Notes: generated by a model not told the origin, from the sequence alone. Shown: positions 1-63,473, counted from the first letter of the stretch. The stretch: DNA of 63,473 nucleotides from Candidatus Woesearchaeota archaeon (GCA_021734865.1 JAIPIC010000002.1:1-63473), one strand, 5' to 3'. Numbers and translations are program-made.

Positions 1-106
1 GGGAATGTTACGGGTGATGTAATAAAAAATTATATTTCCCAATCTCAAGGTGCTTGGAATTTTGTGCCACAAAGAAAAGTTACTTCCTTTGCTTAATTAC
101 TTGATA

Positions 107-126
107 CCTCGGACTTCAGTCCGAGG
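107..126. terminator. GC-rich hairpin next to the 3' end of the minus-strand membrane-protein gene
   Basis: Arms CCTCGGACT / AGTCCGAGG (107-115 / 118-126) sit 5 nt from the stop codon at 131-133. TTCATTTTTT follows on the + strand. Terminator function is inferred. Confidence 0.35.
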
Positions 127-130
127 AGGT

Positions 131-796
131 TCATTTTTTAGTAATTATAATCAGGTTAATCAGTATGCAAATATAGCCTGCCAGTTCAAAAAGGCGTCCC
201 ATTACAAAAGAAAATCCCCTCTCAACAGCGAAGATGAAATCTATCTGGCTGATGCAGATAAGCACAAATGCCACCCATACTAGAAGAGATGTCTTGTTTT
301 TCTTCTCCTTGTAATTATTATAATAATATACTGCCACAAACGCAAAGAACAGTGCTGCAATTATGTGGAATTTGATTGTCAAAAGTGGCGCACTTGTGGA
401 AACCATGGCAATACCAAGGATAGCAGTCAAAAGAAGGAATACACTTATTTTCTTCACCTTCAGAGTCATATATACAAGCAAAACAAGTCCCAATAGATAG
501 AAGAAAATATGCAAATTCAATGCAACATCCATCAACCCCCTTATCTCATGCATATGAGTCATTCTCAATACATTTTCACTCATCTTGTCAATAATCAGGA
601 AACCACTAACTACCTGAACGACATATGCAAGACAAAAAAGCAAGAATGAAAGGCTAAAAAGCCTGAGTTGACTTTCTTTAGTAACCTTATAATGTTTGTA
701 TGCATAAAAGCTTACTATGAACGTGACTACAGTAAATAATATTCCTAGTATTATGTTCGGATAAATGAACCACGGTAGTACTTGATGCATAGGCAT
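131..796 (-). CDS. polytopic membrane protein, function unknown
   Basis: 221-aa ORF made almost entirely of hydrophobic helices (about 6-7). No catalytic motif recognised. Confidence 0.55.
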   Translation of the reverse strand: MPMHQVLPWFIYPNIILGILFTVVTFIVSFYAYKHYKVTKESQLRLFSLSFLLFCLAYVVQVVSGFLIIDKMSENVLRMTHMHEIRGLMDVALNLHIFFYLLGLVLLVYMTLKVKKISVFLLLTAILGIAMVSTSAPLLTIKFHIIAALFFAFVAVYYYNNYKEKKNKTSLLVWVAFVLICISQIDFIFAVERGFSFVMGRLFELAGYICILINLIIITKK

Positions 797-916
797 AGTG
801 TTCTGACAGTCTTTTTCACTTTATAAAGATTGTGAAAGATTGCTCACATTTTACCTTGATAAACGATTAATAAAGGCACCACCTAACAAACACAAATACA
901 CACGGAGGTGTTTTAC

Positions 917-1546
917 ATGAAATATATAACAATGGGAATACTGGCCCTGCTTACTGTGGGATTGATTGCTGCAAGCGTTTCGGCTTTTGGCGGACAATTC
1001 ATACAGGGTCAGAACAAGATGACTGGTATGGATGACCGGTTTGGAGGCCAGCGAGGCATGAACCAGTTGTCTACAGAAGACCGAGAACTGATCGATGCGC
1101 AGCATGAAGCAATACAGACAGCTATTGACAACGAAGATTACAGTGCATGGAGCGCTGCAGTGAACACTATGCATGAACTGAGAGCACCTGATACCTCAGA
1201 AGAGGCTTTCAACGAAATACTTGAAAGACATTCAGATATGCAATCAAACCATGAAAACATGGAAGCAATATTTGAAGCGCTTGAAGACAAAGACTACACA
1301 ACCTGGAAATCATTAGTCGATGACATGGAGCAAGTTCCTCCAATGTTTGAGCAGATAACAGAGGAAAACTTCGAGCAGTTTGCTGATATGCATACAGCAA
1401 TGCAAAATCAGGATTTTGAAACCGCTAGGGAAATTAGAGACGAGCTGGGCTTAGAAAGACCACAAGTGAAGCTAGGTCTAAATGGACAAAGCGGTATGCA
1501 TAAACTAGGAGGCATGAAAGGTCGAATGCAATTCAATCAAGGATGA
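917..1546 (+). CDS. secreted or membrane-anchored acidic Met/His-rich helical-repeat protein
   Basis: GGAGG lies 8 nt upstream of ATG 917 (the ORF track starts at GTG 908). N-terminal hydrophobic helix ILALLTVGLIAASVSAFG. Three related helix motifs (DNEDYSAWSAAV, EDKDYTTWKSLV, QNQDFETAREI). Many M and H residues. Confidence 0.55.
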   Translation: MKYITMGILALLTVGLIAASVSAFGGQFIQGQNKMTGMDDRFGGQRGMNQLSTEDRELIDAQHEAIQTAIDNEDYSAWSAAVNTMHELRAPDTSEEAFNEILERHSDMQSNHENMEAIFEALEDKDYTTWKSLVDDMEQVPPMFEQITEENFEQFADMHTAMQNQDFETAREIRDELGLERPQVKLGLNGQSGMHKLGGMKGRMQFNQG

Positions 1547-1576
1547 GGACAATCCTCATTTTTTTATTTTTTTATT
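1543..1576 (+). terminator. stem-loop plus T-tract terminator
   Basis: ATGAGGA-caa-TCCTCAT (7-bp stem containing the TGA stop) is followed by TTTTTTTATTTTTTTATT. Confidence 0.5.
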
Positions 1577-1676
1577 CAAAACCATATAGTGTCAAGCGAC
1601 AAATTTCTATGTTAACTTTATAATTTGACTATATCAAGACAAAATTTTATATATAACATTTCCTATAGTACCTTTT

Positions 1677-2084
1677 ATGGTATTGTTTCAACAGAAAATA
1701 ACTATTATCAGGATGAGGCCACCCAGTCGTCAGAATATTAATGATGGACTTCAATGGTTCGGCTCTTCCCTAGGTTTATTCAATCTGCGCGATAAAGATA
1801 AGTCTTGTTTTAGACTATTTATCGAGCTTCTAAGAGCTGCAAAAAAAAATCATGGTTTGACAAGTGATGAGTTGGCAGAACGACTGAAACTTTCTCGAGG
1901 GACAATCATACATCACCTCAATAAACTCATTGATTCTGGATTGGTGCTGACTGAAAAAAACAAATATGTTCTCAGGACAGACTCACTATCCAGTCTCGTA
2001 GATGAAGTAGAGAAAGACACCAGACGGCTTCTTGAAGATATAAAGAATACTGCATCTGTTCTTGACAGGTTCATGGATAGTTAA
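1677..2084 (+). CDS. winged-helix (ArsR/TrmB-like) transcriptional regulator
   Basis: HTH segment LTSDELAERLKLSRGTIIHHLNKLIDSGLV followed by a wing (KNKYVLR). The start is uncertain, with an alternative ATG at 1713. Confidence 0.7.
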   Translation: MVLFQQKITIIRMRPPSRQNINDGLQWFGSSLGLFNLRDKDKSCFRLFIELLRAAKKNHGLTSDELAERLKLSRGTIIHHLNKLIDSGLVLTEKNKYVLRTDSLSSLVDEVEKDTRRLLEDIKNTASVLDRFMDS

Positions 2085-2118
2085 TACAAAAAATTAACAC
2101 ATTTGATATCAAACCCTA

Positions 2119-2691
2119 ATGATAATTACTAATAATACTAAAATTTCAAGCTGCTTTTCCTCATTGATTTTCCTAATTTTTATTTTAGTCCTTTTGTTAG
2201 GTTGCACAAACAATATACAAAAATTGACTATTCATGAAATAAATGATTCTAATTGTTATAGCATTGTCGAAAAAGAGATCCGTGGCTCTTCAATGCAGCC
2301 ACTCTACAAAGACGGAGAGACCTTAAAATTAATGCAAGGTTACTACGATTGTAACCCAATTAATCGTGGAGATTTAGTTGCATTAAACATATCTGGTGAT
2401 GTCCCTTTAATAAAAAGGATTGTAGCACTGCCTTCAGACAATATTGAAATTATTAATTCAAGCCTGACAATAAATGGTCAAACTCTTACAAACTCAGAAA
2501 ACAGAGAATATATCCTTGCTCCAAACCAAGCTAAAATGATTGGCCTTTATATCAAAAATAACACTCTCGTACCAGAAGCGTATATCATCTTTGGAGACAA
2601 CCTAGTGAGTAGTCGAGATTCGCGGATTTTTGGTGGTGTTGCAAAGAAGAGTATATTGGGCAAGTTTGTTGAATCTTCAACTAACTCTTAA
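2119..2691 (+). CDS. signal peptidase I, bacterial (S26A, Ser/Lys) type
   Basis: N-terminal TM helix. LepB boxes: GSSMQP (Ser), GDLVAL, IKRIVALPSD (Lys), FGDNLVSSRDSR. Confidence 0.75.
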   Translation: MIITNNTKISSCFSSLIFLIFILVLLLGCTNNIQKLTIHEINDSNCYSIVEKEIRGSSMQPLYKDGETLKLMQGYYDCNPINRGDLVALNISGDVPLIKRIVALPSDNIEIINSSLTINGQTLTNSENREYILAPNQAKMIGLYIKNNTLVPEAYIIFGDNLVSSRDSRIFGGVAKKSILGKFVESSTNS

Positions 2692-2744
2692 AATAAAGAA
2701 AAAAGAATAAAAACAAATTTCATCAGTGGAATTCATAATAAAAT

Positions 2745-4160
2745 CTAATACCGGTAATGATCGTTCTTATACGGCCCTTCCTTCTTTACACCAATGTAAT
2801 CTGCCTGCTTATCAGTGAGCTTTGTAAGCCTTACACCAAGCTTCTCAAGATGCAATCGAGCAACTTCTTCATCTAGTTCTTTTGGTAGCATATAAACACC
2901 GATCTCATGTTCTTTTTCCCAAAGCTCAATCTGAGCCAAGACCTGGTTCGTAAATGAATTGCTCATCACAAAGCTTGGATGTCCAGTTGCATTTCCAAGG
3001 TTCACAAGCCTACCACGCGAAAGTAAAATAATACTATGCCCATCAGGGAAAACAAACTTGTCAACCTGCGGCTTAATGTTAACTTCCTTGATTCCAGGAA
3101 ACTTCTCAAGTTTCTCGACCTGAATCTCATTATCAAAATGACCTATATTGCACACAATTGCTTGGTCCTTCATCTTTTCCATGTGTTCAATCCTGATAAC
3201 ATCAGTATTACCAGTCGTAGTAACAAAAATATCAGCCTCTTGAACAGAATCTTCCAGAGTAGTGACCTTGAAACCTTCCATAGCAGCCTGTAGAGCACAA
3301 ATTGGATCAATTTCAGTTATGATAACTCTAGCACCAAATCCTCTCATGCTTTGAGCACAACCCTTTCCAACATCACCATATCCACAAACAACAACAATCT
3401 TACCAGATATCATGACATCAGTACCCCTCTTGATACCATCTGCAAGACTCTCCCTACAACCATACAGATTATCAAACTTTGACTTTGTCACAGAATCATT
3501 CACATTGATTGCAGGAAAAAGCAACTTCTTCTCCTCAAGCATCTGATAAAGCCTGTGAACACCAGTGGTCGTCTCCTCAGAAACACCTTTCAATTCCTTA
3601 ATCATGTCTGACCATCGAGATTTACTCTGATCATAAACTGATTTTAAACATCCCATCAGCTCTCTGAGATCCTCACTTTCAGAACTGAAATCCTTCTCTA
3701 GAATAGTCGGATCTTCTTCAATATCCACACCTTTATGAATCATTAATGTTGCATCCCCACCATCATCAACAATGAGATTAGGGCCTTTTCCATTTCCAAA
3801 ATCAAGGGCTTGTGCAGTGCACCACCAATACTCTTTAAGAGTCTCTCCCTTCCATGCAAAAACAGGAACACCCGCCTTGGCAATCGCTGCCGCAGCGTGA
3901 TCTTGGGTGGAATAAATATTGCAACTTGCCCATCTTACTTCTGCACCCAGTTCAACCAAAGTCTCGATAAGCACAGCAGTCTGTATAGTCATATGAAGAC
4001 TGCCCATTATCCTGCTTCCTTTCAGGGGCTTGTCAGCACCATATTTCTCCCGAACAGACATCAGACCAGGCATTTCTACCTCAGCAATATCAATCTCTTT
4101 CCGACCATATCCTGCAAGTTCAATATCAGCAACCTTGTAATCATTTTCCATACTTCTCAC
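2745..4160 (-). CDS. ahcY: adenosylhomocysteinase
   Basis: 471 aa. Start [30 protein letters not shown]-binding loop [18 protein letters not shown] and the C-terminal DHYRY are typical of AhcY. Confidence 0.95.
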
Positions 4161-4282
4161 CTATTGTTAAGTTATTTCATTCATTAATCTGAACATTTTT
4201 ATATACTTTTTGTCAAAAATACCTTAAAATCTCCAATAATTTTAAATAAGTTACCAAATATTATAAACTTGCATTGAAAATG

Positions 4283-4298
4283 TTGGACATATGTCCAA
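4283..4298. promoter_or_regulatory. perfect 16-bp palindrome in the divergent ahcY/rsmI intergenic region
   Basis: TTGGACATATGTCCAA read directly. An operator role is inferred only. Confidence 0.3.
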
Positions 4299-4342
4299 TT
4301 ATTCGACCCCCTAAATATAAGTTGACAATAATTTATCATCTG

Positions 4343-4425
4343 AAACTGAATACATGTTATAATTGAACAAATAACTGAACATGTGTTATAACTGAATAAA
4401 TGTTATAACTAGACAAATGCTATAT
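4343..4425 (+). repeat. three to four degenerate direct repeats (~17-19 nt) abutting the rsmI start
   Basis: TGTTATAATTGAACAAATA (4355), TGTTATAACTGAATAAA (4384) and TGTTATAACTAGACAAATG (4401). The last copy overlaps ATG 4417. Confidence 0.4.
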
Positions 4426-5097
4426 ATCGTATCTACCCCTATAGGAAATCTTGAAGATATTACATACAGGGCAGTCCGTGTGCTTTCAGAAGTAGATGTT
4501 TTAGCAGCAGAGGATACTCGAAGAACAGCAAAAATCCTAAATCACTATAAAATTCGCGAGCAAAACCCTTCTCTTAGGACAATTTCATACAATGACCACA
4601 ATAAAGAAGGTCGCACAAAACAAATTATCTCCTTGCTCTTGGATAATAAAACAGTTGCTCTTACAAGTGACGCTGGCACTCCCGGAATAAATGATCCTTG
4701 TTTTTATCTTGTTAGAGAAGCTCTAAAAAACAATATTACAGTATCTCCAATACCCGGCCCCACATCTCCAATTTCAGCCTTGGTCTCATCAGGACTTCCG
4801 ACAGACAGATTCACCTATTACGGATTCCTGCCAAAGAAATCAAAGGCAAGACAGGATCTTCTCTCTAGTATAACGACTGGAACATCAATATTCCTTGAGT
4901 CCCCTCATAGGATAATTAAAGCCTTAAAAGCATTGTCAGAGACTTTGCCTGATTCAACAATATGCATAGCTCGTGAGATGACCAAAGTCCATGAAGAATT
5001 TATTATGGGAATAGCCTCTGAAATATACGAGAGATACAAATCTAAAGTGCTAAGAGGTGAGATTGTACTCTTAGTCAGCCCAAAATGCAAGAAATAA
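4417..5097 (+). CDS. rsmI: 16S rRNA (cytidine-2'-O)-methyltransferase RsmI-like (tetrapyrrole-methylase fold)
   Basis: LYIVSTPIGNLEDITYRAVRVL...AAEDTRRT, SDAGTPGINDP, FYGFLPKK, ESPHR and REMTKVHEE all match RsmI hallmarks. Confidence 0.85.
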   Translation: MLYIVSTPIGNLEDITYRAVRVLSEVDVLAAEDTRRTAKILNHYKIREQNPSLRTISYNDHNKEGRTKQIISLLLDNKTVALTSDAGTPGINDPCFYLVREALKNNITVSPIPGPTSPISALVSSGLPTDRFTYYGFLPKKSKARQDLLSSITTGTSIFLESPHRIIKALKALSETLPDSTICIAREMTKVHEEFIMGIASEIYERYKSKVLRGEIVLLVSPKCKK

Positions 5098-5510
5098 ACG
5101 ATAAGGACAGAGCAATTATTCAATATCTTAAAGATAACAGTCGTGCATCCATAAGAGAAATTGCGAAAGCAACAAAACTGAGGTCAAGTACAGTTCACAA
5201 CAGGATAAAACACTTAATAAGCTCAAAAGCAATAGAAAAATTCACAATAAAATTAAATTACGAACAGACTGGCGAGAATCTCGTAGTATTTATTATGATA
5301 ACAACCATCCAATACCTTCCCAGATCATTTTTCAAAAACAAATGCATTAAAGAAGTATTTGGTATTACCGGAGAATACGATTTAATGATGAAGTGCCGAT
5401 TCACAGAAATTAAGGAATTCAATGAATTCCTACTCAAAATCAGGATGAGCCCGAATATAACCAAAACACACACTTTTGTTGCTACTACAACACTCAAGGA
5501 GGAAAATTAA
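5085..5510 (+). CDS. Lrp/AsnC family transcriptional regulator
   Basis: N-terminal HTH (DKDRAIIQYLKDNSRASIREIAKATKLRSSTVHNRIKHL) plus a C-terminal RAM-like domain. Overlaps the rsmI end by 13 nt. Confidence 0.85.
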   Translation: MQEINDKDRAIIQYLKDNSRASIREIAKATKLRSSTVHNRIKHLISSKAIEKFTIKLNYEQTGENLVVFIMITTIQYLPRSFFKNKCIKEVFGITGEYDLMMKCRFTEIKEFNEFLLKIRMSPNITKTHTFVATTTLKEEN

Positions 5511-6344
5511 ATGGAACAGTACATTGATCAAATTAAATCTAAGCTTAACGAACTCATAGGTATGCCCAAGACAATACTTACCGACCGTGGGAATTCTGCA
5601 ATCATGGAAAGTCTAAATATAGTCAAACAAATATCACAGCGTCAAAATATCCTCATCCCAGAAGAGGGAGGCTGGCTGACATATAAAAAGTACCCTGGCC
5701 GATTTGGATTAACAGTGCAAGAAGTCAAATGCAGAAACTCACAAATAGTCACTTCTGATCTGATTGATAAGTCTGGAAAAGCAGGCGCATTAATGTATAG
5801 CGAACCTGGCGGATATTTTGCATCCCAGCAGATGAAACAGATATATAACATATGTCATGAGAATCAGATTATTGTAATACTTGACATTACAGGCTGCATT
5901 GGAAGAAGGACAGATTACAGCAAATATTCTGATATGCTCTTAGCCAGCTTTGGCAAAGGAAAACCAGTAAATCTTGGTTATGGTGGTATTCTTGGAATCA
6001 AACAGTTCATTCTTGATGAGCTTGAGACTTACAAGTCATCGATGCCGCGTTTCCAGTCAGACAAGCTTGTCCCGCTCTTAAGAAAATTTGAACAGCTTGA
6101 TGCCCGATATGAATTCATCGACCGTGAAATACGGACAATAAAGAACGATCTTACAGCACATGAGATAATAGACGAAGGATCACGCGGATTGGTAGTCATT
6201 GTAAAATTCAAAGATGAGAAAGAAAAGGAGACCATCATTAATTATTGCGAAAACAATAAATATGAATATACCATTTGTCCTAGGTATATTAGGTATGGGG
6301 GTAATGCGGTAAGTATCGAGGTAAAAAGACTTGATAATTCTTAG
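5511..6344 (+). CDS. short PLP-fold-type-I-like protein (tentative)
   Basis: DRGNSAI, ILIPEEGGW, IVILDITGCIG and SFGKGKPVNLGYGGIL resemble the large domain of PLP transferases with a candidate Schiff-base Lys. At 277 aa the protein is short. Confidence 0.35.
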   Translation: MEQYIDQIKSKLNELIGMPKTILTDRGNSAIMESLNIVKQISQRQNILIPEEGGWLTYKKYPGRFGLTVQEVKCRNSQIVTSDLIDKSGKAGALMYSEPGGYFASQQMKQIYNICHENQIIVILDITGCIGRRTDYSKYSDMLLASFGKGKPVNLGYGGILGIKQFILDELETYKSSMPRFQSDKLVPLLRKFEQLDARYEFIDREIRTIKNDLTAHEIIDEGSRGLVVIVKFKDEKEKETIINYCENNKYEYTICPRYIRYGGNAVSIEVKRLDNS

Positions 6345-6394
6345 ATATGTACCATTTTGACCCTTTTAAAAACGAATAAAAATAGGTGAAAATC

Positions 6395-6790
6395 ATGAAA
6401 AAACCAGATTCAATGGATGAATGCTTATATTTCACAAGAAGAACAATAGGTGATGGCCATATTGTTGCATGGGCACTCAAAAAAGAATGCCCAGAATGTA
6501 AAAAAGCTCTAATGGGAAAGCCCATCGGGAAAGAAGGTAAAGTTAAGATAAGGGCAAGCGAGTATGTATGCCCTGAATGCGGCCACACTGAACAGAAAAA
6601 AGAACATGAGGCTACACTCACACTCAGTGTTGAATATACCTGCCCCCATTGCAAGCACAAAGGAGAGTCAGAAACAAAATATCAAAGAAAATCATTTCAG
6701 GGAGTACAGTCTTTCATAATTGCCTGTGATAATTGTGGTGAAAAGATCCCTATCACCAAGAAGATGAAAGAACCCAAGAAGAAGAAATAA
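6395..6790 (+). CDS. double zinc-ribbon protein with a Lys-rich tail
   Basis: AGGTGA lies 5 nt upstream of ATG 6395. Four CxxC pairs (CPECK, CPECG, CPHCK, CDNCG). C-terminal KKMKEPKKKK. Confidence 0.6.
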   Translation: MKKPDSMDECLYFTRRTIGDGHIVAWALKKECPECKKALMGKPIGKEGKVKIRASEYVCPECGHTEQKKEHEATLTLSVEYTCPHCKHKGESETKYQRKSFQGVQSFIIACDNCGEKIPITKKMKEPKKKK

Positions 6791-6835
6791 AACCTTTTTT
6801 GATTAATAAGGGGTAAATGATAATGTCAGAGGGAA

Positions 6836-9004
6836 ATGATAATGGATAATTTCAAAGATAAGAAGATTTGCATTACATCAGCACTTCCATATGCGAATGG
6901 AAGCATACACATTGGACACCTAGTTGAATACATTCAGACGGATGTTTTCGTCAGATTTCTCAAATTGACAGGACATGACGTCATCTACTGCTGTGCAGAC
7001 GATACACACGGCACACCTATTGAATTCAATGCCCAAAAACAAGGCATAAAACCAGAAGAACTCATCGGTAAAATTTTCAAAGAACACACGCAAGATTTCA
7101 ATGATTTCTTAATCACATTTGATAATTATTATTCAACAAATTCTCTCGAGAATAAGAAATTTAGCGAGCATATCTTCAACGAAGCAAAGAAAAAAGGGTA
7201 TATTTACCAAAAAGATATTGAATTAACATACTGTGAATCATGCAAACGCTTCCTGCCTGACAGGTTTGTCAAAGGAAAATGTCCAAAGTGTGATGCACCA
7301 GATCAATATGGGGATGTATGTGAAAAATGTAACTCAACCTATGAGACAATAGAGCTCGTTGAACCTTATTGCACAATATGCAAAGCAACTCCTATAAGAA
7401 AAGAATCAAAACATTATTTCTTCAAACTGAGCGAATTCTCTGAAAAACTTAAAGACTGGCTGAATAAAAACGAGCTGCTCCAAAAGGAAGTTAAGAATTT
7501 TGTAATGAATTGGATAGACGAAGGCCTCAAAGATTGGTGCGTCAGCAGAGATGGTCCATATTTTGGATTTAAAATTCCTGGAGAAGAAAACAAATATTTT
7601 TACGTGTGGCTGGATGCACCTATTGGATACATCGCAAGCCTTGATAATTTCCTCGCAAAAAAAGGAGGCAAAGCAGAAGACTATTGGAAAAGCCCAGACA
7701 GCTACATCATGCATTTCATAGGAAAAGACATAATATACTTTCATTTCCTGTTCTGGCCAGCCTTATTGATGGCATCTGATTTCAACCTTCCACAGAACCT
7801 TCGGGTTCACGGGTTCCTTACAGTAAACAAAGAAAAAATGTCAAAATCACGTGGGACATTTATTACAGCCAGGAAATATCTTGATACCCTTGACCCAGAG
7901 TACCTTCGTTTCTATTTCACCGGAAATCTATCCTCTCATCTTACAGATTTAGATATGGAAGTGGGGGATTTCAAGACACGCATCAACAGCGAACTGATCG
8001 CAAATATAATCAATCTAATGTATCGGACAATATCATTTGCTAACAGGAATCTTGATTCAAAGATAGGCAGACTGACTGAAGAGTCAAAGGAAGTCATATC
8101 CCAAGTGCATGAACAGCTTGAAAAGTATAAACAGCAAATGCTGACATATGAATTTAGAGAAGCAATAAAGACTATTCTACATGCCAGTTCTATTGGGAAT
8201 AAGTATTTTCAGGATAATGAACCATGGAAACTTGATGATATAGACAAAAAAAGAGAGATCATCACAGCATGCACAAATATAGTCAAGGATATCGCAATCG
8301 CACTTTGGCCAGTACTACCCAAAACCTCAGATTCAGTGCTGAAATTGTTATACCAAAAATCAAAAACCAGCGAATCAGATCAGGATGACGGATCATCAGC
8401 AATTCCAAGCTGGGACAAAATATATGACCCAATTGAAGAAATAACCCTTGGAGAGATAAAACCTCTTCTACGAAAGATAGACAAGATTGAAATATTTGAC
8501 TCACAAGACTCAGCCAAGAAGGAAACGACTCCACCCGAAGGTTTTGGCCTTCTGAATCTTAAGGTAGCCCAGATAATAGAAGCAAAACCGCACCCGGATG
8601 CAGACAAACTGATTATCTTACAACTTGACTTGGGAACAGAAAAAAGACAGATTGTCGCTGGATTACGTGAACATGTTGACATAAATGCACTTCCAGGCAA
8701 AAAAATCGTTATTGTATCCAACCTTGAGCCTGCAAAACTGAGGGGTGAAATCTCAAATGGCATGTTATTGGCAGCTGAAGAAGATGGTAATCTATCTCTT
8801 CTTGACCCCGGAGAAGCAGAATCGGGTGATCAGGTAAAAATTGATGGCATAGAACCAAACAAAGAAAATATAACATTCAAACAGTTCCTAAAAGTCAAAC
8901 TATCCATATCAGAGGAGAAAGTTTATTATAAGGGTAGTCCATTAAAAACTAATGTCGGACCGGTTACAGCACAGAATAAAACGGAAAAGGCCACAATCAG
9001 GTAA
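6836..9004 (+). CDS. metG: methionyl-tRNA synthetase with C-terminal Trbp111/EMAP-like tRNA-binding domain
   Basis: HIGH motif (YANGSIHIGHL), Zn knuckles (CESC, CPKCD, CEKC, CTIC), KMSKS, and C-terminal KVAQIIEAKPHPDADKL...VSNLEPAKLRG. Confidence 0.95.
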   Translation: MIMDNFKDKKICITSALPYANGSIHIGHLVEYIQTDVFVRFLKLTGHDVIYCCADDTHGTPIEFNAQKQGIKPEELIGKIFKEHTQDFNDFLITFDNYYSTNSLENKKFSEHIFNEAKKKGYIYQKDIELTYCESCKRFLPDRFVKGKCPKCDAPDQYGDVCEKCNSTYETIELVEPYCTICKATPIRKESKHYFFKLSEFSEKLKDWLNKNELLQKEVKNFVMNWIDEGLKDWCVSRDGPYFGFKIPGEENKYFYVWLDAPIGYIASLDNFLAKKGGKAEDYWKSPDSYIMHFIGKDIIYFHFLFWPALLMASDFNLPQNLRVHGFLTVNKEKMSKSRGTFITARKYLDTLDPEYLRFYFTGNLSSHLTDLDMEVGDFKTRINSELIANIINLMYRTISFANRNLDSKIGRLTEESKEVISQVHEQLEKYKQQMLTYEFREAIKTILHASSIGNKYFQDNEPWKLDDIDKKREIITACTNIVKDIAIALWPVLPKTSDSVLKLLYQKSKTSESDQDDGSSAIPSWDKIYDPIEEITLGEIKPLLRKIDKIEIFDSQDSAKKETTPPEGFGLLNLKVAQIIEAKPHPDADKLIILQLDLGTEKRQIVAGLREHVDINALPGKKIVIVSNLEPAKLRGEISNGMLLAAEEDGNLSLLDPGEAESGDQVKIDGIEPNKENITFKQFLKVKLSISEEKVYYKGSPLKTNVGPVTAQNKTEKATIR

Positions 9005-9040
9005 AATCTCCTGAAGGATTCCGGTTTAGAGGTAACAGAC

Positions 9041-10573
9041 TTGAAAAAAAGAGTGATACTCATATTCTTAACCTTGTTTTTAGTTATCCCTCTCTTTTAT
9101 TCATATGATTCTATTGACGATCATTCTCTTGGCTATATTGACGATGATTCAAATTCTGGAGTTGACCAAAATGATAACTCTCCTACAAAAGAATACGATA
9201 TGGGTGGTGCACCGATAAATGCATTTTTGGACCAGAGGATAAGAAACATCAATCTGAACAATTTCAATGATCTTGAAAAGATGTATGAAGACATCCACAA
9301 GCTTAGCGAGTTATTCTATTCAGCTTCCGGCCTTTTCTATATGTACGGTGAAGAAAAAGCAGCTCTAATGTATCTTAATATAACAAAGAAAATATACCAG
9401 AGCACAGGAAAGGAAAACATCGTGACCCTCTTGGATTTCTATGAAAGATCTATTCGCTCAGGCAAATACAATCAGGTCTACAAGTTTGACAAAACTCTTT
9501 TTACGATAAATCCAGATTTTAGGGATGCAGTGATAACTTATGCAAAAAAAGGAGACCCTCTTATTATTGATAATCTGGTAGTTGAGATACACAACAGCAC
9601 ATCAGCAACAATCCAGATAGACAAAAGACCCGGAATATCTGGTCTATTGATTCCTTCAGATCATATCCCAAAGGTACAAACCCCACAAACCATATTTATA
9701 ACCCAGCAGCCCGAAATATCCGGACTGCTAAGATATTTCTATGGTAACTATTCAATCGTTCCTCTGCACAGCGCATACCATCAAACACCAGTATTTGAAA
9801 GTACTGATCAGAATATGAAGATTGATCTGCTTTTTGATTCACCTGAAGTTACAATAAATAATTTTGAAATAATAAAAAATCCTAAACTCTTAGTGGAAGA
9901 CCTTGAATTTTATGCATATGAACCAAACGAGGTACTCTTCCTCTCAAGCCCACAGATTCCTACTAATTACAATAGCATCGACCTACCAGCAAAGATTGTC
10001 GGTAGAAAGATGATTTCTATACAATTTAAAACAAAAAACAAAGGCCTTGAGGAAGTACAGTCTACAATCCTTTATTTTGCCATTGTCGCTTCCCTATTCT
10101 TTTTTATCCTCTTCAATTACCTTGGTGTCACATTCACAAGGCACCATTATCATAAGTCATATTTCCTTTTGGTTGTCTCAGTTATCCTCCCGTTCTACCT
10201 TTTTTTTGCACTAAAATGGCTCTTTGACCTTGTTGATTACGATACAATAGACACCCGATATACAATCTTCTGCTCTATCATTATCGCAGTGACCATGATA
10301 GCATCCTCATTTGGTTATTTCCTTGGTACAAAAGTCCTAAAGCTTGATCACCTGAAACATCAAAGAAAAATCCTAAAGGAAGAATTAAATAAACTAAAGC
10401 TCAAACAGATTGATGAGATTGTCAAATTCATCGGTTTTGAAAGTAACCAGAAACTGGATAAGGCAAAAAAAATTGAAGAGATTATCAAGCTCAAAGAAAG
10501 GGAACTCAAGGAGACTATTGCTTTCATAGAAGAAGACATAATTGATTATAAGATCAATTTCCATAAAAAATGA
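9041..10573 (+). CDS. orphan envelope protein: signal peptide, ~320-aa ectodomain, three TM helices, K/E-rich coiled-coil tail
   Basis: TTG start with GAGGT upstream. N-terminal VILIFLTLFLVIPLF. TM helices around aa 340-440. C-terminal KILKEELNKLKLKQ...KERELKE. Confidence 0.6.
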   Translation: MKKRVILIFLTLFLVIPLFYSYDSIDDHSLGYIDDDSNSGVDQNDNSPTKEYDMGGAPINAFLDQRIRNINLNNFNDLEKMYEDIHKLSELFYSASGLFYMYGEEKAALMYLNITKKIYQSTGKENIVTLLDFYERSIRSGKYNQVYKFDKTLFTINPDFRDAVITYAKKGDPLIIDNLVVEIHNSTSATIQIDKRPGISGLLIPSDHIPKVQTPQTIFITQQPEISGLLRYFYGNYSIVPLHSAYHQTPVFESTDQNMKIDLLFDSPEVTINNFEIIKNPKLLVEDLEFYAYEPNEVLFLSSPQIPTNYNSIDLPAKIVGRKMISIQFKTKNKGLEEVQSTILYFAIVASLFFFILFNYLGVTFTRHHYHKSYFLLVVSVILPFYLFFALKWLFDLVDYDTIDTRYTIFCSIIIAVTMIASSFGYFLGTKVLKLDHLKHQRKILKEELNKLKLKQIDEIVKFIGFESNQKLDKAKKIEEIIKLKERELKETIAFIEEDIIDYKINFHKK

Positions 10574-13500
10574 AATATAATATATCACCAAATCTATTGA
10601 TGAAATCGATAATTATTATGTTCTTAGTAATATTGATTCCTATTGCAATAGCACATGATATATCTGACTCTAAAACGACAACCTTTATTAAAAAAGAATT
10701 TGCTTCAAGAGGGCTATTATCAAGGATGGCTCCAATACATGAAGGAGCCCTATCTGACGAAGATTCTTCCACAACACCTCTACTCCATACAATAAAGGAT
10801 GCAGTAGTCTATGGTCAGGATATGATTGAGTCTTACACAAGGCTTAATGATTCTATAAATGTGGAATTGCTTGTTAAAATTGATAATGATTGTGACATCT
10901 CACCAGATCAGTTGAAGGTTGGTGCAGTTGATTTCTATGAGTGCGTCAATGAATCTGGCTGTTACCACCGATGTAAATTTCAGTCCAGCCAGGTTATGTT
11001 GAGCCCACAGACTCAAACTGTAAATGTATTGGTCTATGATGATGACGGTATTGAGTTATCCTTCAGCAAGCCATCGATATATTTTTATGTGGATTATTTG
11101 CCTCCGGAAGTATCAAGCATCACTTTTGATCCCCCCTACAGCGCATCAGGGTCATCAGTCCTTATTGGGGCACAGATCAATGAATATTCTTACTCAACCT
11201 CAAGTTCATCATACTGTGTTGGTGTAAAATCATATGATATTTACAAGGATTCTTCCAAATTGAAGAGCGTCAATGTTAATGGAAGAACTGGCCTATGCCA
11301 GATGTCAGTAGAACATAACATAACCACGAGCGAACTACAGCTCACAGATGGATATAACAACATCTGCATTGTGGCTTATGACACATTTGGACAAAACTCC
11401 ACAAAACAATGCGCAAATTTCATGTATGACAGCAAAGCACCTGTCTTGTCGCTTAGCAATATTGACATTGAAGCATCTGACGGAAGTGACATATCATATT
11501 ACAAAATAGGGGATGACTTACGACTAAGTTTTGAGATAAATGTTGATGAGAATATCTCCGGAATCAAATCAGGAAGCATAAAAGTGAATCTCTCTGAGTT
11601 TGGTCAGACTGAACTCTACTCTCCATCATCCTGTGGAACAGATACATATTGTGTCAATGATGTGACCTTTCCAAATAACTCATCCTCCGTAAACAATAAA
11701 GTATACATAGAAGCAGAGGATAATGCAGGCAATAGCATTATTCAGTCCTTCTCGATAACAAGAAGTCTTACAGTAGACGAGAACGCACCAACAATAACAG
11801 CTTTTATTATAAAAGATAATGATGGAACCGAACTTGATCAACGCATAATACCAGGAGACTTCTATGCAGATGTAATAATCCAGATCAAAGAAAATGAATC
11901 AGGTCTTGACGAATCCAGTGTTATGGGAGATTTTAGCAATTTCTTGATTCAGGGCAGCGTTGACGTACAAGATCCATTCTCACAGGCTGGGCAAACTCAG
12001 TCCGGCACAGCTACCTGCCAGTATACAGATGATTATTACGTATGTCTCTTCGATAATGTATACATTGACCTTAACCAGTCAGGGTCCAAGTCATTTACAG
12101 TAAATGCGACAGACAATTCAGGAAACACAAAAACACAGACTTTTTCATACGCTTTTGAAGTAGATGCAACAGCTCCAGAAGTTAGTGCATATCGAACAGA
12201 TTACTCTCAAGACAACATGTACTGGCTGGGTAAAAACAACAACACAATTTATGTGGATTTAATCGAAGCAGGCATAGGATTGTACAATAAGACAATTTAT
12301 CTCGACGGTTCAAACATAAATTCCAATAACAAGATTGAACCTTATAATTGTACTGGAGGATGGATTTGTGAATTCCGTGGAGTTGATGTTACAAGTGCAT
12401 CAGACGGTTCAAACATATCTTTTGGACTCAATATGGACTCAGCTGACGATCTGGGAAATGAGATCACTGAATCTTATCCAGGATATTTCATAATAGACCT
12501 AACTGCTCCATCTTTCATTAACATATCACAAAATTCATCTACAGGCTTCTGCCCGACTTATCTGGATAACCTTTTCATCACTGCATATGTTACTGAAAGC
12601 GGCACAGAAGAAGTGACAATTTCAGTTGATGCAGATGAAATCTCAACATATACAAATCCTGTTTTCTCAAACAGCTGTGAGCTTGAAGATAATGAAACAA
12701 ATCTTTGGAAATGCGAACTTACAATAACTGACTTAAACACTTACTACACTGATGCAACGCTAGACGTAGTACTCAGTGATGGTGTTGGCAATAATCATAC
12801 TGAGTCAATTGATGTTGAGGTATGTAAACATTCATCTGATACTCCTGTTTGTGTTACAATCTCCTACGACACACCTGAGACACTTCCAGAGAAAGTTGAC
12901 CTTCTGGCCATGTCAACGACTTCTGTTCCATTATTTATTCATCTTAACTTAAATGTCTGCGCTGATGGCATTATTTATACTAAATCAATCGATTGTTCCG
13001 ATACAGGTAACCTTGACAGTACATATGCCCCATATTTGATAGCTGACTCTACAGATGACCCTTATCTTTCAATGCGCCTGAAAGGGACAGAGATCGTTGA
13101 TGAAGATGACGATGACAAGATGGACATCAAGTGTAATCTCTCGATGAAGATGCGAGTTGGCTCAACAGTGTATGAAGATCTGGAGCAAGAGTCCATTTCA
13201 CTCAATGTTGAGACTTACAACAATCCATTGGGAAGCATTGGAGATGAAGCTAATGAGACCATTCAGGAACTTGAAGACAAAATTGATGGCCTGGAAACTG
13301 AAATAAAGGATATGGAGGACGACCTTGAGACATGGACTACCATCTGCCAGATTGTAGACTTAATATTGAAGATCGTCAGTCTCATACAGGCAGTCTCAAG
13401 CATACTTACTGGTATTGGGTGTGCGATTGCAGCATTTCCTCCATTGGCAGGAGTTGGTGAAGCAATTGCCAAAGCAGGCTGCTGGGTCTCAAGCATATTT

Positions 13501-14514
13501 AACTTCTTAGGAGGGTCGTGGTATACAGATAGCCCAATGCTTCAGAAGGCCATTGGTATTATAGGTTTCCTAATGAAACTTCAATGCGCAATGGTATCCT
13601 GTAAAATCTGTACAACATCCTACTGGCAGGGTGCATTCTTTTCAGCAGTAGGAATGGCAGCTAATTTTGTCGCTACAGGATATACTCCTCCATCTGAAAT
13701 ATCTAGAACGGAAGGAAAATGGGTTCGTGATGATGATAAATCTGCAGAATCGGGTTCTACTATGTATCGTTATGAGGGTGACATACAATATGTGGAAGAT
13801 GCAAATTTATATGATTCATATTCTAACATTAGGGCACATAGTGGTCCAATGGGTTGGACCGAAAAGGATGAGTCTTGGTCTGAGAAAATTGCGTCTGATT
13901 GGTCAAGTGGAATAACCGGAGGTTGGCGATCTGACCCTTCAATGGCAAACCATCCAGATAATCTTGACTACAGTGCAGACTCTGTTGATGATGGATATAT
14001 AATGAATCCATACAAGTCCATCCACTTTGCAAAAGGATGCTACTGCAAGCCGGGCGAAATATATAATAAGAGGAAGATGAGACAGCTCTATTGCATCCAG
14101 AAGGACTGCATCCAGCAGAATGCCCTGGTTGGGCTACCTACTTATGCCTGCGACCTACAGATGAAAGAGAACTGGTGCTTATATGTTGACAGCGCAGAAT
14201 ACTTAAAGTATGGGGCAGACAATATCTTCCAAGAAGTCATGGACAATTTAGTAGATATAATATTTAGTGATATGCTAGCAGCAGCACTGGCAATTGTAGG
14301 TATTGCATGTCAGGTCTTCCAACTAATACTGGGACAATCCCTTGCTACATGTAATGCAGACCATGCTCCGGTTTGTTCATCGAAATGGTGGGTAATCGGA
14401 TGCGGGCTTGTCAGCGCAGCTCAAGGAATTATGAGCCTCATGTCACTTATGAACAACGGCTTTGATACAGATTCGTATAACAGCGCCTTACAGGGGACGG
14501 ATTACTGCTCATGA
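10570..14514 (+). CDS. giant (1314 aa) surface protein: Ig-like repeats, coiled coil, Cys-rich hydrophobic C-terminal module
   Basis: ATGA overlap with the upstream gene. Signal/anchor KSIIIMFLVILIPIAIA. Repeated domain-end motifs DTFGQNS, AEDNAGNS, ATDNSGNT, ADDLGNE, SDGVGNN. Many N-x-S/T sequons. ETIQELEDKIDGLETEIKDMEDDLE is followed by Gly/Ala-rich hydrophobic segments. Confidence 0.7.
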   Translation: MKYNISPNLLMKSIIIMFLVILIPIAIAHDISDSKTTTFIKKEFASRGLLSRMAPIHEGALSDEDSSTTPLLHTIKDAVVYGQDMIESYTRLNDSINVELLVKIDNDCDISPDQLKVGAVDFYECVNESGCYHRCKFQSSQVMLSPQTQTVNVLVYDDDGIELSFSKPSIYFYVDYLPPEVSSITFDPPYSASGSSVLIGAQINEYSYSTSSSSYCVGVKSYDIYKDSSKLKSVNVNGRTGLCQMSVEHNITTSELQLTDGYNNICIVAYDTFGQNSTKQCANFMYDSKAPVLSLSNIDIEASDGSDISYYKIGDDLRLSFEINVDENISGIKSGSIKVNLSEFGQTELYSPSSCGTDTYCVNDVTFPNNSSSVNNKVYIEAEDNAGNSIIQSFSITRSLTVDENAPTITAFIIKDNDGTELDQRIIPGDFYADVIIQIKENESGLDESSVMGDFSNFLIQGSVDVQDPFSQAGQTQSGTATCQYTDDYYVCLFDNVYIDLNQSGSKSFTVNATDNSGNTKTQTFSYAFEVDATAPEVSAYRTDYSQDNMYWLGKNNNTIYVDLIEAGIGLYNKTIYLDGSNINSNNKIEPYNCTGGWICEFRGVDVTSASDGSNISFGLNMDSADDLGNEITESYPGYFIIDLTAPSFINISQNSSTGFCPTYLDNLFITAYVTESGTEEVTISVDADEISTYTNPVFSNSCELEDNETNLWKCELTITDLNTYYTDATLDVVLSDGVGNNHTESIDVEVCKHSSDTPVCVTISYDTPETLPEKVDLLAMSTTSVPLFIHLNLNVCADGIIYTKSIDCSDTGNLDSTYAPYLIADSTDDPYLSMRLKGTEIVDEDDDDKMDIKCNLSMKMRVGSTVYEDLEQESISLNVETYNNPLGSIGDEANETIQELEDKIDGLETEIKDMEDDLETWTTICQIVDLILKIVSLIQAVSSILTGIGCAIAAFPPLAGVGEAIAKAGCWVSSIFNFLGGSWYTDSPMLQKAIGIIGFLMKLQCAMVSCKICTTSYWQGAFFSAVGMAANFVATGYTPPSEISRTEGKWVRDDDKSAESGSTMYRYEGDIQYVEDANLYDSYSNIRAHSGPMGWTEKDESWSEKIASDWSSGITGGWRSDPSMANHPDNLDYSADSVDDGYIMNPYKSIHFAKGCYCKPGEIYNKRKMRQLYCIQKDCIQQNALVGLPTYACDLQMKENWCLYVDSAEYLKYGADNIFQEVMDNLVDIIFSDMLAAALAIVGIACQVFQLILGQSLATCNADHAPVCSSKWWVIGCGLVSAAQGIMSLMSLMNNGFDTDSYNSALQGTDYCS

Positions 14515-15110
14515 AAAAGACAATTATTGTATGGATTACAGCACTTATGATTTTGGCACAAATAGCCACAGCAGGGATATTTGGAGGCGACGACAGCGAC
14601 TCACCAGTTGGCTTTGATTGGTATGAAGTAGAGGACTGGGAGCGCACATACTGCCAGGGATATGCAGGAACAGATACTTCCCAATCATATTATGGCAGCA
14701 CACAGACTGCAACAGAGTACCCTTGGAGTGTTGTTCTGGTTACTATTCAAGCTGAAAAAGAAAATTACACTATTGACGGGAACGATACATTCCTCTATAA
14801 GTTATCTTATTATATCAGACCTGGAAATGGAAGCATGGATTTCGCAGTCAGAGCAGTCTGCTCAGATTGCACAGATCAATACAAACAGATACAGGGACAG
14901 ACGACTATTTCCAGCACATCAGGAATGTCTGGATATGAAGCATGGTATACTAATGAAACATACACAAAAGCCCAAATTAAATATGTGGGTTCCGGTACAG
15001 GTGTCTCAAGTACGTTTACCGTGCCTTTCGTTGATGAAGATTATGAGTATGATGACGCCTGCACAGGCTGTGGAAGCTCTGGCGGTGCTGGCACATGGGA
15101 TGATTGGTGA
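14511..15110 (+). CDS. small secreted Cys-containing protein, function unknown
   Basis: ATGA overlap with the upstream gene. Sec-type signal KKTIIVWITALMILAQIATAG. Cys pairs CSDC and CTGC. Confidence 0.6.
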   Translation: MKKTIIVWITALMILAQIATAGIFGGDDSDSPVGFDWYEVEDWERTYCQGYAGTDTSQSYYGSTQTATEYPWSVVLVTIQAEKENYTIDGNDTFLYKLSYYIRPGNGSMDFAVRAVCSDCTDQYKQIQGQTTISSTSGMSGYEAWYTNETYTKAQIKYVGSGTGVSSTFTVPFVDEDYEYDDACTGCGSSGGAGTWDDW

Positions 15111-16126
15111 ATATGATAAAATATCTGGCACTTGGACTTGGACTTGCTGTTTTTGCTTATCAATGGTATAAGGTTAAAAAAACAGAGTTCTTGATATATA
15201 CTGCAATATTTTTCTATGCCGGATTTGCAGCCTTATCTGCGATTACAATGCGTTTTTTTACTATTGATATCCAATATCTTGGAGTAGCTGCCCTTCTGAT
15301 ATCAATATCTGCATTATATACTGTTTATCCATTGGAAAAATATATTACCAAGTTAAAGAAATACATTATGGTACGACCAACTTGGGCATACATGAAGAGA
15401 TGTGTATTATCAGACCTTTCATTGATAATCATAATTGCTCTGATAATTGTTGCAACAGGACTGCTTGTCAATAATTCCCCTCAGAAAATCAGTGAACTGT
15501 CCAAAGAACTTTTGATCATCGGTTCCCAGGCAACATCCTCAAGTCAAACTGCAGGTTTATCCGACCGTATGCAAAATGTTGACTCAAGCTTAATGGGCTT
15601 GGTTTTATTTTATCTTGGAATATTTTTTGTAGCAATTAATCTGATAATTATTGCATTCTATTCAACAAGATCATTTATATATTCTCAATTATTGGGTAAT
15701 AAACCAAGCTGGAAGGATGGACTCAAATTAACAGTTAGAGGTTATGTATCAATATTGCTTCTAATTGTTTTTTCTGTTATTATAGCATTGATAATAAAGG
15801 ATTGGATGACAGTGGTCATTCTGGCAATAGCTGTGATACTTTTTGTATTTTTGTCCTTCCATATGAGCTCGATTAATTATGAAAAAAAGAAGATTGTAGC
15901 TGTTATTAAAATCACTTTTAAAGTGTTAAAAGACAAAATCCTATACTCCCTTGGTGCACTGTCATTGATACTATTCATAGTAAACCTTTACCTCCTCGCC
16001 CTGAGCAGAATTATGCTCATGTCCCAGTTCATCATGAATATAATGATAATAATAACGCTCATTATCACATACATTTACATAATATGGGTAAGATTAGTGT
16101 ACTTTAACATATCAACTACAAAATGA
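15104..16126 (+). CDS. polytopic (about 8 TM) membrane protein, function unknown
   Basis: 340-aa hydrophobic ORF. The start is ambiguous (TTG 15104, GTG 15107 or ATG 15113) and abuts or overlaps the upstream stop at 15108-15110. Confidence 0.6.
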   Translation: MVNMIKYLALGLGLAVFAYQWYKVKKTEFLIYTAIFFYAGFAALSAITMRFFTIDIQYLGVAALLISISALYTVYPLEKYITKLKKYIMVRPTWAYMKRCVLSDLSLIIIIALIIVATGLLVNNSPQKISELSKELLIIGSQATSSSQTAGLSDRMQNVDSSLMGLVLFYLGIFFVAINLIIIAFYSTRSFIYSQLLGNKPSWKDGLKLTVRGYVSILLLIVFSVIIALIIKDWMTVVILAIAVILFVFLSFHMSSINYEKKKIVAVIKITFKVLKDKILYSLGALSLILFIVNLYLLALSRIMLMSQFIMNIMIIITLIITYIYIIWVRLVYFNISTTK

Positions 16127-18408
16127 AAAAAAGAGGCCAAATTACAGCGATAATGATCGCATTACTTGTGTTAGCCATATCAGTGTCCTTAGCATATTAC
16201 TTCTATTACACCCAGGTCCGGACAGGAAGTGAGGTGGGCGTAGACATAACTTCAAGTGCTGGAGAGACTATAACAATTGGAAATACATATGTGCAAAACT
16301 GCCTTGACAATGCACTCGTCGACATTGTCTCAAAATTAGGTGAAAGAGGTGGATATGTATCTCTTGACGACAATGAACTTGGAATCAGTTTTGATCTCGA
16401 CAGCATGAAACCGACGGAATCCGAGGCTGTTGCTTTTACTACAGGGGGAGATTACTTTATACCATACTGGTGGTTCATGCGAAAACCAAATGATTGTCTG
16501 GCATGTACCATGGATTCAAAAGCACCAAGCAAGACATTAGTAATAGAGCAGATAGATAAATACGTCAAACAGGAATTTCTTGATTGCTTACAAGATTTCA
16601 AAGCAATAAAAGACATGGGATATGAAGTTGAGACTGACTTAGATCCACAGCTCGTCGTAGAGTTTGGAGCAGAAGATACACTCGTCAAGCTTTCCATGCC
16701 CTTCTCCTTAAAAAAGCAGGATGTTGAGAAAGTGGATTTTGATAGATTTGAATCAAGATATAATGTTCCACTTTCAAAATTCTTCACAATTGCATCTACA
16801 ATAACAGAATTCGAAAAAACAGTCATGGCCTTTGATAAAATCCTAATTAACATAATCTCTTTATATGGAAAACCAAAATACGATGCAATTCCACCAATGG
16901 CATATTCAGATAACGAGCCTTTGTATGTTACATGGAGCAAAACCTTGGTTGAAAGACAGGTTCGTGAAGTCATGATGTCAACAATACCTTTCATATCAAT
17001 AAATGGATCAGCTAATGAATTTGTCATACCTTCGTCTGACCCGTATTCAGCAGGTGTTTACAATACTTTTGTATGGGACATCTTTGATCCTGATTATGAT
17101 ATCAGTGCCTATGAGATCTATTTCCATTATCTTGGCTGGCCATTTCACTTTGATATAACACCAAGGAACGGGGATACAATTAAACCAGACACTGTTATCA
17201 ATACCTTTTTTATGAATGTCAGACCACCTACATATTACAATAGGTATAATTTTTTCTATGATCTGTCAGTGCCGGTTGTTGTTGAGATCAGGAACAACAA
17301 AGTAGCCAACAAAAAAGGATATTCATTCTTCTTTGCACTTGAGGCTAATATCCGTGACAATATGGACATGTACAGGTTCAATGATGGAACAGGTTCATAT
17401 GGCTCGATGGATTATTCTAATGTGAATGTTACATTGGATTACATAATCAGTAACGGAACCAGAATGGTATCTACTTCCAACACCCAGTCCTCAAGAAAAC
17501 TGTTCTGCAACACTAACCAGCGATTATCAGCAAATGTTACAGTCAATGTAATTGATGGTTATACAGGTCAGCCCCTCAATAATACACTCCTCCAGTATTC
17601 ATGCGGAGACCATGCGATCTGTCCCCAGGGCTATGCTCATTATGACCGAACTACAATGAAATCCTCATATGAAGCCAAGTTCCCTGTATGCTTAGGAGGC
17701 GCTCTATATGCAAGTGCTCCTGGCTATGAAACAGCAGTCACAAATCTTGACACTAACTTTGAGGATGAAAAGACCGTTGAGATTGGTCTGTACGAAAAAA
17801 GGAACGTATCTGTTGACTTCAAAGTATATCAGGCAACTGACTCAAATATATTATCTGGTATGGGTGGCACATTAAACACAGATGAAATGGCTATAATCAG
17901 CCTCCAAAAGATTAGAAATGCATCAAATTTCTTTGAAGATCATGTGAGTTATAAGCTAATTGCATTTGGAAATGGCACGACCGGTCTGGACAACATCGAT
18001 CTCGTTCCAGGCAAATATACTGTCTCTGGACAAATATTAGATATGGCTGGATACACAATACAGGCACACTGCAAACGCTATTGTTCTTCCTATGATAGTG
18101 ATGGGGATTGCGAATCCTATTCCACAACACCTGATCAAAACATAGATATATCTCCTGCTCCAATGGGGGGGATTGATATAAATTCCACTGATCCATTGAT
18201 TATCCTTCCACAAGATCTCAGATTTGCTAATAATCTTGAAATAAGATTAGTGCGTGTCAGACAGTCGACATGTGTTGATGAAGCAAACATGACCAGCACG
18301 GACAGCTGCCAGGCTCCTGGCGGAATTTGTATTGGGATGAGCGAACTCACAAGATGGATGCAGTTGAATTCTGATAATTATGTGGAGTTAATGCCAAGAT
18401 TAGGATAA
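16123..18408 (+). CDS. 761-aa extracellular protein with class III (type IV pilin-like) N-terminus
   Basis: ATGA overlap with the upstream gene. MKKRG|QITAIMIALLVLAISVSLAYYFY resembles archaeal prepilin signals (K/R-G then Q-I plus a hydrophobic helix). The rest is beta-rich with sequons and a carboxypeptidase-regulatory-like stretch (NVTVNVIDGYTGQPL). Confidence 0.6.
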   Translation: MKKRGQITAIMIALLVLAISVSLAYYFYYTQVRTGSEVGVDITSSAGETITIGNTYVQNCLDNALVDIVSKLGERGGYVSLDDNELGISFDLDSMKPTESEAVAFTTGGDYFIPYWWFMRKPNDCLACTMDSKAPSKTLVIEQIDKYVKQEFLDCLQDFKAIKDMGYEVETDLDPQLVVEFGAEDTLVKLSMPFSLKKQDVEKVDFDRFESRYNVPLSKFFTIASTITEFEKTVMAFDKILINIISLYGKPKYDAIPPMAYSDNEPLYVTWSKTLVERQVREVMMSTIPFISINGSANEFVIPSSDPYSAGVYNTFVWDIFDPDYDISAYEIYFHYLGWPFHFDITPRNGDTIKPDTVINTFFMNVRPPTYYNRYNFFYDLSVPVVVEIRNNKVANKKGYSFFFALEANIRDNMDMYRFNDGTGSYGSMDYSNVNVTLDYIISNGTRMVSTSNTQSSRKLFCNTNQRLSANVTVNVIDGYTGQPLNNTLLQYSCGDHAICPQGYAHYDRTTMKSSYEAKFPVCLGGALYASAPGYETAVTNLDTNFEDEKTVEIGLYEKRNVSVDFKVYQATDSNILSGMGGTLNTDEMAIISLQKIRNASNFFEDHVSYKLIAFGNGTTGLDNIDLVPGKYTVSGQILDMAGYTIQAHCKRYCSSYDSDGDCESYSTTPDQNIDISPAPMGGIDINSTDPLIILPQDLRFANNLEIRLVRVRQSTCVDEANMTSTDSCQAPGGICIGMSELTRWMQLNSDNYVELMPRLG

Positions 18409-18435
18409 TCTGAAAATATTCTTGAATCAAGATAA

Positions 18436-19779
18436 TTAAGAACTATCTCCTTCCTGTTCTGTGTTTTTGATATGGATACAGGAATCCTTAAGCAGACTAT
18501 TTGTTATCTTCTCACAGGCATCATAGTCATGGTTCCTTAGCGCTGACGCCATATAACAACTGTTTCGGTTGAATTCATCACTGATTTCATCGCATAATTC
18601 ACTTTTCTCGGAGTTAAGGGCAATTTCTCTGAAACAATTGTCTCTTGTAGAATCTTTAGATATTAATTTGCATGATTCTGGATCATTGTTGATCTTTGCA
18701 GTTCTGTCCACGCAGTTATCTCTCGTATAATTCTTCAAAATTTTTGTGCAGATCTTAGTGTTATTTGTAATCTTCGCCAATTCAAAATAGCAGAAATCCT
18801 GCATTAAAGCATCTGTTAGTTGAGTACAGACCTTAGCTGCATCGCTGAGATCTTTTGAACTCTTATCTTCGAGAATTTTGATTATTTCATTATTTGTTAG
18901 ATCATCATACTCACCAGTAGGTTCTACTGGTGGTTCCACTGGTGGCTCTACTGGCGGTTCGACGGGCGGTTCAACGGGTGGCTTTACAGGTGGTTCTACC
19001 GGAGGTTCCACTGGTGGTTTCACCTCTGTAGTATTACTGGAAACCAAAGTGAATTCCTCACTTTCCGCAATGGCAACATCCTCTGCCCCATACTTGATTT
19101 TTCCACGCACAAAATACTTCCCAGGAATAAAATCAATGTTTGTCTTGATAGAAACAGTATTTGTCAGTCTGGTTTCTATAGCAGCCTGTTGGCTCTTTCG
19201 TGATACTATCTTGCCTTTCTCATCAATAATATCAAAAAAAAATCTTAAATCAAATCGATTATCAGAACCCATATTAAATACAGAATAGGAAAACACAATA
19301 TCATCTCCGACCTTAAATTCAGTAGTATCAAGATTTATCTCAAAGTCAAGCAGTTCAGAAACATCAATAGAGCCTCCAGGTCTGAAGAATAATAGTCCCA
19401 GTGTTATTAATGCTGCTAAGCATATTCCTCCAATAACCAACAGTACTTTATTTGACACATCAAACATATGGTGATGAGTAACTTCCACATGTTGAGGGAA
19501 CATGGACATCCCAGAATCTATTGCATTCGGCTGATAACCATAGGACAACAGATAGTTCTTCAGTTGCCCCCTATCAATACCCTTGTCCAGCTGTGCAGAT
19601 ATGAATTGTTCAAGCTGTGGATTTGAATAATAACTTATTTGAATGGCTTTATTGATATCTTCCTGGCTGTAACCTTTTGTAAGAAGGAATTTCTGTATTG
19701 AGGGATAATCATAGCCCTGACTAGCAAGCTGCCTGATATAATTAGTTAATTCCCTCAAACCCATAGATAATTTAATCAA
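18436..19779 (-). CDS. bitopic surface protein: duplicated N-terminal helical motif, TM, Ig-like domain, (V-E/K-P-P)x9 stalk, Cys-repeat head
   Basis: N-terminal GYDYPSIQKFLLTKGYSQEDINKAI and DRGQLKNYLLSYGYQPNAIDSGM. TM helix VLLVIGGICLAALITLGLLFF. C-terminal repeats of the type TRDNCVDRTA, STRDNCFREIA, NRNSCYMASA, LKDSCIHI. Confidence 0.6.
   Translation of the reverse strand: MIKLSMGLRELTNYIRQLASQGYDYPSIQKFLLTKGYSQEDINKAIQISYYSNPQLEQFISAQLDKGIDRGQLKNYLLSYGYQPNAIDSGMSMFPQHVEVTHHHMFDVSNKVLLVIGGICLAALITLGLLFFRPGGSIDVSELLDFEINLDTTEFKVGDDIVFSYSVFNMGSDNRFDLRFFFDIIDEKGKIVSRKSQQAAIETRLTNTVSIKTNIDFIPGKYFVRGKIKYGAEDVAIAESEEFTLVSSNTTEVKPPVEPPVEPPVKPPVEPPVEPPVEPPVEPPVEPTGEYDDLTNNEIIKILEDKSSKDLSDAAKVCTQLTDALMQDFCYFELAKITNNTKICTKILKNYTRDNCVDRTAKINNDPESCKLISKDSTRDNCFREIALNSEKSELCDEISDEFNRNSCYMASALRNHDYDACEKITNSLLKDSCIHIKNTEQEGDSS
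18916..19023 (-). repeat. 12-nt x9 coding repeat (VEPP/VKPP) with scrambled synonymous sites
   Basis: Read on the minus strand: gtg aaa cca cca / gtg gaa cct ccg / gta gaa cca cct / gta aag cca ccc / gtt gaa ccg ccc / gtc gaa ccg cca / gta gag cca cca / gtg gaa cca cca / gta gaa cct act. Confidence 0.85.
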
Positions 19780-19865
19780 ATCTAATTATTTAAAGCTTTC
19801 GCGAACATCTAATGGTACTTAAATACCAAAAAGATTATATACTCCGCTCCAGTGATACTTAGTCA

Positions 19866-20357
19866 ATGCTAAAAATATACAATCCCAGGCAGACTGTACT
19901 GATAACCTCCCGTGATAAAATCGATCTATATGGTAAGTCAACCATTAAAGATAATATCATGACCTGTGACTGGCACACCCCGATATCATTCAAGCCTTTA
20001 TATTATGCTGTTTCAATATCGACACAATCACTCACACACAGCTTAATCGAAAAATCGAGGGTATTCTGCATAAACTTCATACCAGAGACAATGAAAAAAG
20101 AGGCAATCCTGTGCGGCAGGCATTCAGGAACCCATACAGACAAATTTGAAGCAACAGGATTGGGAAAATCTGAATGCGAAAAGATTGACGGTCCAAGAAT
20201 AACTGAAGCATTGGGCTATTTGGAATGCGAACTGGAAGATATAAAGGCATATGGAGACCACACATTATTTGTAGGCAAAATACTCCACTCCCATCTTCAG
20301 AATTTAGATAAGCGACTCTTTCATACATATGAGAATGATTTTACAACAACAAAATAG
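19866..20357 (+). CDS. flavin reductase-like FMN-binding domain protein
   Basis: LITSRDK...NIMTCDWHTPISFKPLYYAVSI, FCINF, CGRHSGTHTDKF and GDHTLFVGKI are typical of the flavin-reductase/flavoredoxin fold. Confidence 0.8.
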   Translation: MLKIYNPRQTVLITSRDKIDLYGKSTIKDNIMTCDWHTPISFKPLYYAVSISTQSLTHSLIEKSRVFCINFIPETMKKEAILCGRHSGTHTDKFEATGLGKSECEKIDGPRITEALGYLECELEDIKAYGDHTLFVGKILHSHLQNLDKRLFHTYENDFTTTK

Positions 20358-20365
20358 GTGATACT

Positions 20366-21751
20366 ATGGATGATCAAGAAAAAATCAAGAATTTAAGTAA
20401 AATGGCAGAAGCACTTGCTGCCAGCGGGCTTGCATCAAATATTAAGGAAGCTGAAAAACTATCAGAATCTCTTCTCGAGACATTGAAAACAGGACCAGAA
20501 GAAACTGATGAACCACAAAAGACAGTGGCTGAACAGATGGCAGAAGATATAATCTCTAATGATGTGGTCCAAGAAGTTGAGTCTGCCTCCAATCATGTCT
20601 CACAAGATGCTTCAGATGCTTCAGATGCTTCAGATGCTTCAGATGCTTCAGATGCTTCAGATGCTTCAGATGCTTCAGATGCTTCAGATGCTTCAGATGC
20701 TTCAGATGCTTCAGATGCTTCAGAAGAATCATCTAATGATATCAGCGATACTGACTCACCGGCAGAAGCCATATTGAATACTCAAGAGGATGATGGACAA
20801 TCTGAGAATATTGAAGATGCTGATAATCAGACTGACACGGAAAAGGATGATGTGCATGAAGATACAACCAACGCCAGTGAAACTGATGGAAATGTATCAG
20901 CAGATGACAAAACAGACATTGATAACCAAGAACCCATAGCTGATGACCTTGTTGACTCTGCTAATGCTGACATAAAATCTCAGGAGCCGATAGACGACGT
21001 GCAAGACCTGACGCAAGACGATGAAGAGCTTGAATCAACTGAAGCTCAATCGGAGGCAGCCACTCCTTATGCTGGACCCGAAGTAGTTGAAGAACATCCT
21101 CAAGAAGAAGATGAAGATCTTGAATCAATTGAAGCTCAATCGGAAGCAGCTGTTCCTGAATCTCAACCTGAAGTAGTTGAGGAACAGTCTCCGCAAGATG
21201 ATGAAGGTCTTGAATCAATTGAAAATCAATCGGAAGCAGCCATTCCCGATGCTCAACCTGTAGTCGAGGAACAGCAAGCGGACAGTGTGGAAGATATCGA
21301 AACTGTACCAGAAGGCTCTGAAGTTGAAAAAGGAATGGATTCTACACAAAATGACATTCCAAATGAGACTAAAGAGGAACCAATTGACGATTGTGATGGT
21401 AGTAGCGCCTCAAATAACGATCCTGATGGGGACTCTGACGATGATAATACTTCAGTTGATGAAATCAGTCCAAATGATGTCGTCGAGGATGAAAAGGAGC
21501 CAATAAAAGAATCTGAAGAAGAAAACTATGATATTGAAGAAAATGATGACAAAAAAGATGACAATAATAGTATCATGACATCAGATGACAAAGCTTCTGA
21601 GGTAGAAGAGAATACGGACACAGATATGCCAGGAGATAATAAGGACAGTGTCGACGGCAAATCGGCTGAAAACAAATCCCAAAAGCCGATGTCAGAAGAG
21701 GAAAAATATCAGCATGAGCATTCAACATTCTGGTCTGAATACAAGCGATGA
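20366..21751 (+). CDS. 461-aa polyacidic, low-complexity protein with nested tandem repeats
   Basis: AGGTGA upstream of the ATG. D/E/S-rich throughout, with (DAS)x13 and three 30-aa repeats. No TM helix or signal peptide seen. Confidence 0.6.
   Translation: MDDQEKIKNLSKMAEALAASGLASNIKEAEKLSESLLETLKTGPEETDEPQKTVAEQMAEDIISNDVVQEVESASNHVSQDASDASDASDASDASDASDASDASDASDASDASDASDASEESSNDISDTDSPAEAILNTQEDDGQSENIEDADNQTDTEKDDVHEDTTNASETDGNVSADDKTDIDNQEPIADDLVDSANADIKSQEPIDDVQDLTQDDEELESTEAQSEAATPYAGPEVVEEHPQEEDEDLESIEAQSEAAVPESQPEVVEEQSPQDDEGLESIENQSEAAIPDAQPVVEEQQADSVEDIETVPEGSEVEKGMDSTQNDIPNETKEEPIDDCDGSSASNNDPDGDSDDDNTSVDEISPNDVVEDEKEPIKESEEENYDIEENDDKKDDNNSIMTSDDKASEVEENTDTDMPGDNKDSVDGKSAENKSQKPMSEEEKYQHEHSTFWSEYKR
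20606..20722 (+). repeat. perfect 9-bp tandem repeat GATGCTTCA x13 (encodes DAS x13)
   Basis: I counted thirteen identical, in-frame units. Confidence 0.95.
21020..21289 (+). repeat. 90-bp tandem repeat x3 (30-aa units D-E-x-LESxEAQSEAA..PEVVEE)
   Basis: Unit starts GATGAAGAG at 21020, GATGAAGAT at 21110 and GATGAAGGT at 21200. The period is exactly 90 and the copies are diverged. Confidence 0.8.
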
Positions 21752-21846
21752 AATAATAATTTTGGGTTGTGAGGGATATGACACCATCACACCTTATCAT
21801 ATCTAAACAAAAGCTTTAAATAGATATTAGCCCAATCAGGACTAGG

Positions 21847-22671
21847 ATGAAAGAGAGAGTTACTTTAACACTGAGTGATCAGATTCTCAGGCGTGTGGAC
21901 GGTCTGATTGATGGGTATCAGATCAAGAACAGGAGTCATGCTGTTGAACTTATGTTATTGAAAGCCTTAGGTTCAAATGTACCAACAAAAGCAATAATTC
22001 TCGCAGGAGGGCTTGGGACAAATATAAACAAGAACAGTGAAATCCCAAAAGCACTTATTCCATTGAAAGGAAGAACTGTGACAGAATTTGTATTCGATCA
22101 GCTCAAAAAATATGGAATAAAAGAAGTAATAATGGCTGTAGGCCATATGAAAGACAAGATTAAGGAATACTTTGGTGATGGTCATCAATTTGGTATGAAA
22201 ATATTGTATCTCGAAGAGGATGATAATTTAGGAACAGCAGGTCCTCTGAAACTGGGTAAACATCTTCTTGATGAACCATTCATCGTCACTTGCTCTGATA
22301 TAGTATTTGATATAGACATAGAAGAGATGTTTAGACTACACAAGGCCAAGAATGCTTTGGCTACCGTCGCACTGACAACTATTGATGATCCTTACAATTT
22401 TGGTGTGGCAAATCTTTCAGGTAGCAATATACTTGAGTTTATCGAGAAGCCTCCGAAGGATAGCAGTATGACCAAAATGATAAGTGCTGGATTCTATATA
22501 ATTGAGCCTATTGTGCTTGATCTGATACCCAAAGGCCATACGACCCTAGAAAAAGACATATTCCCAAAACTGGCAGCAGATAAAAAACTGATTGGTTACC
22601 CATTCAGTGGGTATTGGTTTGATACATCTATACCTGAGTATTACAAAGCAGCAAAAGAGCTACTTGAATGA
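21847..22671 (+). CDS. ribbon-helix-helix (CopG-like) domain fused to a sugar-phosphate nucleotidyltransferase-like domain
   Basis: N-terminus KERVTLTLSDQILRRVDGLIDGYQIKNRSHAVELMLLKAL shows the strand-helix-helix pattern. It is followed by AIILAGGLGTNINKNSEIPKALIPL and the rest of a GT-A NTP-transferase fold. Confidence 0.7.
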   Translation: MKERVTLTLSDQILRRVDGLIDGYQIKNRSHAVELMLLKALGSNVPTKAIILAGGLGTNINKNSEIPKALIPLKGRTVTEFVFDQLKKYGIKEVIMAVGHMKDKIKEYFGDGHQFGMKILYLEEDDNLGTAGPLKLGKHLLDEPFIVTCSDIVFDIDIEEMFRLHKAKNALATVALTTIDDPYNFGVANLSGSNILEFIEKPPKDSSMTKMISAGFYIIEPIVLDLIPKGHTTLEKDIFPKLAADKKLIGYPFSGYWFDTSIPEYYKAAKELLE

Positions 22672-22678
22672 GGGGGAA

Positions 22679-24079
22679 ATGCAGGAAATTAATCTTAAGT
22701 CAATAGACCATAACGTATCTATTAGGGAAGGATTCTTCGAGGATTTGAACATAGATGAACCTGCACATTGTGTTCTTATAGCTACAAAACCTGATATTAT
22801 CAAGCAGGCGCCATTGATCCTTGAGATGAGGAAAAGAGGTGTCCCGCACTTTGTATGTCATACAGGACAGCACTACGACTGGAATCTATCTGGCGGTCTT
22901 GAACAGGAATTTGATATTAAACCAGACATTAATCTCAACATCGACGGTCCCATGTATGAAAAACATTCTCAGTTGATATACCGGTTTGGAGAAGTCCTGT
23001 CCAGAATTAAGAAAAAGGGAGGCGAAGTGATTCCATATCCTCACGGAGATACGCTGACTGCAGTAGCAGGTGGAATCGGGTCATATATGAATGAATACGC
23101 AGTTGCTCATATTGAAGCAGGACTGAGGACTCTGACTCCTCCTTTAGATACTCTTAATTCCCTATTAAAAATTGACTTACATAAGTCTGATTTTGACATT
23201 ATGGATTATTATAACAAGCTCCAGACAGAACAATTTGAATATGGATCAAATGAACCGTATCCCGAGCAGTTTGATACAAGATGCGCAGCAGCAACAGCTG
23301 GGTTGCATTTCGCTCCTACAGAACTTAACAGAACAAATCTGCTTAACGAGGGATATCCAGAAGATAGGATACACATTGTCGGAAACACCGTCGTAGATGC
23401 ATTGAGATTTGCAGAGGACAGAGTTAATAAGTCAAAAATATTTGAGAAATATCCTGCATTGGAAGACGGCGAGTTTGTCAGATTCTGTATCCACAGACGG
23501 GAAAACGTATCAAATGAACAGCGATTTAAGTCAATTTATAGTGCTATGAAACAACGAATCACAGCCGGAAAAAATACTCTGCTTATTAGCCTCGGAGCTA
23601 CAGAAATGGCATTCAGATCATTTGGACTTAAAGAAGAGATCCAAAAACTCGATGAACAGTTCGAGAATTTCATATATTCTCCTGTCTGGCCATTCTATAC
23701 TGACGTTATAGCAGCCACAAAAAAGTGCAGACTCGTCGCGACAGATTCTGGAAGCATGCAGGAAGAATGCAACATGCTTGGTGTACCATGCGCAACATTG
23801 CGTTTTAATTCTGACCGACCAGAATCGATCATGGCGGGTTCAAATATTCTGGCACCACCTATCAATGGAGAGATTGTAAACCATATAATCTCTCAGGCAG
23901 AAGATAATGATGACCTCAATAGAGAATTGTCGTCCAAAAAGAACCTATATGGAGAAAACGTATCTAGCAAGGTCTTGGACATTGTAACTGGTCTAAAAGA
24001 ACCATTGTTCAGGTTTGACCATACAAGACTCAAATTTGACCAGAACAATTTCTGGAAAGAGAAGCGAGCAAACTGGTGA
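22679..24079 (+). CDS. wecB: UDP-N-acetylglucosamine 2-epimerase (non-hydrolysing type) with an internal insertion
   Basis: GGGGG RBS then ATG 22679 (the ORF-track start at 22592 overlaps the upstream gene). HTGQHYD, HIEAGLRT, PYPEQ, HFAPT, VGNTVVD, TDSGSMQEE. About 40 extra aa follow GLRT. Confidence 0.85.
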   Translation: MQEINLKSIDHNVSIREGFFEDLNIDEPAHCVLIATKPDIIKQAPLILEMRKRGVPHFVCHTGQHYDWNLSGGLEQEFDIKPDINLNIDGPMYEKHSQLIYRFGEVLSRIKKKGGEVIPYPHGDTLTAVAGGIGSYMNEYAVAHIEAGLRTLTPPLDTLNSLLKIDLHKSDFDIMDYYNKLQTEQFEYGSNEPYPEQFDTRCAAATAGLHFAPTELNRTNLLNEGYPEDRIHIVGNTVVDALRFAEDRVNKSKIFEKYPALEDGEFVRFCIHRRENVSNEQRFKSIYSAMKQRITAGKNTLLISLGATEMAFRSFGLKEEIQKLDEQFENFIYSPVWPFYTDVIAATKKCRLVATDSGSMQEECNMLGVPCATLRFNSDRPESIMAGSNILAPPINGEIVNHIISQAEDNDDLNRELSSKKNLYGENVSSKVLDIVTGLKEPLFRFDHTRLKFDQNNFWKEKRANW

Positions 24080-24083
24080 GATA

Positions 24084-24845
24084 ATGAAAGCAATAGTACT
24101 TGTTGGAGGATATGCAAAAAGGTTATATCCATTAACTCAGAATACACCCAAGGCTCTTCTTCCGGTTGCAGGCAAACCAATAGTGCATTATATGCTTGAG
24201 GAATTGCAGGCAAATGGTCATATTGATACAATATATCTATCGACCAACAGAAAATTTGAATCACATTTCAAGAATTATCTAAATATTGCACAAAATCTTG
24301 ATAAGACTGAGATTATCGTCGAAAATTCAGATAGAGAAGAAAATAAATTAGGTGCAATAGGCGCCTTGAATTATCTTATTACTCAAAATGACATGAAGGA
24401 TGATCTGATGTTTCTTGCAGGAGACAATATATTTGAGAACGTTATAACAAGTATGATTAATACATTTATACAAAATCAGCGCGTTACTATTGGAGTACGC
24501 GATAGGAAAGATATTAAATTAATTCGTAACAGGTATGGAGTTATTGAGACTGATAAAGAGTGTATTGGAAAGGTGATAGGATTCGAGGAAAAACCTGATG
24601 ATCCAAAATCCACACTTATTAGTACAGGAATATATATCATCCCAAGAAGCAAACTGCATATGATTATTGATTATTGTAAAACAAACAACAACCTTGATGC
24701 ACCAGGTTACTTTTTTCAGTGGTTGATTAAAAATACTGATGTATATTCTTATGAATTCACAAGCAAGTGGTTTGACATTGGACAATTTGACCAGCTTAAT
24801 GAAGCCGCAGAATATTTCGCAAACAAAAATAAGAGAGGATTATGA
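24084..24845 (+). CDS. sugar-1-phosphate nucleotidyltransferase (canonical G-loop)
   Basis: MKAIVLVGGYAKRLYPLTQNTPKALLPV matches GGxxxRLxPLTxxxPK. ATG 24084 follows the epimerase stop. Confidence 0.85.
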   Translation: MKAIVLVGGYAKRLYPLTQNTPKALLPVAGKPIVHYMLEELQANGHIDTIYLSTNRKFESHFKNYLNIAQNLDKTEIIVENSDREENKLGAIGALNYLITQNDMKDDLMFLAGDNIFENVITSMINTFIQNQRVTIGVRDRKDIKLIRNRYGVIETDKECIGKVIGFEEKPDDPKSTLISTGIYIIPRSKLHMIIDYCKTNNNLDAPGYFFQWLIKNTDVYSYEFTSKWFDIGQFDQLNEAAEYFANKNKRGL

Positions 24846-26182
24846 TGATATCGGATAAACCATTCAAAGCATATGATATTAGGGGATTATATCCTCAGGA
24901 AGTAAATGAAGAACTAGCATACAAACTTGGCAGGTCTATTGTTGATCTTTTTGGACCAAAAAAAGTAGTCATTGGCAATGACATGAGAGTGTCATCACCA
25001 TCCCTAACCAAAGAACTCACAAAGGGATTCATTGAAGCAGGATGCGATGTAGTGCAGATAGGATTGTGCACGACACCGCTGTTGGGTTTTAGTGTTGTAA
25101 GCAAAAAATTTGACTTTGGAGTCATGGTTTCTGCATCCCACAACCCTGCGAAATATAATGCATTCAAATTGATAATGAACGGGGGTCTTCAGATGCATAT
25201 TGATTCAGGAATCTCTGAACTTAAGAAACATATCATGACAAACCACTTCAGCTCTCAAATAGCATCAGGGAATGTTGAAAAGGCCAGTTTCTTAGAAGAA
25301 TATCTTGAACATATCATTAGCTGCTGTAATGACCTGAAAGGAATCCGGGCAGTAGTAGACTATGGAAATGGGGTTGGAGCATTAACATCAAGTCCCGCTT
25401 TCAAAAAACTTGGCATTGATCTTACTGAACTATACCCTGAACCCGATGGCAACTTCCCTAATCATGCAGCAAATCCTCAGGAACTGGGAAACGTAGAAGA
25501 ATTACAGCAGGAAGTCAAATCAAATAAGGCAGAGATCGGCATTTTCTATGATGGTGATGCAGATAGATCACTGATTGTTGATGAAAAAGGGGATATAGTA
25601 GCTCCAGATATGCTATTAGCAGCACTTGCAACAGAAGAACTCAAAAAACATCCCGACAAAGTGTATTATGATCTCAGATTTTCAAAAGTTTTACCAGAGA
25701 TAATCAGAGAACTTGGTGGTACTCCAATAATGATGAAAGTTGGTAATCCTTTTTACAAGGAAAAACTCATCAAAGAAGGAGGAATAATCGCTGGAGAGTT
25801 CTCTGGTCATATAATGTTCAAAGAAAATTTATGTCTAGATGATGGATTGTTTGCAGCTGTCAAATTTATGAATATCATGCGAGAACAAAATAAGACTGTC
25901 TCTGAAATTATTGAACCATTTAAGAAATATTATGGATCAGCAGAAATTAATCTTGAAGTTGAAGATGCAGACGTGACAATGCAAAAAGTCAAAGAACAGT
26001 TTCCCGATGGTAAAAACATTGATCTTGATGGCGTTTACATCGTATATGAGGACTGGTGGTTTAGTCTGAGAAAATCTAATACTGAACCGCTTGTAAGACT
26101 GAGACTTGAAGCTAATACCTCTGATTTGATGGAAGAAAAGAAAGATCAATTATTAAAAATCATCAAATCTGAAGTTATATGA
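24842..26182 (+). CDS. phosphohexomutase (phosphoglucosamine/phosphomannomutase family)
   Basis: Active-site loop SASHNPAKYNAFK, metal loop FYDGDADR, sugar loop GEFSGH, phosphate loop RKSNTEP. ATGA overlap with the upstream gene. Confidence 0.9.
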   Translation: MMISDKPFKAYDIRGLYPQEVNEELAYKLGRSIVDLFGPKKVVIGNDMRVSSPSLTKELTKGFIEAGCDVVQIGLCTTPLLGFSVVSKKFDFGVMVSASHNPAKYNAFKLIMNGGLQMHIDSGISELKKHIMTNHFSSQIASGNVEKASFLEEYLEHIISCCNDLKGIRAVVDYGNGVGALTSSPAFKKLGIDLTELYPEPDGNFPNHAANPQELGNVEELQQEVKSNKAEIGIFYDGDADRSLIVDEKGDIVAPDMLLAALATEELKKHPDKVYYDLRFSKVLPEIIRELGGTPIMMKVGNPFYKEKLIKEGGIIAGEFSGHIMFKENLCLDDGLFAAVKFMNIMREQNKTVSEIIEPFKKYYGSAEINLEVEDADVTMQKVKEQFPDGKNIDLDGVYIVYEDWWFSLRKSNTEPLVRLRLEANTSDLMEEKKDQLLKIIKSEVI

Positions 26183-26224
26183 TTAATGTATTTTAACAGA
26201 TAACAATATTTTAGATTATCAGAT

Positions 26225-26815
26225 TTAATACTCATCTATACCAAGCTGTGGATGGAAATCACCTTGTCCGGAATATGGATCGGCAGTTGGATAATTAAAG
26301 AATCTCTTCATCCAGTCTTGAAATTTATAAGCTTCTTTCGTGAGGTTGACTCTGTGAAATTGAAGTTCTCCTCTAATGATTCTCTTTTCGAATACTTGCT
26401 CAAAATGCTTGAGGAACCAGTGGTTTTTCCAGTGGTCACCATAATCTGTGACCAACCTTGCAACAACTTTTATCTCAACTTCCCCAAGATTTGCCTTGAA
26501 TTTCTTTCCTCTGTATAAGTAATCAACCTGTTTTAAATACAAAACATGGAAATTTACATCAAGAAAATATCTGAAATATGTACTTGGTGAGCCACCTGTC
26601 ACGCCATCACCAGCCTTATCAAATCGCCACCAGATCCACAGCTCTTGTGTGTTGTTTGAAAGGAATCTATGGAGATATTTAGTTTCAGGGAAATCAGAAT
26701 GCGACCTGCCACACCATCCATTTTCCATAAAATATTCTGAGCAGGCTTTATAGAACTTTTTCATATGAAAATAATCCCTATGCTTTACCCTATAATCTGC
26801 TGCGATGTATCCCAT
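26225..26815 (-). CDS. Trp/aromatic-rich 196-aa protein, no recognisable family
   Basis: Clean ORF transcribed divergently from 26967. No TM helix or signal peptide, and no motif recognised. Confidence 0.5.
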   Translation of the reverse strand: MGYIAADYRVKHRDYFHMKKFYKACSEYFMENGWCGRSHSDFPETKYLHRFLSNNTQELWIWWRFDKAGDGVTGGSPSTYFRYFLDVNFHVLYLKQVDYLYRGKKFKANLGEVEIKVVARLVTDYGDHWKNHWFLKHFEQVFEKRIIRGELQFHRVNLTKEAYKFQDWMKRFFNYPTADPYSGQGDFHPQLGIDEY

Positions 26816-26966
26816 GATTTACAGTTAAGCAACTATCTATATAAATATTACGATAATTTTATATACTGGTATGGTAATTATATACCTCAAGCTAATCAAA
26901 CCTATATCATGTATTAGCCTATGTCGTCCAATGATTTATGTTTTACATTAAAAGAAGAGGCCTTAA

Positions 26967-28433
26967 ATGTCAGAATCTGAAAAACTGCTTGAAAAGTATG
27001 GCTTTAAACCAGAAGTAATGGAGCTAGCTATTAATCAATGGGGAAAGACAAGTTATCCAAGCCCCAAACGTAGATTTTGGCTTTCTCTAGAAGCATACAA
27101 CCAATCTATTGAGGATCATTATCATTGGATATATGACTATATGCTCCATGACCTTTCCTTCCCACATACTAATTTCATCAAGATTGTTGACACATCGACA
27201 GCAGCAGAGGGTTCGTCTTTTTTTGGTTCTGGCATGCAGCGTCTTGGCCTTCAGCAGGACAAGATATCTCAATTTCTGGCAACTGCTGGCAAGATGATAA
27301 AAGAGATGTTCCAGTTAGTTCGTGAATTACGGATTTTGGATGAAAGACTCAGCTATTATGAAGATAGTATGGATGCTGACAGCAAGTCAAGAAAAAGTGC
27401 TGAAATAACACTCAAAGGTATTTGGATTGACATGGTCGAGCAGGGAGGAAAGAATCCAAGCTCAGTTTATGGGATGGCGAGGGAACTTCAGTTTACAACA
27501 CTTCCAGATCTCTTTTACAATACACATCCACTTAAAGGTACGGACGTTGATAAAGTAGTCGATAAGCTTGATTTCAACCGAAAAGTAAAAGAAGTTCTTA
27601 AAAGAAAATTGAGAACTTTCCTCGAATGGAAAGAACACTCATACAGAGAGATAAAGACCAGAAGAAAGTTCACACTTAAATATCTTAGACAACATTTTGA
27701 CATTATCAGGATGTATATGGCATGGGTGAAGCCATACTTAAAGTATGTAAAGAGACTGATGATGAATGATAAGATGCTTGATGACCCTAAGCTTGTTGGA
27801 GCATTTGAGACAATGACCATTGAAGTTGAATATCTCGCATACAAATTTCCTTCAAACAAAGAAAAACCACAGAAATCACAAAATAAGAGTGTCTATTCAG
27901 TAATATTGGTCACATTCGAATTCAAGTCCCATGCTGATATGACATTCAATCAGGATGGTTACCAGCATAAAGGACCCTTGCACGTTGGATCTACTGAATT
28001 TTATGTACGAGCTTACACATGGACTAAGAAGGAGATAGATAATTACGTCAAATATCGTGAAGAAGAAGACTTTGATCTTATGGGAATAATTGACGGCACT
28101 GTTAAGGCAGCTATGGATGCCCTAGGTGATGAACTTAGGGATTATCTCATCGAAGCCGGGGAAAAGGATGAAAATATAATCCCACCAAAACAGACTGAAG
28201 AATCCCCTGAAGAGCCCGAAGAGCAGCCACCTGGAATGCTTGATCCATTATCAGCAATAGGAGATGGATTTAAAGGTATATTGGGTGCCGTGACAGGAAC
28301 AAAGAATGGTGACTCACTTCAAGGTAAATATGTTCGTAGTATAGAAGACGAAGCTGCGTGGAATCAAATTAAGAGCGAAGTATATTATATTTACAAAAAC
28401 TTCAAGAAAGGTCACAAGCTTTTTAGCTTGTAA
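26967..28433 (+). CDS. 488-aa soluble protein, no recognisable family
   Basis: AGAAGAGG RBS. Mixed alpha/beta composition with an acidic Pro-rich stretch (EESPEEPEEQPPG) near the C-terminus. Confidence 0.5.
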   Translation: MSESEKLLEKYGFKPEVMELAINQWGKTSYPSPKRRFWLSLEAYNQSIEDHYHWIYDYMLHDLSFPHTNFIKIVDTSTAAEGSSFFGSGMQRLGLQQDKISQFLATAGKMIKEMFQLVRELRILDERLSYYEDSMDADSKSRKSAEITLKGIWIDMVEQGGKNPSSVYGMARELQFTTLPDLFYNTHPLKGTDVDKVVDKLDFNRKVKEVLKRKLRTFLEWKEHSYREIKTRRKFTLKYLRQHFDIIRMYMAWVKPYLKYVKRLMMNDKMLDDPKLVGAFETMTIEVEYLAYKFPSNKEKPQKSQNKSVYSVILVTFEFKSHADMTFNQDGYQHKGPLHVGSTEFYVRAYTWTKKEIDNYVKYREEEDFDLMGIIDGTVKAAMDALGDELRDYLIEAGEKDENIIPPKQTEESPEEPEEQPPGMLDPLSAIGDGFKGILGAVTGTKNGDSLQGKYVRSIEDEAAWNQIKSEVYYIYKNFKKGHKLFSL

Positions 28434-28496
28434 CTGTAATTTCAGATTTTTTTGATTCCACAAATTTTATATTATCCTTTTTCTACAGCTCTATCT

Positions 28497-28985
28497 ATGC
28501 CTGAAAAAACTGATCCAGAATCAAAAGGGGCAAGTCCACCTAGAGAACGGGATGAATTATTGCGACTCATTCATGAAACTAAGGAGCAAAAAAAGAAAAT
28601 AGATGAACAAGAGGTGCAGTCAGACAGTGAGGCTGAACCAGATGAAGAGGATATGGTACTTTATAAACAGGCAGCCGAGGGACAAATTTCTGACTTGTCA
28701 AACCTCCTGGATACAGACACAAATGAAGCTACAATGGAAGAAAAACTTGGTGGGAGCATTCCAATTAAACAAGTTGAATACCAGTTAATAAATGACTATG
28801 AAGAATTGCGTGAGATGAGCTCAACCACTAATCTGAACACATACCAAATCCAGAGATTGGATGAAATTCAGGATAGGATGGAAAGCGCTCAGAACTATGA
28901 AGCAGTCAGCGCTACGGTCTCAAATATTATTAATACTGCCCAAAGCATTACATATAATATCAGGAAATATAATAATTTGGGTTAG
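28497..28985 (+). CDS. acidic 162-aa helical protein, no recognisable family
   Basis: ATG 28497 is preferred to the TTG at 28452. E/D/Q-rich and probably helical, directly downstream of 26967-28433. Confidence 0.45.
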   Translation: MPEKTDPESKGASPPRERDELLRLIHETKEQKKKIDEQEVQSDSEAEPDEEDMVLYKQAAEGQISDLSNLLDTDTNEATMEEKLGGSIPIKQVEYQLINDYEELREMSSTTNLNTYQIQRLDEIQDRMESAQNYEAVSATVSNIINTAQSITYNIRKYNNLG

Positions 28986-29211
28986 TCTATTTTTATGTTA
29001 AATTATTTATATGTCAATTTAATTTTTTGTTAATTTATTCATTCTATGTAATGAAATTAGCATATAAAAGATATAATTCTAAAGATAATTTATGAGATCA
29101 TTTGATAATTTATTAGATAATTAATAAGAGGATTTATAAATAAGTACTAACATTTTTATATTAGTATACTTTTTAGTATATCTTACGTAGATTAAGCTAT
29201 AACTAAATAAG

Positions 29212-31314
29212 ATGAAATTCCAATATTTTCATAATATGGACAGAGAATTTGAGCCACTGCCTTCGATACATCCTGAAGCAGAAGATGTCGGAGAAGCAGC
29301 TGACCTTGGTATTAAAGATGTTGGTATGAGTGTACCCTTTGGTATTGCTGCCCAAAATGTTGAGGGCGTCGCTGCTAAGATCCGCTCAGGTGCAGGAAAC
29401 CTTGAACTTGGATTTCCTGGTGCAGTCAGAGGAAACAGGCAAAGCCATACGCCTGGAATGTGGGGTCTTGAACAGCGTGAAGCATTGAGGGAACTCGCAA
29501 AGGCAAATGAAGTCAGATTTACTACACACGCTTCCTATGGAATACCAGGTCTTGCTGGACAGGATCAGCAGGGCAACTTCAGCGATGAGCAGAGAAAGAT
29601 GGTAGTCGACGAAGTCCGCAGAGCCATAGAATTTGCAAAGGACACCGCAGGAGGCGGTTCTGTTGTTGTACATACAGGAGAATTCACAAGACCAATCAGC
29701 GAACAGCCATGGGCAAAATCTTCAGACGAACAGTATCGATTTAAACAGTTCCATGATGAACCTGAGAGAGCAATCATTCGTCTGGTCGATAAACGTACAG
29801 GACAAGTACTCCAGCAAATCAGGAAAAACCAGGAGGTTGCCCGTGCCAGATGGATGAGGGCTGATAGAGATTATGATCATGTAGTTACAGAAGACAAAGA
29901 TTTTGTTCTAAACGGACATTCCTTGCATCAGGGAGAGAAAGTGCGAGTCAAGAAAGGACAATATATAGATTATGAAGGAAATCCAGTCAATTTGGACAAC
30001 AGGGTACCTGTATATAATAGGAAGACTGGCTGGTTTGAGATCGATGTGAACACTTGGGATGATTTTGAGAAAGAAGCAAGAGAGCTGAACGAAGAAAGAG
30101 CAAGGTCAAAAGGTATGAACTATAATCAATTCATGCGCGAAAGTGATCCAGAAGATATAATCACACCAGAAGAAGCATTCCTCCACGCAACCACAAGAAC
30201 CCAGGAGATGGTTGCAAAAGGATGGGCCGGTTCATATGCAAGAGGTCTCGATGATTCATTTGATTTGGTTGAAAGGCTCAAGAAGGCTAGAGACTTTTAC
30301 AAAGATGTGGAATCAAAACTTCCTCCTGACCAGAGATATAAAGTCAAAGAGATGGACTCTCCAATGACGCATGATCCAGTAATCAATAGATTCCTCTCTT
30401 CAGAAGACGGAGACGATAAACTGCCTTCAGAACTATTGGAAAAAGCAATAGATAAACAAAGAAAAGAACTTTGGTCTTACAAAGAGATGGTCACAGGTCA
30501 GCTTCAACAGGCAAAAGAACAACAGATACTTCGAGAAAATGTCACAACACCTGAAAAATTTGCACTTAGTAGAAGTTATGATTCATACGCAGATGCAGCG
30601 ATGTATGCAATGGACAATTCAAAAGATCCGAATAATCCGATCGTAATCACACTTGAGAATATCTTCCCTGAAAGCTATGGTGCCCATCCTGAGGAACTTC
30701 ATAACTTAATCACTAAAAGCCGTGAAAAGATGGCAGAACGGCTTCAGCAGGAAAGAGGTATAAATAAACCTTATGCAGAAAAGGTTGCTGCACAGCACAT
30801 AAAAGCGACTCTTGATACTGGTCATCTCAACATGTGGCGCAAATTTTGGCAGGAAGACAAAGACAAATCAAAGGACCAGAATAACAAGGAGTTCAACAAG
30901 TGGATGCTTGAAAATGTCGAGAAGCTTGCCAAAGACGGATATATTGGTAATGTTCATTTGACAGATAACTATGGTTACCAGGATGATCATCTTGCTCCGG
31001 GACAGGGAAATGCACCAGTAAAAGACATAACTAAAATACTTAAAAAACATGGTTATTCTGGCGCATGGACCGTAGAGCCAGGAGCTGACGCAACAACAGA
31101 TCAAGGCGATGTTCACGGTCTTATGAAGACATGGAGATATTTTGGGACACCAATATATGGTATTGATACAGCGCCAGGTGTGGGAGCACCCGATAGAAGC
31201 TTTACAGATGTATCCCATTCATATTTTGGGTATACAGCGTCACCATATTTCATACATCCTCCATACGCACCGTCAAACGACTGGTCATTATGGAGTCAAG
31301 TCCAGATGGAATAA
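29212..31314 (+). CDS. xylose-isomerase-like (AP-endonuclease-2) TIM-barrel protein split by a ~315-aa insertion
   Basis: N-terminal part NLELGFPG...FTTHASYG...RAIEFAKDTAGGGSVVVHTGEF. C-terminal part IVITLENIFPE...ATLDTGHLNMW...NVHLTDNYGYQDDHLAPGQGN...WTVEPG. Confidence 0.55.
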   Translation: MKFQYFHNMDREFEPLPSIHPEAEDVGEAADLGIKDVGMSVPFGIAAQNVEGVAAKIRSGAGNLELGFPGAVRGNRQSHTPGMWGLEQREALRELAKANEVRFTTHASYGIPGLAGQDQQGNFSDEQRKMVVDEVRRAIEFAKDTAGGGSVVVHTGEFTRPISEQPWAKSSDEQYRFKQFHDEPERAIIRLVDKRTGQVLQQIRKNQEVARARWMRADRDYDHVVTEDKDFVLNGHSLHQGEKVRVKKGQYIDYEGNPVNLDNRVPVYNRKTGWFEIDVNTWDDFEKEARELNEERARSKGMNYNQFMRESDPEDIITPEEAFLHATTRTQEMVAKGWAGSYARGLDDSFDLVERLKKARDFYKDVESKLPPDQRYKVKEMDSPMTHDPVINRFLSSEDGDDKLPSELLEKAIDKQRKELWSYKEMVTGQLQQAKEQQILRENVTTPEKFALSRSYDSYADAAMYAMDNSKDPNNPIVITLENIFPESYGAHPEELHNLITKSREKMAERLQQERGINKPYAEKVAAQHIKATLDTGHLNMWRKFWQEDKDKSKDQNNKEFNKWMLENVEKLAKDGYIGNVHLTDNYGYQDDHLAPGQGNAPVKDITKILKKHGYSGAWTVEPGADATTDQGDVHGLMKTWRYFGTPIYGIDTAPGVGAPDRSFTDVSHSYFGYTASPYFIHPPYAPSNDWSLWSQVQME

Positions 31315-31549
31315 TTACCTTCAATAGAATAATAACTTTCAATAATAAATATGCAATAATCAAACAGCGTGATAGTAATGGAAGAAGAAATGAAACGACA
31401 GATACGGATCCTGCAGATGCAGGAGAACATGTCATACCAGGAAGCTAAGAAAAGAATTGAACACAAATTCGAAGCAATTGCGCGAATTGCATAAAATTTA
31501 ACTGCATAAAATTTTGCAATTTGAAACATAGAAGTAATTCAGATATCGG

Positions 31550-32101
31550 ATGTATCTAATGCAAGACATAAATCAAATGCAAGATAAAATTAATTCCATT
31601 GAAAAAGCTTATAGACTATCAACTGATCAAATTCTAAGAGCGGGCAGGTTGCCGCTCCATTCCACCAAGAATGGTTTCTGGGGTTTTTCGCCAATACCTG
31701 ATATATATGATTTATTTGAAAGGATCAATCTAAAAAAATCGTCAAATTTCATTGACCTTGGTTCGGGTGATGGGAGGGTTGCTGCAATTGCTAGCCTATT
31801 TACAGAATCCACGGGTATTGAAACAGACCCGGATCTGTGCAATAAAGCAAGAGAAATAATTGGTCGATTATCACTCCAAGTAAGCATACTTAACCAAGAT
31901 TATCTTGAGTATGACCTATCAAAATATGATTTTTTATTTATAAATCCCGACCAGCCCTTTTCAAATGGACTTGAGAAACAACTCCTCAGGCAAATGAAAG
32001 GTACACTTATAGTATTGGAAGATAACTTTAGACCTTTGATTCTCAAGATAAAACAGACTATAGAAACACCGACCTATAAAGCCAATCTCTATAAGAAATA
32101 A
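31550..32101 (+). CDS. class I SAM-dependent methyltransferase (small)
   Basis: Motif I FIDLGSGDGRVAAIAS and acidic loop TGIETD. Confidence 0.6.
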   Translation: MYLMQDINQMQDKINSIEKAYRLSTDQILRAGRLPLHSTKNGFWGFSPIPDIYDLFERINLKKSSNFIDLGSGDGRVAAIASLFTESTGIETDPDLCNKAREIIGRLSLQVSILNQDYLEYDLSKYDFLFINPDQPFSNGLEKQLLRQMKGTLIVLEDNFRPLILKIKQTIETPTYKANLYKK

Positions 32102-32192
32102 GACCAATCTATCGATAAAAATAAATCTCAATTAAGTGTGTACTCTATAATAGTAAACAAAGTTATTAAATCTTAAAATATAGTGCCAATCA

Positions 32193-33044
32193 ATGCAGTT
32201 TGACATAAAGTCGAAGAAAAATCCTAATCTCACTAATTATCATCAGTCTGAATTAGATATTGCATATAAGTTTGCTGCAAAGGCGTACAAAGAATTTGGA
32301 GCATTTCTAAAAGCTGTAGTTCTCTTTGGCTCTACAGCCAGAAACAGACCTGCAGCTCCAGGAGAAGCCCCAGAACCTCCTCCTGATCCACGTAAGGCAG
32401 ATATAGATCTTCTAATTATTATCGACGATACACAGAATGTAATCTCTCAAGATATGATAGAAGCGTACCGCATCATAACAGAAAAGATGATAGTTACTAT
32501 ATCAAAAAGATTACATATAACAACTTTAAAATTCACATCATTTTGGGAATATGTAAGGTCTGGTGACCCAATTGCGATTAATATCTTACGGGATGGAATC
32601 CCATTGATAGACTCTGGGTTTTATGCACCATTACAAGTCTTACTATACCAAGGACGTATCAGACCAACAAAAGAGGCCATCTATTCATATTTTACAAAAG
32701 CACCTAGATCACTACTTAGCTCAAGAATGCATATTAATTCTGCAGTTCTGGATCTTTATTGGGCAGTTATCGACTCAGCTCACGCAACTCTTATGACTGC
32801 AGGAGAAATACCACCATCTCCCGCTCATGTATCTGATGCTCTCAGGAATAAGTTTGGCAATAAAATAGACAAACGGTTCCTATCAATTATGAACGAATTC
32901 TATAAAGTCTCAAAGATGATCCTTCACCGAGAAATCAAAGAGATCAAAGGAGACCATTATGAGCGTTATTATGCTGAAGCAAGAGAATTTGTTGACGAGA
33001 TGAAACGAATTATTGAAGAATACAATAAATCTCAGCATACATGA
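32193..33044 (+). CDS. nucleotidyltransferase-domain protein with C-terminal helical (HEPN/KNTase_C-like) domain
   Basis: VVLFGSTARNR ... DIDLLIIID (GS and DxD motifs) are separated by a Pro-rich insert PAAPGEAPEPPPDPRKA. The C-terminal half is helical. Confidence 0.65.
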   Translation: MQFDIKSKKNPNLTNYHQSELDIAYKFAAKAYKEFGAFLKAVVLFGSTARNRPAAPGEAPEPPPDPRKADIDLLIIIDDTQNVISQDMIEAYRIITEKMIVTISKRLHITTLKFTSFWEYVRSGDPIAINILRDGIPLIDSGFYAPLQVLLYQGRIRPTKEAIYSYFTKAPRSLLSSRMHINSAVLDLYWAVIDSAHATLMTAGEIPPSPAHVSDALRNKFGNKIDKRFLSIMNEFYKVSKMILHREIKEIKGDHYERYYAEAREFVDEMKRIIEEYNKSQHT

Positions 33045-33136
33045 AATCTTAGCATAAATGATTACATCAATATTTAGTGGTTCATAATAGCTAGTGTTTT
33101 CACAAAATTTAAAAAATACTGTACTAAAGCATTTTT

Positions 33137-33721
33137 ATGAATAGATTCTCTAATATTAAGAGTGATTTTTTGACAAAGAAAGATAAGTCAAAGAAAGGCA
33201 TGATTGATGAACAGATTAAAGAGACAGTTGAGCTAATCAACACCATGCCTGATTTCTTCACAACAAGCTCATGCTCAGGAAGAGTCATATTATTTGTTCC
33301 AGGTATGAAAAAAACTGAGTTTAAGACACTTTTTTCTTCGCATGAATCACTGTCCATAACTGCAAAAAACATTATTATTAAATCTATTCATCCAGATATC
33401 TCGCTAAGATTTGAACCGCTGATAATACATATTAGATGCAGGACAATAGAACATACAGCAAGCTTAATGCGTTCCTGTCAGAAGGATGGAGGCCTTAAAA
33501 AAACTTCAATAATATCACACGGAAGAAAAATTATACTTGAGATTCGTTCGACAGATTATCTTGAGATGCCAATAAAAACAAGTGGAGATCTGGTTATCGA
33601 TCCGAGAAAATATAGTGCTATTAAAAAATGTGTTCAGAACAAGTTCAATAAGAATAAAAAAAGAATAAAAAGGTTAAATTCTGCCCTTATCTCAGCAATC
33701 GAATCAGCATCACAAAGATAA
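33137..33721 (+). CDS. taw3: tRNA wyosine-derivative methyltransferase Taw3/TYW3
   Basis: FFTTSSCSGRV hallmark plus FEPLIIHIRC. Size is typical of archaeal Taw3. Confidence 0.75.
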   Translation: MNRFSNIKSDFLTKKDKSKKGMIDEQIKETVELINTMPDFFTTSSCSGRVILFVPGMKKTEFKTLFSSHESLSITAKNIIIKSIHPDISLRFEPLIIHIRCRTIEHTASLMRSCQKDGGLKKTSIISHGRKIILEIRSTDYLEMPIKTSGDLVIDPRKYSAIKKCVQNKFNKNKKRIKRLNSALISAIESASQR

Positions 33722-36077
33722 TTATGACTGATGCTACAATCGCCAGTACAAGTAAAACAATATATAAGTTTGAATCAAAGAATGATTCACTCAAATAGCT
33801 ACTTGCAGGCCGTGTATATTGCTGGTCATCTGATGATGTCGGTGGTACAATCACTGGAGGCGTTGTAGGATTCTGTGTTCCTGGGTTTATTACAATATCA
33901 TCATTCCCATCATCTGTTGGTGGTGGGGTGACATCCTCACAATCCCTGACTTGAACATTTATTGTTTTTGTGTCCTCAAGATTGTCTGTATCCCGATACA
34001 GTTTAATTGTAATTGGGTACGTTCCAGTTTTCAAATTGTTTGCATTGACATAATATGACTTGATAAATTCTGAGTCAGAATCGAAAGGATCTGCTGTAAG
34101 TTCGAAGAACTCTCTTACGTCAAAATCCAGATCATTACTGTATATTGTTAGCACAACTTCATCCTGATCTTCTGTTCCGAAATTATATACATCAATATCA
34201 AGATATGATGTTCTGTCACATGACAAGACAGTATTCCTCATTTCTGCTTTTTGGAATCTGACATCATTTGTTGGTTTTTCGATCTCAATTTCGAACTCAA
34301 AGGTATCGCTATGTGTACCATCGTACTCATCGTCGTCACCTTCTGCTGTTATTACAACATTATAATTTCCTTCCTCAATCTTGTATGGAACCTCAAAACT
34401 GAAGGTTTTTGTAGTATCTTTGTCTTCTTTGAGTGTAAAGTCACTCGTGTCAAGCTCGAGGTCGTCATCTCCTTCGTCTTCAAATCCTTCAACAACCAAG
34501 TCTATGACAATATTGTCAATCTCAATATCAGAATCTCTGTCAAAGTTATTTTTGACTTCAACTCTGACTTCGATGCTGTCTCCTGGATCGATATTGTCAA
34601 CAACCTCATTGTCACTGACAGTCTCTTTGTCTCCATTGACATATATCTTGACATCTGTGATCTCAAGCATACTCTCTGGAGCCATCCTAAGGCTAATCGT
34701 CTTATTTACACGGTCGCTTGTGATTGAAAGTGTTCCAACCTCATGGTCTCCACCTGTCTCCTGTGAAGGGACGAATCCACTTACTTGGAATGTTGCTTCC
34801 TGCCCAGGTGTAAGAACTGAAGGTAGACCGCTGTACGATAGATTATAAGCATCGTTCCCATTGAGTGTACCAGTTATCTGTGATATAGTGTAATCACCAG
34901 TGTTCTTGATTGTCACGTCTGAAGTGTAAGATCTGTTTCTAAGGATATTTGATCCTCCGATTGAAACATCACCTATCTCAATATCTGAGATTGCCTCTTC
35001 GACAACAACGCTAAGAGTATGTGTTGTAACATTTCCATCATATGTGACATTTAGCTGTCCTGTGTAAGTACCTGAAGTCTGGTTGCTCTGTGGAAGGCTA
35101 ACTGCAACATTGAATGTTGTAGATGCACTCTGGCCCAGATCAGATACTGCAGTTGGACTGACTGAAACATAAGTTGATGCAATTGTCTCAGTTCCATATG
35201 TTAAATCAGACACTTCCATGGAAACTGTTGAAAGATTGATATTTCCGTTATTTGTAACTTCTACATCAACATTATCAGATGTCTCAATACCTTTGGTTAT
35301 TGTAATTGAAGCGTCGCTGAACGATACAGATGAGCTCTGTTGAGCCACTGTGATTGTTAAAGGAACACTAACATTTACACCATTGGTATTTGATACGTAA
35401 AAATTACCAGTATATGTACCTACAGATTGATTGCCTGGTACAGTGATTGTAAAGTTTGAAATCTCAGTATTGTCATATGCGATATTGAGCAATGTTGACG
35501 AACTGAATGTCATAGTATCTTTTGTAATCCTAGATCCAGATTTTGTCAGATCATTAAGATCAATTATTGTTCCGATACTATCTCTGTTTCCACCATTTGT
35601 TATTTGAAATGACAATTCGTGTGCAATACCTGCAACAATATTTGCTGAAACAGATGTTGTGCTCAGTGCATCATGTGGATTTACTGTGATTGATACCGTC
35701 AGGTTTTCCTGATCTACCTGACCTAAAGTGATTAGATCTTTTGCAGTCGCTGTTATCTTTCCTGAATAGGATCCAGCAAACTGTTTTGAACCCAGAGCAA
35801 TATTGAATGTAACATTCTTTGATTCGTTGCTCTGAAGAGTTATAGCGTTTATATTACCTGTGATACTGTATGAGCCAGTGGAAAAGTTGTAATCTGTAAA
35901 CTCAACTCTGACAGCAGCATCTCCTGTGTTATTAATTATAAATGACGCAGGGATGGTCTCTGATACATTACCTGTATATACAAGAGAAGGTGTAATATAA
36001 GTAATGTCGCCTGCTGCAAATACGCTCATGGCGAATACTAAGACCATGAAGATCATGCAAGTTATGATTCTTTTCAT
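33687..36077 (-). CDS. 796-aa S-layer-like / major surface protein: beta-sandwich repeats, Thr/Pro stalk, C-terminal TM anchor
   Basis: GGGGGTAATAC RBS. Sec signal MIFMVLVFAMSVFAAG. Repeated beta-rich segments dense in N-x-S/T. PPPTDDGNDD...NPTTPPVIVPPTSS is followed by LYIVLLVLAIVASVIIIFVMLI-RLLR. Confidence 0.65.
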   Translation of the reverse strand: MKRIITCMIFMVLVFAMSVFAAGDITYITPSLVYTGNVSETIPASFIINNTGDAAVRVEFTDYNFSTGSYSITGNINAITLQSNESKNVTFNIALGSKQFAGSYSGKITATAKDLITLGQVDQENLTVSITVNPHDALSTTSVSANIVAGIAHELSFQITNGGNRDSIGTIIDLNDLTKSGSRITKDTMTFSSSTLLNIAYDNTEISNFTITVPGNQSVGTYTGNFYVSNTNGVNVSVPLTITVAQQSSSVSFSDASITITKGIETSDNVDVEVTNNGNINLSTVSMEVSDLTYGTETIASTYVSVSPTAVSDLGQSASTTFNVAVSLPQSNQTSGTYTGQLNVTYDGNVTTHTLSVVVEEAISDIEIGDVSIGGSNILRNRSYTSDVTIKNTGDYTISQITGTLNGNDAYNLSYSGLPSVLTPGQEATFQVSGFVPSQETGGDHEVGTLSITSDRVNKTISLRMAPESMLEITDVKIYVNGDKETVSDNEVVDNIDPGDSIEVRVEVKNNFDRDSDIEIDNIVIDLVVEGFEDEGDDDLELDTSDFTLKEDKDTTKTFSFEVPYKIEEGNYNVVITAEGDDDEYDGTHSDTFEFEIEIEKPTNDVRFQKAEMRNTVLSCDRTSYLDIDVYNFGTEDQDEVVLTIYSNDLDFDVREFFELTADPFDSDSEFIKSYYVNANNLKTGTYPITIKLYRDTDNLEDTKTINVQVRDCEDVTPPPTDDGNDDIVINPGTQNPTTPPVIVPPTSSDDQQYTRPASSYLSESFFDSNLYIVLLVLAIVASVIIIFVMLIRLLR

Positions 36078-36371
36078 TGTATTACCCCCAAAATGGTTGT
36101 TTATCTCTGCTTCTCGTACAGAGTATCGTCGCTGATTTCTAAAAATACCTTTTTTGAAGTATTTGTAATCACTAAGTAGTCACAAACACTATATAAATAT
36201 TACTATGCTGTGAAATATATTCTTAACTCAATATTTCTTATTGTTAAGTTACAACAGGGATTTAGTTCTGCAAGGTGGTATATAAACTTTTTGATGGTTT
36301 CAAATGAATTAGATTCTTTTTTGTATATGCCCAGAAAAGCACCAGTCTGATCCTTAAAAATCAACAAATAA

Positions 36372-36854
36372 CTATATTTTCAAATTCCAAAAGTCGTCAG
36401 AAACATAATGAATATTCCTAATAACCTTACCTTTATCCATAGATTTGATCTCATCTCCTGAGAACATTGCCATACCGATACACAGAGGTTTTTGGTGTGT
36501 TTCATCACAGACAGACACAATATCACCTTTCTCAATTCCATTGGGAAAATCAGTTATGCCTGGTCTCATAATATCTGCCCCATTGGTCACAAAACTGATT
36601 GCCTTCATATCCACAATGAATTTTGGTAAAAAATTGTTCTTTAGAATATTCTTTAGAGATGGAAAGAATATATCTCCCGACTGAATGAACAAAATATCTT
36701 CTTTAGCATAAAAAACATTAGTCACACCATTTTGTTTGTCCTGATATTTCTTAATAAGGCCTTTTTTGTCAAAAAAGTCAGCTTTCCCAAAATTGTCCTC
36801 AATATGCATATTAAGTTCCTTGATATCCTTTTTTGAGAGATTATGCATCTTCAA
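36372..36854 (-). CDS. PUA-domain RNA-binding protein (MCT-1/Tma20-like)
   Basis: C-terminal PUA motif VTNGADIMRPGI...GDIVSVCDETHQKPLCIGMAMFSGDE. Confidence 0.8.
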   Translation of the reverse strand: MKMHNLSKKDIKELNMHIEDNFGKADFFDKKGLIKKYQDKQNGVTNVFYAKEDILFIQSGDIFFPSLKNILKNNFLPKFIVDMKAISFVTNGADIMRPGITDFPNGIEKGDIVSVCDETHQKPLCIGMAMFSGDEIKSMDKGKVIRNIHYVSDDFWNLKI

Positions 36855-37230
36855 TTATCTCTACCTCCATTTTACCTGTATTCCTGAACCTATTGATAAA
36901 TTCCCTGGACAGGTCTTTTGCAGCTTTTGAAGATGATATAGCAAAAGTCCTCTCATCCCTAAAACTGCTCCGACGGATAACAGCCTCGTTTTTATTGGAG
37001 AAATCCTCACACCCGACAACTTTAATTATCTCCTCCAGACCATCACAATACATCTTTATTGTCATCTTTTTACCTTTTCTTGCTAAGTTGATCATCATAT
37101 CAGAATCAAAATCACAGCTTACTCCAATGATACAGTCCCCGTTCAAGGTAAGATGATTATCTTTAGTAAATTCAAGAGTCGACTTGTGAGTCGACAATAA
37201 GTTTTTATGAGAATACGCAAAGAATCTCAT
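36841..37230 (-). CDS. DUF371-family protein
   Basis: HKSTLEFTKDNHLTLNGDCIIGV is characteristic of archaeal DUF371. Overlaps both neighbouring genes. Confidence 0.7.
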   Translation of the reverse strand: MRFFAYSHKNLLSTHKSTLEFTKDNHLTLNGDCIIGVSCDFDSDMMINLARKGKKMTIKMYCDGLEEIIKVVGCEDFSNKNEAVIRRSSFRDERTFAISSSKAAKDLSREFINRFRNTGKMEVEIIEDA

Positions 37231-37487
37231 TTAAGAAGATCGTCGATCGGTTTAGATTTCTTAACTGGTTTAGCTTCAGTTTTAGCTGATTTTGTAAGAT
37301 CAATACCTAATTCCTGAAGTGCCTTAACATGCATTTGCATAAGCTGCTCCACGATATTGAGAATCTTCATCATTTCGGTTCTCTCCTTGGCTAAAGTGCT
37401 CAGAGCTCCCTTATGAAATCCGATCTGCTCGTCTTTACTTACTCCTTTGTCTGGAGTGGCTGCTTGTTTTTCAGTCATAATTATCAC
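37227..37487 (-). CDS. small helical protein, function unknown
   Basis: 86-aa ORF with an ATGA overlap onto DUF371. Predicted helical, with a Lys-rich tail. Confidence 0.45.
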   Translation of the reverse strand: MIIMTEKQAATPDKGVSKDEQIGFHKGALSTLAKERTEMMKILNIVEQLMQMHVKALQELGIDLTKSAKTEAKPVKKSKPIDDLLK

Positions 37488-37630
37488 CTGTTTAATATTA
37501 TTTTAGCTGGTTTATCAGCGTTAATATCCTATTAATATATATACAGTCGATGAACGTTTATATTCTTTTCGATTATTTGAGTCACTCTACCCGCAAAATA
37601 TTTATAGTGACTCTCCGAGTAATATACAAT

Positions 37631-38533
37631 ATGGCAGATTACATCGGTGTCGATATAGGTGGTACCTCCATAAAGGCTTGTAAAGTCACTCTGACCGGTC
37701 ATGGCAGCAAGATAAAACACTCGATCAGCGGATTCTCAGAGACACCCACATATCGTCTTGGCAAAACAAAAAATGATTTTATCCAAAACATAGTAGAAAT
37801 CATCGAGAGTCTCTATGACAGTTCCATTAAAGGAATAGGGATGGGCTTTCCTACAGCTATTCGAGGTCCAACAAAACCACTCTACAACTTTCCAAATATT
37901 CCCTACAAAAAAGTTGATATACATCCAATTCTGGCAAAAAAATTCAGAAAACCGATTATGATGGATAATGATGCCAGCTGTTACATCCTCGGTGAAGCAA
38001 TAGTTGGAGCAGGTAAAAAATATCGTCATGTTATTGGAATTACTCTTGGTACAGGGATTGGTGGAGGCATAGTTACAGATAAGAAACTCTTCAGAGGAAG
38101 ATATACCGCTGGCGAATTTGGTCATATGACAATAAAATATGACGGCCCACAAGGCTACCGTAATAATCCTTGGGAAGAAATAGCAGCAAAAAGAGGTATA
38201 ATTAAAATCGCAAAGAAGAATAAACTGGATATCTCTGAACCAAAGGAATTATATGACCTGGCTGTTAAAGGCAATAAGACAGCACTCAAATGCTTTGAAG
38301 AATACGGTGAGATCCTTGGAATTGGAATAACCAATCTCATATATGCACTCGATCCTGAGGTTGTCATCATTGGAGGAAAAATCTCAAAATCGTTCAGATA
38401 CTTCTCAAAAACACTAAAATCAACTATCAAAGAAAGATCATATATGCAGCCAGTAATAATATTGAAGGCCAGTCTCGGACAGAAAGCTGCGGTGATAGGT
38501 GCATCCTTATTATTGATGAGCCATAATCGATGA
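37631..38533 (+). CDS. ROK-family sugar kinase (glucokinase-like) lacking the zinc-cysteine motif
   Basis: ATG 37631. IGVDIGGTSIKA, DNDASCYILGE, GTGIGGG, GEFGHM. The canonical CxCGxxGCxE is replaced by PQGYRNNPWEE. Confidence 0.8.
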   Translation: MADYIGVDIGGTSIKACKVTLTGHGSKIKHSISGFSETPTYRLGKTKNDFIQNIVEIIESLYDSSIKGIGMGFPTAIRGPTKPLYNFPNIPYKKVDIHPILAKKFRKPIMMDNDASCYILGEAIVGAGKKYRHVIGITLGTGIGGGIVTDKKLFRGRYTAGEFGHMTIKYDGPQGYRNNPWEEIAAKRGIIKIAKKNKLDISEPKELYDLAVKGNKTALKCFEEYGEILGIGITNLIYALDPEVVIIGGKISKSFRYFSKTLKSTIKERSYMQPVIILKASLGQKAAVIGASLLLMSHNR

Positions 38534-38615
38534 ACTAGGTCAGCCAGACTGAGTGAGTTATAATGAGTAACTGGACTCACAAAATTTTTTAAATTACTCT
38601 TTCTTACCAAAATAT

Positions 38616-41105
38616 ATGCTTGTCAAGTCTCTGAAACTCAAGAACATCCGGAGCTATAAATCTCTGCAGATTAGTCTGGACAAAGGTATCACTCTCCTCT
38701 CAGGTGATATAGGTACCGGAAAATCAACAATACTTCTATCGATAGAATTTGCACTCTTCGGACTGAAAAGAGGGGAAATCAGCGGAGGAATGATCCTCAG
38801 GCATGGCGAGAATGAAGGGTCAGTCGATCTGCAGTTTAGTGTCGGCAATAAAGATGTAATAATAATAAGGGCCCTAAAAAACAAAAACGGTCGTATCAAT
38901 CAGGAAGCAGGAATGATAATTATCGACGGAGTAAAAGAAGAACTTACAGCTTCTGAACTCAAGACAAGGGTCTATGAACTTTTAGGATATCCCTCAGAGA
39001 TTCTATCAAAATCAAAAGACCTCATCTTCAGATATACAGTATATACACCACAGGAAACAATGAAACAGATACTTCTCGACGATGATGAGACACGCCTTGA
39101 TATAATTCGCCGGATATTTAACATAGACAAATATAAGAGAATCAAAGATAACGTAGATGTCCTATCAAAATCCTTCCGAGACAACATCCGCTTTCTTGAG
39201 GGAAAAACAGATTCCCAAGCTCGCATAGAGAATTCATTGAAGGAAATCACAAAAAAACTGGTCGAAAAATCACCTGAGAAAGATATACTGGAAAAACAAC
39301 ACAATGAATTGAAAGAGACCATTGAGCAGTATGAATTAAAATACAAGGAATATAGGGATGTCCAAGACCAGTATAATAAAATTAATAGCCAAAAAGAGAA
39401 TCTGCTTTCTGAGATCAAGCACGCAGCAGAACAACGGCACAAGATATTAAGCCGTGTAAATGAGACTGAAAAAGAGCTGGAATCTCTCCAAAATGATTGT
39501 GATAAAGCAGAGAAAAAAATATCACTATCTGAAATATCTGGAAAAGGGGCTGACGATATCAAAGAAAGACTTGATAAAGCATATCAAAAAATTACAGAAC
39601 AGACCAATCTTCGTAAAAACCTTGCTGATCAGATAAAATCTGCTAAAGATAATATTATCGAACTTAAGTCTGAAATAGGGCTCAAGGGAGACCAGATTGA
39701 ACAGACTGAAAATAAACTCAACATTCTGAAATCCAAAGCACAGCATATGCTAAGATCATCTGATGATATCAAAGCACAGATTTCAGAATTGACTCAGGAA
39801 GAACAAAAAATAATCTCTGAGATCGGTTCAATCCAGGCCCAACTAGATTCTTCATTAAAAACTATCAAACAAGTATCAGAACTGGATTACTGTCCAATGT
39901 GCAGACAAACTGTTACGTCAGAACATAAGCACAAAATTGACAGCGACGAAAAAGATAAAATCTCAGAATCTCAACTTAAAAAAACTCAACTCAGCAAAAA
40001 AAGAGATGAAATAATCACAGAGATTACAAAGGCTCAAAAAGAGTTGGACGCAACTCTTCAATATGCTTCTGTAAAAGAACAGGAAAAGTTGGTTAATCAG
40101 CATATCTTATCCCAAAAAGACGAACTTAAAATTCTAATCCAAAAAAGAGACAAAACAGAACAAAACCTCAAAGAACTCGAGAAAGCTCTTTCATCAATGC
40201 CAGATATCAAGAAATCCGAGCAGGAATATACTGTTCTAAAAGACACATATGAGAAAATATCTGAGATTAAAACTTTAAAATCACGTGTTGAGCTGCAAAA
40301 GGCAGCAATAGATGACAAGAAAAAATTGATTGATACATATAAAATTGATGCTGGTGATTACAAAGAAAAGGTGGCTCAGGCGAATAAACAGGTTATTGAA
40401 ATGGATTCTTCGCTTATAAAGATGAAAGAGGAAATCAATAAGTCAAACCAAATAGAAGAAGAACTAAAAAAAGTCAAAAACAAAGAACGAGAAGTTGACT
40501 TGAAGCGTGAAAGACTGGAATCAGACCAAAGAGCAATAATGGATCATATGGAATCATTGAAGAAAGAAGCAGAGGATCTAAAAAAACAGAGATTAGAGAT
40601 TAAAAAACTGATAAATACAAAGAACTGGGTTGAAGATACATTTAAAAATCTGATAACCAACATAGAACAGCACGTCATGATGAGTATATACAGTGAGTTT
40701 AATGATTATTTTGTCAGATGGTTTGAACTTCTCTTAGAGGATGATATTGTGCAGGTCAGATTGGATGATAAATTCAATCCAGTAATCATGCAGAATGGTT
40801 ATGAAACTGGATTTGAGAACCTTTCAGGCGGAGAAAAGACAGCGCTTTCACTGGCATACAGGCTTTCTCTCAACAAGGTCATAAATAATTTTGTCGGACA
40901 GATAAATACTAAGGACATAATTATTCTGGATGAGCCAACCGACGGCTTCTCGTCTGAACAACTTGACAAAATACGCGAAGTACTTGTTTTACTTGGCTTA
41001 AAACAGATAATCATAGTCTCGCACGAACAAAAAATAGAAGGATATGTGGACTATGTGATATCCATCTCTAAACAGAATCATATCAGCAGTGCAGATGCCT
41101 ACTAA
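38616..41105 (+). CDS. rad50: Rad50 DNA double-strand-break repair ATPase
   Basis: Walker A GDIGTGKST, long K/E coiled coil, zinc hook CPMC, signature LSGGEKTALSLA, Walker B IIILDEPTDGF, H-loop VSHE. Confidence 0.85.
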   Translation: MLVKSLKLKNIRSYKSLQISLDKGITLLSGDIGTGKSTILLSIEFALFGLKRGEISGGMILRHGENEGSVDLQFSVGNKDVIIIRALKNKNGRINQEAGMIIIDGVKEELTASELKTRVYELLGYPSEILSKSKDLIFRYTVYTPQETMKQILLDDDETRLDIIRRIFNIDKYKRIKDNVDVLSKSFRDNIRFLEGKTDSQARIENSLKEITKKLVEKSPEKDILEKQHNELKETIEQYELKYKEYRDVQDQYNKINSQKENLLSEIKHAAEQRHKILSRVNETEKELESLQNDCDKAEKKISLSEISGKGADDIKERLDKAYQKITEQTNLRKNLADQIKSAKDNIIELKSEIGLKGDQIEQTENKLNILKSKAQHMLRSSDDIKAQISELTQEEQKIISEIGSIQAQLDSSLKTIKQVSELDYCPMCRQTVTSEHKHKIDSDEKDKISESQLKKTQLSKKRDEIITEITKAQKELDATLQYASVKEQEKLVNQHILSQKDELKILIQKRDKTEQNLKELEKALSSMPDIKKSEQEYTVLKDTYEKISEIKTLKSRVELQKAAIDDKKKLIDTYKIDAGDYKEKVAQANKQVIEMDSSLIKMKEEINKSNQIEEELKKVKNKEREVDLKRERLESDQRAIMDHMESLKKEAEDLKKQRLEIKKLINTKNWVEDTFKNLITNIEQHVMMSIYSEFNDYFVRWFELLLEDDIVQVRLDDKFNPVIMQNGYETGFENLSGGEKTALSLAYRLSLNKVINNFVGQINTKDIIILDEPTDGFSSEQLDKIREVLVLLGLKQIIIVSHEQKIEGYVDYVISISKQNHISSADAY

Positions 41106-41866
41106 TTATTCTTAGACCTAATTGTCGACAGATTTTTCGTCTTCTCTAACTGCAGTACAGCTTTAGCAAGTTGCTCTCCACCGACCACATCTGGCACAAC
41201 TACAATTTGGGCACCAACTTTATGCAGTCTATTAACAGCCCTTTCTGTGTCTGCACTAGCAGCATAAATAGTCTTTGGATTGAGCTCAGTAGCAGTCATG
41301 ATCAGGTATATGTTATCTGCATCTTCACCAAGTGTCGCAATAAGTACCTTAGCCTGCGCCAGATTAGCCTGCTTAAGAACATCTACGTCCAAAGCATCTC
41401 CCTGGATAACAGGAATACCATCATTCAAGAGTTTTGAAACTTTTTCTGGATCTTTTTCAATCACGACCAGTTTCTCTTTTTCCTCTATAAGATTTTCTGA
41501 CGCATATTCACCCAATCTTCCATATCCACAAATTATGACGTGATTTTTTTCTTTTTTCATTCTGATGAATCCTCCTCTGAGGCCTGTAAGGACCTTAATG
41601 GTCTGACCTTCGATGACAATCCTTGCCATCAAGGTAACCAGGTAGACCGCTGTTCCCATTCCAAGAAACACCATACCAGCACCAAACAACTTGCCTGCTG
41701 TGGTCGTTGGAACAAAATGCGAACCGACTGATGTTATTGTAAAAAAAGTATAATGAAAAGCATCGATAACTTCAAGACCTTCAGTGACATGATAAAAATA
41801 TGTCCCTGCTAAAATAAGTCCAGTAAGTAATGTTAGGCCAACAAGTATTTCATGGATCTTTCCCAT
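41102..41866 (-). CDS. MthK-like 2-TM channel with RCK/TrkA-N domain and a degenerate selectivity filter
   Basis: Two TM helices flank a pore-like FTITSVGSHFVP. RCK Rossmann motif HVIICGYGRLGE. Confidence 0.7.
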   Translation of the reverse strand: MGKIHEILVGLTLLTGLILAGTYFYHVTEGLEVIDAFHYTFFTITSVGSHFVPTTTAGKLFGAGMVFLGMGTAVYLVTLMARIVIEGQTIKVLTGLRGGFIRMKKEKNHVIICGYGRLGEYASENLIEEKEKLVVIEKDPEKVSKLLNDGIPVIQGDALDVDVLKQANLAQAKVLIATLGEDADNIYLIMTATELNPKTIYAASADTERAVNRLHKVGAQIVVVPDVVGGEQLAKAVLQLEKTKNLSTIRSKNN

Positions 41867-42068
41867 ATGAAAAACTTAGTCTGGCATATATATTAATGTT
41901 TCTCAGATATTTACCAAATTGCTGTGAATAATAACAAATAGTATGTTTATTTGTTTTGACTGAGGCGTACTTAATGCTTGTAATCACTGCAGTATACTAA
42001 ATCACCAAAAAATTTATATATATTTTTACATTTAAGACTGTTATAATGTTTGCGGAGGCTGGGTTATT

Positions 42069-43853
42069 ATGAAGATCATTACAGTTATAGTTTTAGTTTC
42101 TTTATTTGGAATGCTTATTATGGGTTGTCAGACTACAGGACAAGTGGTAACCGGAACACAGAATGGTACGGATCTTGACTTTGATCTCAAGGACGATACA
42201 TGTCCTCCTGTTCCATCTTGTGATGCCTGTGAAAAACAATGTGCGGATAAATCTGAAGTTGCAGGTACTGAAGATGATGGAGCAACTGATGATAAAGATA
42301 ACACTGATGTTACAGATGATAGTTCAGATATGGATGGAGATGATGGTTCAGTTATGGATGGTGTACAGGAAATAGATACACCTTACAAGATTATTGTCAA
42401 TGAGACAGAACTTGTCAAAGTTAATCTTGTTGCAGTTGATCCTGATGGAGATACTGTAACATATAAATTTGGAGCTCCGCTCGGCGAAGATGGTGAATGG
42501 CAAACTGAGATTGGAGATGCTGGTGAATATGTAGTCAATGTAATTGCAAGTGACGGCAAAGAAGAAACATCAACTGAAGTTGTATTGATTGTCCTTCCTC
42601 TAAATAATCAGCCTGTTATAACTGGTTTTGATGATATGACTGTTTCAGAAGGTGGGACCATTACCCTATCACCCACTGTAACCGACAAAGATGGAGATGA
42701 ATTAACTATCACATACAGTGGATTCATGACTGAACCTGAATATACAACGACCTATCAGGATGCAGGGGCGCACGAAGTCACACTGACAGCTGATGATGGT
42801 ACAACAACAGTCTCAAAAACAATAACAATAACAGTTGAGAATGTTAATCGTGCTCCAACACTGACAATCGATTCTGAAATTACAGCTTATGAAGGTGATC
42901 TTGTTGAACTTTCTGCAGAAGTATCAGATCCTGATGGAGAAGATATTGTCGTTAGTTACGGAACACCATTCAACCAGCAAGGTGAGTGGCAGACAAAAGT
43001 GGGAGATGAAGGTGAATATGAGATTAAAGTTATTGCAACAGATGGTTCTATCAAGGAAGAAAAGACCGTCCAACTAACTATCATCCCATTGAACAGTAAA
43101 CCAGTAATTACAATGGATTCAGATCTGTATTATGATGAAGGAGACAATATTGTGCTTAATCCAGAAGTAGTAGATTCAGACGGTGATGATGTAATCCTCT
43201 CCTATAGCGGTTGGATGAAAAAATCATCGTACCAAACAACTTACGATGATGCTGGTGTCTATGAAGTCACTGTAGAGGCTTACGATGGTTATGAGACTGT
43301 TGAGAAGACTATAACCATAACCGTGGCTGATGTCAATAGAGCTCCTGTGCTTAGCGCAATAGCAGGGGTGACTGTCACAGAGGGAGAAATGGTAACTCTT
43401 AATCCAACAGCTACAGATCCAGACGGTGATGACATTGTAATCAGTTTTGGAACACCTTTCAGCCAGAAAGGCGAGTGGCAAACAAAACAAGGAGATGCTG
43501 GTGAATACAGCGTTCAGATTCTTGCAACTGATGGTGACCTAAAGGATTCCAAATACGTGGATATAACTATCTTGTCAGCTAACAAGAAACCAGTCATTGA
43601 AATATCTGGTGAGATGACTTTTGATGAAGGAGATGTAATAACTCTTGATCCAAAAGTAACTGATGGAGATGGGGATGATGTACAAATATCTTACAGCGGC
43701 TGGATGACATCATCAACATATACAACCAACTACGATGATGCTGGTGTATATGAAGTAATCATCTCAGCAGATGATGGAACAGATACTGTTCAGAAGACTG
43801 TTAAGATTACTGTAAATAACAAGAACAGACCTCCTGTTTTTGTCAGTAATTAA
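42069..43853 (+). CDS. lipobox-bearing surface protein with alternating cadherin/Ig-like repeats
   Basis: LIMGC lipobox-like signal and an acidic linker. A ~160-aa super-repeat occurs about 3.5 times (DPDGD starts at 42447, 42927, 43416). Motifs DPDGD..., GEWQT..GDxGEY, YDDAGVYEV and ITVxxVNRxP recur. Confidence 0.7.
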   Translation: MKIITVIVLVSLFGMLIMGCQTTGQVVTGTQNGTDLDFDLKDDTCPPVPSCDACEKQCADKSEVAGTEDDGATDDKDNTDVTDDSSDMDGDDGSVMDGVQEIDTPYKIIVNETELVKVNLVAVDPDGDTVTYKFGAPLGEDGEWQTEIGDAGEYVVNVIASDGKEETSTEVVLIVLPLNNQPVITGFDDMTVSEGGTITLSPTVTDKDGDELTITYSGFMTEPEYTTTYQDAGAHEVTLTADDGTTTVSKTITITVENVNRAPTLTIDSEITAYEGDLVELSAEVSDPDGEDIVVSYGTPFNQQGEWQTKVGDEGEYEIKVIATDGSIKEEKTVQLTIIPLNSKPVITMDSDLYYDEGDNIVLNPEVVDSDGDDVILSYSGWMKKSSYQTTYDDAGVYEVTVEAYDGYETVEKTITITVADVNRAPVLSAIAGVTVTEGEMVTLNPTATDPDGDDIVISFGTPFSQKGEWQTKQGDAGEYSVQILATDGDLKDSKYVDITILSANKKPVIEISGEMTFDEGDVITLDPKVTDGDGDDVQISYSGWMTSSTYTTNYDDAGVYEVIISADDGTDTVQKTVKITVNNKNRPPVFVSN

Positions 43854-43965
43854 TTTTTTCTTTTTTTAACTATTTTTTATTTATATTATTCGCAGATAGG
43901 CAAATAATCGAAATATTTATATCAAACATCAATTATTGGCAATAAAAAAGTTTTTGGTGATGCAA

Positions 43966-44097
43966 ATGGCTGACGAAAAGATTTGCTCTTTTTGTGGATA
44001 TACCTTGGATGAAGATGAAGAGTGCTGTTCAGAATGCGGTAACAACATGGAAGATTATGATGAAGCTACATTAATGGCAGCGGATGAAGATTTTTAA
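43966..44097 (+). CDS. 43-aa acidic zinc-ribbon mini-protein (not in the ORF track)
   Basis: MADEKICSFCGYTLDEDEECCSECGNNMEDYDEATLMAADEDF carries a CxxC...CxxC pattern. Translated by hand. Confidence 0.4.
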   Translation: MADEKICSFCGYTLDEDEECCSECGNNMEDYDEATLMAADEDF

Positions 44098-44173
44098 ATT
44101 TTACGCAGGTAATATCCAAAATCTTTATTAATTCTTTATTATTGATTTCTTAAGGTGAAAATGAGGTGAGAAC

Positions 44174-45160
44174 ATGGATCCTATTATAAAGAGACTAAAT
44201 GAGAAATCACAAGAATATTCAGAGCTTATGGATAGCATTGAGCAAGAAATATCAAAAGTTATTGTTGGCCAGACCCATATCATAAAACGATTATTAATCT
44301 GTCTTGTTTCAGATGGCCATTTCCTTCTTGAAGGAGTTCCTGGTCTTGCAAAGACCATGCTTATTCGTACATTATCACAGGTTGTTAATGGATCATTTAA
44401 CAGAATTCAGTTTACGCCTGATCTCCTGCCTGCGGATATTGTTGGTACAAAGATTTACAACCATGAGACAGTATCTTTCACAACAAAAAAAGGTCCTGTC
44501 TTCGCAAATTTCATATTAGCTGATGAAATAAACCGGGCACCGCCTAAAGTACAATCTGCTCTTCTAGAATCCATGCAGGAACGCCAGGTAACTATCTCAG
44601 GAGATACATTTGATCTGGACAAACCATTTCTCGTTATGGCAACTCAAAACCCCATTGAGACAGAAGGCACATATAAACTGCCTGAAGCACAGGTTGACAG
44701 GTTCATGATGAAAGTACTGATTGATTATCCTTCAATGGATGAAGAAAAAATTATTATGAGCAGAATGACAGAAAAAACTGACCTATCTGTGAACAAAATC
44801 TTGACCTGTAATAAGATTATTGAAATTCAACAATTCTGCAGGGACATTTATGTCGATGATAAGATCAAAGATTATGTTGCTTCAATTATTGATATTACAA
44901 GAAACCCAGAATCTTATGGGATGAAGATTACAGAGCTAATTGATTATGGTGCATCACCAAGAGCATCAATCTGGCTGATAATGGCCTCAAAAGCAAATGC
45001 CATGATGGATGGACGTGGATATGTAATCCCAGAAGATATCATTGAAATGGCATATGATGTTCTGAGGCACCGGATAATTCTCAGTTATGAGGCTGAGGCA
45101 GAAGGCATAACCGTTGACAAGATAATTGCTGATATGCTTAAAACTGTCAAAGTACCATAA
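44174..45160 (+). CDS. MoxR-family AAA+ ATPase
   Basis: Walker A LLEGVPGLAKT, Walker B ILADEINRAPPKVQSALLE, QNPIETEGTYKLPEAQVDRF, GASPRA. Confidence 0.9.
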   Translation: MDPIIKRLNEKSQEYSELMDSIEQEISKVIVGQTHIIKRLLICLVSDGHFLLEGVPGLAKTMLIRTLSQVVNGSFNRIQFTPDLLPADIVGTKIYNHETVSFTTKKGPVFANFILADEINRAPPKVQSALLESMQERQVTISGDTFDLDKPFLVMATQNPIETEGTYKLPEAQVDRFMMKVLIDYPSMDEEKIIMSRMTEKTDLSVNKILTCNKIIEIQQFCRDIYVDDKIKDYVASIIDITRNPESYGMKITELIDYGASPRASIWLIMASKANAMMDGRGYVIPEDIIEMAYDVLRHRIILSYEAEAEGITVDKIIADMLKTVKVP

Positions 45161-45246
45161 ATAGACACAATGTTATTTAGGCCGACATTTTGATACAACA
45201 TGATCAAAAATTAACATTATCGATGAATCAAAGATAAAGTGATAAT

Positions 45247-46113
45247 ATGCAGCACGTACTTAAGGAAATAAAAAACATCGAAATTAAGACTCACAGGTTA
45301 GTTGAAGGACTCCTAACAGGAGCCTACCATTCCATATTCAAAGGGAGAGGAATTGAATTCAGCGACACCAGAGAATACATGCATGGGGACGATGTACGTG
45401 CCATTGACTGGAATGTGACTGCAAGATTCAACCACCCCTACATAAAGGAATATATCGAAGAGCGTGATCTCAATTTGTATATTATTTTTGATAATAGTGA
45501 CAGTGGTTCATTTGGAAATCAGAAGGCAAAACGAGATTTTATGATTAACATATCAGCATCTTTAATGTTTGCTGCACTAAAGAACAATGACAATGTATCT
45601 TTAGTTATGTATTCAGATCAAATTAATAAATACATCCCCCCCCGTAAGGGAAGAAAACACGTACTCAAATGCATTAGAGAACTAGTAATATCAAAGCCAA
45701 AAGGTGCAACATCAACATCAGCACCACTGAAATTCCTGTGTAATATCATAAAGAAGAGAAGCCTTATTATCCTTGTCTCAGATTTTCTTGATAAAGAACT
45801 GGAGACAAATAAGATGATCTACAGGTTAATCTCTGTCTTACAAAAAAGAAATCAACTTCTTGCATTGAGAGTATTTGATCCAAGAGAAGCTGAACTGCCT
45901 GATATTGGATACATTGAATTAGAAGACCCTGAGACTGGTGAACAGGCTCTGTTTGACACTTCCGACAAAAAATTCAGAAATGAGTACAAAAACAACTACA
46001 AAAGATTCACAGAAATGATTGCTTCAAGATTGAGATCATACAAGATATCTATGATACACCTAAATAATGAAGAAGACTTTGATTCTGCGCTTAGGAGGTA
46101 TTTCAAATGTTAA
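45247..46113 (+). CDS. DUF58 (vWA-like) protein, MoxR partner
   Basis: FKGRGIEFSDTREYMHGDDVRAIDWNVTAR is the DUF58 signature. Confidence 0.9.
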   Translation: MQHVLKEIKNIEIKTHRLVEGLLTGAYHSIFKGRGIEFSDTREYMHGDDVRAIDWNVTARFNHPYIKEYIEERDLNLYIIFDNSDSGSFGNQKAKRDFMINISASLMFAALKNNDNVSLVMYSDQINKYIPPRKGRKHVLKCIRELVISKPKGATSTSAPLKFLCNIIKKRSLIILVSDFLDKELETNKMIYRLISVLQKRNQLLALRVFDPREAELPDIGYIELEDPETGEQALFDTSDKKFRNEYKNNYKRFTEMIASRLRSYKISMIHLNNEEDFDSALRRYFKC

Positions 46114-47048
46114 GTTTTGCTTTCCCATCAGTACTCTGGGCACTGAGTGTAATTCCCATCTTTATTATATTCTATGTAATGGCCATCAGAAAAAAGAAAA
46201 AAGCAGCGATGAAATTCTCTAACCTGATGTTCATGGGCAACACAAAAAGGCCATGGCTTAGACAGAATTTGTCATTCATTTTAATTATGGCAGCAATGAT
46301 ACTCCTTATAATCGCTATAGCAGATCCCCACCTACCCCTAAAGCAAACACGGAAAGGAGTAAATGTTGTACTGGCTATTGACATATCAGGAAGCATGCAG
46401 GCGACAGACTATCAACCAACTCGTTTGGAAGCAGCAAAGGAAAGCGCAGAACTCCTCTTGGATAAACTTGAAGTAAATGATCATGTGGGAATTGTAGTGT
46501 TTGAGAGCGGAGCAACAACTGCAGCATATTTAAGCCCCCTCAAAGATAAAGTCATAAATAAATTACGAAACATCGAACCCAAAGACGGCATGACCGCAAT
46601 AGGAGATGGTCTGAGCCTTGCTGTAGACATGGCAAGTTCAATACCCAATAAAAAGAAAGTTATAATTCTATTAAGTGATGGAGTAAGCAATTCAGGAGTG
46701 ATTTCTCCAGAGGAAGCAGTAGTATTTGCAAAACTGAACAAAATCAAAGTATTTACAATTGGGATGGGGTCTGAAGAGCCCGTAGTCCTTGGATACGACT
46801 GGTTTGGACGTCCTCAATATGCTGAACTGGATGAAACAACACTAAAAAAGATAGCACAATCGACTGATGGTGAATATTTTAAGTCAGTTGATGATAACAC
46901 CCTTAAACGCATCTACACCCAGCTAACAACAAAGATTGAGAGGGAAAAAGAAGACACATCAATTAAGGATTATGTCATAGCCGCAGCATTCCTTGTATTG
47001 CTGGCTGAGCTTTACTTGAGATATGGACGGAAAAGGATACTTAACTGA
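46107..47048 (+). CDS. membrane-anchored von Willebrand factor A protein (BatA-like)
   Basis: N- and C-terminal TM helices. MIDAS motif LAIDISGSM...T...SDG. Confidence 0.85.
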   Translation: MLSFAFPSVLWALSVIPIFIIFYVMAIRKKKKAAMKFSNLMFMGNTKRPWLRQNLSFILIMAAMILLIIAIADPHLPLKQTRKGVNVVLAIDISGSMQATDYQPTRLEAAKESAELLLDKLEVNDHVGIVVFESGATTAAYLSPLKDKVINKLRNIEPKDGMTAIGDGLSLAVDMASSIPNKKKVIILLSDGVSNSGVISPEEAVVFAKLNKIKVFTIGMGSEEPVVLGYDWFGRPQYAELDETTLKKIAQSTDGEYFKSVDDNTLKRIYTQLTTKIEREKEDTSIKDYVIAAAFLVLLAELYLRYGRKRILN

Positions 47049-47050
47049 AA

Positions 47051-48592
47051 ATGTCATCAAACCTATCACTCAAACAGTACAATTGGATAATCTTGTTATT
47101 TTCTGTAATATTAATATCCAACACTGCAGATGTGCACGCAGAGATAACCTTATCGACGAACCAGACTGACTACTACTATCCTTTGAATCAGGATGCAATT
47201 CTTAGAATCAACAGCTCAAACACATACAAAGAAGATGTGCCAGGGCAGCTGGGTTATGAGGTATCCACAACAATAAACCAAGGAAATGCAATATTCACAT
47301 CTATAAACTCTCAGTCAACTTCACATGTTGTACCAAATGGTGACAGTCAAATCGAACTGAATCTTGGAACAGCATCTTCTCCACAGACAACAACTTTGAC
47401 ACAGTTAACCTTTAATTATGAACATGATGGTTCTGATTTTACTACTACACTTGGAGAAATTCGAATACATTTTGTGGAAGATCCATCACAACAACAAAAC
47501 CAAGATCAAGGTCAAGAATCAACTTCTGAGGAAAATCAACAGTCTGAAGACAAACAACAACAAGAAGACCAGTCACATGATGATAAAACAGTTCAACATG
47601 ACCCATCGACAAGGATGCAGAACAGTCAGCAATCCCAAAACATGAACTCAGTACATAAGCAGATTCAGGACGATATCAATAAGGCAAATGAGGAAAAGCA
47701 ACAGATCATCGATCAGTTGAGTCAGAACGAAGAATTTGCCAGGCAGCATAGGGAGATGCTTGACAAAGGGTATGAGCTCAAAAGCGGCGACGTAACGCCT
47801 GGAGATGAAAGATCAGATTTCAAGTTGGACTATTCAAAACCGGATAATAATGAGACTCAGAGTATTCAAGGGACAATGGTAAATAGCTCGCTTGAGAGTA
47901 TCTCCAATACGCTGACTCAGCAGGAACTTCTAGATAAGATAGAATCTGATGGAAGATATGTCAACTTTACAGATTCTCTCATGCGAGAGCATCAGAACCT
48001 CTCCCGATCAGTAAATTTTTATGATAACGATACAAAAGTTGATATGAATTTATCAAAAATTGATCCGATAACAAATCAATCCCAGAAACCCAATGCGGGA
48101 GTCCATGTTGAATTTGAAAATAGAACATTGAAGACCATGGAATTTACAAAGGACAAACCAAATTATTTATGGTATTTGATTGCTCTGATCATAATTATGG
48201 TAGCAATTACATTTATTCTTTTTAGAATTGGTTCACAAAAGACCAACCACAAGACAGTCATCTCGAAAAAACCATTTGATTTTTATAATGAAGCATCTCG
48301 TATCCTTAAATTATCAAAAAAGGAGTTTGAAAATGGCCAGTTCAAAGATGCGTATGGCCATGTCTCTGAATCAGTAAGGTTATATTATTCGCATAAGTAT
48401 CAATTGAAAAGTGAATCTACAAATACCTCAATATTAAATAACCTCAAGGACAGAAATATCAAAGTGAACGACCTGAAGACTTGCTTCTCAATCTCAAGCA
48501 TGGTTGAGTTCGCCAAATACAAGCCAAACCGCAAAGATTATGAACAAATTTATATGATAGCACAAAAACACATAAAAGGTTTGACAAAATAG
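47051..48592 (+). CDS. bitopic membrane protein with Q/E-rich low-complexity ectodomain and a C-terminal helical domain (Bat-operon-like terminal gene)
   Basis: Signal peptide, PSQQQNQDQGQESTSEENQQSEDKQQQEDQ, TM helix LWYLIALIIIMVAITFILF. The cytoplasmic tail resembles DUF4129/DUF4381-type tails. Confidence 0.55.
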   Translation: MSSNLSLKQYNWIILLFSVILISNTADVHAEITLSTNQTDYYYPLNQDAILRINSSNTYKEDVPGQLGYEVSTTINQGNAIFTSINSQSTSHVVPNGDSQIELNLGTASSPQTTTLTQLTFNYEHDGSDFTTTLGEIRIHFVEDPSQQQNQDQGQESTSEENQQSEDKQQQEDQSHDDKTVQHDPSTRMQNSQQSQNMNSVHKQIQDDINKANEEKQQIIDQLSQNEEFARQHREMLDKGYELKSGDVTPGDERSDFKLDYSKPDNNETQSIQGTMVNSSLESISNTLTQQELLDKIESDGRYVNFTDSLMREHQNLSRSVNFYDNDTKVDMNLSKIDPITNQSQKPNAGVHVEFENRTLKTMEFTKDKPNYLWYLIALIIIMVAITFILFRIGSQKTNHKTVISKKPFDFYNEASRILKLSKKEFENGQFKDAYGHVSESVRLYYSHKYQLKSESTNTSILNNLKDRNIKVNDLKTCFSISSMVEFAKYKPNRKDYEQIYMIAQKHIKGLTK

Positions 48593-48619
48593 CACATCAA
48601 TACACACAAGAAGATAGGT

Positions 48620-48808
48620 CTACTTTTTGTTATATCTAATTGGGTTTCCCCTTTCTGCTGTCTTTTGAAAAGAAATATCTCCACTTTCAGATAGTCTTCT
48701 TAGAGTATTCTTAACAGAATTCAATGACAAATCTAACTTGTCAGAGATCTCCTTTGCTGTAAGCCAGCCGTCAGGATGCTTTTTTAAAAAATCCAGGATT
48801 ACGTTCAT
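48620..48808 (-). CDS. 62-aa winged-helix DNA-binding protein
   Basis: AGAGGT RBS then ATG 48808, which lies 1 nt after the upstream stop. LTAKEISDKLDLSLNSVKNTLRRLSESGDI is a wHTH. Confidence 0.6.
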   Translation of the reverse strand: MNVILDFLKKHPDGWLTAKEISDKLDLSLNSVKNTLRRLSESGDISFQKTAERGNPIRYNKK

Positions 48809-48809
48809 A

Positions 48810-49100
48810 TTAAAACCTCTGTATATATCCTTCTTTTGGTTCAAATAAAGTCTTGTCTCTAATCATGTTCTGTATGCATTTATTGACACCGGATTCATCA
48901 TACCCCCTCCTGCTGCCTTCAATAAGGATATTTTCTTTCAGAACCGCTTTATTGTCGAAAGTGAGCTGATTTATCATTGCAATGATATCGATTGTCATTT
49001 CCTCTGCAAGATCGTTCTTCACTGACTTATTCATGATGCTTTGCATCTTCATCAGATCATTAAAATCTAGTCGATCGACTCCTTTTGCCATTTTAACCAC
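48810..49100 (-). CDS. 96-aa protein with C-terminal winged-helix resembling the MCM C-terminal WH (tentative)
   Basis: The C-terminus ...GYDESGVNKCIQNMIRDKTLFEPKEGYIQRF resembles the G-x-I-x-EP-x-x-G-x-Y ending of MCM/ORC-type WH domains. Confidence 0.4.
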   Translation of the reverse strand: MVKMAKGVDRLDFNDLMKMQSIMNKSVKNDLAEEMTIDIIAMINQLTFDNKAVLKENILIEGSRRGYDESGVNKCIQNMIRDKTLFEPKEGYIQRF

Positions 49101-49483
49101 GTAGTTAAAAAAATATCAATAATTTGTTGAAAATCTCAACGGAATTCTTAGATGTACCTAGACTCCCTTAAGTTTGAAATTTTCGATCCCGACGATTTCC
49201 GTTATTTATTGAGTACATAATCTATCATAAATAACGATTAACCACCCCCCCTTCCTATTATTATGGGTTATACTGTTTAAATACTTTTTGTTAAATGTGT
49301 TAGTTGGACTCAGAAAATAGTATATTACTTTGAAATCAATTGCTTGTGATATATTGTAATAGTGCAATGTGCCAAACAAAGAACTCGACAATATTAGGTT
49401 TGAACTGCCATGATGATTGAGTATTTCCCATTCTTTGCGTCTTTTTTCACTAAGCTACTGGCATTTTTTGAAAAGTATGCATC

Positions 49484-50674
49484 TCAAATAGTCTTAGAAT
49501 ATTGCTTAAATAACTTCAGGAACATATCCTTATCATCTACATCAATAACAGCACCACATGCATGTTCATGGCCACCACCACGCCCATTTACTTTCTTGAA
49601 CACCTCATTTAGAACAGGAGGAATAATAAGGTCTGTGCTTCTTAGGCTCATCTTAAGCTGTCCATCTTTTTCCCTCCCGATTATTATTATCTTCTTTGGA
49701 TATTTATAAAGCAGATAATTTGAGATCTCCTTTGTGAAACTTGTTTTGTCATCTTTATACAGAAATACGAGATATCTGCTTCTGGTTGACTTGACTTGTC
49801 CTAACAGAGAATCATAATCCTTGTTAATCCTTTCAAATCTCTTCTGTATATATCTCCCTTCATTTGTCTGCTTTTCAAGTATTTCATAAGGACTATGTAT
49901 CTTCTTCATTGCGGAGATATACTTGAAAACCTCTCCAACAGAGCCCTTCAGAATCATAGAGAATATATGAACCAGTTCCCCCAACCTTGACGAAAATAAT
50001 GCATCCTCTGGTCTGTTAACACTGTCTTGCAGCAAATCCGGATAATCCTTTGAAAACTCCTTTTGAGTAACAGGAAGGAACCAATCACCCACACATCCAA
50101 CCATTGACAACCAGAGATCCTGTTGGACTACTTGATAACACAAATATGAAACCGGTTCATGAGAATCTCTTAATCTGGGATTAAAATATTTTACCCTGTC
50201 CCTTCTGAAAGGACCATGGTGGTCTATCCATATGACTGGTACTTTTACTGAATCAAGGAATTCCTGCTCAATATTTGCCAGATCAAGTACAAAAATGATA
50301 TCCGGTTCAAATTCCCTTACTTTTCTAAGATATTGTGTCGAGACCTCAGGTGTATTCTTCAGAATAACCCCCCGCCCATCTCCAGCATATCTAAGCATCA
50401 AAAGAAACGAACAAACACCATCGGGATCGTCATGGAAAAAGAACATAGGTCTTTTATACTCATCCAGATACTTCCTTATTTCATCTGCCTCTTCTCTAGT
50501 AAGCCCTGATTCAAATAAGTTAGTCTTGGATAAATATGATATATTTGAATCTGCCATATTATATGGTTCTTTTTCAGTCTTGCTATCAAATTCTTTCGGA
50601 TTGCACTTTTGATCCGTTTTATTATTGTTATCTGCACTTTCCTTCAAATTTCCTTTAATTTTGTTTATATTCAC
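49484..50674 (-). CDS. DHH/DHHA1 phosphoesterase (RecJ/GAN/NrnA-like)
   Basis: Motifs FHDDPDGVCS, FVLDLA, IWIDHHGP and GRGGGHEHACG. Confidence 0.75.
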   Translation of the reverse strand: MNINKIKGNLKESADNNNKTDQKCNPKEFDSKTEKEPYNMADSNISYLSKTNLFESGLTREEADEIRKYLDEYKRPMFFFHDDPDGVCSFLLMLRYAGDGRGVILKNTPEVSTQYLRKVREFEPDIIFVLDLANIEQEFLDSVKVPVIWIDHHGPFRRDRVKYFNPRLRDSHEPVSYLCYQVVQQDLWLSMVGCVGDWFLPVTQKEFSKDYPDLLQDSVNRPEDALFSSRLGELVHIFSMILKGSVGEVFKYISAMKKIHSPYEILEKQTNEGRYIQKRFERINKDYDSLLGQVKSTRSRYLVFLYKDDKTSFTKEISNYLLYKYPKKIIIIGREKDGQLKMSLRSTDLIIPPVLNEVFKKVNGRGGGHEHACGAVIDVDDKDMFLKLFKQYSKTI

Positions 50675-50755
50675 TCATCATTGAAAACATAAACCATATA
50701 TATAAATATACATTACGAGAAATTAGAAAAACACAATAAAAATACAGGTGATCCC

Positions 50756-52147
50756 ATGGATATATTCGAGAACATTTCTCCCTTTGATTACAGATATTAT
50801 CTGAGAAACAACACAGTCAAGAAAGACATATCAAACTATCTTTCAGAAAAAGCACTAATTAAATTCATGCTGGAAGTAGAACTAACCCTTGTTAAAGCCC
50901 TTCATCAGGAAGGATTATGCCCGAAAAGTGCCGTTACTGAGACCTCAGAAGCAATAAATAAGGTCAAGGCAGAAGACGTATATCTTGAAGAAGACAGAAT
51001 CAAGCATAATGTCCGGGCACTTGTAAACTGCATACGAAAGCATGTCTCAGACAAGACCATGCCTTATATTCACTTTGCAGCCACAAGCCATGATATAATC
51101 TGTACAGCTGAAAGTCTCAGATATAAGCTCTTTACAGAGAATGTCCTCATACCAAAACTCAAAGAATTTGCCTCTACTCTTATAAAACTCGCTTTGAGAG
51201 AGAAGAAGACCGTCCAAATAGGAAGGACTCATGGTCAGCACGCAGTCCCGATTACATTTGGATTTTCATTGTCAGAGTACATATCCAGATTCTCAAAGAC
51301 CATAATCTCGATAGAAGAAAGCGCCAAGAATCTTAGAGGAAAGATGGCTGGAGCAGTAGGAGCATACAACGCACAAAGTCTATTTGTCCAGAACCCAGTG
51401 ATGTTTGAAAAGAACATGATGGAAATGCTTGATCTCAAGCCAAGTGACCATTCTACTCAGATAATTGAACCAGAATACATTCAAGACTACGTATATAATG
51501 TAATTAAATCATTTGGTATACTGGCAAACCTGTCAGATGACATGAGACAACTGCAAAGGAGTGAGATCGGCGAAGTGGCAGAAGTTTTTGGATCAGCACA
51601 AGTGGGTTCGTCAACAATGCCTCATAAGAGGAATCCTATCCAATTTGAGAATGTAAAATCCATGTGGAAACAGATAATGCCTAGGATGACAACGCTCTTC
51701 CTAGACCAAATATCCGAGCACCAGAGAGATCTTACAAACTCTGCATCAAGCAGATTTATCCCAGAGATAATTGCTGGTTATTACATATCAGTCACAAAGT
51801 TGAATGGCGTACTCTCAAGGTTAGTAATTGATAATGAGAATATGATCCGAAATTTTGAAGACGGTGCAGACAGAATTATTGCAGAACCATTATATATCAT
51901 GCTGGCATCCCAAAGCCACCCTGATGCACATGAATATGTCAGGAAGCTGACGCTTAAGTCCCAGAAAGAAAACAGATGCCTTCATGAACTGCTCATGGCA
52001 GACGAAAGCCTCAAACCTTATATTAATAAGCTTTCAGGAGAACAGCTTGAAATACTCAAGGATCCAAAGAGATATATTGGTTTGTCGGTAAAAAAGACTG
52101 AGACAATATGTGACCATTGGATTCGAGAATTAAAGCTTGAAGTCTAA
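50756..52147 (+). CDS. purB: adenylosuccinate lyase
   Basis: Fumarate-lyase signature GSSTMPHKRNP. SPFDYRYY N-terminus and TH(G)QHAVP motif. Confidence 0.9.
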   Translation: MDIFENISPFDYRYYLRNNTVKKDISNYLSEKALIKFMLEVELTLVKALHQEGLCPKSAVTETSEAINKVKAEDVYLEEDRIKHNVRALVNCIRKHVSDKTMPYIHFAATSHDIICTAESLRYKLFTENVLIPKLKEFASTLIKLALREKKTVQIGRTHGQHAVPITFGFSLSEYISRFSKTIISIEESAKNLRGKMAGAVGAYNAQSLFVQNPVMFEKNMMEMLDLKPSDHSTQIIEPEYIQDYVYNVIKSFGILANLSDDMRQLQRSEIGEVAEVFGSAQVGSSTMPHKRNPIQFENVKSMWKQIMPRMTTLFLDQISEHQRDLTNSASSRFIPEIIAGYYISVTKLNGVLSRLVIDNENMIRNFEDGADRIIAEPLYIMLASQSHPDAHEYVRKLTLKSQKENRCLHELLMADESLKPYINKLSGEQLEILKDPKRYIGLSVKKTETICDHWIRELKLEV

Positions 52148-52161
52148 AAAGGTGTATAATC

Positions 52162-53175
52162 ATGTCAATATCATATAAAGATGCAGGTGTCGATATCGAT
52201 GCAGGAAACAAAGCAGTAGATCTGATGAAGAAATATGTCAAAGAGACATACAATAAGAATGTAATGACTGATCTTGGTTCCTTTGGTGGGCTCTTTTCAA
52301 CTGAAGGATTCCCTCAAAATCCTGTTCTTGTCTCATCATGTGATGGAGTAGGAACAAAGTTAAAGATTGCCTACAAAATGGACAAGCACGATACTATTGG
52401 CCAGGATCTTGTCAATCATTGTGTAAATGACATCCTAGTCATGGGAGCAAGGCCATTATTCTTTCTGGATTACATCGGAACCGGAAAAATGGACCCTGAT
52501 ATCATGGCACAGATCGTCAAAGGATTCAGTATGGCTGCAAAAGCAAATGGTTGTGCCATAGTTGGTGGTGAGTCCGCTGAGATGCCTGGCATATATCAAA
52601 ATGGAGAATATGATGTTGCTGGATTTATCGTAGGAGTTGTTGATAAAGAACAGATTATAACAGGTGAGAAAATCTCATCGGGGGATATTCTTATAGGTCT
52701 TCCATCAAACGGTTTCCACACAAATGGATACACCCTTGTTAACAAGATATTTTTTGAAAAGATGGCTCTCAGGCCAGATTCTGTTATAGATGGGATACAT
52801 GGTACTATCGGAGAAGAACTCTTAAAAACACATAAATCATATCTTAATGAAGTGACACCAATTCTCCCACTATTAAACGGAATGGCGCATATAACTGGCG
52901 GTGGATTCTATGAGAATATCAAAAGGGTTTTGCCAGAAGGACTAGGTGTTGAAATAAACGCAGACTGGGAGGTACCTGAGGTCTTTAAGATACTCCAGAA
53001 ATCAGCTGAAATCAGTGATGAAGAGATGCACAGGACATTTAATATGGGTATAGGCATGGTCCTTATAGTACCTGAAAGTAACCTTGATAAATTCAAGGAA
53101 ACATTTTTAGACGAATACAATCAGATAGGAAAAGTTACACAAACAGGAAAAGTACACATAAATTTTAACAACTAA
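52162..53175 (+). CDS. purM: phosphoribosylformylglycinamidine cyclo-ligase (AIR synthetase)
   Basis: SYKDAGVDIDAGN, DGVGTKL, DLVNHCVNDI, GGESAEMPG and GFHTNGY. Confidence 0.95.
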   Translation: MSISYKDAGVDIDAGNKAVDLMKKYVKETYNKNVMTDLGSFGGLFSTEGFPQNPVLVSSCDGVGTKLKIAYKMDKHDTIGQDLVNHCVNDILVMGARPLFFLDYIGTGKMDPDIMAQIVKGFSMAAKANGCAIVGGESAEMPGIYQNGEYDVAGFIVGVVDKEQIITGEKISSGDILIGLPSNGFHTNGYTLVNKIFFEKMALRPDSVIDGIHGTIGEELLKTHKSYLNEVTPILPLLNGMAHITGGGFYENIKRVLPEGLGVEINADWEVPEVFKILQKSAEISDEEMHRTFNMGIGMVLIVPESNLDKFKETFLDEYNQIGKVTQTGKVHINFNN

Positions 53176-53684
53176 CTTTCTTTTTTGAGGTCTTTCTCCA
53201 ATTGAGCTATTTCTTGACTAATTTCCTCAATTCTTTTGTTCTGGTCCGCTTCCTGATTCATAATCTCACCACATTCAGGACATTTGAACTCAAAATCCAT
53301 AGCTTGCTCAAAATCCAACCTCATACACCTACTATCACATATATAGAAATCCGACTCTTTTTCTCGCTTAAGACGGTCTAAAAGCCTGTCAAGTTTCTGC
53401 TTTTTCAGGCTAACAATCAAAGATTTTATCCTTTTTGGATTAAATGTCCAGTAATGGATATACCAACCCTTCTGCCGGTCTTTTTTTCTGTATACTGTGA
53501 CAAGATTATGGTCATAGAGACGGTAGAGCATATTTCTGACTATATTTATTGGTGTTTCTATAGCCTCAGCTATCTTAAACTCGGATATGTTCTTTTTGTT
53601 CTTAAGGTATTCGACGAGGGGATTAACCTCTTCTCCAGCCACCTGAGCTACCACCTTAGTTATTAAATCGTTTGTTACTCTCAT
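53172..53684 (-). CDS. tfe: transcription factor E (TFIIE-alpha homologue)
   Basis: N-terminal extended winged helix (ISEFKIAEAIETPINIVRNMLYRLYDHNLV) plus a Zn ribbon (CDSRC...CPECG). Confidence 0.8.
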   Translation of the reverse strand: MRVTNDLITKVVAQVAGEEVNPLVEYLKNKKNISEFKIAEAIETPINIVRNMLYRLYDHNLVTVYRKKDRQKGWYIHYWTFNPKRIKSLIVSLKKQKLDRLLDRLKREKESDFYICDSRCMRLDFEQAMDFEFKCPECGEIMNQEADQNKRIEEISQEIAQLEKDLKKES

Positions 53685-54075
53685 TATTACAGTCTCTTCT
53701 CTATATTGCTAACTTTATAATATAGAGAACTCACCATTATGCTTTAAGGTATTCTCTGTCACCAAATTACAATAAGCCCTTTAATAACTAAAAATTGGCT
53801 TTAATATTATATAAAGGTTTTGTTTTATTATTGGAAAAAATACATATTTTTCTACTAATTCATAGTAACAGTATTTTTCACAGTTAGAAACCAAATCTCA
53901 AGAAAATATAAGGTATATTATTTTGACCAGTTAATGATTAGAATATGCAAGAAATATATTGAAAGTCAAAAACAAGGGAAGAAAAATCCAATAAGTATCA
54001 GGGATATCTCTTATTACAGATATCATCTAATGCATATTAAATACATATTTAAATGAACTTCTATTGCTCACTGGC

Positions 54076-55053
54076 ATGGCATTCAATCTTCAAAAAATAG
54101 AGAATCCTGATTTTTACATAGATTTCACACTACGTAAGGCAAGAGAGCGTGTCTCAGTGAAGTCTTTCAAGGGAGATAAAGTAGCAAAGAACCGTCAGGC
54201 AGAACTCATCAGGTTTGACGTAATTGACACAGTACTTTCTGATAAATTACGAAATATACATCTATCCTATCCAAGATTTGATGATCTGACAGACTTTTAC
54301 AAAGAATTAGTAAAAATAACCATTGACGCTGGACAATATAAGAAGTCCTGCGCAGCTATAAAATGGGCAGATAATAAAGTCTCTTTCTTCTGTAGACAGG
54401 CCAAATCTCGCATTGCCAAATCACGTGATCTTGTGGATATAAAAAAAACACGGGACTCTAATATTGGAAGGATCGTCTCTGTAGTTAAACAGATTAAGTC
54501 CAATCTGAAATATCTAGATGAATGCCGTAGAGTATTTAAGGACTATCCCACAATAAAATCTGGTCTGAATACAATAGCTCTTTATGGATTTCCCAATGTT
54601 GGAAAGACAACACTACTTACAAAGTTAACATCAGCTACTCCTGAAATTAGTAATTATGCTTTTACTACTAAAAAGATTAATATTGGCTATCATGAACAGC
54701 CTGCTAAGAACATCAAGCTCCAGATTCTTGACACCCCTGGAACGCTAAATAGGTTCAACAAGATGAACCTTATTGAAAAGCAGGCAGATCTAGCTCTTAA
54801 GCATTGCGCAGACCTAGTTGTAGTAGTACTCGATCTGACTGGCACAACATATCTAAGAGAAGATCAGGATAGACTTCTGGACCGAATCATTGAAATCAAG
54901 AAACCATTCATTGTATATTTATCAAAAACCGATATGATGGATAAAGAAACCATAGAAAAACTCCAACAAGAGTATAATGCAGCAGGAAGTATAGAAATTC
55001 TGATTGATGGTATTAAGACTCATTTTAAAAAACATCCTAACCTGGCAATATGA
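54076..55053 (+). CDS. Nog1-type GTP-binding protein
   Basis: ATG 54076 (the track starts at TTG 54064). NOG1-like N-terminal helical domain, G1 GFPNVGKTT, G2 FTT, G3 DTPG, G4 SKTD. Confidence 0.8.
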   Translation: MAFNLQKIENPDFYIDFTLRKARERVSVKSFKGDKVAKNRQAELIRFDVIDTVLSDKLRNIHLSYPRFDDLTDFYKELVKITIDAGQYKKSCAAIKWADNKVSFFCRQAKSRIAKSRDLVDIKKTRDSNIGRIVSVVKQIKSNLKYLDECRRVFKDYPTIKSGLNTIALYGFPNVGKTTLLTKLTSATPEISNYAFTTKKINIGYHEQPAKNIKLQILDTPGTLNRFNKMNLIEKQADLALKHCADLVVVVLDLTGTTYLREDQDRLLDRIIEIKKPFIVYLSKTDMMDKETIEKLQQEYNAAGSIEILIDGIKTHFKKHPNLAI

Positions 55054-55074
55054 TAAGACAGTTATTGGTTATTC

Positions 55075-55737
55075 CTATTTCCTAAAACCCATATTTACGC
55101 AGTTCCATCTTTTTCCATACAGTGGGTGTTCATTGATAGCAAAATAATGCTCAGATATCTTATCCATGCTTACCATGGTACAAACCTTTTTAGGATAATG
55201 AAGCCAGACATTCTTCCCAGTAAACTCAGAATCCATTACTCCAATATCTGGCTCAAAAATATATGTTAACGATAATTTTTCTGCAATACGAGAAAGAGAT
55301 GAAAGGTATTGCCTAATAATATCTGGTTCAATATGATGCATATTTAACCAATCAACAGCACTTTTTGATTTGAAACCCATAATAACTAAATCCTGTGTCA
55401 TACATTGATAATATTCAAGCTGACCACGTCTATCTCCATAAGTTTGTTTGGCTCTTCGGATGGCATCATCCGAAATATCAGTGCCTATAACACAATAACC
55501 AAGCTTAAAAAGTGCAAAGGCAGTTTCACCGCTTCCACAACCTGATACAAGAACAGTATTTTCCAAATCACTTGAAGCTTTTTCAACTCTGTAATTTTGA
55601 GAATCACTACTTAAGCAATCTCTGATTGGCTCTCCTATAGTGTGAAATATGTCCTCATGGAGGGGGATACCATGCCATGGAAGAATGTCTTTCTTATAGA
55701 TTCCATTCCATATTTTCTTATCATCATCCAATGTCAT
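55075..55737 (-). CDS. class I SAM-dependent methyltransferase
   Basis: Motif I VLVSGCGSGETAFAL and GTDISDDAIRRAK. Confidence 0.7.
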   Translation of the reverse strand: MTLDDDKKIWNGIYKKDILPWHGIPLHEDIFHTIGEPIRDCLSSDSQNYRVEKASSDLENTVLVSGCGSGETAFALFKLGYCVIGTDISDDAIRRAKQTYGDRRGQLEYYQCMTQDLVIMGFKSKSAVDWLNMHHIEPDIIRQYLSSLSRIAEKLSLTYIFEPDIGVMDSEFTGKNVWLHYPKKVCTMVSMDKISEHYFAINEHPLYGKRWNCVNMGFRK

Positions 55738-55755
55738 CTTTTATTTCCTTTTTTA

Positions 55756-56898
55756 TTACATAAAATCAATGTGATTCATTTTTTTAGCCATATTTATGGA
55801 ACATTTATCTATCTTTGATATTTTTTCTAGATATTTACCCGGCTTCTTGTTTTTAAGAGACCCATCAATTAATTCATATTTAGAACCTTCATCATTGATC
55901 CTAAAGAGTTCCTTCTCATACAGCTTCTTTGCTTCTAGTATGGCAAATCTTGTTGGTTCAGACTTCCATTTCTCCTTAATAGATGTGACCATTGAGTTCT
56001 CAACATAAAAAAGTTCTTTTGCCTGTTTGCCTGGTGGGATAGAGAATGTCAATAAGTTAATCATATTACCTGAATACTTTCTTCTCGCATAATGCCTGAA
56101 AGTGTTGATGAGATATTCTTTTGGCTTATGTCTACCCGAAAGTTTGAAGGTGTCAAGACCTATTTTTTTATAGAAATCAAGATCCTCCGGTCTAATTAAT
56201 CCAGTCAGAGACAAAATCTTCCATGGGCTTATTAGGATATCCCTAACACATCCTCTGAGACAATAGTCACTATTGTCATGCTCAATTGCAGTCGCTGCCC
56301 ATTTAAAATGCTCATCTCGTCTTTTGCATCCATATGTGCAGTTTTCATTTACAATAAGACTGCTTCTTATATTGCATTTTTTCAGTTCCATAATTAGATT
56401 ATCTAAATCTCTGCGAATATTACAGTCATGATGCAGCACGACTTCTTTAATATTGAGTCCTTGTCGCTTCAATCCTTTAATTAGACTGATCTTTTCTAGG
56501 CTATCGATTCCGAATACTGTTGATACAGTCAGACCTTGCTTTGGAGAAATTGCACCAATTTTCTTCATAAGTTCAATATTAGCCAGTGTCAATAGTTCTG
56601 GTTCAAGTTCATCAATTATTGTCATGACTTTTGTAATCAGTTCAGTATCAATTTCATTCTTTTGATATATGGAATTGAAAAGATAGTTAAATTTGATCCC
56701 TTTATTCCTTAAATAATCCAATATACCATAAGCCTTAGCAAAAGAGATATTTTCAATATACTTAGTTGTTCTACCACTTTTTTCAATAGGTAGGGAACCA
56801 TACATTTCTGTTATGACAATATCTCCACTTTCAGCTATGTCTATCATTTCATCAATATACTTTGTGTCCCATACAATAGGTATTTTGAAATTAATCAT
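55756..56898 (-). CDS. peptidase-U32-family protein (TrhP/RlhA/UbiU-like fold), divergent
   Basis: The layout parallels E. coli U32 proteins: EMYGSL..GR, KFNYLFNSI, LLTLANIELM, VVLHHDCNIRR, NENCTYGC, CLRGC, FKLSGRHKPKEYL (compare KIEGRxRxxxY). Confidence 0.5.
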   Translation of the reverse strand: MINFKIPIVWDTKYIDEMIDIAESGDIVITEMYGSLPIEKSGRTTKYIENISFAKAYGILDYLRNKGIKFNYLFNSIYQKNEIDTELITKVMTIIDELEPELLTLANIELMKKIGAISPKQGLTVSTVFGIDSLEKISLIKGLKRQGLNIKEVVLHHDCNIRRDLDNLIMELKKCNIRSSLIVNENCTYGCKRRDEHFKWAATAIEHDNSDYCLRGCVRDILISPWKILSLTGLIRPEDLDFYKKIGLDTFKLSGRHKPKEYLINTFRHYARRKYSGNMINLLTFSIPPGKQAKELFYVENSMVTSIKEKWKSEPTRFAILEAKKLYEKELFRINDEGSKYELIDGSLKNKKPGKYLEKISKIDKCSINMAKKMNHIDFM

Positions 56899-57004
56899 GT
56901 GCGGAGGAAAAAATCTGTATTTAATACAATTTTACCTTACATATACGTATATAATTAAAAAGATATTAATAAAATTTATAAATTACCTTATATGTGTGGT
57001 AATT

Positions 57005-57664
57005 ATGTGGCAAGCGATCTTTGAAGGAAAGCACGATAGTTGCACAATTGCTCCTCTGTGTATGAAATACAGTATAACAGATTTTATCTATCTTCTAAAT
57101 GCATGGCAAGAGGAAGATTCTTTCTTCTATAGTGAAGTACATATATTACAGGGGCATGAGGAAAATAAGAAAAAATTCATTTCAACACTAAAGAAAGGGG
57201 CAAGTATTCTTAAATTTGAACAAAACGGAAATTTCATAGTGACATTACAAAAAAGACCAAAGTGGATGGCTGCTTATATCCCATTATGGGATAAGAGAAT
57301 CATACAGACTAAGCCAGTCATCCAAAGATCTGATGGAACAGAACAGTGGGAAATGTCAGCTTGGGAAAAAGAACCTCTTATGCATATATTAGAAAGGCTT
57401 CCCAAAGAGTTTGAGATCAAGCTGAAGTCAATCACTCGGACTAAAATAGGAAATATATTTATGCCTCATATAATGCCAAGATTAAGTGCTAGACAGGAAG
57501 AAGTAATTCATCTGGCCATAAAAAAGGGTTACTATGATTTCCCTAGGAATGTTAACCTTAATGATCTATCCAGTGAATCAAATCTGACAAAATCAACCTA
57601 TTTACAGCATCTGAGAATCGCTGAGAAAAAAATAATACCTTATCTTATAGAAAATATCCTCTAA
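57005..57664 (+). CDS. HTH_10 (Bat-type) transcriptional regulator
   Basis: ATG 57005. C-terminal LSARQEEVIHLAIKKGYYDFPRNVNLNDLSSESNLTKSTYLQHLRIAEKKI. Confidence 0.7.
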   Translation: MWQAIFEGKHDSCTIAPLCMKYSITDFIYLLNAWQEEDSFFYSEVHILQGHEENKKKFISTLKKGASILKFEQNGNFIVTLQKRPKWMAAYIPLWDKRIIQTKPVIQRSDGTEQWEMSAWEKEPLMHILERLPKEFEIKLKSITRTKIGNIFMPHIMPRLSARQEEVIHLAIKKGYYDFPRNVNLNDLSSESNLTKSTYLQHLRIAEKKIIPYLIENIL

Positions 57665-57695
57665 TTTAGATACTCCTGCTTGGTATGGGTACCAA

Positions 57696-58733
57696 TCACT
57701 TCTTAACGAATAATGTTCTCGTAGGGAATGGGATTCCTATCTTTGCCTTATTTAATGCGTTATAGATAGCAGTTGTGGCTTCCACTTTTGCACTTAATCT
57801 TTCAGATACATCATCAATCCAGAATCTTGCGCTGAAATTAAGTGAGAAATCTGCCATCTCCAAAAACAAGACCTGTGGAGCTGGATCTTTCAAAGCAGGT
57901 TTAATTTTGTCCAAAACACCAAGAATTAACTTCTCGACCTTCTCAACCTTAGTACCATATTCTACACCAAATTTGATATTGACCCTATACTGGAGGTTGG
58001 GTAATTTGAAATTTTGTATAATTGAATTTGCAATCTGTCCATTAGGCACGACCAACAGCTCATTATCGAATGTCTTGATTTTTGTACTCCTTAATCCTAC
58101 ATCTAAAACAGTGCCTTGTTGACCACTATTAAGCAGGACAACATCATTTCGCTTGATAGCTCCATCAAGGATTAATGATATACCTCCAAAAATATTTGCT
58201 AAACTATCCTTAACAGCAAAACCAATAGCGATACCAGCAATACCAAGACCAGCAATAGCGCCTGTTACATCAATACCCCATGTGGAAAGAACTACTAAGG
58301 CAGCAATAATGTACAAAGTAACCTTAATTGATTTCCTCGCAAGCGGGAGGATATCATTGTCAAGTGATGAGCGAGTTTTCCTAGAAAATGCCTTAGCCCA
58401 GTGTCTTAGTATAATATCTATGACCTTTACAGCTATTATGAATAAAATAAATAAAAAGATAGACACATCAATCTTCTGGGCTATGTCAATAATTTGGTTC
58501 TCTGCACTGAGGTATTCCAAAGCCAGTCTGATACCAAATATCAATATTAACCATGTCAAAGGTGATTTCGTTTCCTCTACAATCTCATCATCAATAGTAT
58601 TTTTAGTCTTCCTAGTTAATGCAATAATTGTCTTCTCGACTAGAATAGCGAAAAGCCTCGAGAAAACAACGAAAAACAGAACTATAAGACCTGAAATAAC
58701 ATATTCATTATATAGCAACTCAGTAAATTCCAT
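57696..58733 (-). CDS. small-conductance mechanosensitive channel (MscS family)
   Basis: Multiple N-terminal TM helices, pore-helix region GIAGIAIGFAVKDSLANIFGGISLILD, and beta/alpha-beta domains. Confidence 0.85.
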   Translation of the reverse strand: MEFTELLYNEYVISGLIVLFFVVFSRLFAILVEKTIIALTRKTKNTIDDEIVEETKSPLTWLILIFGIRLALEYLSAENQIIDIAQKIDVSIFLFILFIIAVKVIDIILRHWAKAFSRKTRSSLDNDILPLARKSIKVTLYIIAALVVLSTWGIDVTGAIAGLGIAGIAIGFAVKDSLANIFGGISLILDGAIKRNDVVLLNSGQQGTVLDVGLRSTKIKTFDNELLVVPNGQIANSIIQNFKLPNLQYRVNIKFGVEYGTKVEKVEKLILGVLDKIKPALKDPAPQVLFLEMADFSLNFSARFWIDDVSERLSAKVEATTAIYNALNKAKIGIPFPTRTLFVKK

Positions 58734-58777
58734 TTGTTTGGTAAATTCGCAGTAAAATATAAATGTTTCTTAAATAT

Positions 58778-58970
58778 GGTAAAGTCAACTAACGTGGGTT
58801 TGGGTAACAAATATATGCAAAGCAGATTTTGGGACTGTAAATTACTCTATTTACAGTAAATACTTCTTTGCAAAAAGGATTCATCGTTGGGTTTCTCCGT
58901 CGATGAATTTAGACATGAATTTTGCTTTTTACAAAGAAGAACTATTTAACCCACTTAAGTTGACTTTACC
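58778..58970. mobile_element. 193-bp MITE-like element: 23-bp imperfect terminal inverted repeats and a 9-bp target-site-like duplication
   Basis: Left TIR GGTAAAGTCAACTAACGTGGGTT (58778-58800). Reverse complement of the right TIR is GGTAAAGTCAACTTAAGTGGGTT (58948-58970), matching 21/23. CTTAAATAT directly abuts both ends (58769-58777 and 58971-58979). Nested internal inverted repeats and no ORF. Confidence 0.6.
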
Positions 58971-59010
58971 CTTAAATATTTAACAAGGATATCTTAAGAT
59001 GTGATTATTA

Positions 59011-59265
59011 GTGAAAGTTAGAAAACCAACAACAGACGAGATTAAACAAGCAGAAAACTGGCCAGTGTGGGAGAAAGAACCATCTTAATTTGACTGGGAA
59101 TATTCAGATCAGGAAACATGTCATATCCTAGAAGGCAATGTGAAAGTCAAATCAGACACCGAAGAAATATCGTTTGGACCGAGAGATTGGGTTGTATTTC
59201 CAAAAGGACTAAAATGTACCTGGAAAATTAATGTAAAAATAAGAAAACATTACAAATTTGGTTGA
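59011..59265 (+). pseudogene. cupin_3 (DUF861)-like small cupin interrupted by an in-frame TAA
   Basis: Hand translation from GTG 59011: VKVRKPTTDEIKQAENWPVWEKEPS*FDWEYSDQETCHILEGNVKVKSDTEEISFGPRDWVVFPKGLKCTWKINVKIRKHYKFG. The stop is at 59086-59088, where family members carry E or K. Confidence 0.6.
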
Positions 59266-59792
59266 GCCTGTTTTTTCTCCTCTAAAACGATTGCACACTG
59301 CCCTGGGAACTTCTGTCTTACCCTGTTAGCAGCTCGCTTCGCAAATGCGAGATGTTGTTTATTGACTTTAATCTCAAACAGAGTCTGACCTTTTTTTATT
59401 CTGGCTGCAATTCCGATTGGTTTACCAAAAGATTTCTTCATACCTGTACTCATCCTGTCCGCTCCTGCACCAGCTGCCAGAGGGTTTTCTCTAAGGATGT
59501 GGTGTGGATACATCCTGATTCTCAAGAAATAGCCCATCTTACCTGCATTCTTTTCAAGAATCCTATTGCATGACTGTCTGGCTGATTCAATAGCATTGTG
59601 GCGTATTTGAATATCTTGTTTTGAGACAACATTGAAGGTATGCGTAAAGTCCTTCTTAACATCACCCATATTAAATCTGACAATTTTGGAATTGGGACGA
59701 GCCCTAACAAAATTATGCTTTCTGAACTTTGAAATCCTTGTATAAGGTCTTTCTACTCTTCTATATGCGACGAATTTTCTTAGTTTTGCCAT
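59250..59792 (-). CDS. rpl10e: 50S ribosomal protein L10e (uL16)
   Basis: MAKLRKFVAYRRVERPYTRISKFRKHNFVRARP...RMYPHHILRENPLAAGAGADRMSTGMK. Confidence 0.95.
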   Translation of the reverse strand: MAKLRKFVAYRRVERPYTRISKFRKHNFVRARPNSKIVRFNMGDVKKDFTHTFNVVSKQDIQIRHNAIESARQSCNRILEKNAGKMGYFLRIRMYPHHILRENPLAAGAGADRMSTGMKKSFGKPIGIAARIKKGQTLFEIKVNKQHLAFAKRAANRVRQKFPGQCAIVLEEKKQAQPNL

Positions 59793-59936
59793 TTTAACTC
59801 AGAGTTCTCTGGGAATATCAAAACATTTATAAAGTTTTACATATGAAATATGCACAGGGGAAAAGGAATACTAATGACTTGGAATTCATTTTAAATTTAA
59901 AAATATCAATTTAGATTGGTTCAGAGGGGTGAAAGA

Positions 59937-60236
59937 ATGATACAACTTGGCGGTAATATTGAACTAACTGGTTTTCGTGAATTAGATCGAAGCATAATGA
60001 TAATTGTTAAGAAAATGGTAGGCAATTATGTGAAGAAATTCACTGAAAGACTAGAAGGCTTTGAGAAACTCTCTCTGACCTTAAAAACAGTTCATCAGAC
60101 TGAAAAATCTGAAAAATATGAAATAAAAGCTATGCTTGTACACAAAGGAAAAATCCACAACTCAGAGAGGGTTGAGTATAATCTCTTTGTTGCTATAGAT
60201 GAAGCATTGAAAGCATTAGAAGCCTCAGTGGACTAA
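59937..60236 (+). CDS. 99-aa protein with an HPF/RaiA (S30AE)-like sequence pattern (tentative)
   Basis: AGAGGGGTGA RBS then ATG 59937. The pattern IQLGGNIELT / long helix / LSLTLK / YEIKAMLVHKGKIHNSE / NLFVAIDEALKALE parallels E. coli HPF (compare QLNITGNNVEIT ... DATLHVNGGEIHASAEGQDMYAAIDGLIDKL). Confidence 0.45.
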   Translation: MIQLGGNIELTGFRELDRSIMIIVKKMVGNYVKKFTERLEGFEKLSLTLKTVHQTEKSEKYEIKAMLVHKGKIHNSERVEYNLFVAIDEALKALEASVD

Positions 60237-60288
60237 AAACGTCTTTCTGATAAATATATATTCTGTATATTCTGACCGATATACAGGA

Positions 60289-60459
60289 TTATTTGTCAGA
60301 TACTGCTGTTTCTTTGTATTCTCTTCTGTATTCAGCATATTTATCTTCTGGAGAAAATTTTGGTGGGTGCGGTCTGTGTGTTGGATTACCACAAGTGGGA
60401 CAGGTTTCACTGAGAGAATAAGAATCGCATTCAGAGCAGAATTGAATGTGAAGGGCCAT
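60289..60459 (-). CDS. nop10: H/ACA RNP protein Nop10 (56 aa, absent from the ORF track)
   Basis: Hand translation: MALHIQFCSECDSYSLSETCPTCGNPTHRPHPPKFSPEDKYAEYRREYKETAVSDK. It has a Zn ribbon plus the PxKFSPxDKY motif. The ATG starts immediately after the aIF2-alpha stop. Confidence 0.9.
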   Translation of the reverse strand: MALHIQFCSECDSYSLSETCPTCGNPTHRPHPPKFSPEDKYAEYRREYKETAVSDK

Positions 60460-61254
60460 CTACTCTATCCTCTTGAAATCAAATTCGCTCTTCTTGTCAA
60501 GTTTCTTCTTAATCGAATCAATTGTTTTCTTGAGCAATTTTTCAGCAACAGGATATTCCTTGGACATAATCTGAATTTTATGCTTACCTGCTCCAAGATA
60601 ATTGACGGTTATATTTTCTTTGTCAACCTTAAATGCACTATTTAGGGCATCTTTGATATTTTCAATTCCCTCAGGAGCATAGCTTTTTATTGATATTTCT
60701 CCCTTTATGCATACATTTGGTTCTTTAATTCTCTGTCTGATTATTTCATCCAGGTCCTTGAGCAAAGATTTTGGCACATAATCTTCGAGCTTTACTTCTC
60801 CAGCAACATAATCTTCAAACATGTCGTAGAGCGAGTCATAATCATCAAATACTTTTTTACCGATTAGATCATACAATTCTCTTGTTTCTTTCTTGTGCTT
60901 CTTAGCAACAAACTCCAAAATCTTCTCTGCAATATTTTCCTGTTTGATCTGATCGATTTTTGTTCTTCTTTGATGCTCAGAAACCCTTCTAAGTGATAAG
61001 TCAATCTGGTTTCTTTCTTCATTAACTCGAAGAACCTTACAGACGATGACCTTGCCTTCTTTGACATAATCATTTAGATTTCTGATTCTTCCAGGACTGA
61101 TTTCAGAAATGTGTATCATCCCTGAAAGATGGCCATACTCATTAAGTCGTGCGAAGACTGAATGGAAATGTATCTTTGTTACAGTACATAACACTATGTC
61201 TGACTCTTCCGGTAAACCTTCCTTTTGTCTAAACATCTTATTCAAGAACCTCAA
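60460..61254 (-). CDS. eif2a: translation initiation factor aIF2 alpha subunit
   Basis: N-terminal S1 domain (GLPEESDIVLCTVTKIHFHSVFARLNEYGHLSGMIHISEIS) plus helical and alpha-beta domains, in the conserved position between S27e and Nop10. Confidence 0.9.
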   Translation of the reverse strand: MRFLNKMFRQKEGLPEESDIVLCTVTKIHFHSVFARLNEYGHLSGMIHISEISPGRIRNLNDYVKEGKVIVCKVLRVNEERNQIDLSLRRVSEHQRRTKIDQIKQENIAEKILEFVAKKHKKETRELYDLIGKKVFDDYDSLYDMFEDYVAGEVKLEDYVPKSLLKDLDEIIRQRIKEPNVCIKGEISIKSYAPEGIENIKDALNSAFKVDKENITVNYLGAGKHKIQIMSKEYPVAEKLLKKTIDSIKKKLDKKSEFDFKRIE

Positions 61255-61423
61255 GTATTCTTGATTTTATTTTTGTCTTGCCCCCAGATGGTTCAGCAAT
61301 GACTTTCTCGCAGACAAGACATTTGATCTTGCTTGCAGATTTGCCGAATACGATCTGCTCATTCTTGCACTTTGGGCATCTAACTTTTATGAATTTGCTA
61401 TTGGTTTCTTTTATTTCAGTCAT
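61238..61423 (-). CDS. rps27e: 30S ribosomal protein S27e
   Basis: FIKVRCPKCKNEQIVFGKSASKIKCLVCEKVIAEPSGGK (C4 zinc ribbon). Confidence 0.9.
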   Translation of the reverse strand: MTEIKETNSKFIKVRCPKCKNEQIVFGKSASKIKCLVCEKVIAEPSGGKTKIKSRILEVLE

Positions 61424-61439
61424 TTTAACACCTTTTTAT

Positions 61440-63044
61440 TCAATACATAGAGGCATCGGGTCCTGGTGCTTGCTGCTTCATACCCTCTGCTTTAATAATA
61501 TCGTCGATACGTAGTATCATGACAGCAACTTCACTAGCACTGGTCAGTGCTTGTGTCTTAACCTTGAGCGGCTCTACGACACCCATTTTCCAGGAATCAA
61601 CGACACGTGCTTCATAAACATCCAGTCCTGCACCTTTTTCCCCTTTTTCATGAGCTGCCTTCAACTCAGTAAGCATGTCTATTGGGTCGATCCCTGCATT
61701 TTCAGCTAATGTTTTAGGGATTATTTCCAACGAATGTGCATATGCTTTTACAGCAAGCTGCTCTTTCCCACTTAAAGTTTCAGCAAATTTGGATAATTTC
61801 CCTGCAATTTCAATCTCTGTTGCACCTGCACCTGGGACTACCTTACCTATCCTAAGAGCTGCTGCAAGGTCTCCAATTGCGTCTTCCATGGCTCGTTTTA
61901 TCTCATCAACATAATGCTCTGTTCCACCACGGATGAGGATTGTCACCGATTTAGGATTATTACATCCCCTGACATATATCATTTCCTCGTCGCCAGTCTT
62001 GACTTCTTCAACAATACCTGCTTTACCTAAATCTGCTTCTGTCAGATCTTCCAAATTGGACACGACTGTCCCACCTGTAGCCCGAGCAAGATTTTCCATA
62101 TCTGATTTCTTCACCCTTCTAACAGCAAAAATCTTCTTCTTTGCAAGAAAATGCTGTGCCATATCATCAATACCTTTCTGGCAGAATACAACATTAGCAC
62201 CGCTTTTTTCTATCTGATTGACCATGTCTCTCAGCATCTTCTCTTCCTGATCTATGAAAGACTGCATCTGATTGGGATCAGTAATCTGGATCTTTGCATC
62301 CATTTCCGTACTTCTTATCTCAATAGGAGTATTTATTAGAGCAATCTGAGCATCTTTGACAGATGGAGGCATCCCTTTGTGTACCCTTTCCTTATCAAGA
62401 ATTATTCCTTCCACAAGTTCAGAATCCTCAACGCCTCCTCCTACCTTCTTTTCAATCTTTATATTGTCAGTATCAAGCTTATCTTCATTGACCTTCAGAA
62501 TCGAATTTACTGCAATTTCAGCTAAATCCTCTCTGGCAGCCTCAGCGCCTTTTCCAGTCATAGCAGTAGTTGCAATATTAATTAATAAATCCTTATCCTT
62601 AGCAGTAACAGGTTTAGTAATTTCTTCAAGCAATTCAATTGCTTTAGAAGTTGCTCTTCTATATCCTCTGGCGATGACAGTTGGGTGGATATTTTGATCA
62701 AGCAGACCCTCAGCAGATTTTAGAAACTCACCAGCCAAAACAACAGCAGTTGTAGTGCCATCTCCTACCTCATCTTCCTGCGTCTTAGCGATCTCAATGA
62801 TCATCTTAGCACTTGGATGCTCTATACTCATCTCCTCAAGGATTGTTACACCATCATTGGTTATTGTGACATCTCCCAAAGAATCGACAAGCATTTTGTC
62901 CATTCCTTTTGGTCCAAGTGTGGTCCGTACTGTCTCTGCGACCATCTTTGCCGCCATAATATTTATCTTTTGAGCGTTCTTGCCTTGAGATCTCTGAGAT
63001 CCTTCCGGTAATATGAATATTGGTTGTATATGATTATTAGACAT
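61440..63044 (-). CDS. ths: thermosome subunit (group II chaperonin)
   Basis: [43 protein letters not shown], GGGAxE-type motifs and length all fit. GGGAGGGAT RBS. Confidence 0.95.
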
Positions 63045-63473
63045 TCAAATCCCTCCCATTTATCAGAATGTGGTGGACTGGGATTTATTATATAAATGTT
63101 ACGTGAATAATGGGCAAACAAATGAATTGCCACAATTATATGAAGAACGGCCTTCTATTGCCGGTGACATCTCATTATAAGAGAAAATTTAATTATTTGT
63201 AATGTGAAATTTACCAATATAATTATATTTATTACTAATATAATTATAATTTTTACTAATTTATTAATGTTTTTCTAGAATATTCTTGAATATAGATGTA
63301 AGGTGTTTACGAGTTACTTTTAGTCATATTTTTCTTTTCTTCATTACATTTTTAGGATACCTTGGGCTTTAGCCCAAGTTGTAGTTGGTGAATCCTGCCC
63401 TCCGTAAGTTTTTTCTACCATTTTAACTATGAAATATACGCGCGACGAAAATCGGCGCACGCATCTAATCTAC

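Follow-up and report, generated by a model that had tools for sequence, protein, structure and literature searches.

The modular pilin-like surface proteins include the class III-signal sugar-binding proteins of the Sulfolobus bindosome. Modular type IV pilins are known to carry bulky adhesive domains (PMC8179133), and archaeal Epd-type pilus systems, including those of DPANN archaea, contain class III-signal proteins with lectin-type domains (bioRxiv 10.64898/2026.04.22.720090). A putative archaeal secretion or membrane-remodelling system with arCOG01314, MoxR, DUF58 and vWA components has also been described (Makarova et al. 2015, PMC5898192). The locus reported here represents a different, undescribed cell-surface gene module, which occurs in far more than 100 genomes of Woesearchaeota-type (DPANN) archaea and whose function we infer. 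The gene set had been thought to be uncharacterised, and a literature search indeed found no published account of it.

Organization of the locus

The window, that is, the whole 63,473-nucleotide stretch of Candidatus Woesearchaeota DNA analysed, contains five same-strand ORFs at 9041–18408 (510, 1314, 199, 340 and 761 aa), which were confirmed by translation and are called G1 to G5. They are preceded by metG and followed by an opposite-strand gene, G6m:

6836–9004, plus strand: metG, encoding a methionyl-tRNA synthetase that ends in a tRNA_bind domain (translation)
9041–10573, plus strand: G1, 510 aa (ORF translation)
10570–14514, plus strand: G2, 1314 aa (ORF translation)
13207–14511, plus strand: conserved C-terminal module of G2, aa 880–1314 (family alignment and AF2)
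14511–15110, plus strand: G3, 199 aa (ORF translation)
15113–16126, plus strand: G4, about 337 aa; the longest ORF, 340 aa, starts from TTG 15104
16123–18408, plus strand: G5, 761 aa (ORF translation)
18436–19779, minus strand: G6m, 447 aa, convergent with G5 across a 27-nt gap
18920–19019: repeat within G6m

Direct reading of the DNA shows ATGA start/stop overlaps at 10570, 14511 and 16123. At the G3/G4 junction the longest G4 ORF overlaps the G3 stop codon at 15108–15110; because the G4 protein of the closest relative (52% identity) aligns with the window G4 from residue 4 onward, the true G4 start is probably ATG 15113, 2 nt past the G3 stop.

All five products are secreted or membrane proteins, and the hydropathy profiles agree with the topologies assigned earlier. 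Searches of Pfam, NCBIfam, PHROG and PDB sequences with G1–G5 gave nothing significant except a marginal match to Big_3_3 in G2. Coupling, hydropathy and profile searches therefore bear out the original prediction of a translationally coupled, wholly extracytoplasmic or membrane gene set without a characterised family. Two of its terms need amendment. The label "orphan" suits G1, for which relatives were undetectable, but not G2–G5, which have hundreds of homologues; and the five genes are coupled as proposed but do not form a conserved unit, since G1 is lineage-specific and the opposite-strand G6m had been overlooked.

The secreted module products have a pI of 4.0–4.6 and carry 1.3–2.0 N-glycosylation sequons per 100 aa, versus 0.39 for the cytosolic proteins of the window. 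A regular-expression scan of all six proteins (G1–G5 and G6m) found no LPXTG, PGF/PEF-CTERM or lipobox motif.

Distribution and synteny

G2, G3, G4 and G5, together with G6m, recur in Woesearchaeota/Nanoarchaeia MAGs, and 341 cluster representatives make up the family of the G2 C-terminal domain. When GTDB species genomes were scanned for its motif in 8-kb tiles, at least 120 loci were detected, and 115 of those listed were real. G5 was found on the same strand as the G2 C-terminal domain in 81 of the 115 GTDB tiles listed, despite the tiles being only 8 kb long. Two gene orders exist, with the same partner genes in both. Where G5 precedes G2, the spacing lies between −50 and +100 nt in 47 of the 52 pairs among the matches listed, 18 of the 52 showing an exact 4-nt overlap. 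G6m adjoins G5 in both gene orders, mostly on the opposite strand, as in the related loci L001, L005 and L009; among the matches listed, 9 of 11 tiles have its homologue on the opposite strand, again in both orders. Conserved synteny in related archaeal MAGs, a check set beforehand, was thus found to be strong for G2–G5 with G6m.

The conserved core is the G5–G2 pair, which is often accompanied by G3, G4 and, on the other strand, G6m. G3 and G4 were detected in only a minority of the listed GTDB tiles, and these low counts are attributed to the 8-kb tile length and to fast evolution (G4 52% versus G5 76% identity). Several genomes have at least two paralogous clusters (L007, L008 and the P0008 contig, and two tiles each from three MAGs), and clusters away from metG retain the same partners. 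No copy of the module was found in viral contigs.

In the window metG ends 36 nt before G1 in the same direction; the intergenic sequence contains a GAGGT ribosome-binding site and no obvious TATA box, and metG and the module may be co-transcribed. In L001 and L009 a MetRS homologue immediately precedes the module and reads the same way; on the P0008 contig, MetRS adjoins a second, candidate pair of 252 and 717 aa. Among the listed 8-kb GTDB tiles, metG is upstream of the module in 12, in both gene orders. Overall, at least 16 genomes have metG immediately 5′ of the module in the same direction, in both gene orders and tens of nucleotides away, which suggests constitutive co-expression and vertical inheritance.

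Module proteins

By hydropathy, G1 consists of a Sec-type signal peptide and an ectodomain of about 310 aa, followed by three hydrophobic helices (338–430) and a Lys/Glu-rich helical C-terminal tail. Pfam, NCBIfam and other profile and sequence searches gave no family match, and no homologue was found in 131 loci (including the GTDB tiles listed) or in JGI metagenome contigs. G1 is a lineage-specific addition outside the conserved module.

G2 has a Sec signal peptide, 39 Cys residues and hydrophobic stretches at 924–963 and 1226–1293. Repeat landmarks delimit about six tandem Ig-like domains of about 110 aa each, marked off by D..aP.(I/V/L) linkers at residues 175, 287, 403, 532 and 643, and an NNPLG hinge separates this array from the C-terminal module. 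The Big_3_3 (PF13750) match covers residues 254–392 and is marginal (E 2.1e-6, 27.9 bits against a cut-off of 27). The C-terminal domain is conserved across the family, and the N-terminal Ig array varies. The C-terminal module consists of a coiled coil, an all-alpha domain with 10–13 conserved Cys, a disordered variable insert (aa ~1038–1140) and a terminal G.DYC. Its AF2 model (pLDDT 70.7, pTM 0.66) is all-alpha and opens with a 65-residue helix that passes from amphipathic coiled coil to a hydrophobic stretch. Foldseek found no match for this model in PDB (best E 6) or BFVD (best E 0.3), and the modelled fold of the Cys-rich domain is novel.

A hydrophobic tail had been noted in G2, but family-wide hydropathy revealed no conserved transmembrane segment there. 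One helix alone reaches transmembrane-like hydropathy, in 46% of members, and the C-terminal helices contain 9–16% charged residues. Since these helices are not conserved as transmembrane segments, G2 would need an attachment partner. The hydrophobic stretches of the window G2 are strong (KD up to 2.3), and the protein might be self-anchored in this species.

G3 is a small, acidic (pI 4.05), sequon-rich (2.0 per 100 aa) protein with a Sec signal peptide and five Cys, one of which is conserved family-wide within the motif WY.VE.WE...C..(Y/W)GG. In the window-type gene order it always comes after G2, and its homologues follow G2 in L001, L007, L009 and L010 and in 6–9 listed GTDB tiles, depending on the method. 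It is 77% identical to its L131 counterpart across the 82 C-terminal residues present there. G4, directly 5′ of G5 with an ATGA overlap, is a fast-evolving polytopic membrane protein with 6–8 hydrophobic segments and a pI of 9.8, and shares 52% identity with the syntenic gene of the closest relative. In hhalign it matched a 36-member G4-like family from related loci with a probability of 97% (E 3e-11), scores that are inflated for transmembrane proteins.

G5 starts with MKKRG followed by QITAIMIALLVLAISVSLA, a class III (prepilin-type) signal leading into a single hydrophobic helix. Behind it lie an alpha/beta domain (~45–450), three to four transthyretin/CnaB-like beta-sandwiches (~470–720) and a C-terminal helix, and four Cys are invariant in the family alignment. 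The pattern [KR][GAS]Q.[TS] followed by at least 14 hydrophobic residues is present in 52 of 66 full-length homologues; of these 52, 49 have Q at +1 and 48 have T or S at +3. Alignment and motif count thus agree in showing the prepilin-like N-terminus, noted originally for the window protein, to be conserved across the family with the motif [KR][GAS]|Q[ILV]T, and to a degree that much exceeds the needs of a plain membrane anchor. Among the window ORFs the motif is found in G5 only; G1, G2 and G3 have Sec-type signals. Locus L003 encodes a stand-alone 299-aa protein equivalent to the G5 N-terminal module alone, as expected if the G5 N-terminus is a pilin-like module. The AF2 model of G5 (pLDDT 75) gave only local beta-sandwich matches in Foldseek, at TM about 0.1, and the G5 profile had no match to PDB sequences; the modelled alpha/beta domain, without a structural match, is likewise novel.

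G6m has a cytoplasmic N-terminus with three-helix repeats weakly like RecX, one transmembrane helix (105–138), and an outer part in which a CARDB/MG2-like Ig domain and a (PPVE)n linker precede Cys-rich helical repeats, family assignments that come from weak Pfam hints.

Proposed function

We tentatively favour a fibre or adhesin complex on the cell surface, with a Sec-secreted Ig-array protein docked on a pilin-like anchor. In its favour are the ATGA overlaps and the recurrent G5–G2 pairing, the class III signal of G5, the variable Ig array of G2 joined to a conserved C-terminal domain, the acidic, sequon-rich products and the published precedents among modular pilins and Epd-type systems. 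A prepilin peptidase from another locus would cleave G5 behind Gly5, and the N-terminal helix of G5 would then fix the protein in the membrane or, within a type-IV-filament-like stub, at its base or tip, displaying the novel alpha/beta domain and the beta-sandwich stalk outside the cell. G2, exported via Sec and without a conserved membrane anchor of its own, would dock through its disulfide-stapled C-terminal all-alpha domain on a G5/G3/G4 membrane complex, and its six variable Ig-like domains would project as a glycosylated fibre touching surfaces or partner cells. G4 may be a membrane platform or assembly factor, and G6m a bitopic accessory or signalling subunit with cytoplasmic helical repeats and an external Ig/Cys-rich domain; G1 would be a species-specific addition.

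Some results speak against this reading, as does the possible self-anchoring of the window G2. Curated pilin N-terminal and class III signal HMMs (Pfam, NCBIfam) matched G5 with none of their families at E ≤ 1. Among the scanned ORFs of the window and in the 120 GTDB tiles listed, genes for a prepilin peptidase, a T4P ATPase or a platform protein were not found, nor was a T2SSE homologue in those tiles, and no small minor pilin lies beside G5. The one T2SSE ATPase found lies 3 kb upstream in locus L010.

A possible though doubtful alternative is a constitutive S-layer-like two-component scaffold, with G5 as the stalk in the role of SlaB, G2 as the canopy, and G3 and G4 as assembly or anchoring subunits. 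The constant linkage to metG points to a constitutive envelope component at least as much as to a contact device, and housekeeping-like constitutive expression would fit a scaffold as readily as an adhesin. The occurrence of the module in at least 115 species-level genomes, the lack of copies found in viral contigs and the large, acidic, sequon-rich products are likewise consistent with a scaffold, and the rest of the window contains no recognisable S-layer gene. The G5 beta-sandwich stalk has a local Foldseek match to SlaB (8qox_B, E 1e-4), but with TM-scores of only 0.11–0.17, and the profile of the G2 family has a weak match to HPI, an S-layer protein of Deinococcus (E 0.049). However, HMMs of S-layer families (SlaA/SlaB, S_layer_N/C, DUF1608, PGF-CTERM glycoproteins) gave no match, and no PGF/PEF C-terminal motif was found. 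Moreover, paralogous clusters and a variable Ig array are more typical of adhesins, and S-layer anchors do not usually carry a class III signal.

The original prediction went further, to a host-attachment or intercellular-bridge machine and an episymbiotic lifestyle, which is purely conjectural. We consider it unlikely that the G2 tail is pore-forming or fusogenic in a host membrane, with G4 as platform and G5 as pilin-like piston. Such a machine would suit a translationally coupled set made up entirely of envelope proteins, and the general view of DPANN archaea as host-dependent (PMC11329633) also favours it. The 65-residue helix opening an otherwise novel G2 helical bundle, and the weak Pfam matches of G2 residues 895–955 to SseC and XhlA (E 0.0095 and 0.22), point the same way, but these matches score far under the cut-offs (SseC 16 bits against 30.2) and fall on the coiled coil. 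Pore-formers, translocons and fusogens (SseC/YopB-type, colicin-type, fusexins, viral fusion proteins) likewise gave no match for the G2 C-terminus or G5. The G2 model resembles none of these in PDB or BFVD and the hydrophobicity of its helices is not conserved, so the "membrane-active module" seen in the G2 tail is unsupported. Furthermore, the conserved Cys favour a rigid disulfide-locked domain over membrane refolding, and no ATPase or other energy source was found in or near the module. Equally improbable is a DPANN contact apparatus of a hitherto unknown kind, in which type IV filament machinery at another locus drives G5 to present or thrust G2 towards a host cell, whose envelope the G2 helical domain would engage or breach; if true, this would offer a first molecular access to the attachment of Woesearchaeota to, or their exchange of material with, partners.

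That these are independent surface proteins kept beside metG by inherited order, without joint function, would fit the variation of G1, the minority of listed tiles with G3/G4 and the two gene orders, but is very improbable, as G5 and G2 stay adjacent and co-directional after an order-changing rearrangement, often with exact 4-nt overlaps, G6m follows G5 in both orders, and the partners are unchanged in paralogous copies away from metG.

Comparison with known systems

Like the arCOG01314/MoxR system (PMC5898192), the module is predicted to form an envelope complex of several components, membrane and Ig-domain proteins from the archaeal "dark matter", but MoxR ATPase, DUF58 and vWA/BatA lie outside it. 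In the window, MoxR, DUF58 and vWA genes form a separate operon (44174–47048), 26 kb from the module and followed by an uncharacterised 513-aa ORF, and they are absent from the related loci examined.

With Sulfolobales SlaA/SlaB the module shares two large co-transcribed secreted proteins, one a membrane-anchored beta-sandwich protein and the other an outer protein with a coiled coil. It differs in having no sequence or global fold similarity to them, in the N-terminal class III anchor of G5 as opposed to the C-terminal transmembrane helix of SlaB, and in the extra partners G3, G4 and G6m and the paralogous clusters. The tandem Ig/CnaB-like stalk, with variable repeats and a conserved attachment module, recalls bacterial Ig-repeat adhesins (Big_3_3/Big_13-type) and Gram-positive tip adhesins (SpaC, RrgA, GBS52); unlike in these, a sorting signal is absent, and attachment would use the novel Cys-rich all-alpha domain.

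Compared with known pilins, the G5 family is far larger (640–890 aa) and has no pilin/class III HMM match, with ATPase, platform and peptidase genes not linked, and its pairing with a Sec-exported Ig-array protein of 1000–1500 aa has no counterpart in known pilus loci. In its build, G5 is like the modular type IV pilins (Streptococcus sanguinis PilB/PilC and the Epd-type "system 1" lectin-like accessories): a basic leader ending in G/A/S with Q at +1, a hydrophobic helix of about 20 residues with a bulky extracellular part grafted behind it, and a short paralogue consisting of the N-terminal module alone.

Gene content and setting of the module

The region under study holds five consecutive forward-strand genes and one convergent gene:

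9041-10573, +, G1, 510 aa
10570-14514, +, G2, 1314 aa
14511-15110, +, G3, 199 aa
15104-16126 (longest ORF), +, G4, 340 aa
16123-18408, +, G5, 761 aa
18436-19779, -, G6m, on the strand opposite to G5, with homologues by BLAST

The coordinates of the five forward-strand ORFs matched the original prediction exactly, and the ATGA start/stop overlaps claimed at 10570, 14511 and 16123 were read directly in the sequence. At the G3/G4 junction the longest G4 ORF opens at TTG 15104; ATG 15113, 2 nt past the G3 stop, is the likelier start because G4 of the closest relative aligns from residue 4 of the window protein. Kyte-Doolittle scans reproduced the proposed topologies, in which every product is secreted or membrane-embedded. 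G2, G3 and G5 are acidic (pI 4.0-4.6) and carry 1.3-2.0 N-glycosylation sequons per 100 residues versus 0.39 in ten cytosolic proteins of the window; this composition fits that of archaeal extracellular glycoproteins.

The expectation that no known family would be recognised was also borne out. Searches of all six proteins against Pfam, NCBIfam and PHROGs gave nothing beyond a marginal match of G2 to the Ig-domain family Big_3_3 (27.9 bits; cut-off 27). Nothing significant came from searching PDB sequences, whether with single proteins or with family profiles. The window is archaeal chromosome: its many housekeeping genes include those for eIF2-alpha, a thermosome subunit and NOG1; tRNA and Rfam searches of it gave no match. 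IMG/VR viral contigs searched with the cysteine motif of the G2 C-terminus gave none either, and a mobile-element or viral origin was rejected on the housekeeping neighbours and this result. Anchoring by sortase, archaeosortase or lipobox was likewise rejected.

Homologues and conserved gene order

The genes had been called orphans, a label that no longer applies: homologues of G5 are 21-29% identical to it, apart from one at 76%, and all those bearing a name are Candidatus Woesearchaeota. Synteny in related archaeal MAGs, raised as a question by the original prediction, is conserved, the same neighbours recurring across the relatives' contigs. The Woesearchaeota assembly GCA_016928155.1 (locus L001) has metG, genes of 1018, 176 and 279 aa, a 743-aa G5 homologue and a convergent 452-aa gene. 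The closest relative, L131, carries G3 (77%), G4 (52%) and G5 (76%) with the ATGA overlap retained. G5 precedes G2 in loci L003 and L008 and on the P0008 contig, and locus L007 holds two module clusters inside 22 kb. In L009 the order is metG, then G2-G3-G5, two inserted genes, a G4-like gene and G6m.

Homology of G2, G3, G5 and G6m to the relatives' genes was confirmed by BLAST. Window G4 gave no BLAST similarity to its positional counterparts because it evolves too fast; when G4 and its near relative were aligned by hhalign with the 36-member G4-like family of related loci, a match was obtained (probability 97%, E 3e-11) that needs some caution, since scores of transmembrane proteins run inflated. 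No relative of G1 was found in any related locus or in JGI metagenome contigs, and G1 is a lineage-specific insertion between metG and G2.

Several further features were observed in these loci. The two genes between G5 and the G4-like gene of L009 (17513-19181; 312 and 245 aa) resemble a small mobile or toxin-antitoxin-like insert in an otherwise intact module. Downstream of G2 in L003, L008 and the P0008 contig lies a large Sec-secreted protein of 679-1044 aa without a family, which has no similarity to window G1 and may be a sixth component specific to the G5-G2 arrangement. L007 opens (1-1690) with a Woesearchaeota elongation factor 2 gene containing an intein (Intein_splicing and LAGLIDADG_3 domains).

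Distribution of the G2 C-terminal domain and linkage of the module genes

With the C-terminal 435 residues of G2 as query, exhaustive HMMER searching yielded 341 cluster representatives at a threshold of E<=1e-3, of which 158 remain at E<=1e-10. The matches listed are nearly all proteins of 1000-1500 aa or their fragments, and Sec signal peptides were seen in those full-length proteins that were inspected. The domain lies at the extreme C-terminus, usually ending in G.DYC. Word-index homology searches recovered P0016 alone with full-length G2 and nothing with the C-terminal alignment, probably because low-complexity words swamped the latter; G5 alone, searched against GTDB genomes, gave no related locus.

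The invariant motif C.PG...N..K..Q..C....C was back-translated to a degenerate DNA pattern and scanned against one genome per GTDB species, which returned at least 120 tiles, each only 8 kb long and not centred on the motif match. At least 115 hold a true G2 C-terminal domain by HMM (115 of 120 among the matches listed), the five without it being in line with the estimated handful of chance pattern matches. Five listed tiles have plainly bacterial titles and no archaeal-type gene. Titles among the matches listed are mostly Ca. Woesearchaeota, Nanoarchaeia, Nanoarchaeota and Nanobdellota, with one Aenigmatarchaeota, and about 36 tiles (L011, L014, L015, L025 and others) come from third-party MAGs titled 'uncultured Methanosarcinales archaeon'. 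Two of these, L080 and L093, have a metG 44% identical to window metG, compared with 27-38% for most Woesearchaeota-labelled records and 50% for a short Woesearchaeota chromosome fragment. Because these two lie nearer to the window's gene than most Woesearchaeota-labelled ones, the Methanosarcinales label on module-bearing MAGs looks wrong. Archaeal module genes also turned up on contigs from a Bacteroidales bin (L070) and a Binatia bin (L109). A complete chromosome, OY970338.1, carries the module at about 88-96 kb.

A G5 homologue is present in 81 of the 115 listed tiles with a G2 domain, on the same strand every time. The order G5-G2 occurs in 52 listed tiles and the window's own order, G2-(G3)-G4-G5, in about 29. 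Among the 52 G5-G2 pairs, 47 are spaced by -50 to +100 nt and 18 overlap by exactly 4 nt. Homologues of G6m adjoin G5 in both orders and lie on the opposite strand in nine of the 11 listed tiles having one.

Co-directional metG, the housekeeping gene for methionyl-tRNA synthetase, was found directly upstream of the module in the window, in L001 and in 12 listed tiles (L016, L052, L057, L069, L080, L083, L089, L093, L097, L101, L107 and L112), again with both gene orders. It lies about 1.2 kb upstream, also co-directional, in L009, and beside a second, putative 252/717-aa pair on the P0008 contig, so that the linkage extends to at least 16 genomes. Window metG (6836-9004, +) ends 36 nt before G1; this gap contains a GAGGT ribosome-binding site but shows no clear TATA box, and metG may be co-transcribed with the surface genes. 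On these linkage counts the conserved unit is a G5 and G2 core with G3, G4 and G6m, typically behind metG.

G2, an Ig-array protein with a conserved C-terminal module

G2 consists of a signal peptide followed by about six Ig-like domains of ~110 residues, bordered by D..aP.(I/V/L) linkers and each containing a D..GN motif and Cys residues. The family profile has weak similarity to Ig domains from streptococcal surface proteins and to the Deinococcus HPI layer. The conserved C-terminal module (aa 880-1314) opens at an NNPLG hinge. Its AF2 model, built from a 56-sequence alignment, is all-alpha (pLDDT 70.7, pTM 0.66): a helix of 65 residues, acidic and coiled-coil in its first half and hydrophobic in its second, three more helices, a disordered insert of a length that varies across the family, and a helical bundle at module residues 272-424. 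A Foldseek search with the model found no structural relative: the best E value was 6 in PDB and 0.3 in BFVD.

The C-terminus had been described as a hydrophobic tail. Across the family its helices have a mean hydropathy of at most 1.4 over 19 residues and 9-16% charged residues; a Kyte-Doolittle value of at least 1.6 is reached by the first hydrophobic helix in 46% of G2-domain members and by the other helices in 0-25%. Membrane spanning is therefore not a conserved property of these helices, and the tail is better described as a predicted disulfide-stapled helical domain of novel fold, at most peripherally membrane-associated. Ten of its Cys positions are shared by 88% or more of 128 members, and 13 by 60% or more. 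An intermolecular G2-G3 disulfide, considered from an odd Cys count, was dropped, as the count varies with the threshold (10 versus 13).

G5, a giant protein with a prepilin-type N-terminus

In the family alignment the G5 N-terminus is conserved as M-K..-[KR]-[GAS]-Q-[ILV]-T-[ILV]-F-I-I-I-G, a sequence shaped like a class III (prepilin) signal. A [KR][GASN] pair, three residues and then at least 14 hydrophobic residues were found in 52 of 66 full-length homologues from the listed tiles, in agreement with the prepilin-like start first proposed; among these 52, Q stands at +1 in 49 and T or S at +3 in 48. Q at +1 is typical of euryarchaeal pilins processed by EppA. Such conservation far exceeds the needs of a simple anchor. 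G5 is the sole ORF of the window with an N-terminus of this type, and L003 encodes a 299-aa protein consisting of only the N-terminal ~230 residues of G5.

The AF2 model of G5 (pLDDT 75, pTM 0.50) has four parts: an N-terminal helix, an alpha/beta region of helix-plus-sheet units (residues ~45-450), three to four beta-sandwich domains (residues ~470-720) and a C-terminal helix. Only the beta-sandwiches found matches in PDB by Foldseek, local ones with global TM-scores of about 0.1, to CnaB/transthyretin-like domains of Gram-positive pilus adhesins, carboxypeptidase regulatory domains and SlaB; the family profile matched nothing among PDB sequences. Invariant positions hold mainly Cys, Gly, Pro, Trp and Tyr and never His, Ser, Glu or Lys, which argues for a structural protein; an enzymatic role was rejected on this ground.

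Other features in the window

Other genes and repeats were observed as follows:

18920-19019, -, inside G6m, 12-nt tandem repeat (8.3 copies) encoding a (PPVE)n linker
18878-19288, +, spurious 136-aa (GGST)n ORF produced by the G6m repeat
20366-21751, +, 461-aa extremely acidic protein; repeats at 20605-20724 and 21014-21264
21847-26182, +, sugar-nucleotide cluster of overlapping ORFs
33687-36077, -, 796-aa protein with weak NPCBM_assoc and WxL-interacting-protein domain matches
42069-48592, +, MoxR gene run headed by a PKD/cadherin-like 594-aa surface protein
44174, +, MoxR AAA+ ATPase
45247, +, DUF58
46107, +, vWA/BatA protein
47051, +, uncharacterised 513-aa ORF

In the gene of the acidic protein, a 9-nt unit encoding (DAS)n occurs in 13 perfect copies and a 90-nt unit in 2.8. 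The sugar-nucleotide cluster, 3.4 kb downstream of the module, encodes two NTP-transferases, UDP-GlcNAc 2-epimerase and a phosphoglucomutase/phosphomannomutase, and could be a glycan source for the sequon-rich surface proteins. The 796-aa protein, unrelated to the module by BLAST, is probably another large surface protein.

Possible function and relation to known systems

The module is lineage-wide, translationally coupled and wholly extracytoplasmic, and combines a giant prepilin-type protein with an Ig-array protein ending in a novel domain. For its function we tentatively favour a mechanism in which G5 would be processed at G5|Q6 and serve as a membrane or filament anchor; Sec-exported G2 would dock through its conserved C-terminal domain on G5, G3 or G4 and project its variable Ig array outward as a glycosylated fibre or adhesin. 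Precedents are the modular pilins (PMC8179133) and the proteins with class III signals and binding domains in Epd-type archaeal pilus systems, DPANN included (bioRxiv 10.64898/2026.04.22.720090). Two results count against it: in the window and the listed tiles the module is accompanied by no gene for a peptidase, ATPase or platform protein, the sole exception being L010 with a T2SSE ATPase 3 kb upstream, and the curated pilin HMMs of Pfam and NCBIfam did not match G5.

The main rival, a constitutive S-layer-like scaffold, is favoured by the metG linkage and the breadth of the family; paralogous module copies and the variable Ig array count against it, and it is somewhat less likely than the first mechanism. 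The membrane-active bridge machine of the original prediction was supported by none of the tests made and is improbable.

Few uncultivated archaea are as widespread as Woesearchaeota and their relatives, and we know of nothing at the molecular level on their envelope and cell contact. The module provides for them four to five surface genes that are inherited together across the lineage as a defined set, bringing together two domains that, as modelled, are without structural relatives and a giant protein bearing a textbook prepilin signal. It also offers markers for work on enrichment cultures by metatranscriptomics, proteomics and cryo-ET: the Cys motif at the G2 C-terminus, the KRGQIT start of G5 and the link to metG. 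Should the module be the S-layer, it would supply a missing piece of archaeal cell biology; should it be an adhesin presented by a pilin, it would have a parallel in Saccharibacteria, whose episymbiosis was recently found to be driven by type IV pili.

Literature searches for such a gene set found no published description. Surveys of archaeal 'dark matter' by Makarova and colleagues report DPANN-specific secreted proteins and diverged pilins (PMC6393860). A putative archaeal secretion system associated with MoxR, DUF58 and vWA genes, with a role in secretion or membrane remodelling, has been proposed (Makarova et al. 2015, PMC5898192); its MoxR/vWA neighbourhood is resembled by the window genes at 42069-48592, and the system corresponds to the other operon at 44174-47048, followed by the uncharacterised ORF, and not to the module. 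As the MoxR genes form a separate operon, membership of the module in the MoxR/arCOG01314 system was rejected. The module is real, conserved and, as far as we found, undescribed, and it files best with archaeal surface or pilin-like adhesin modules.
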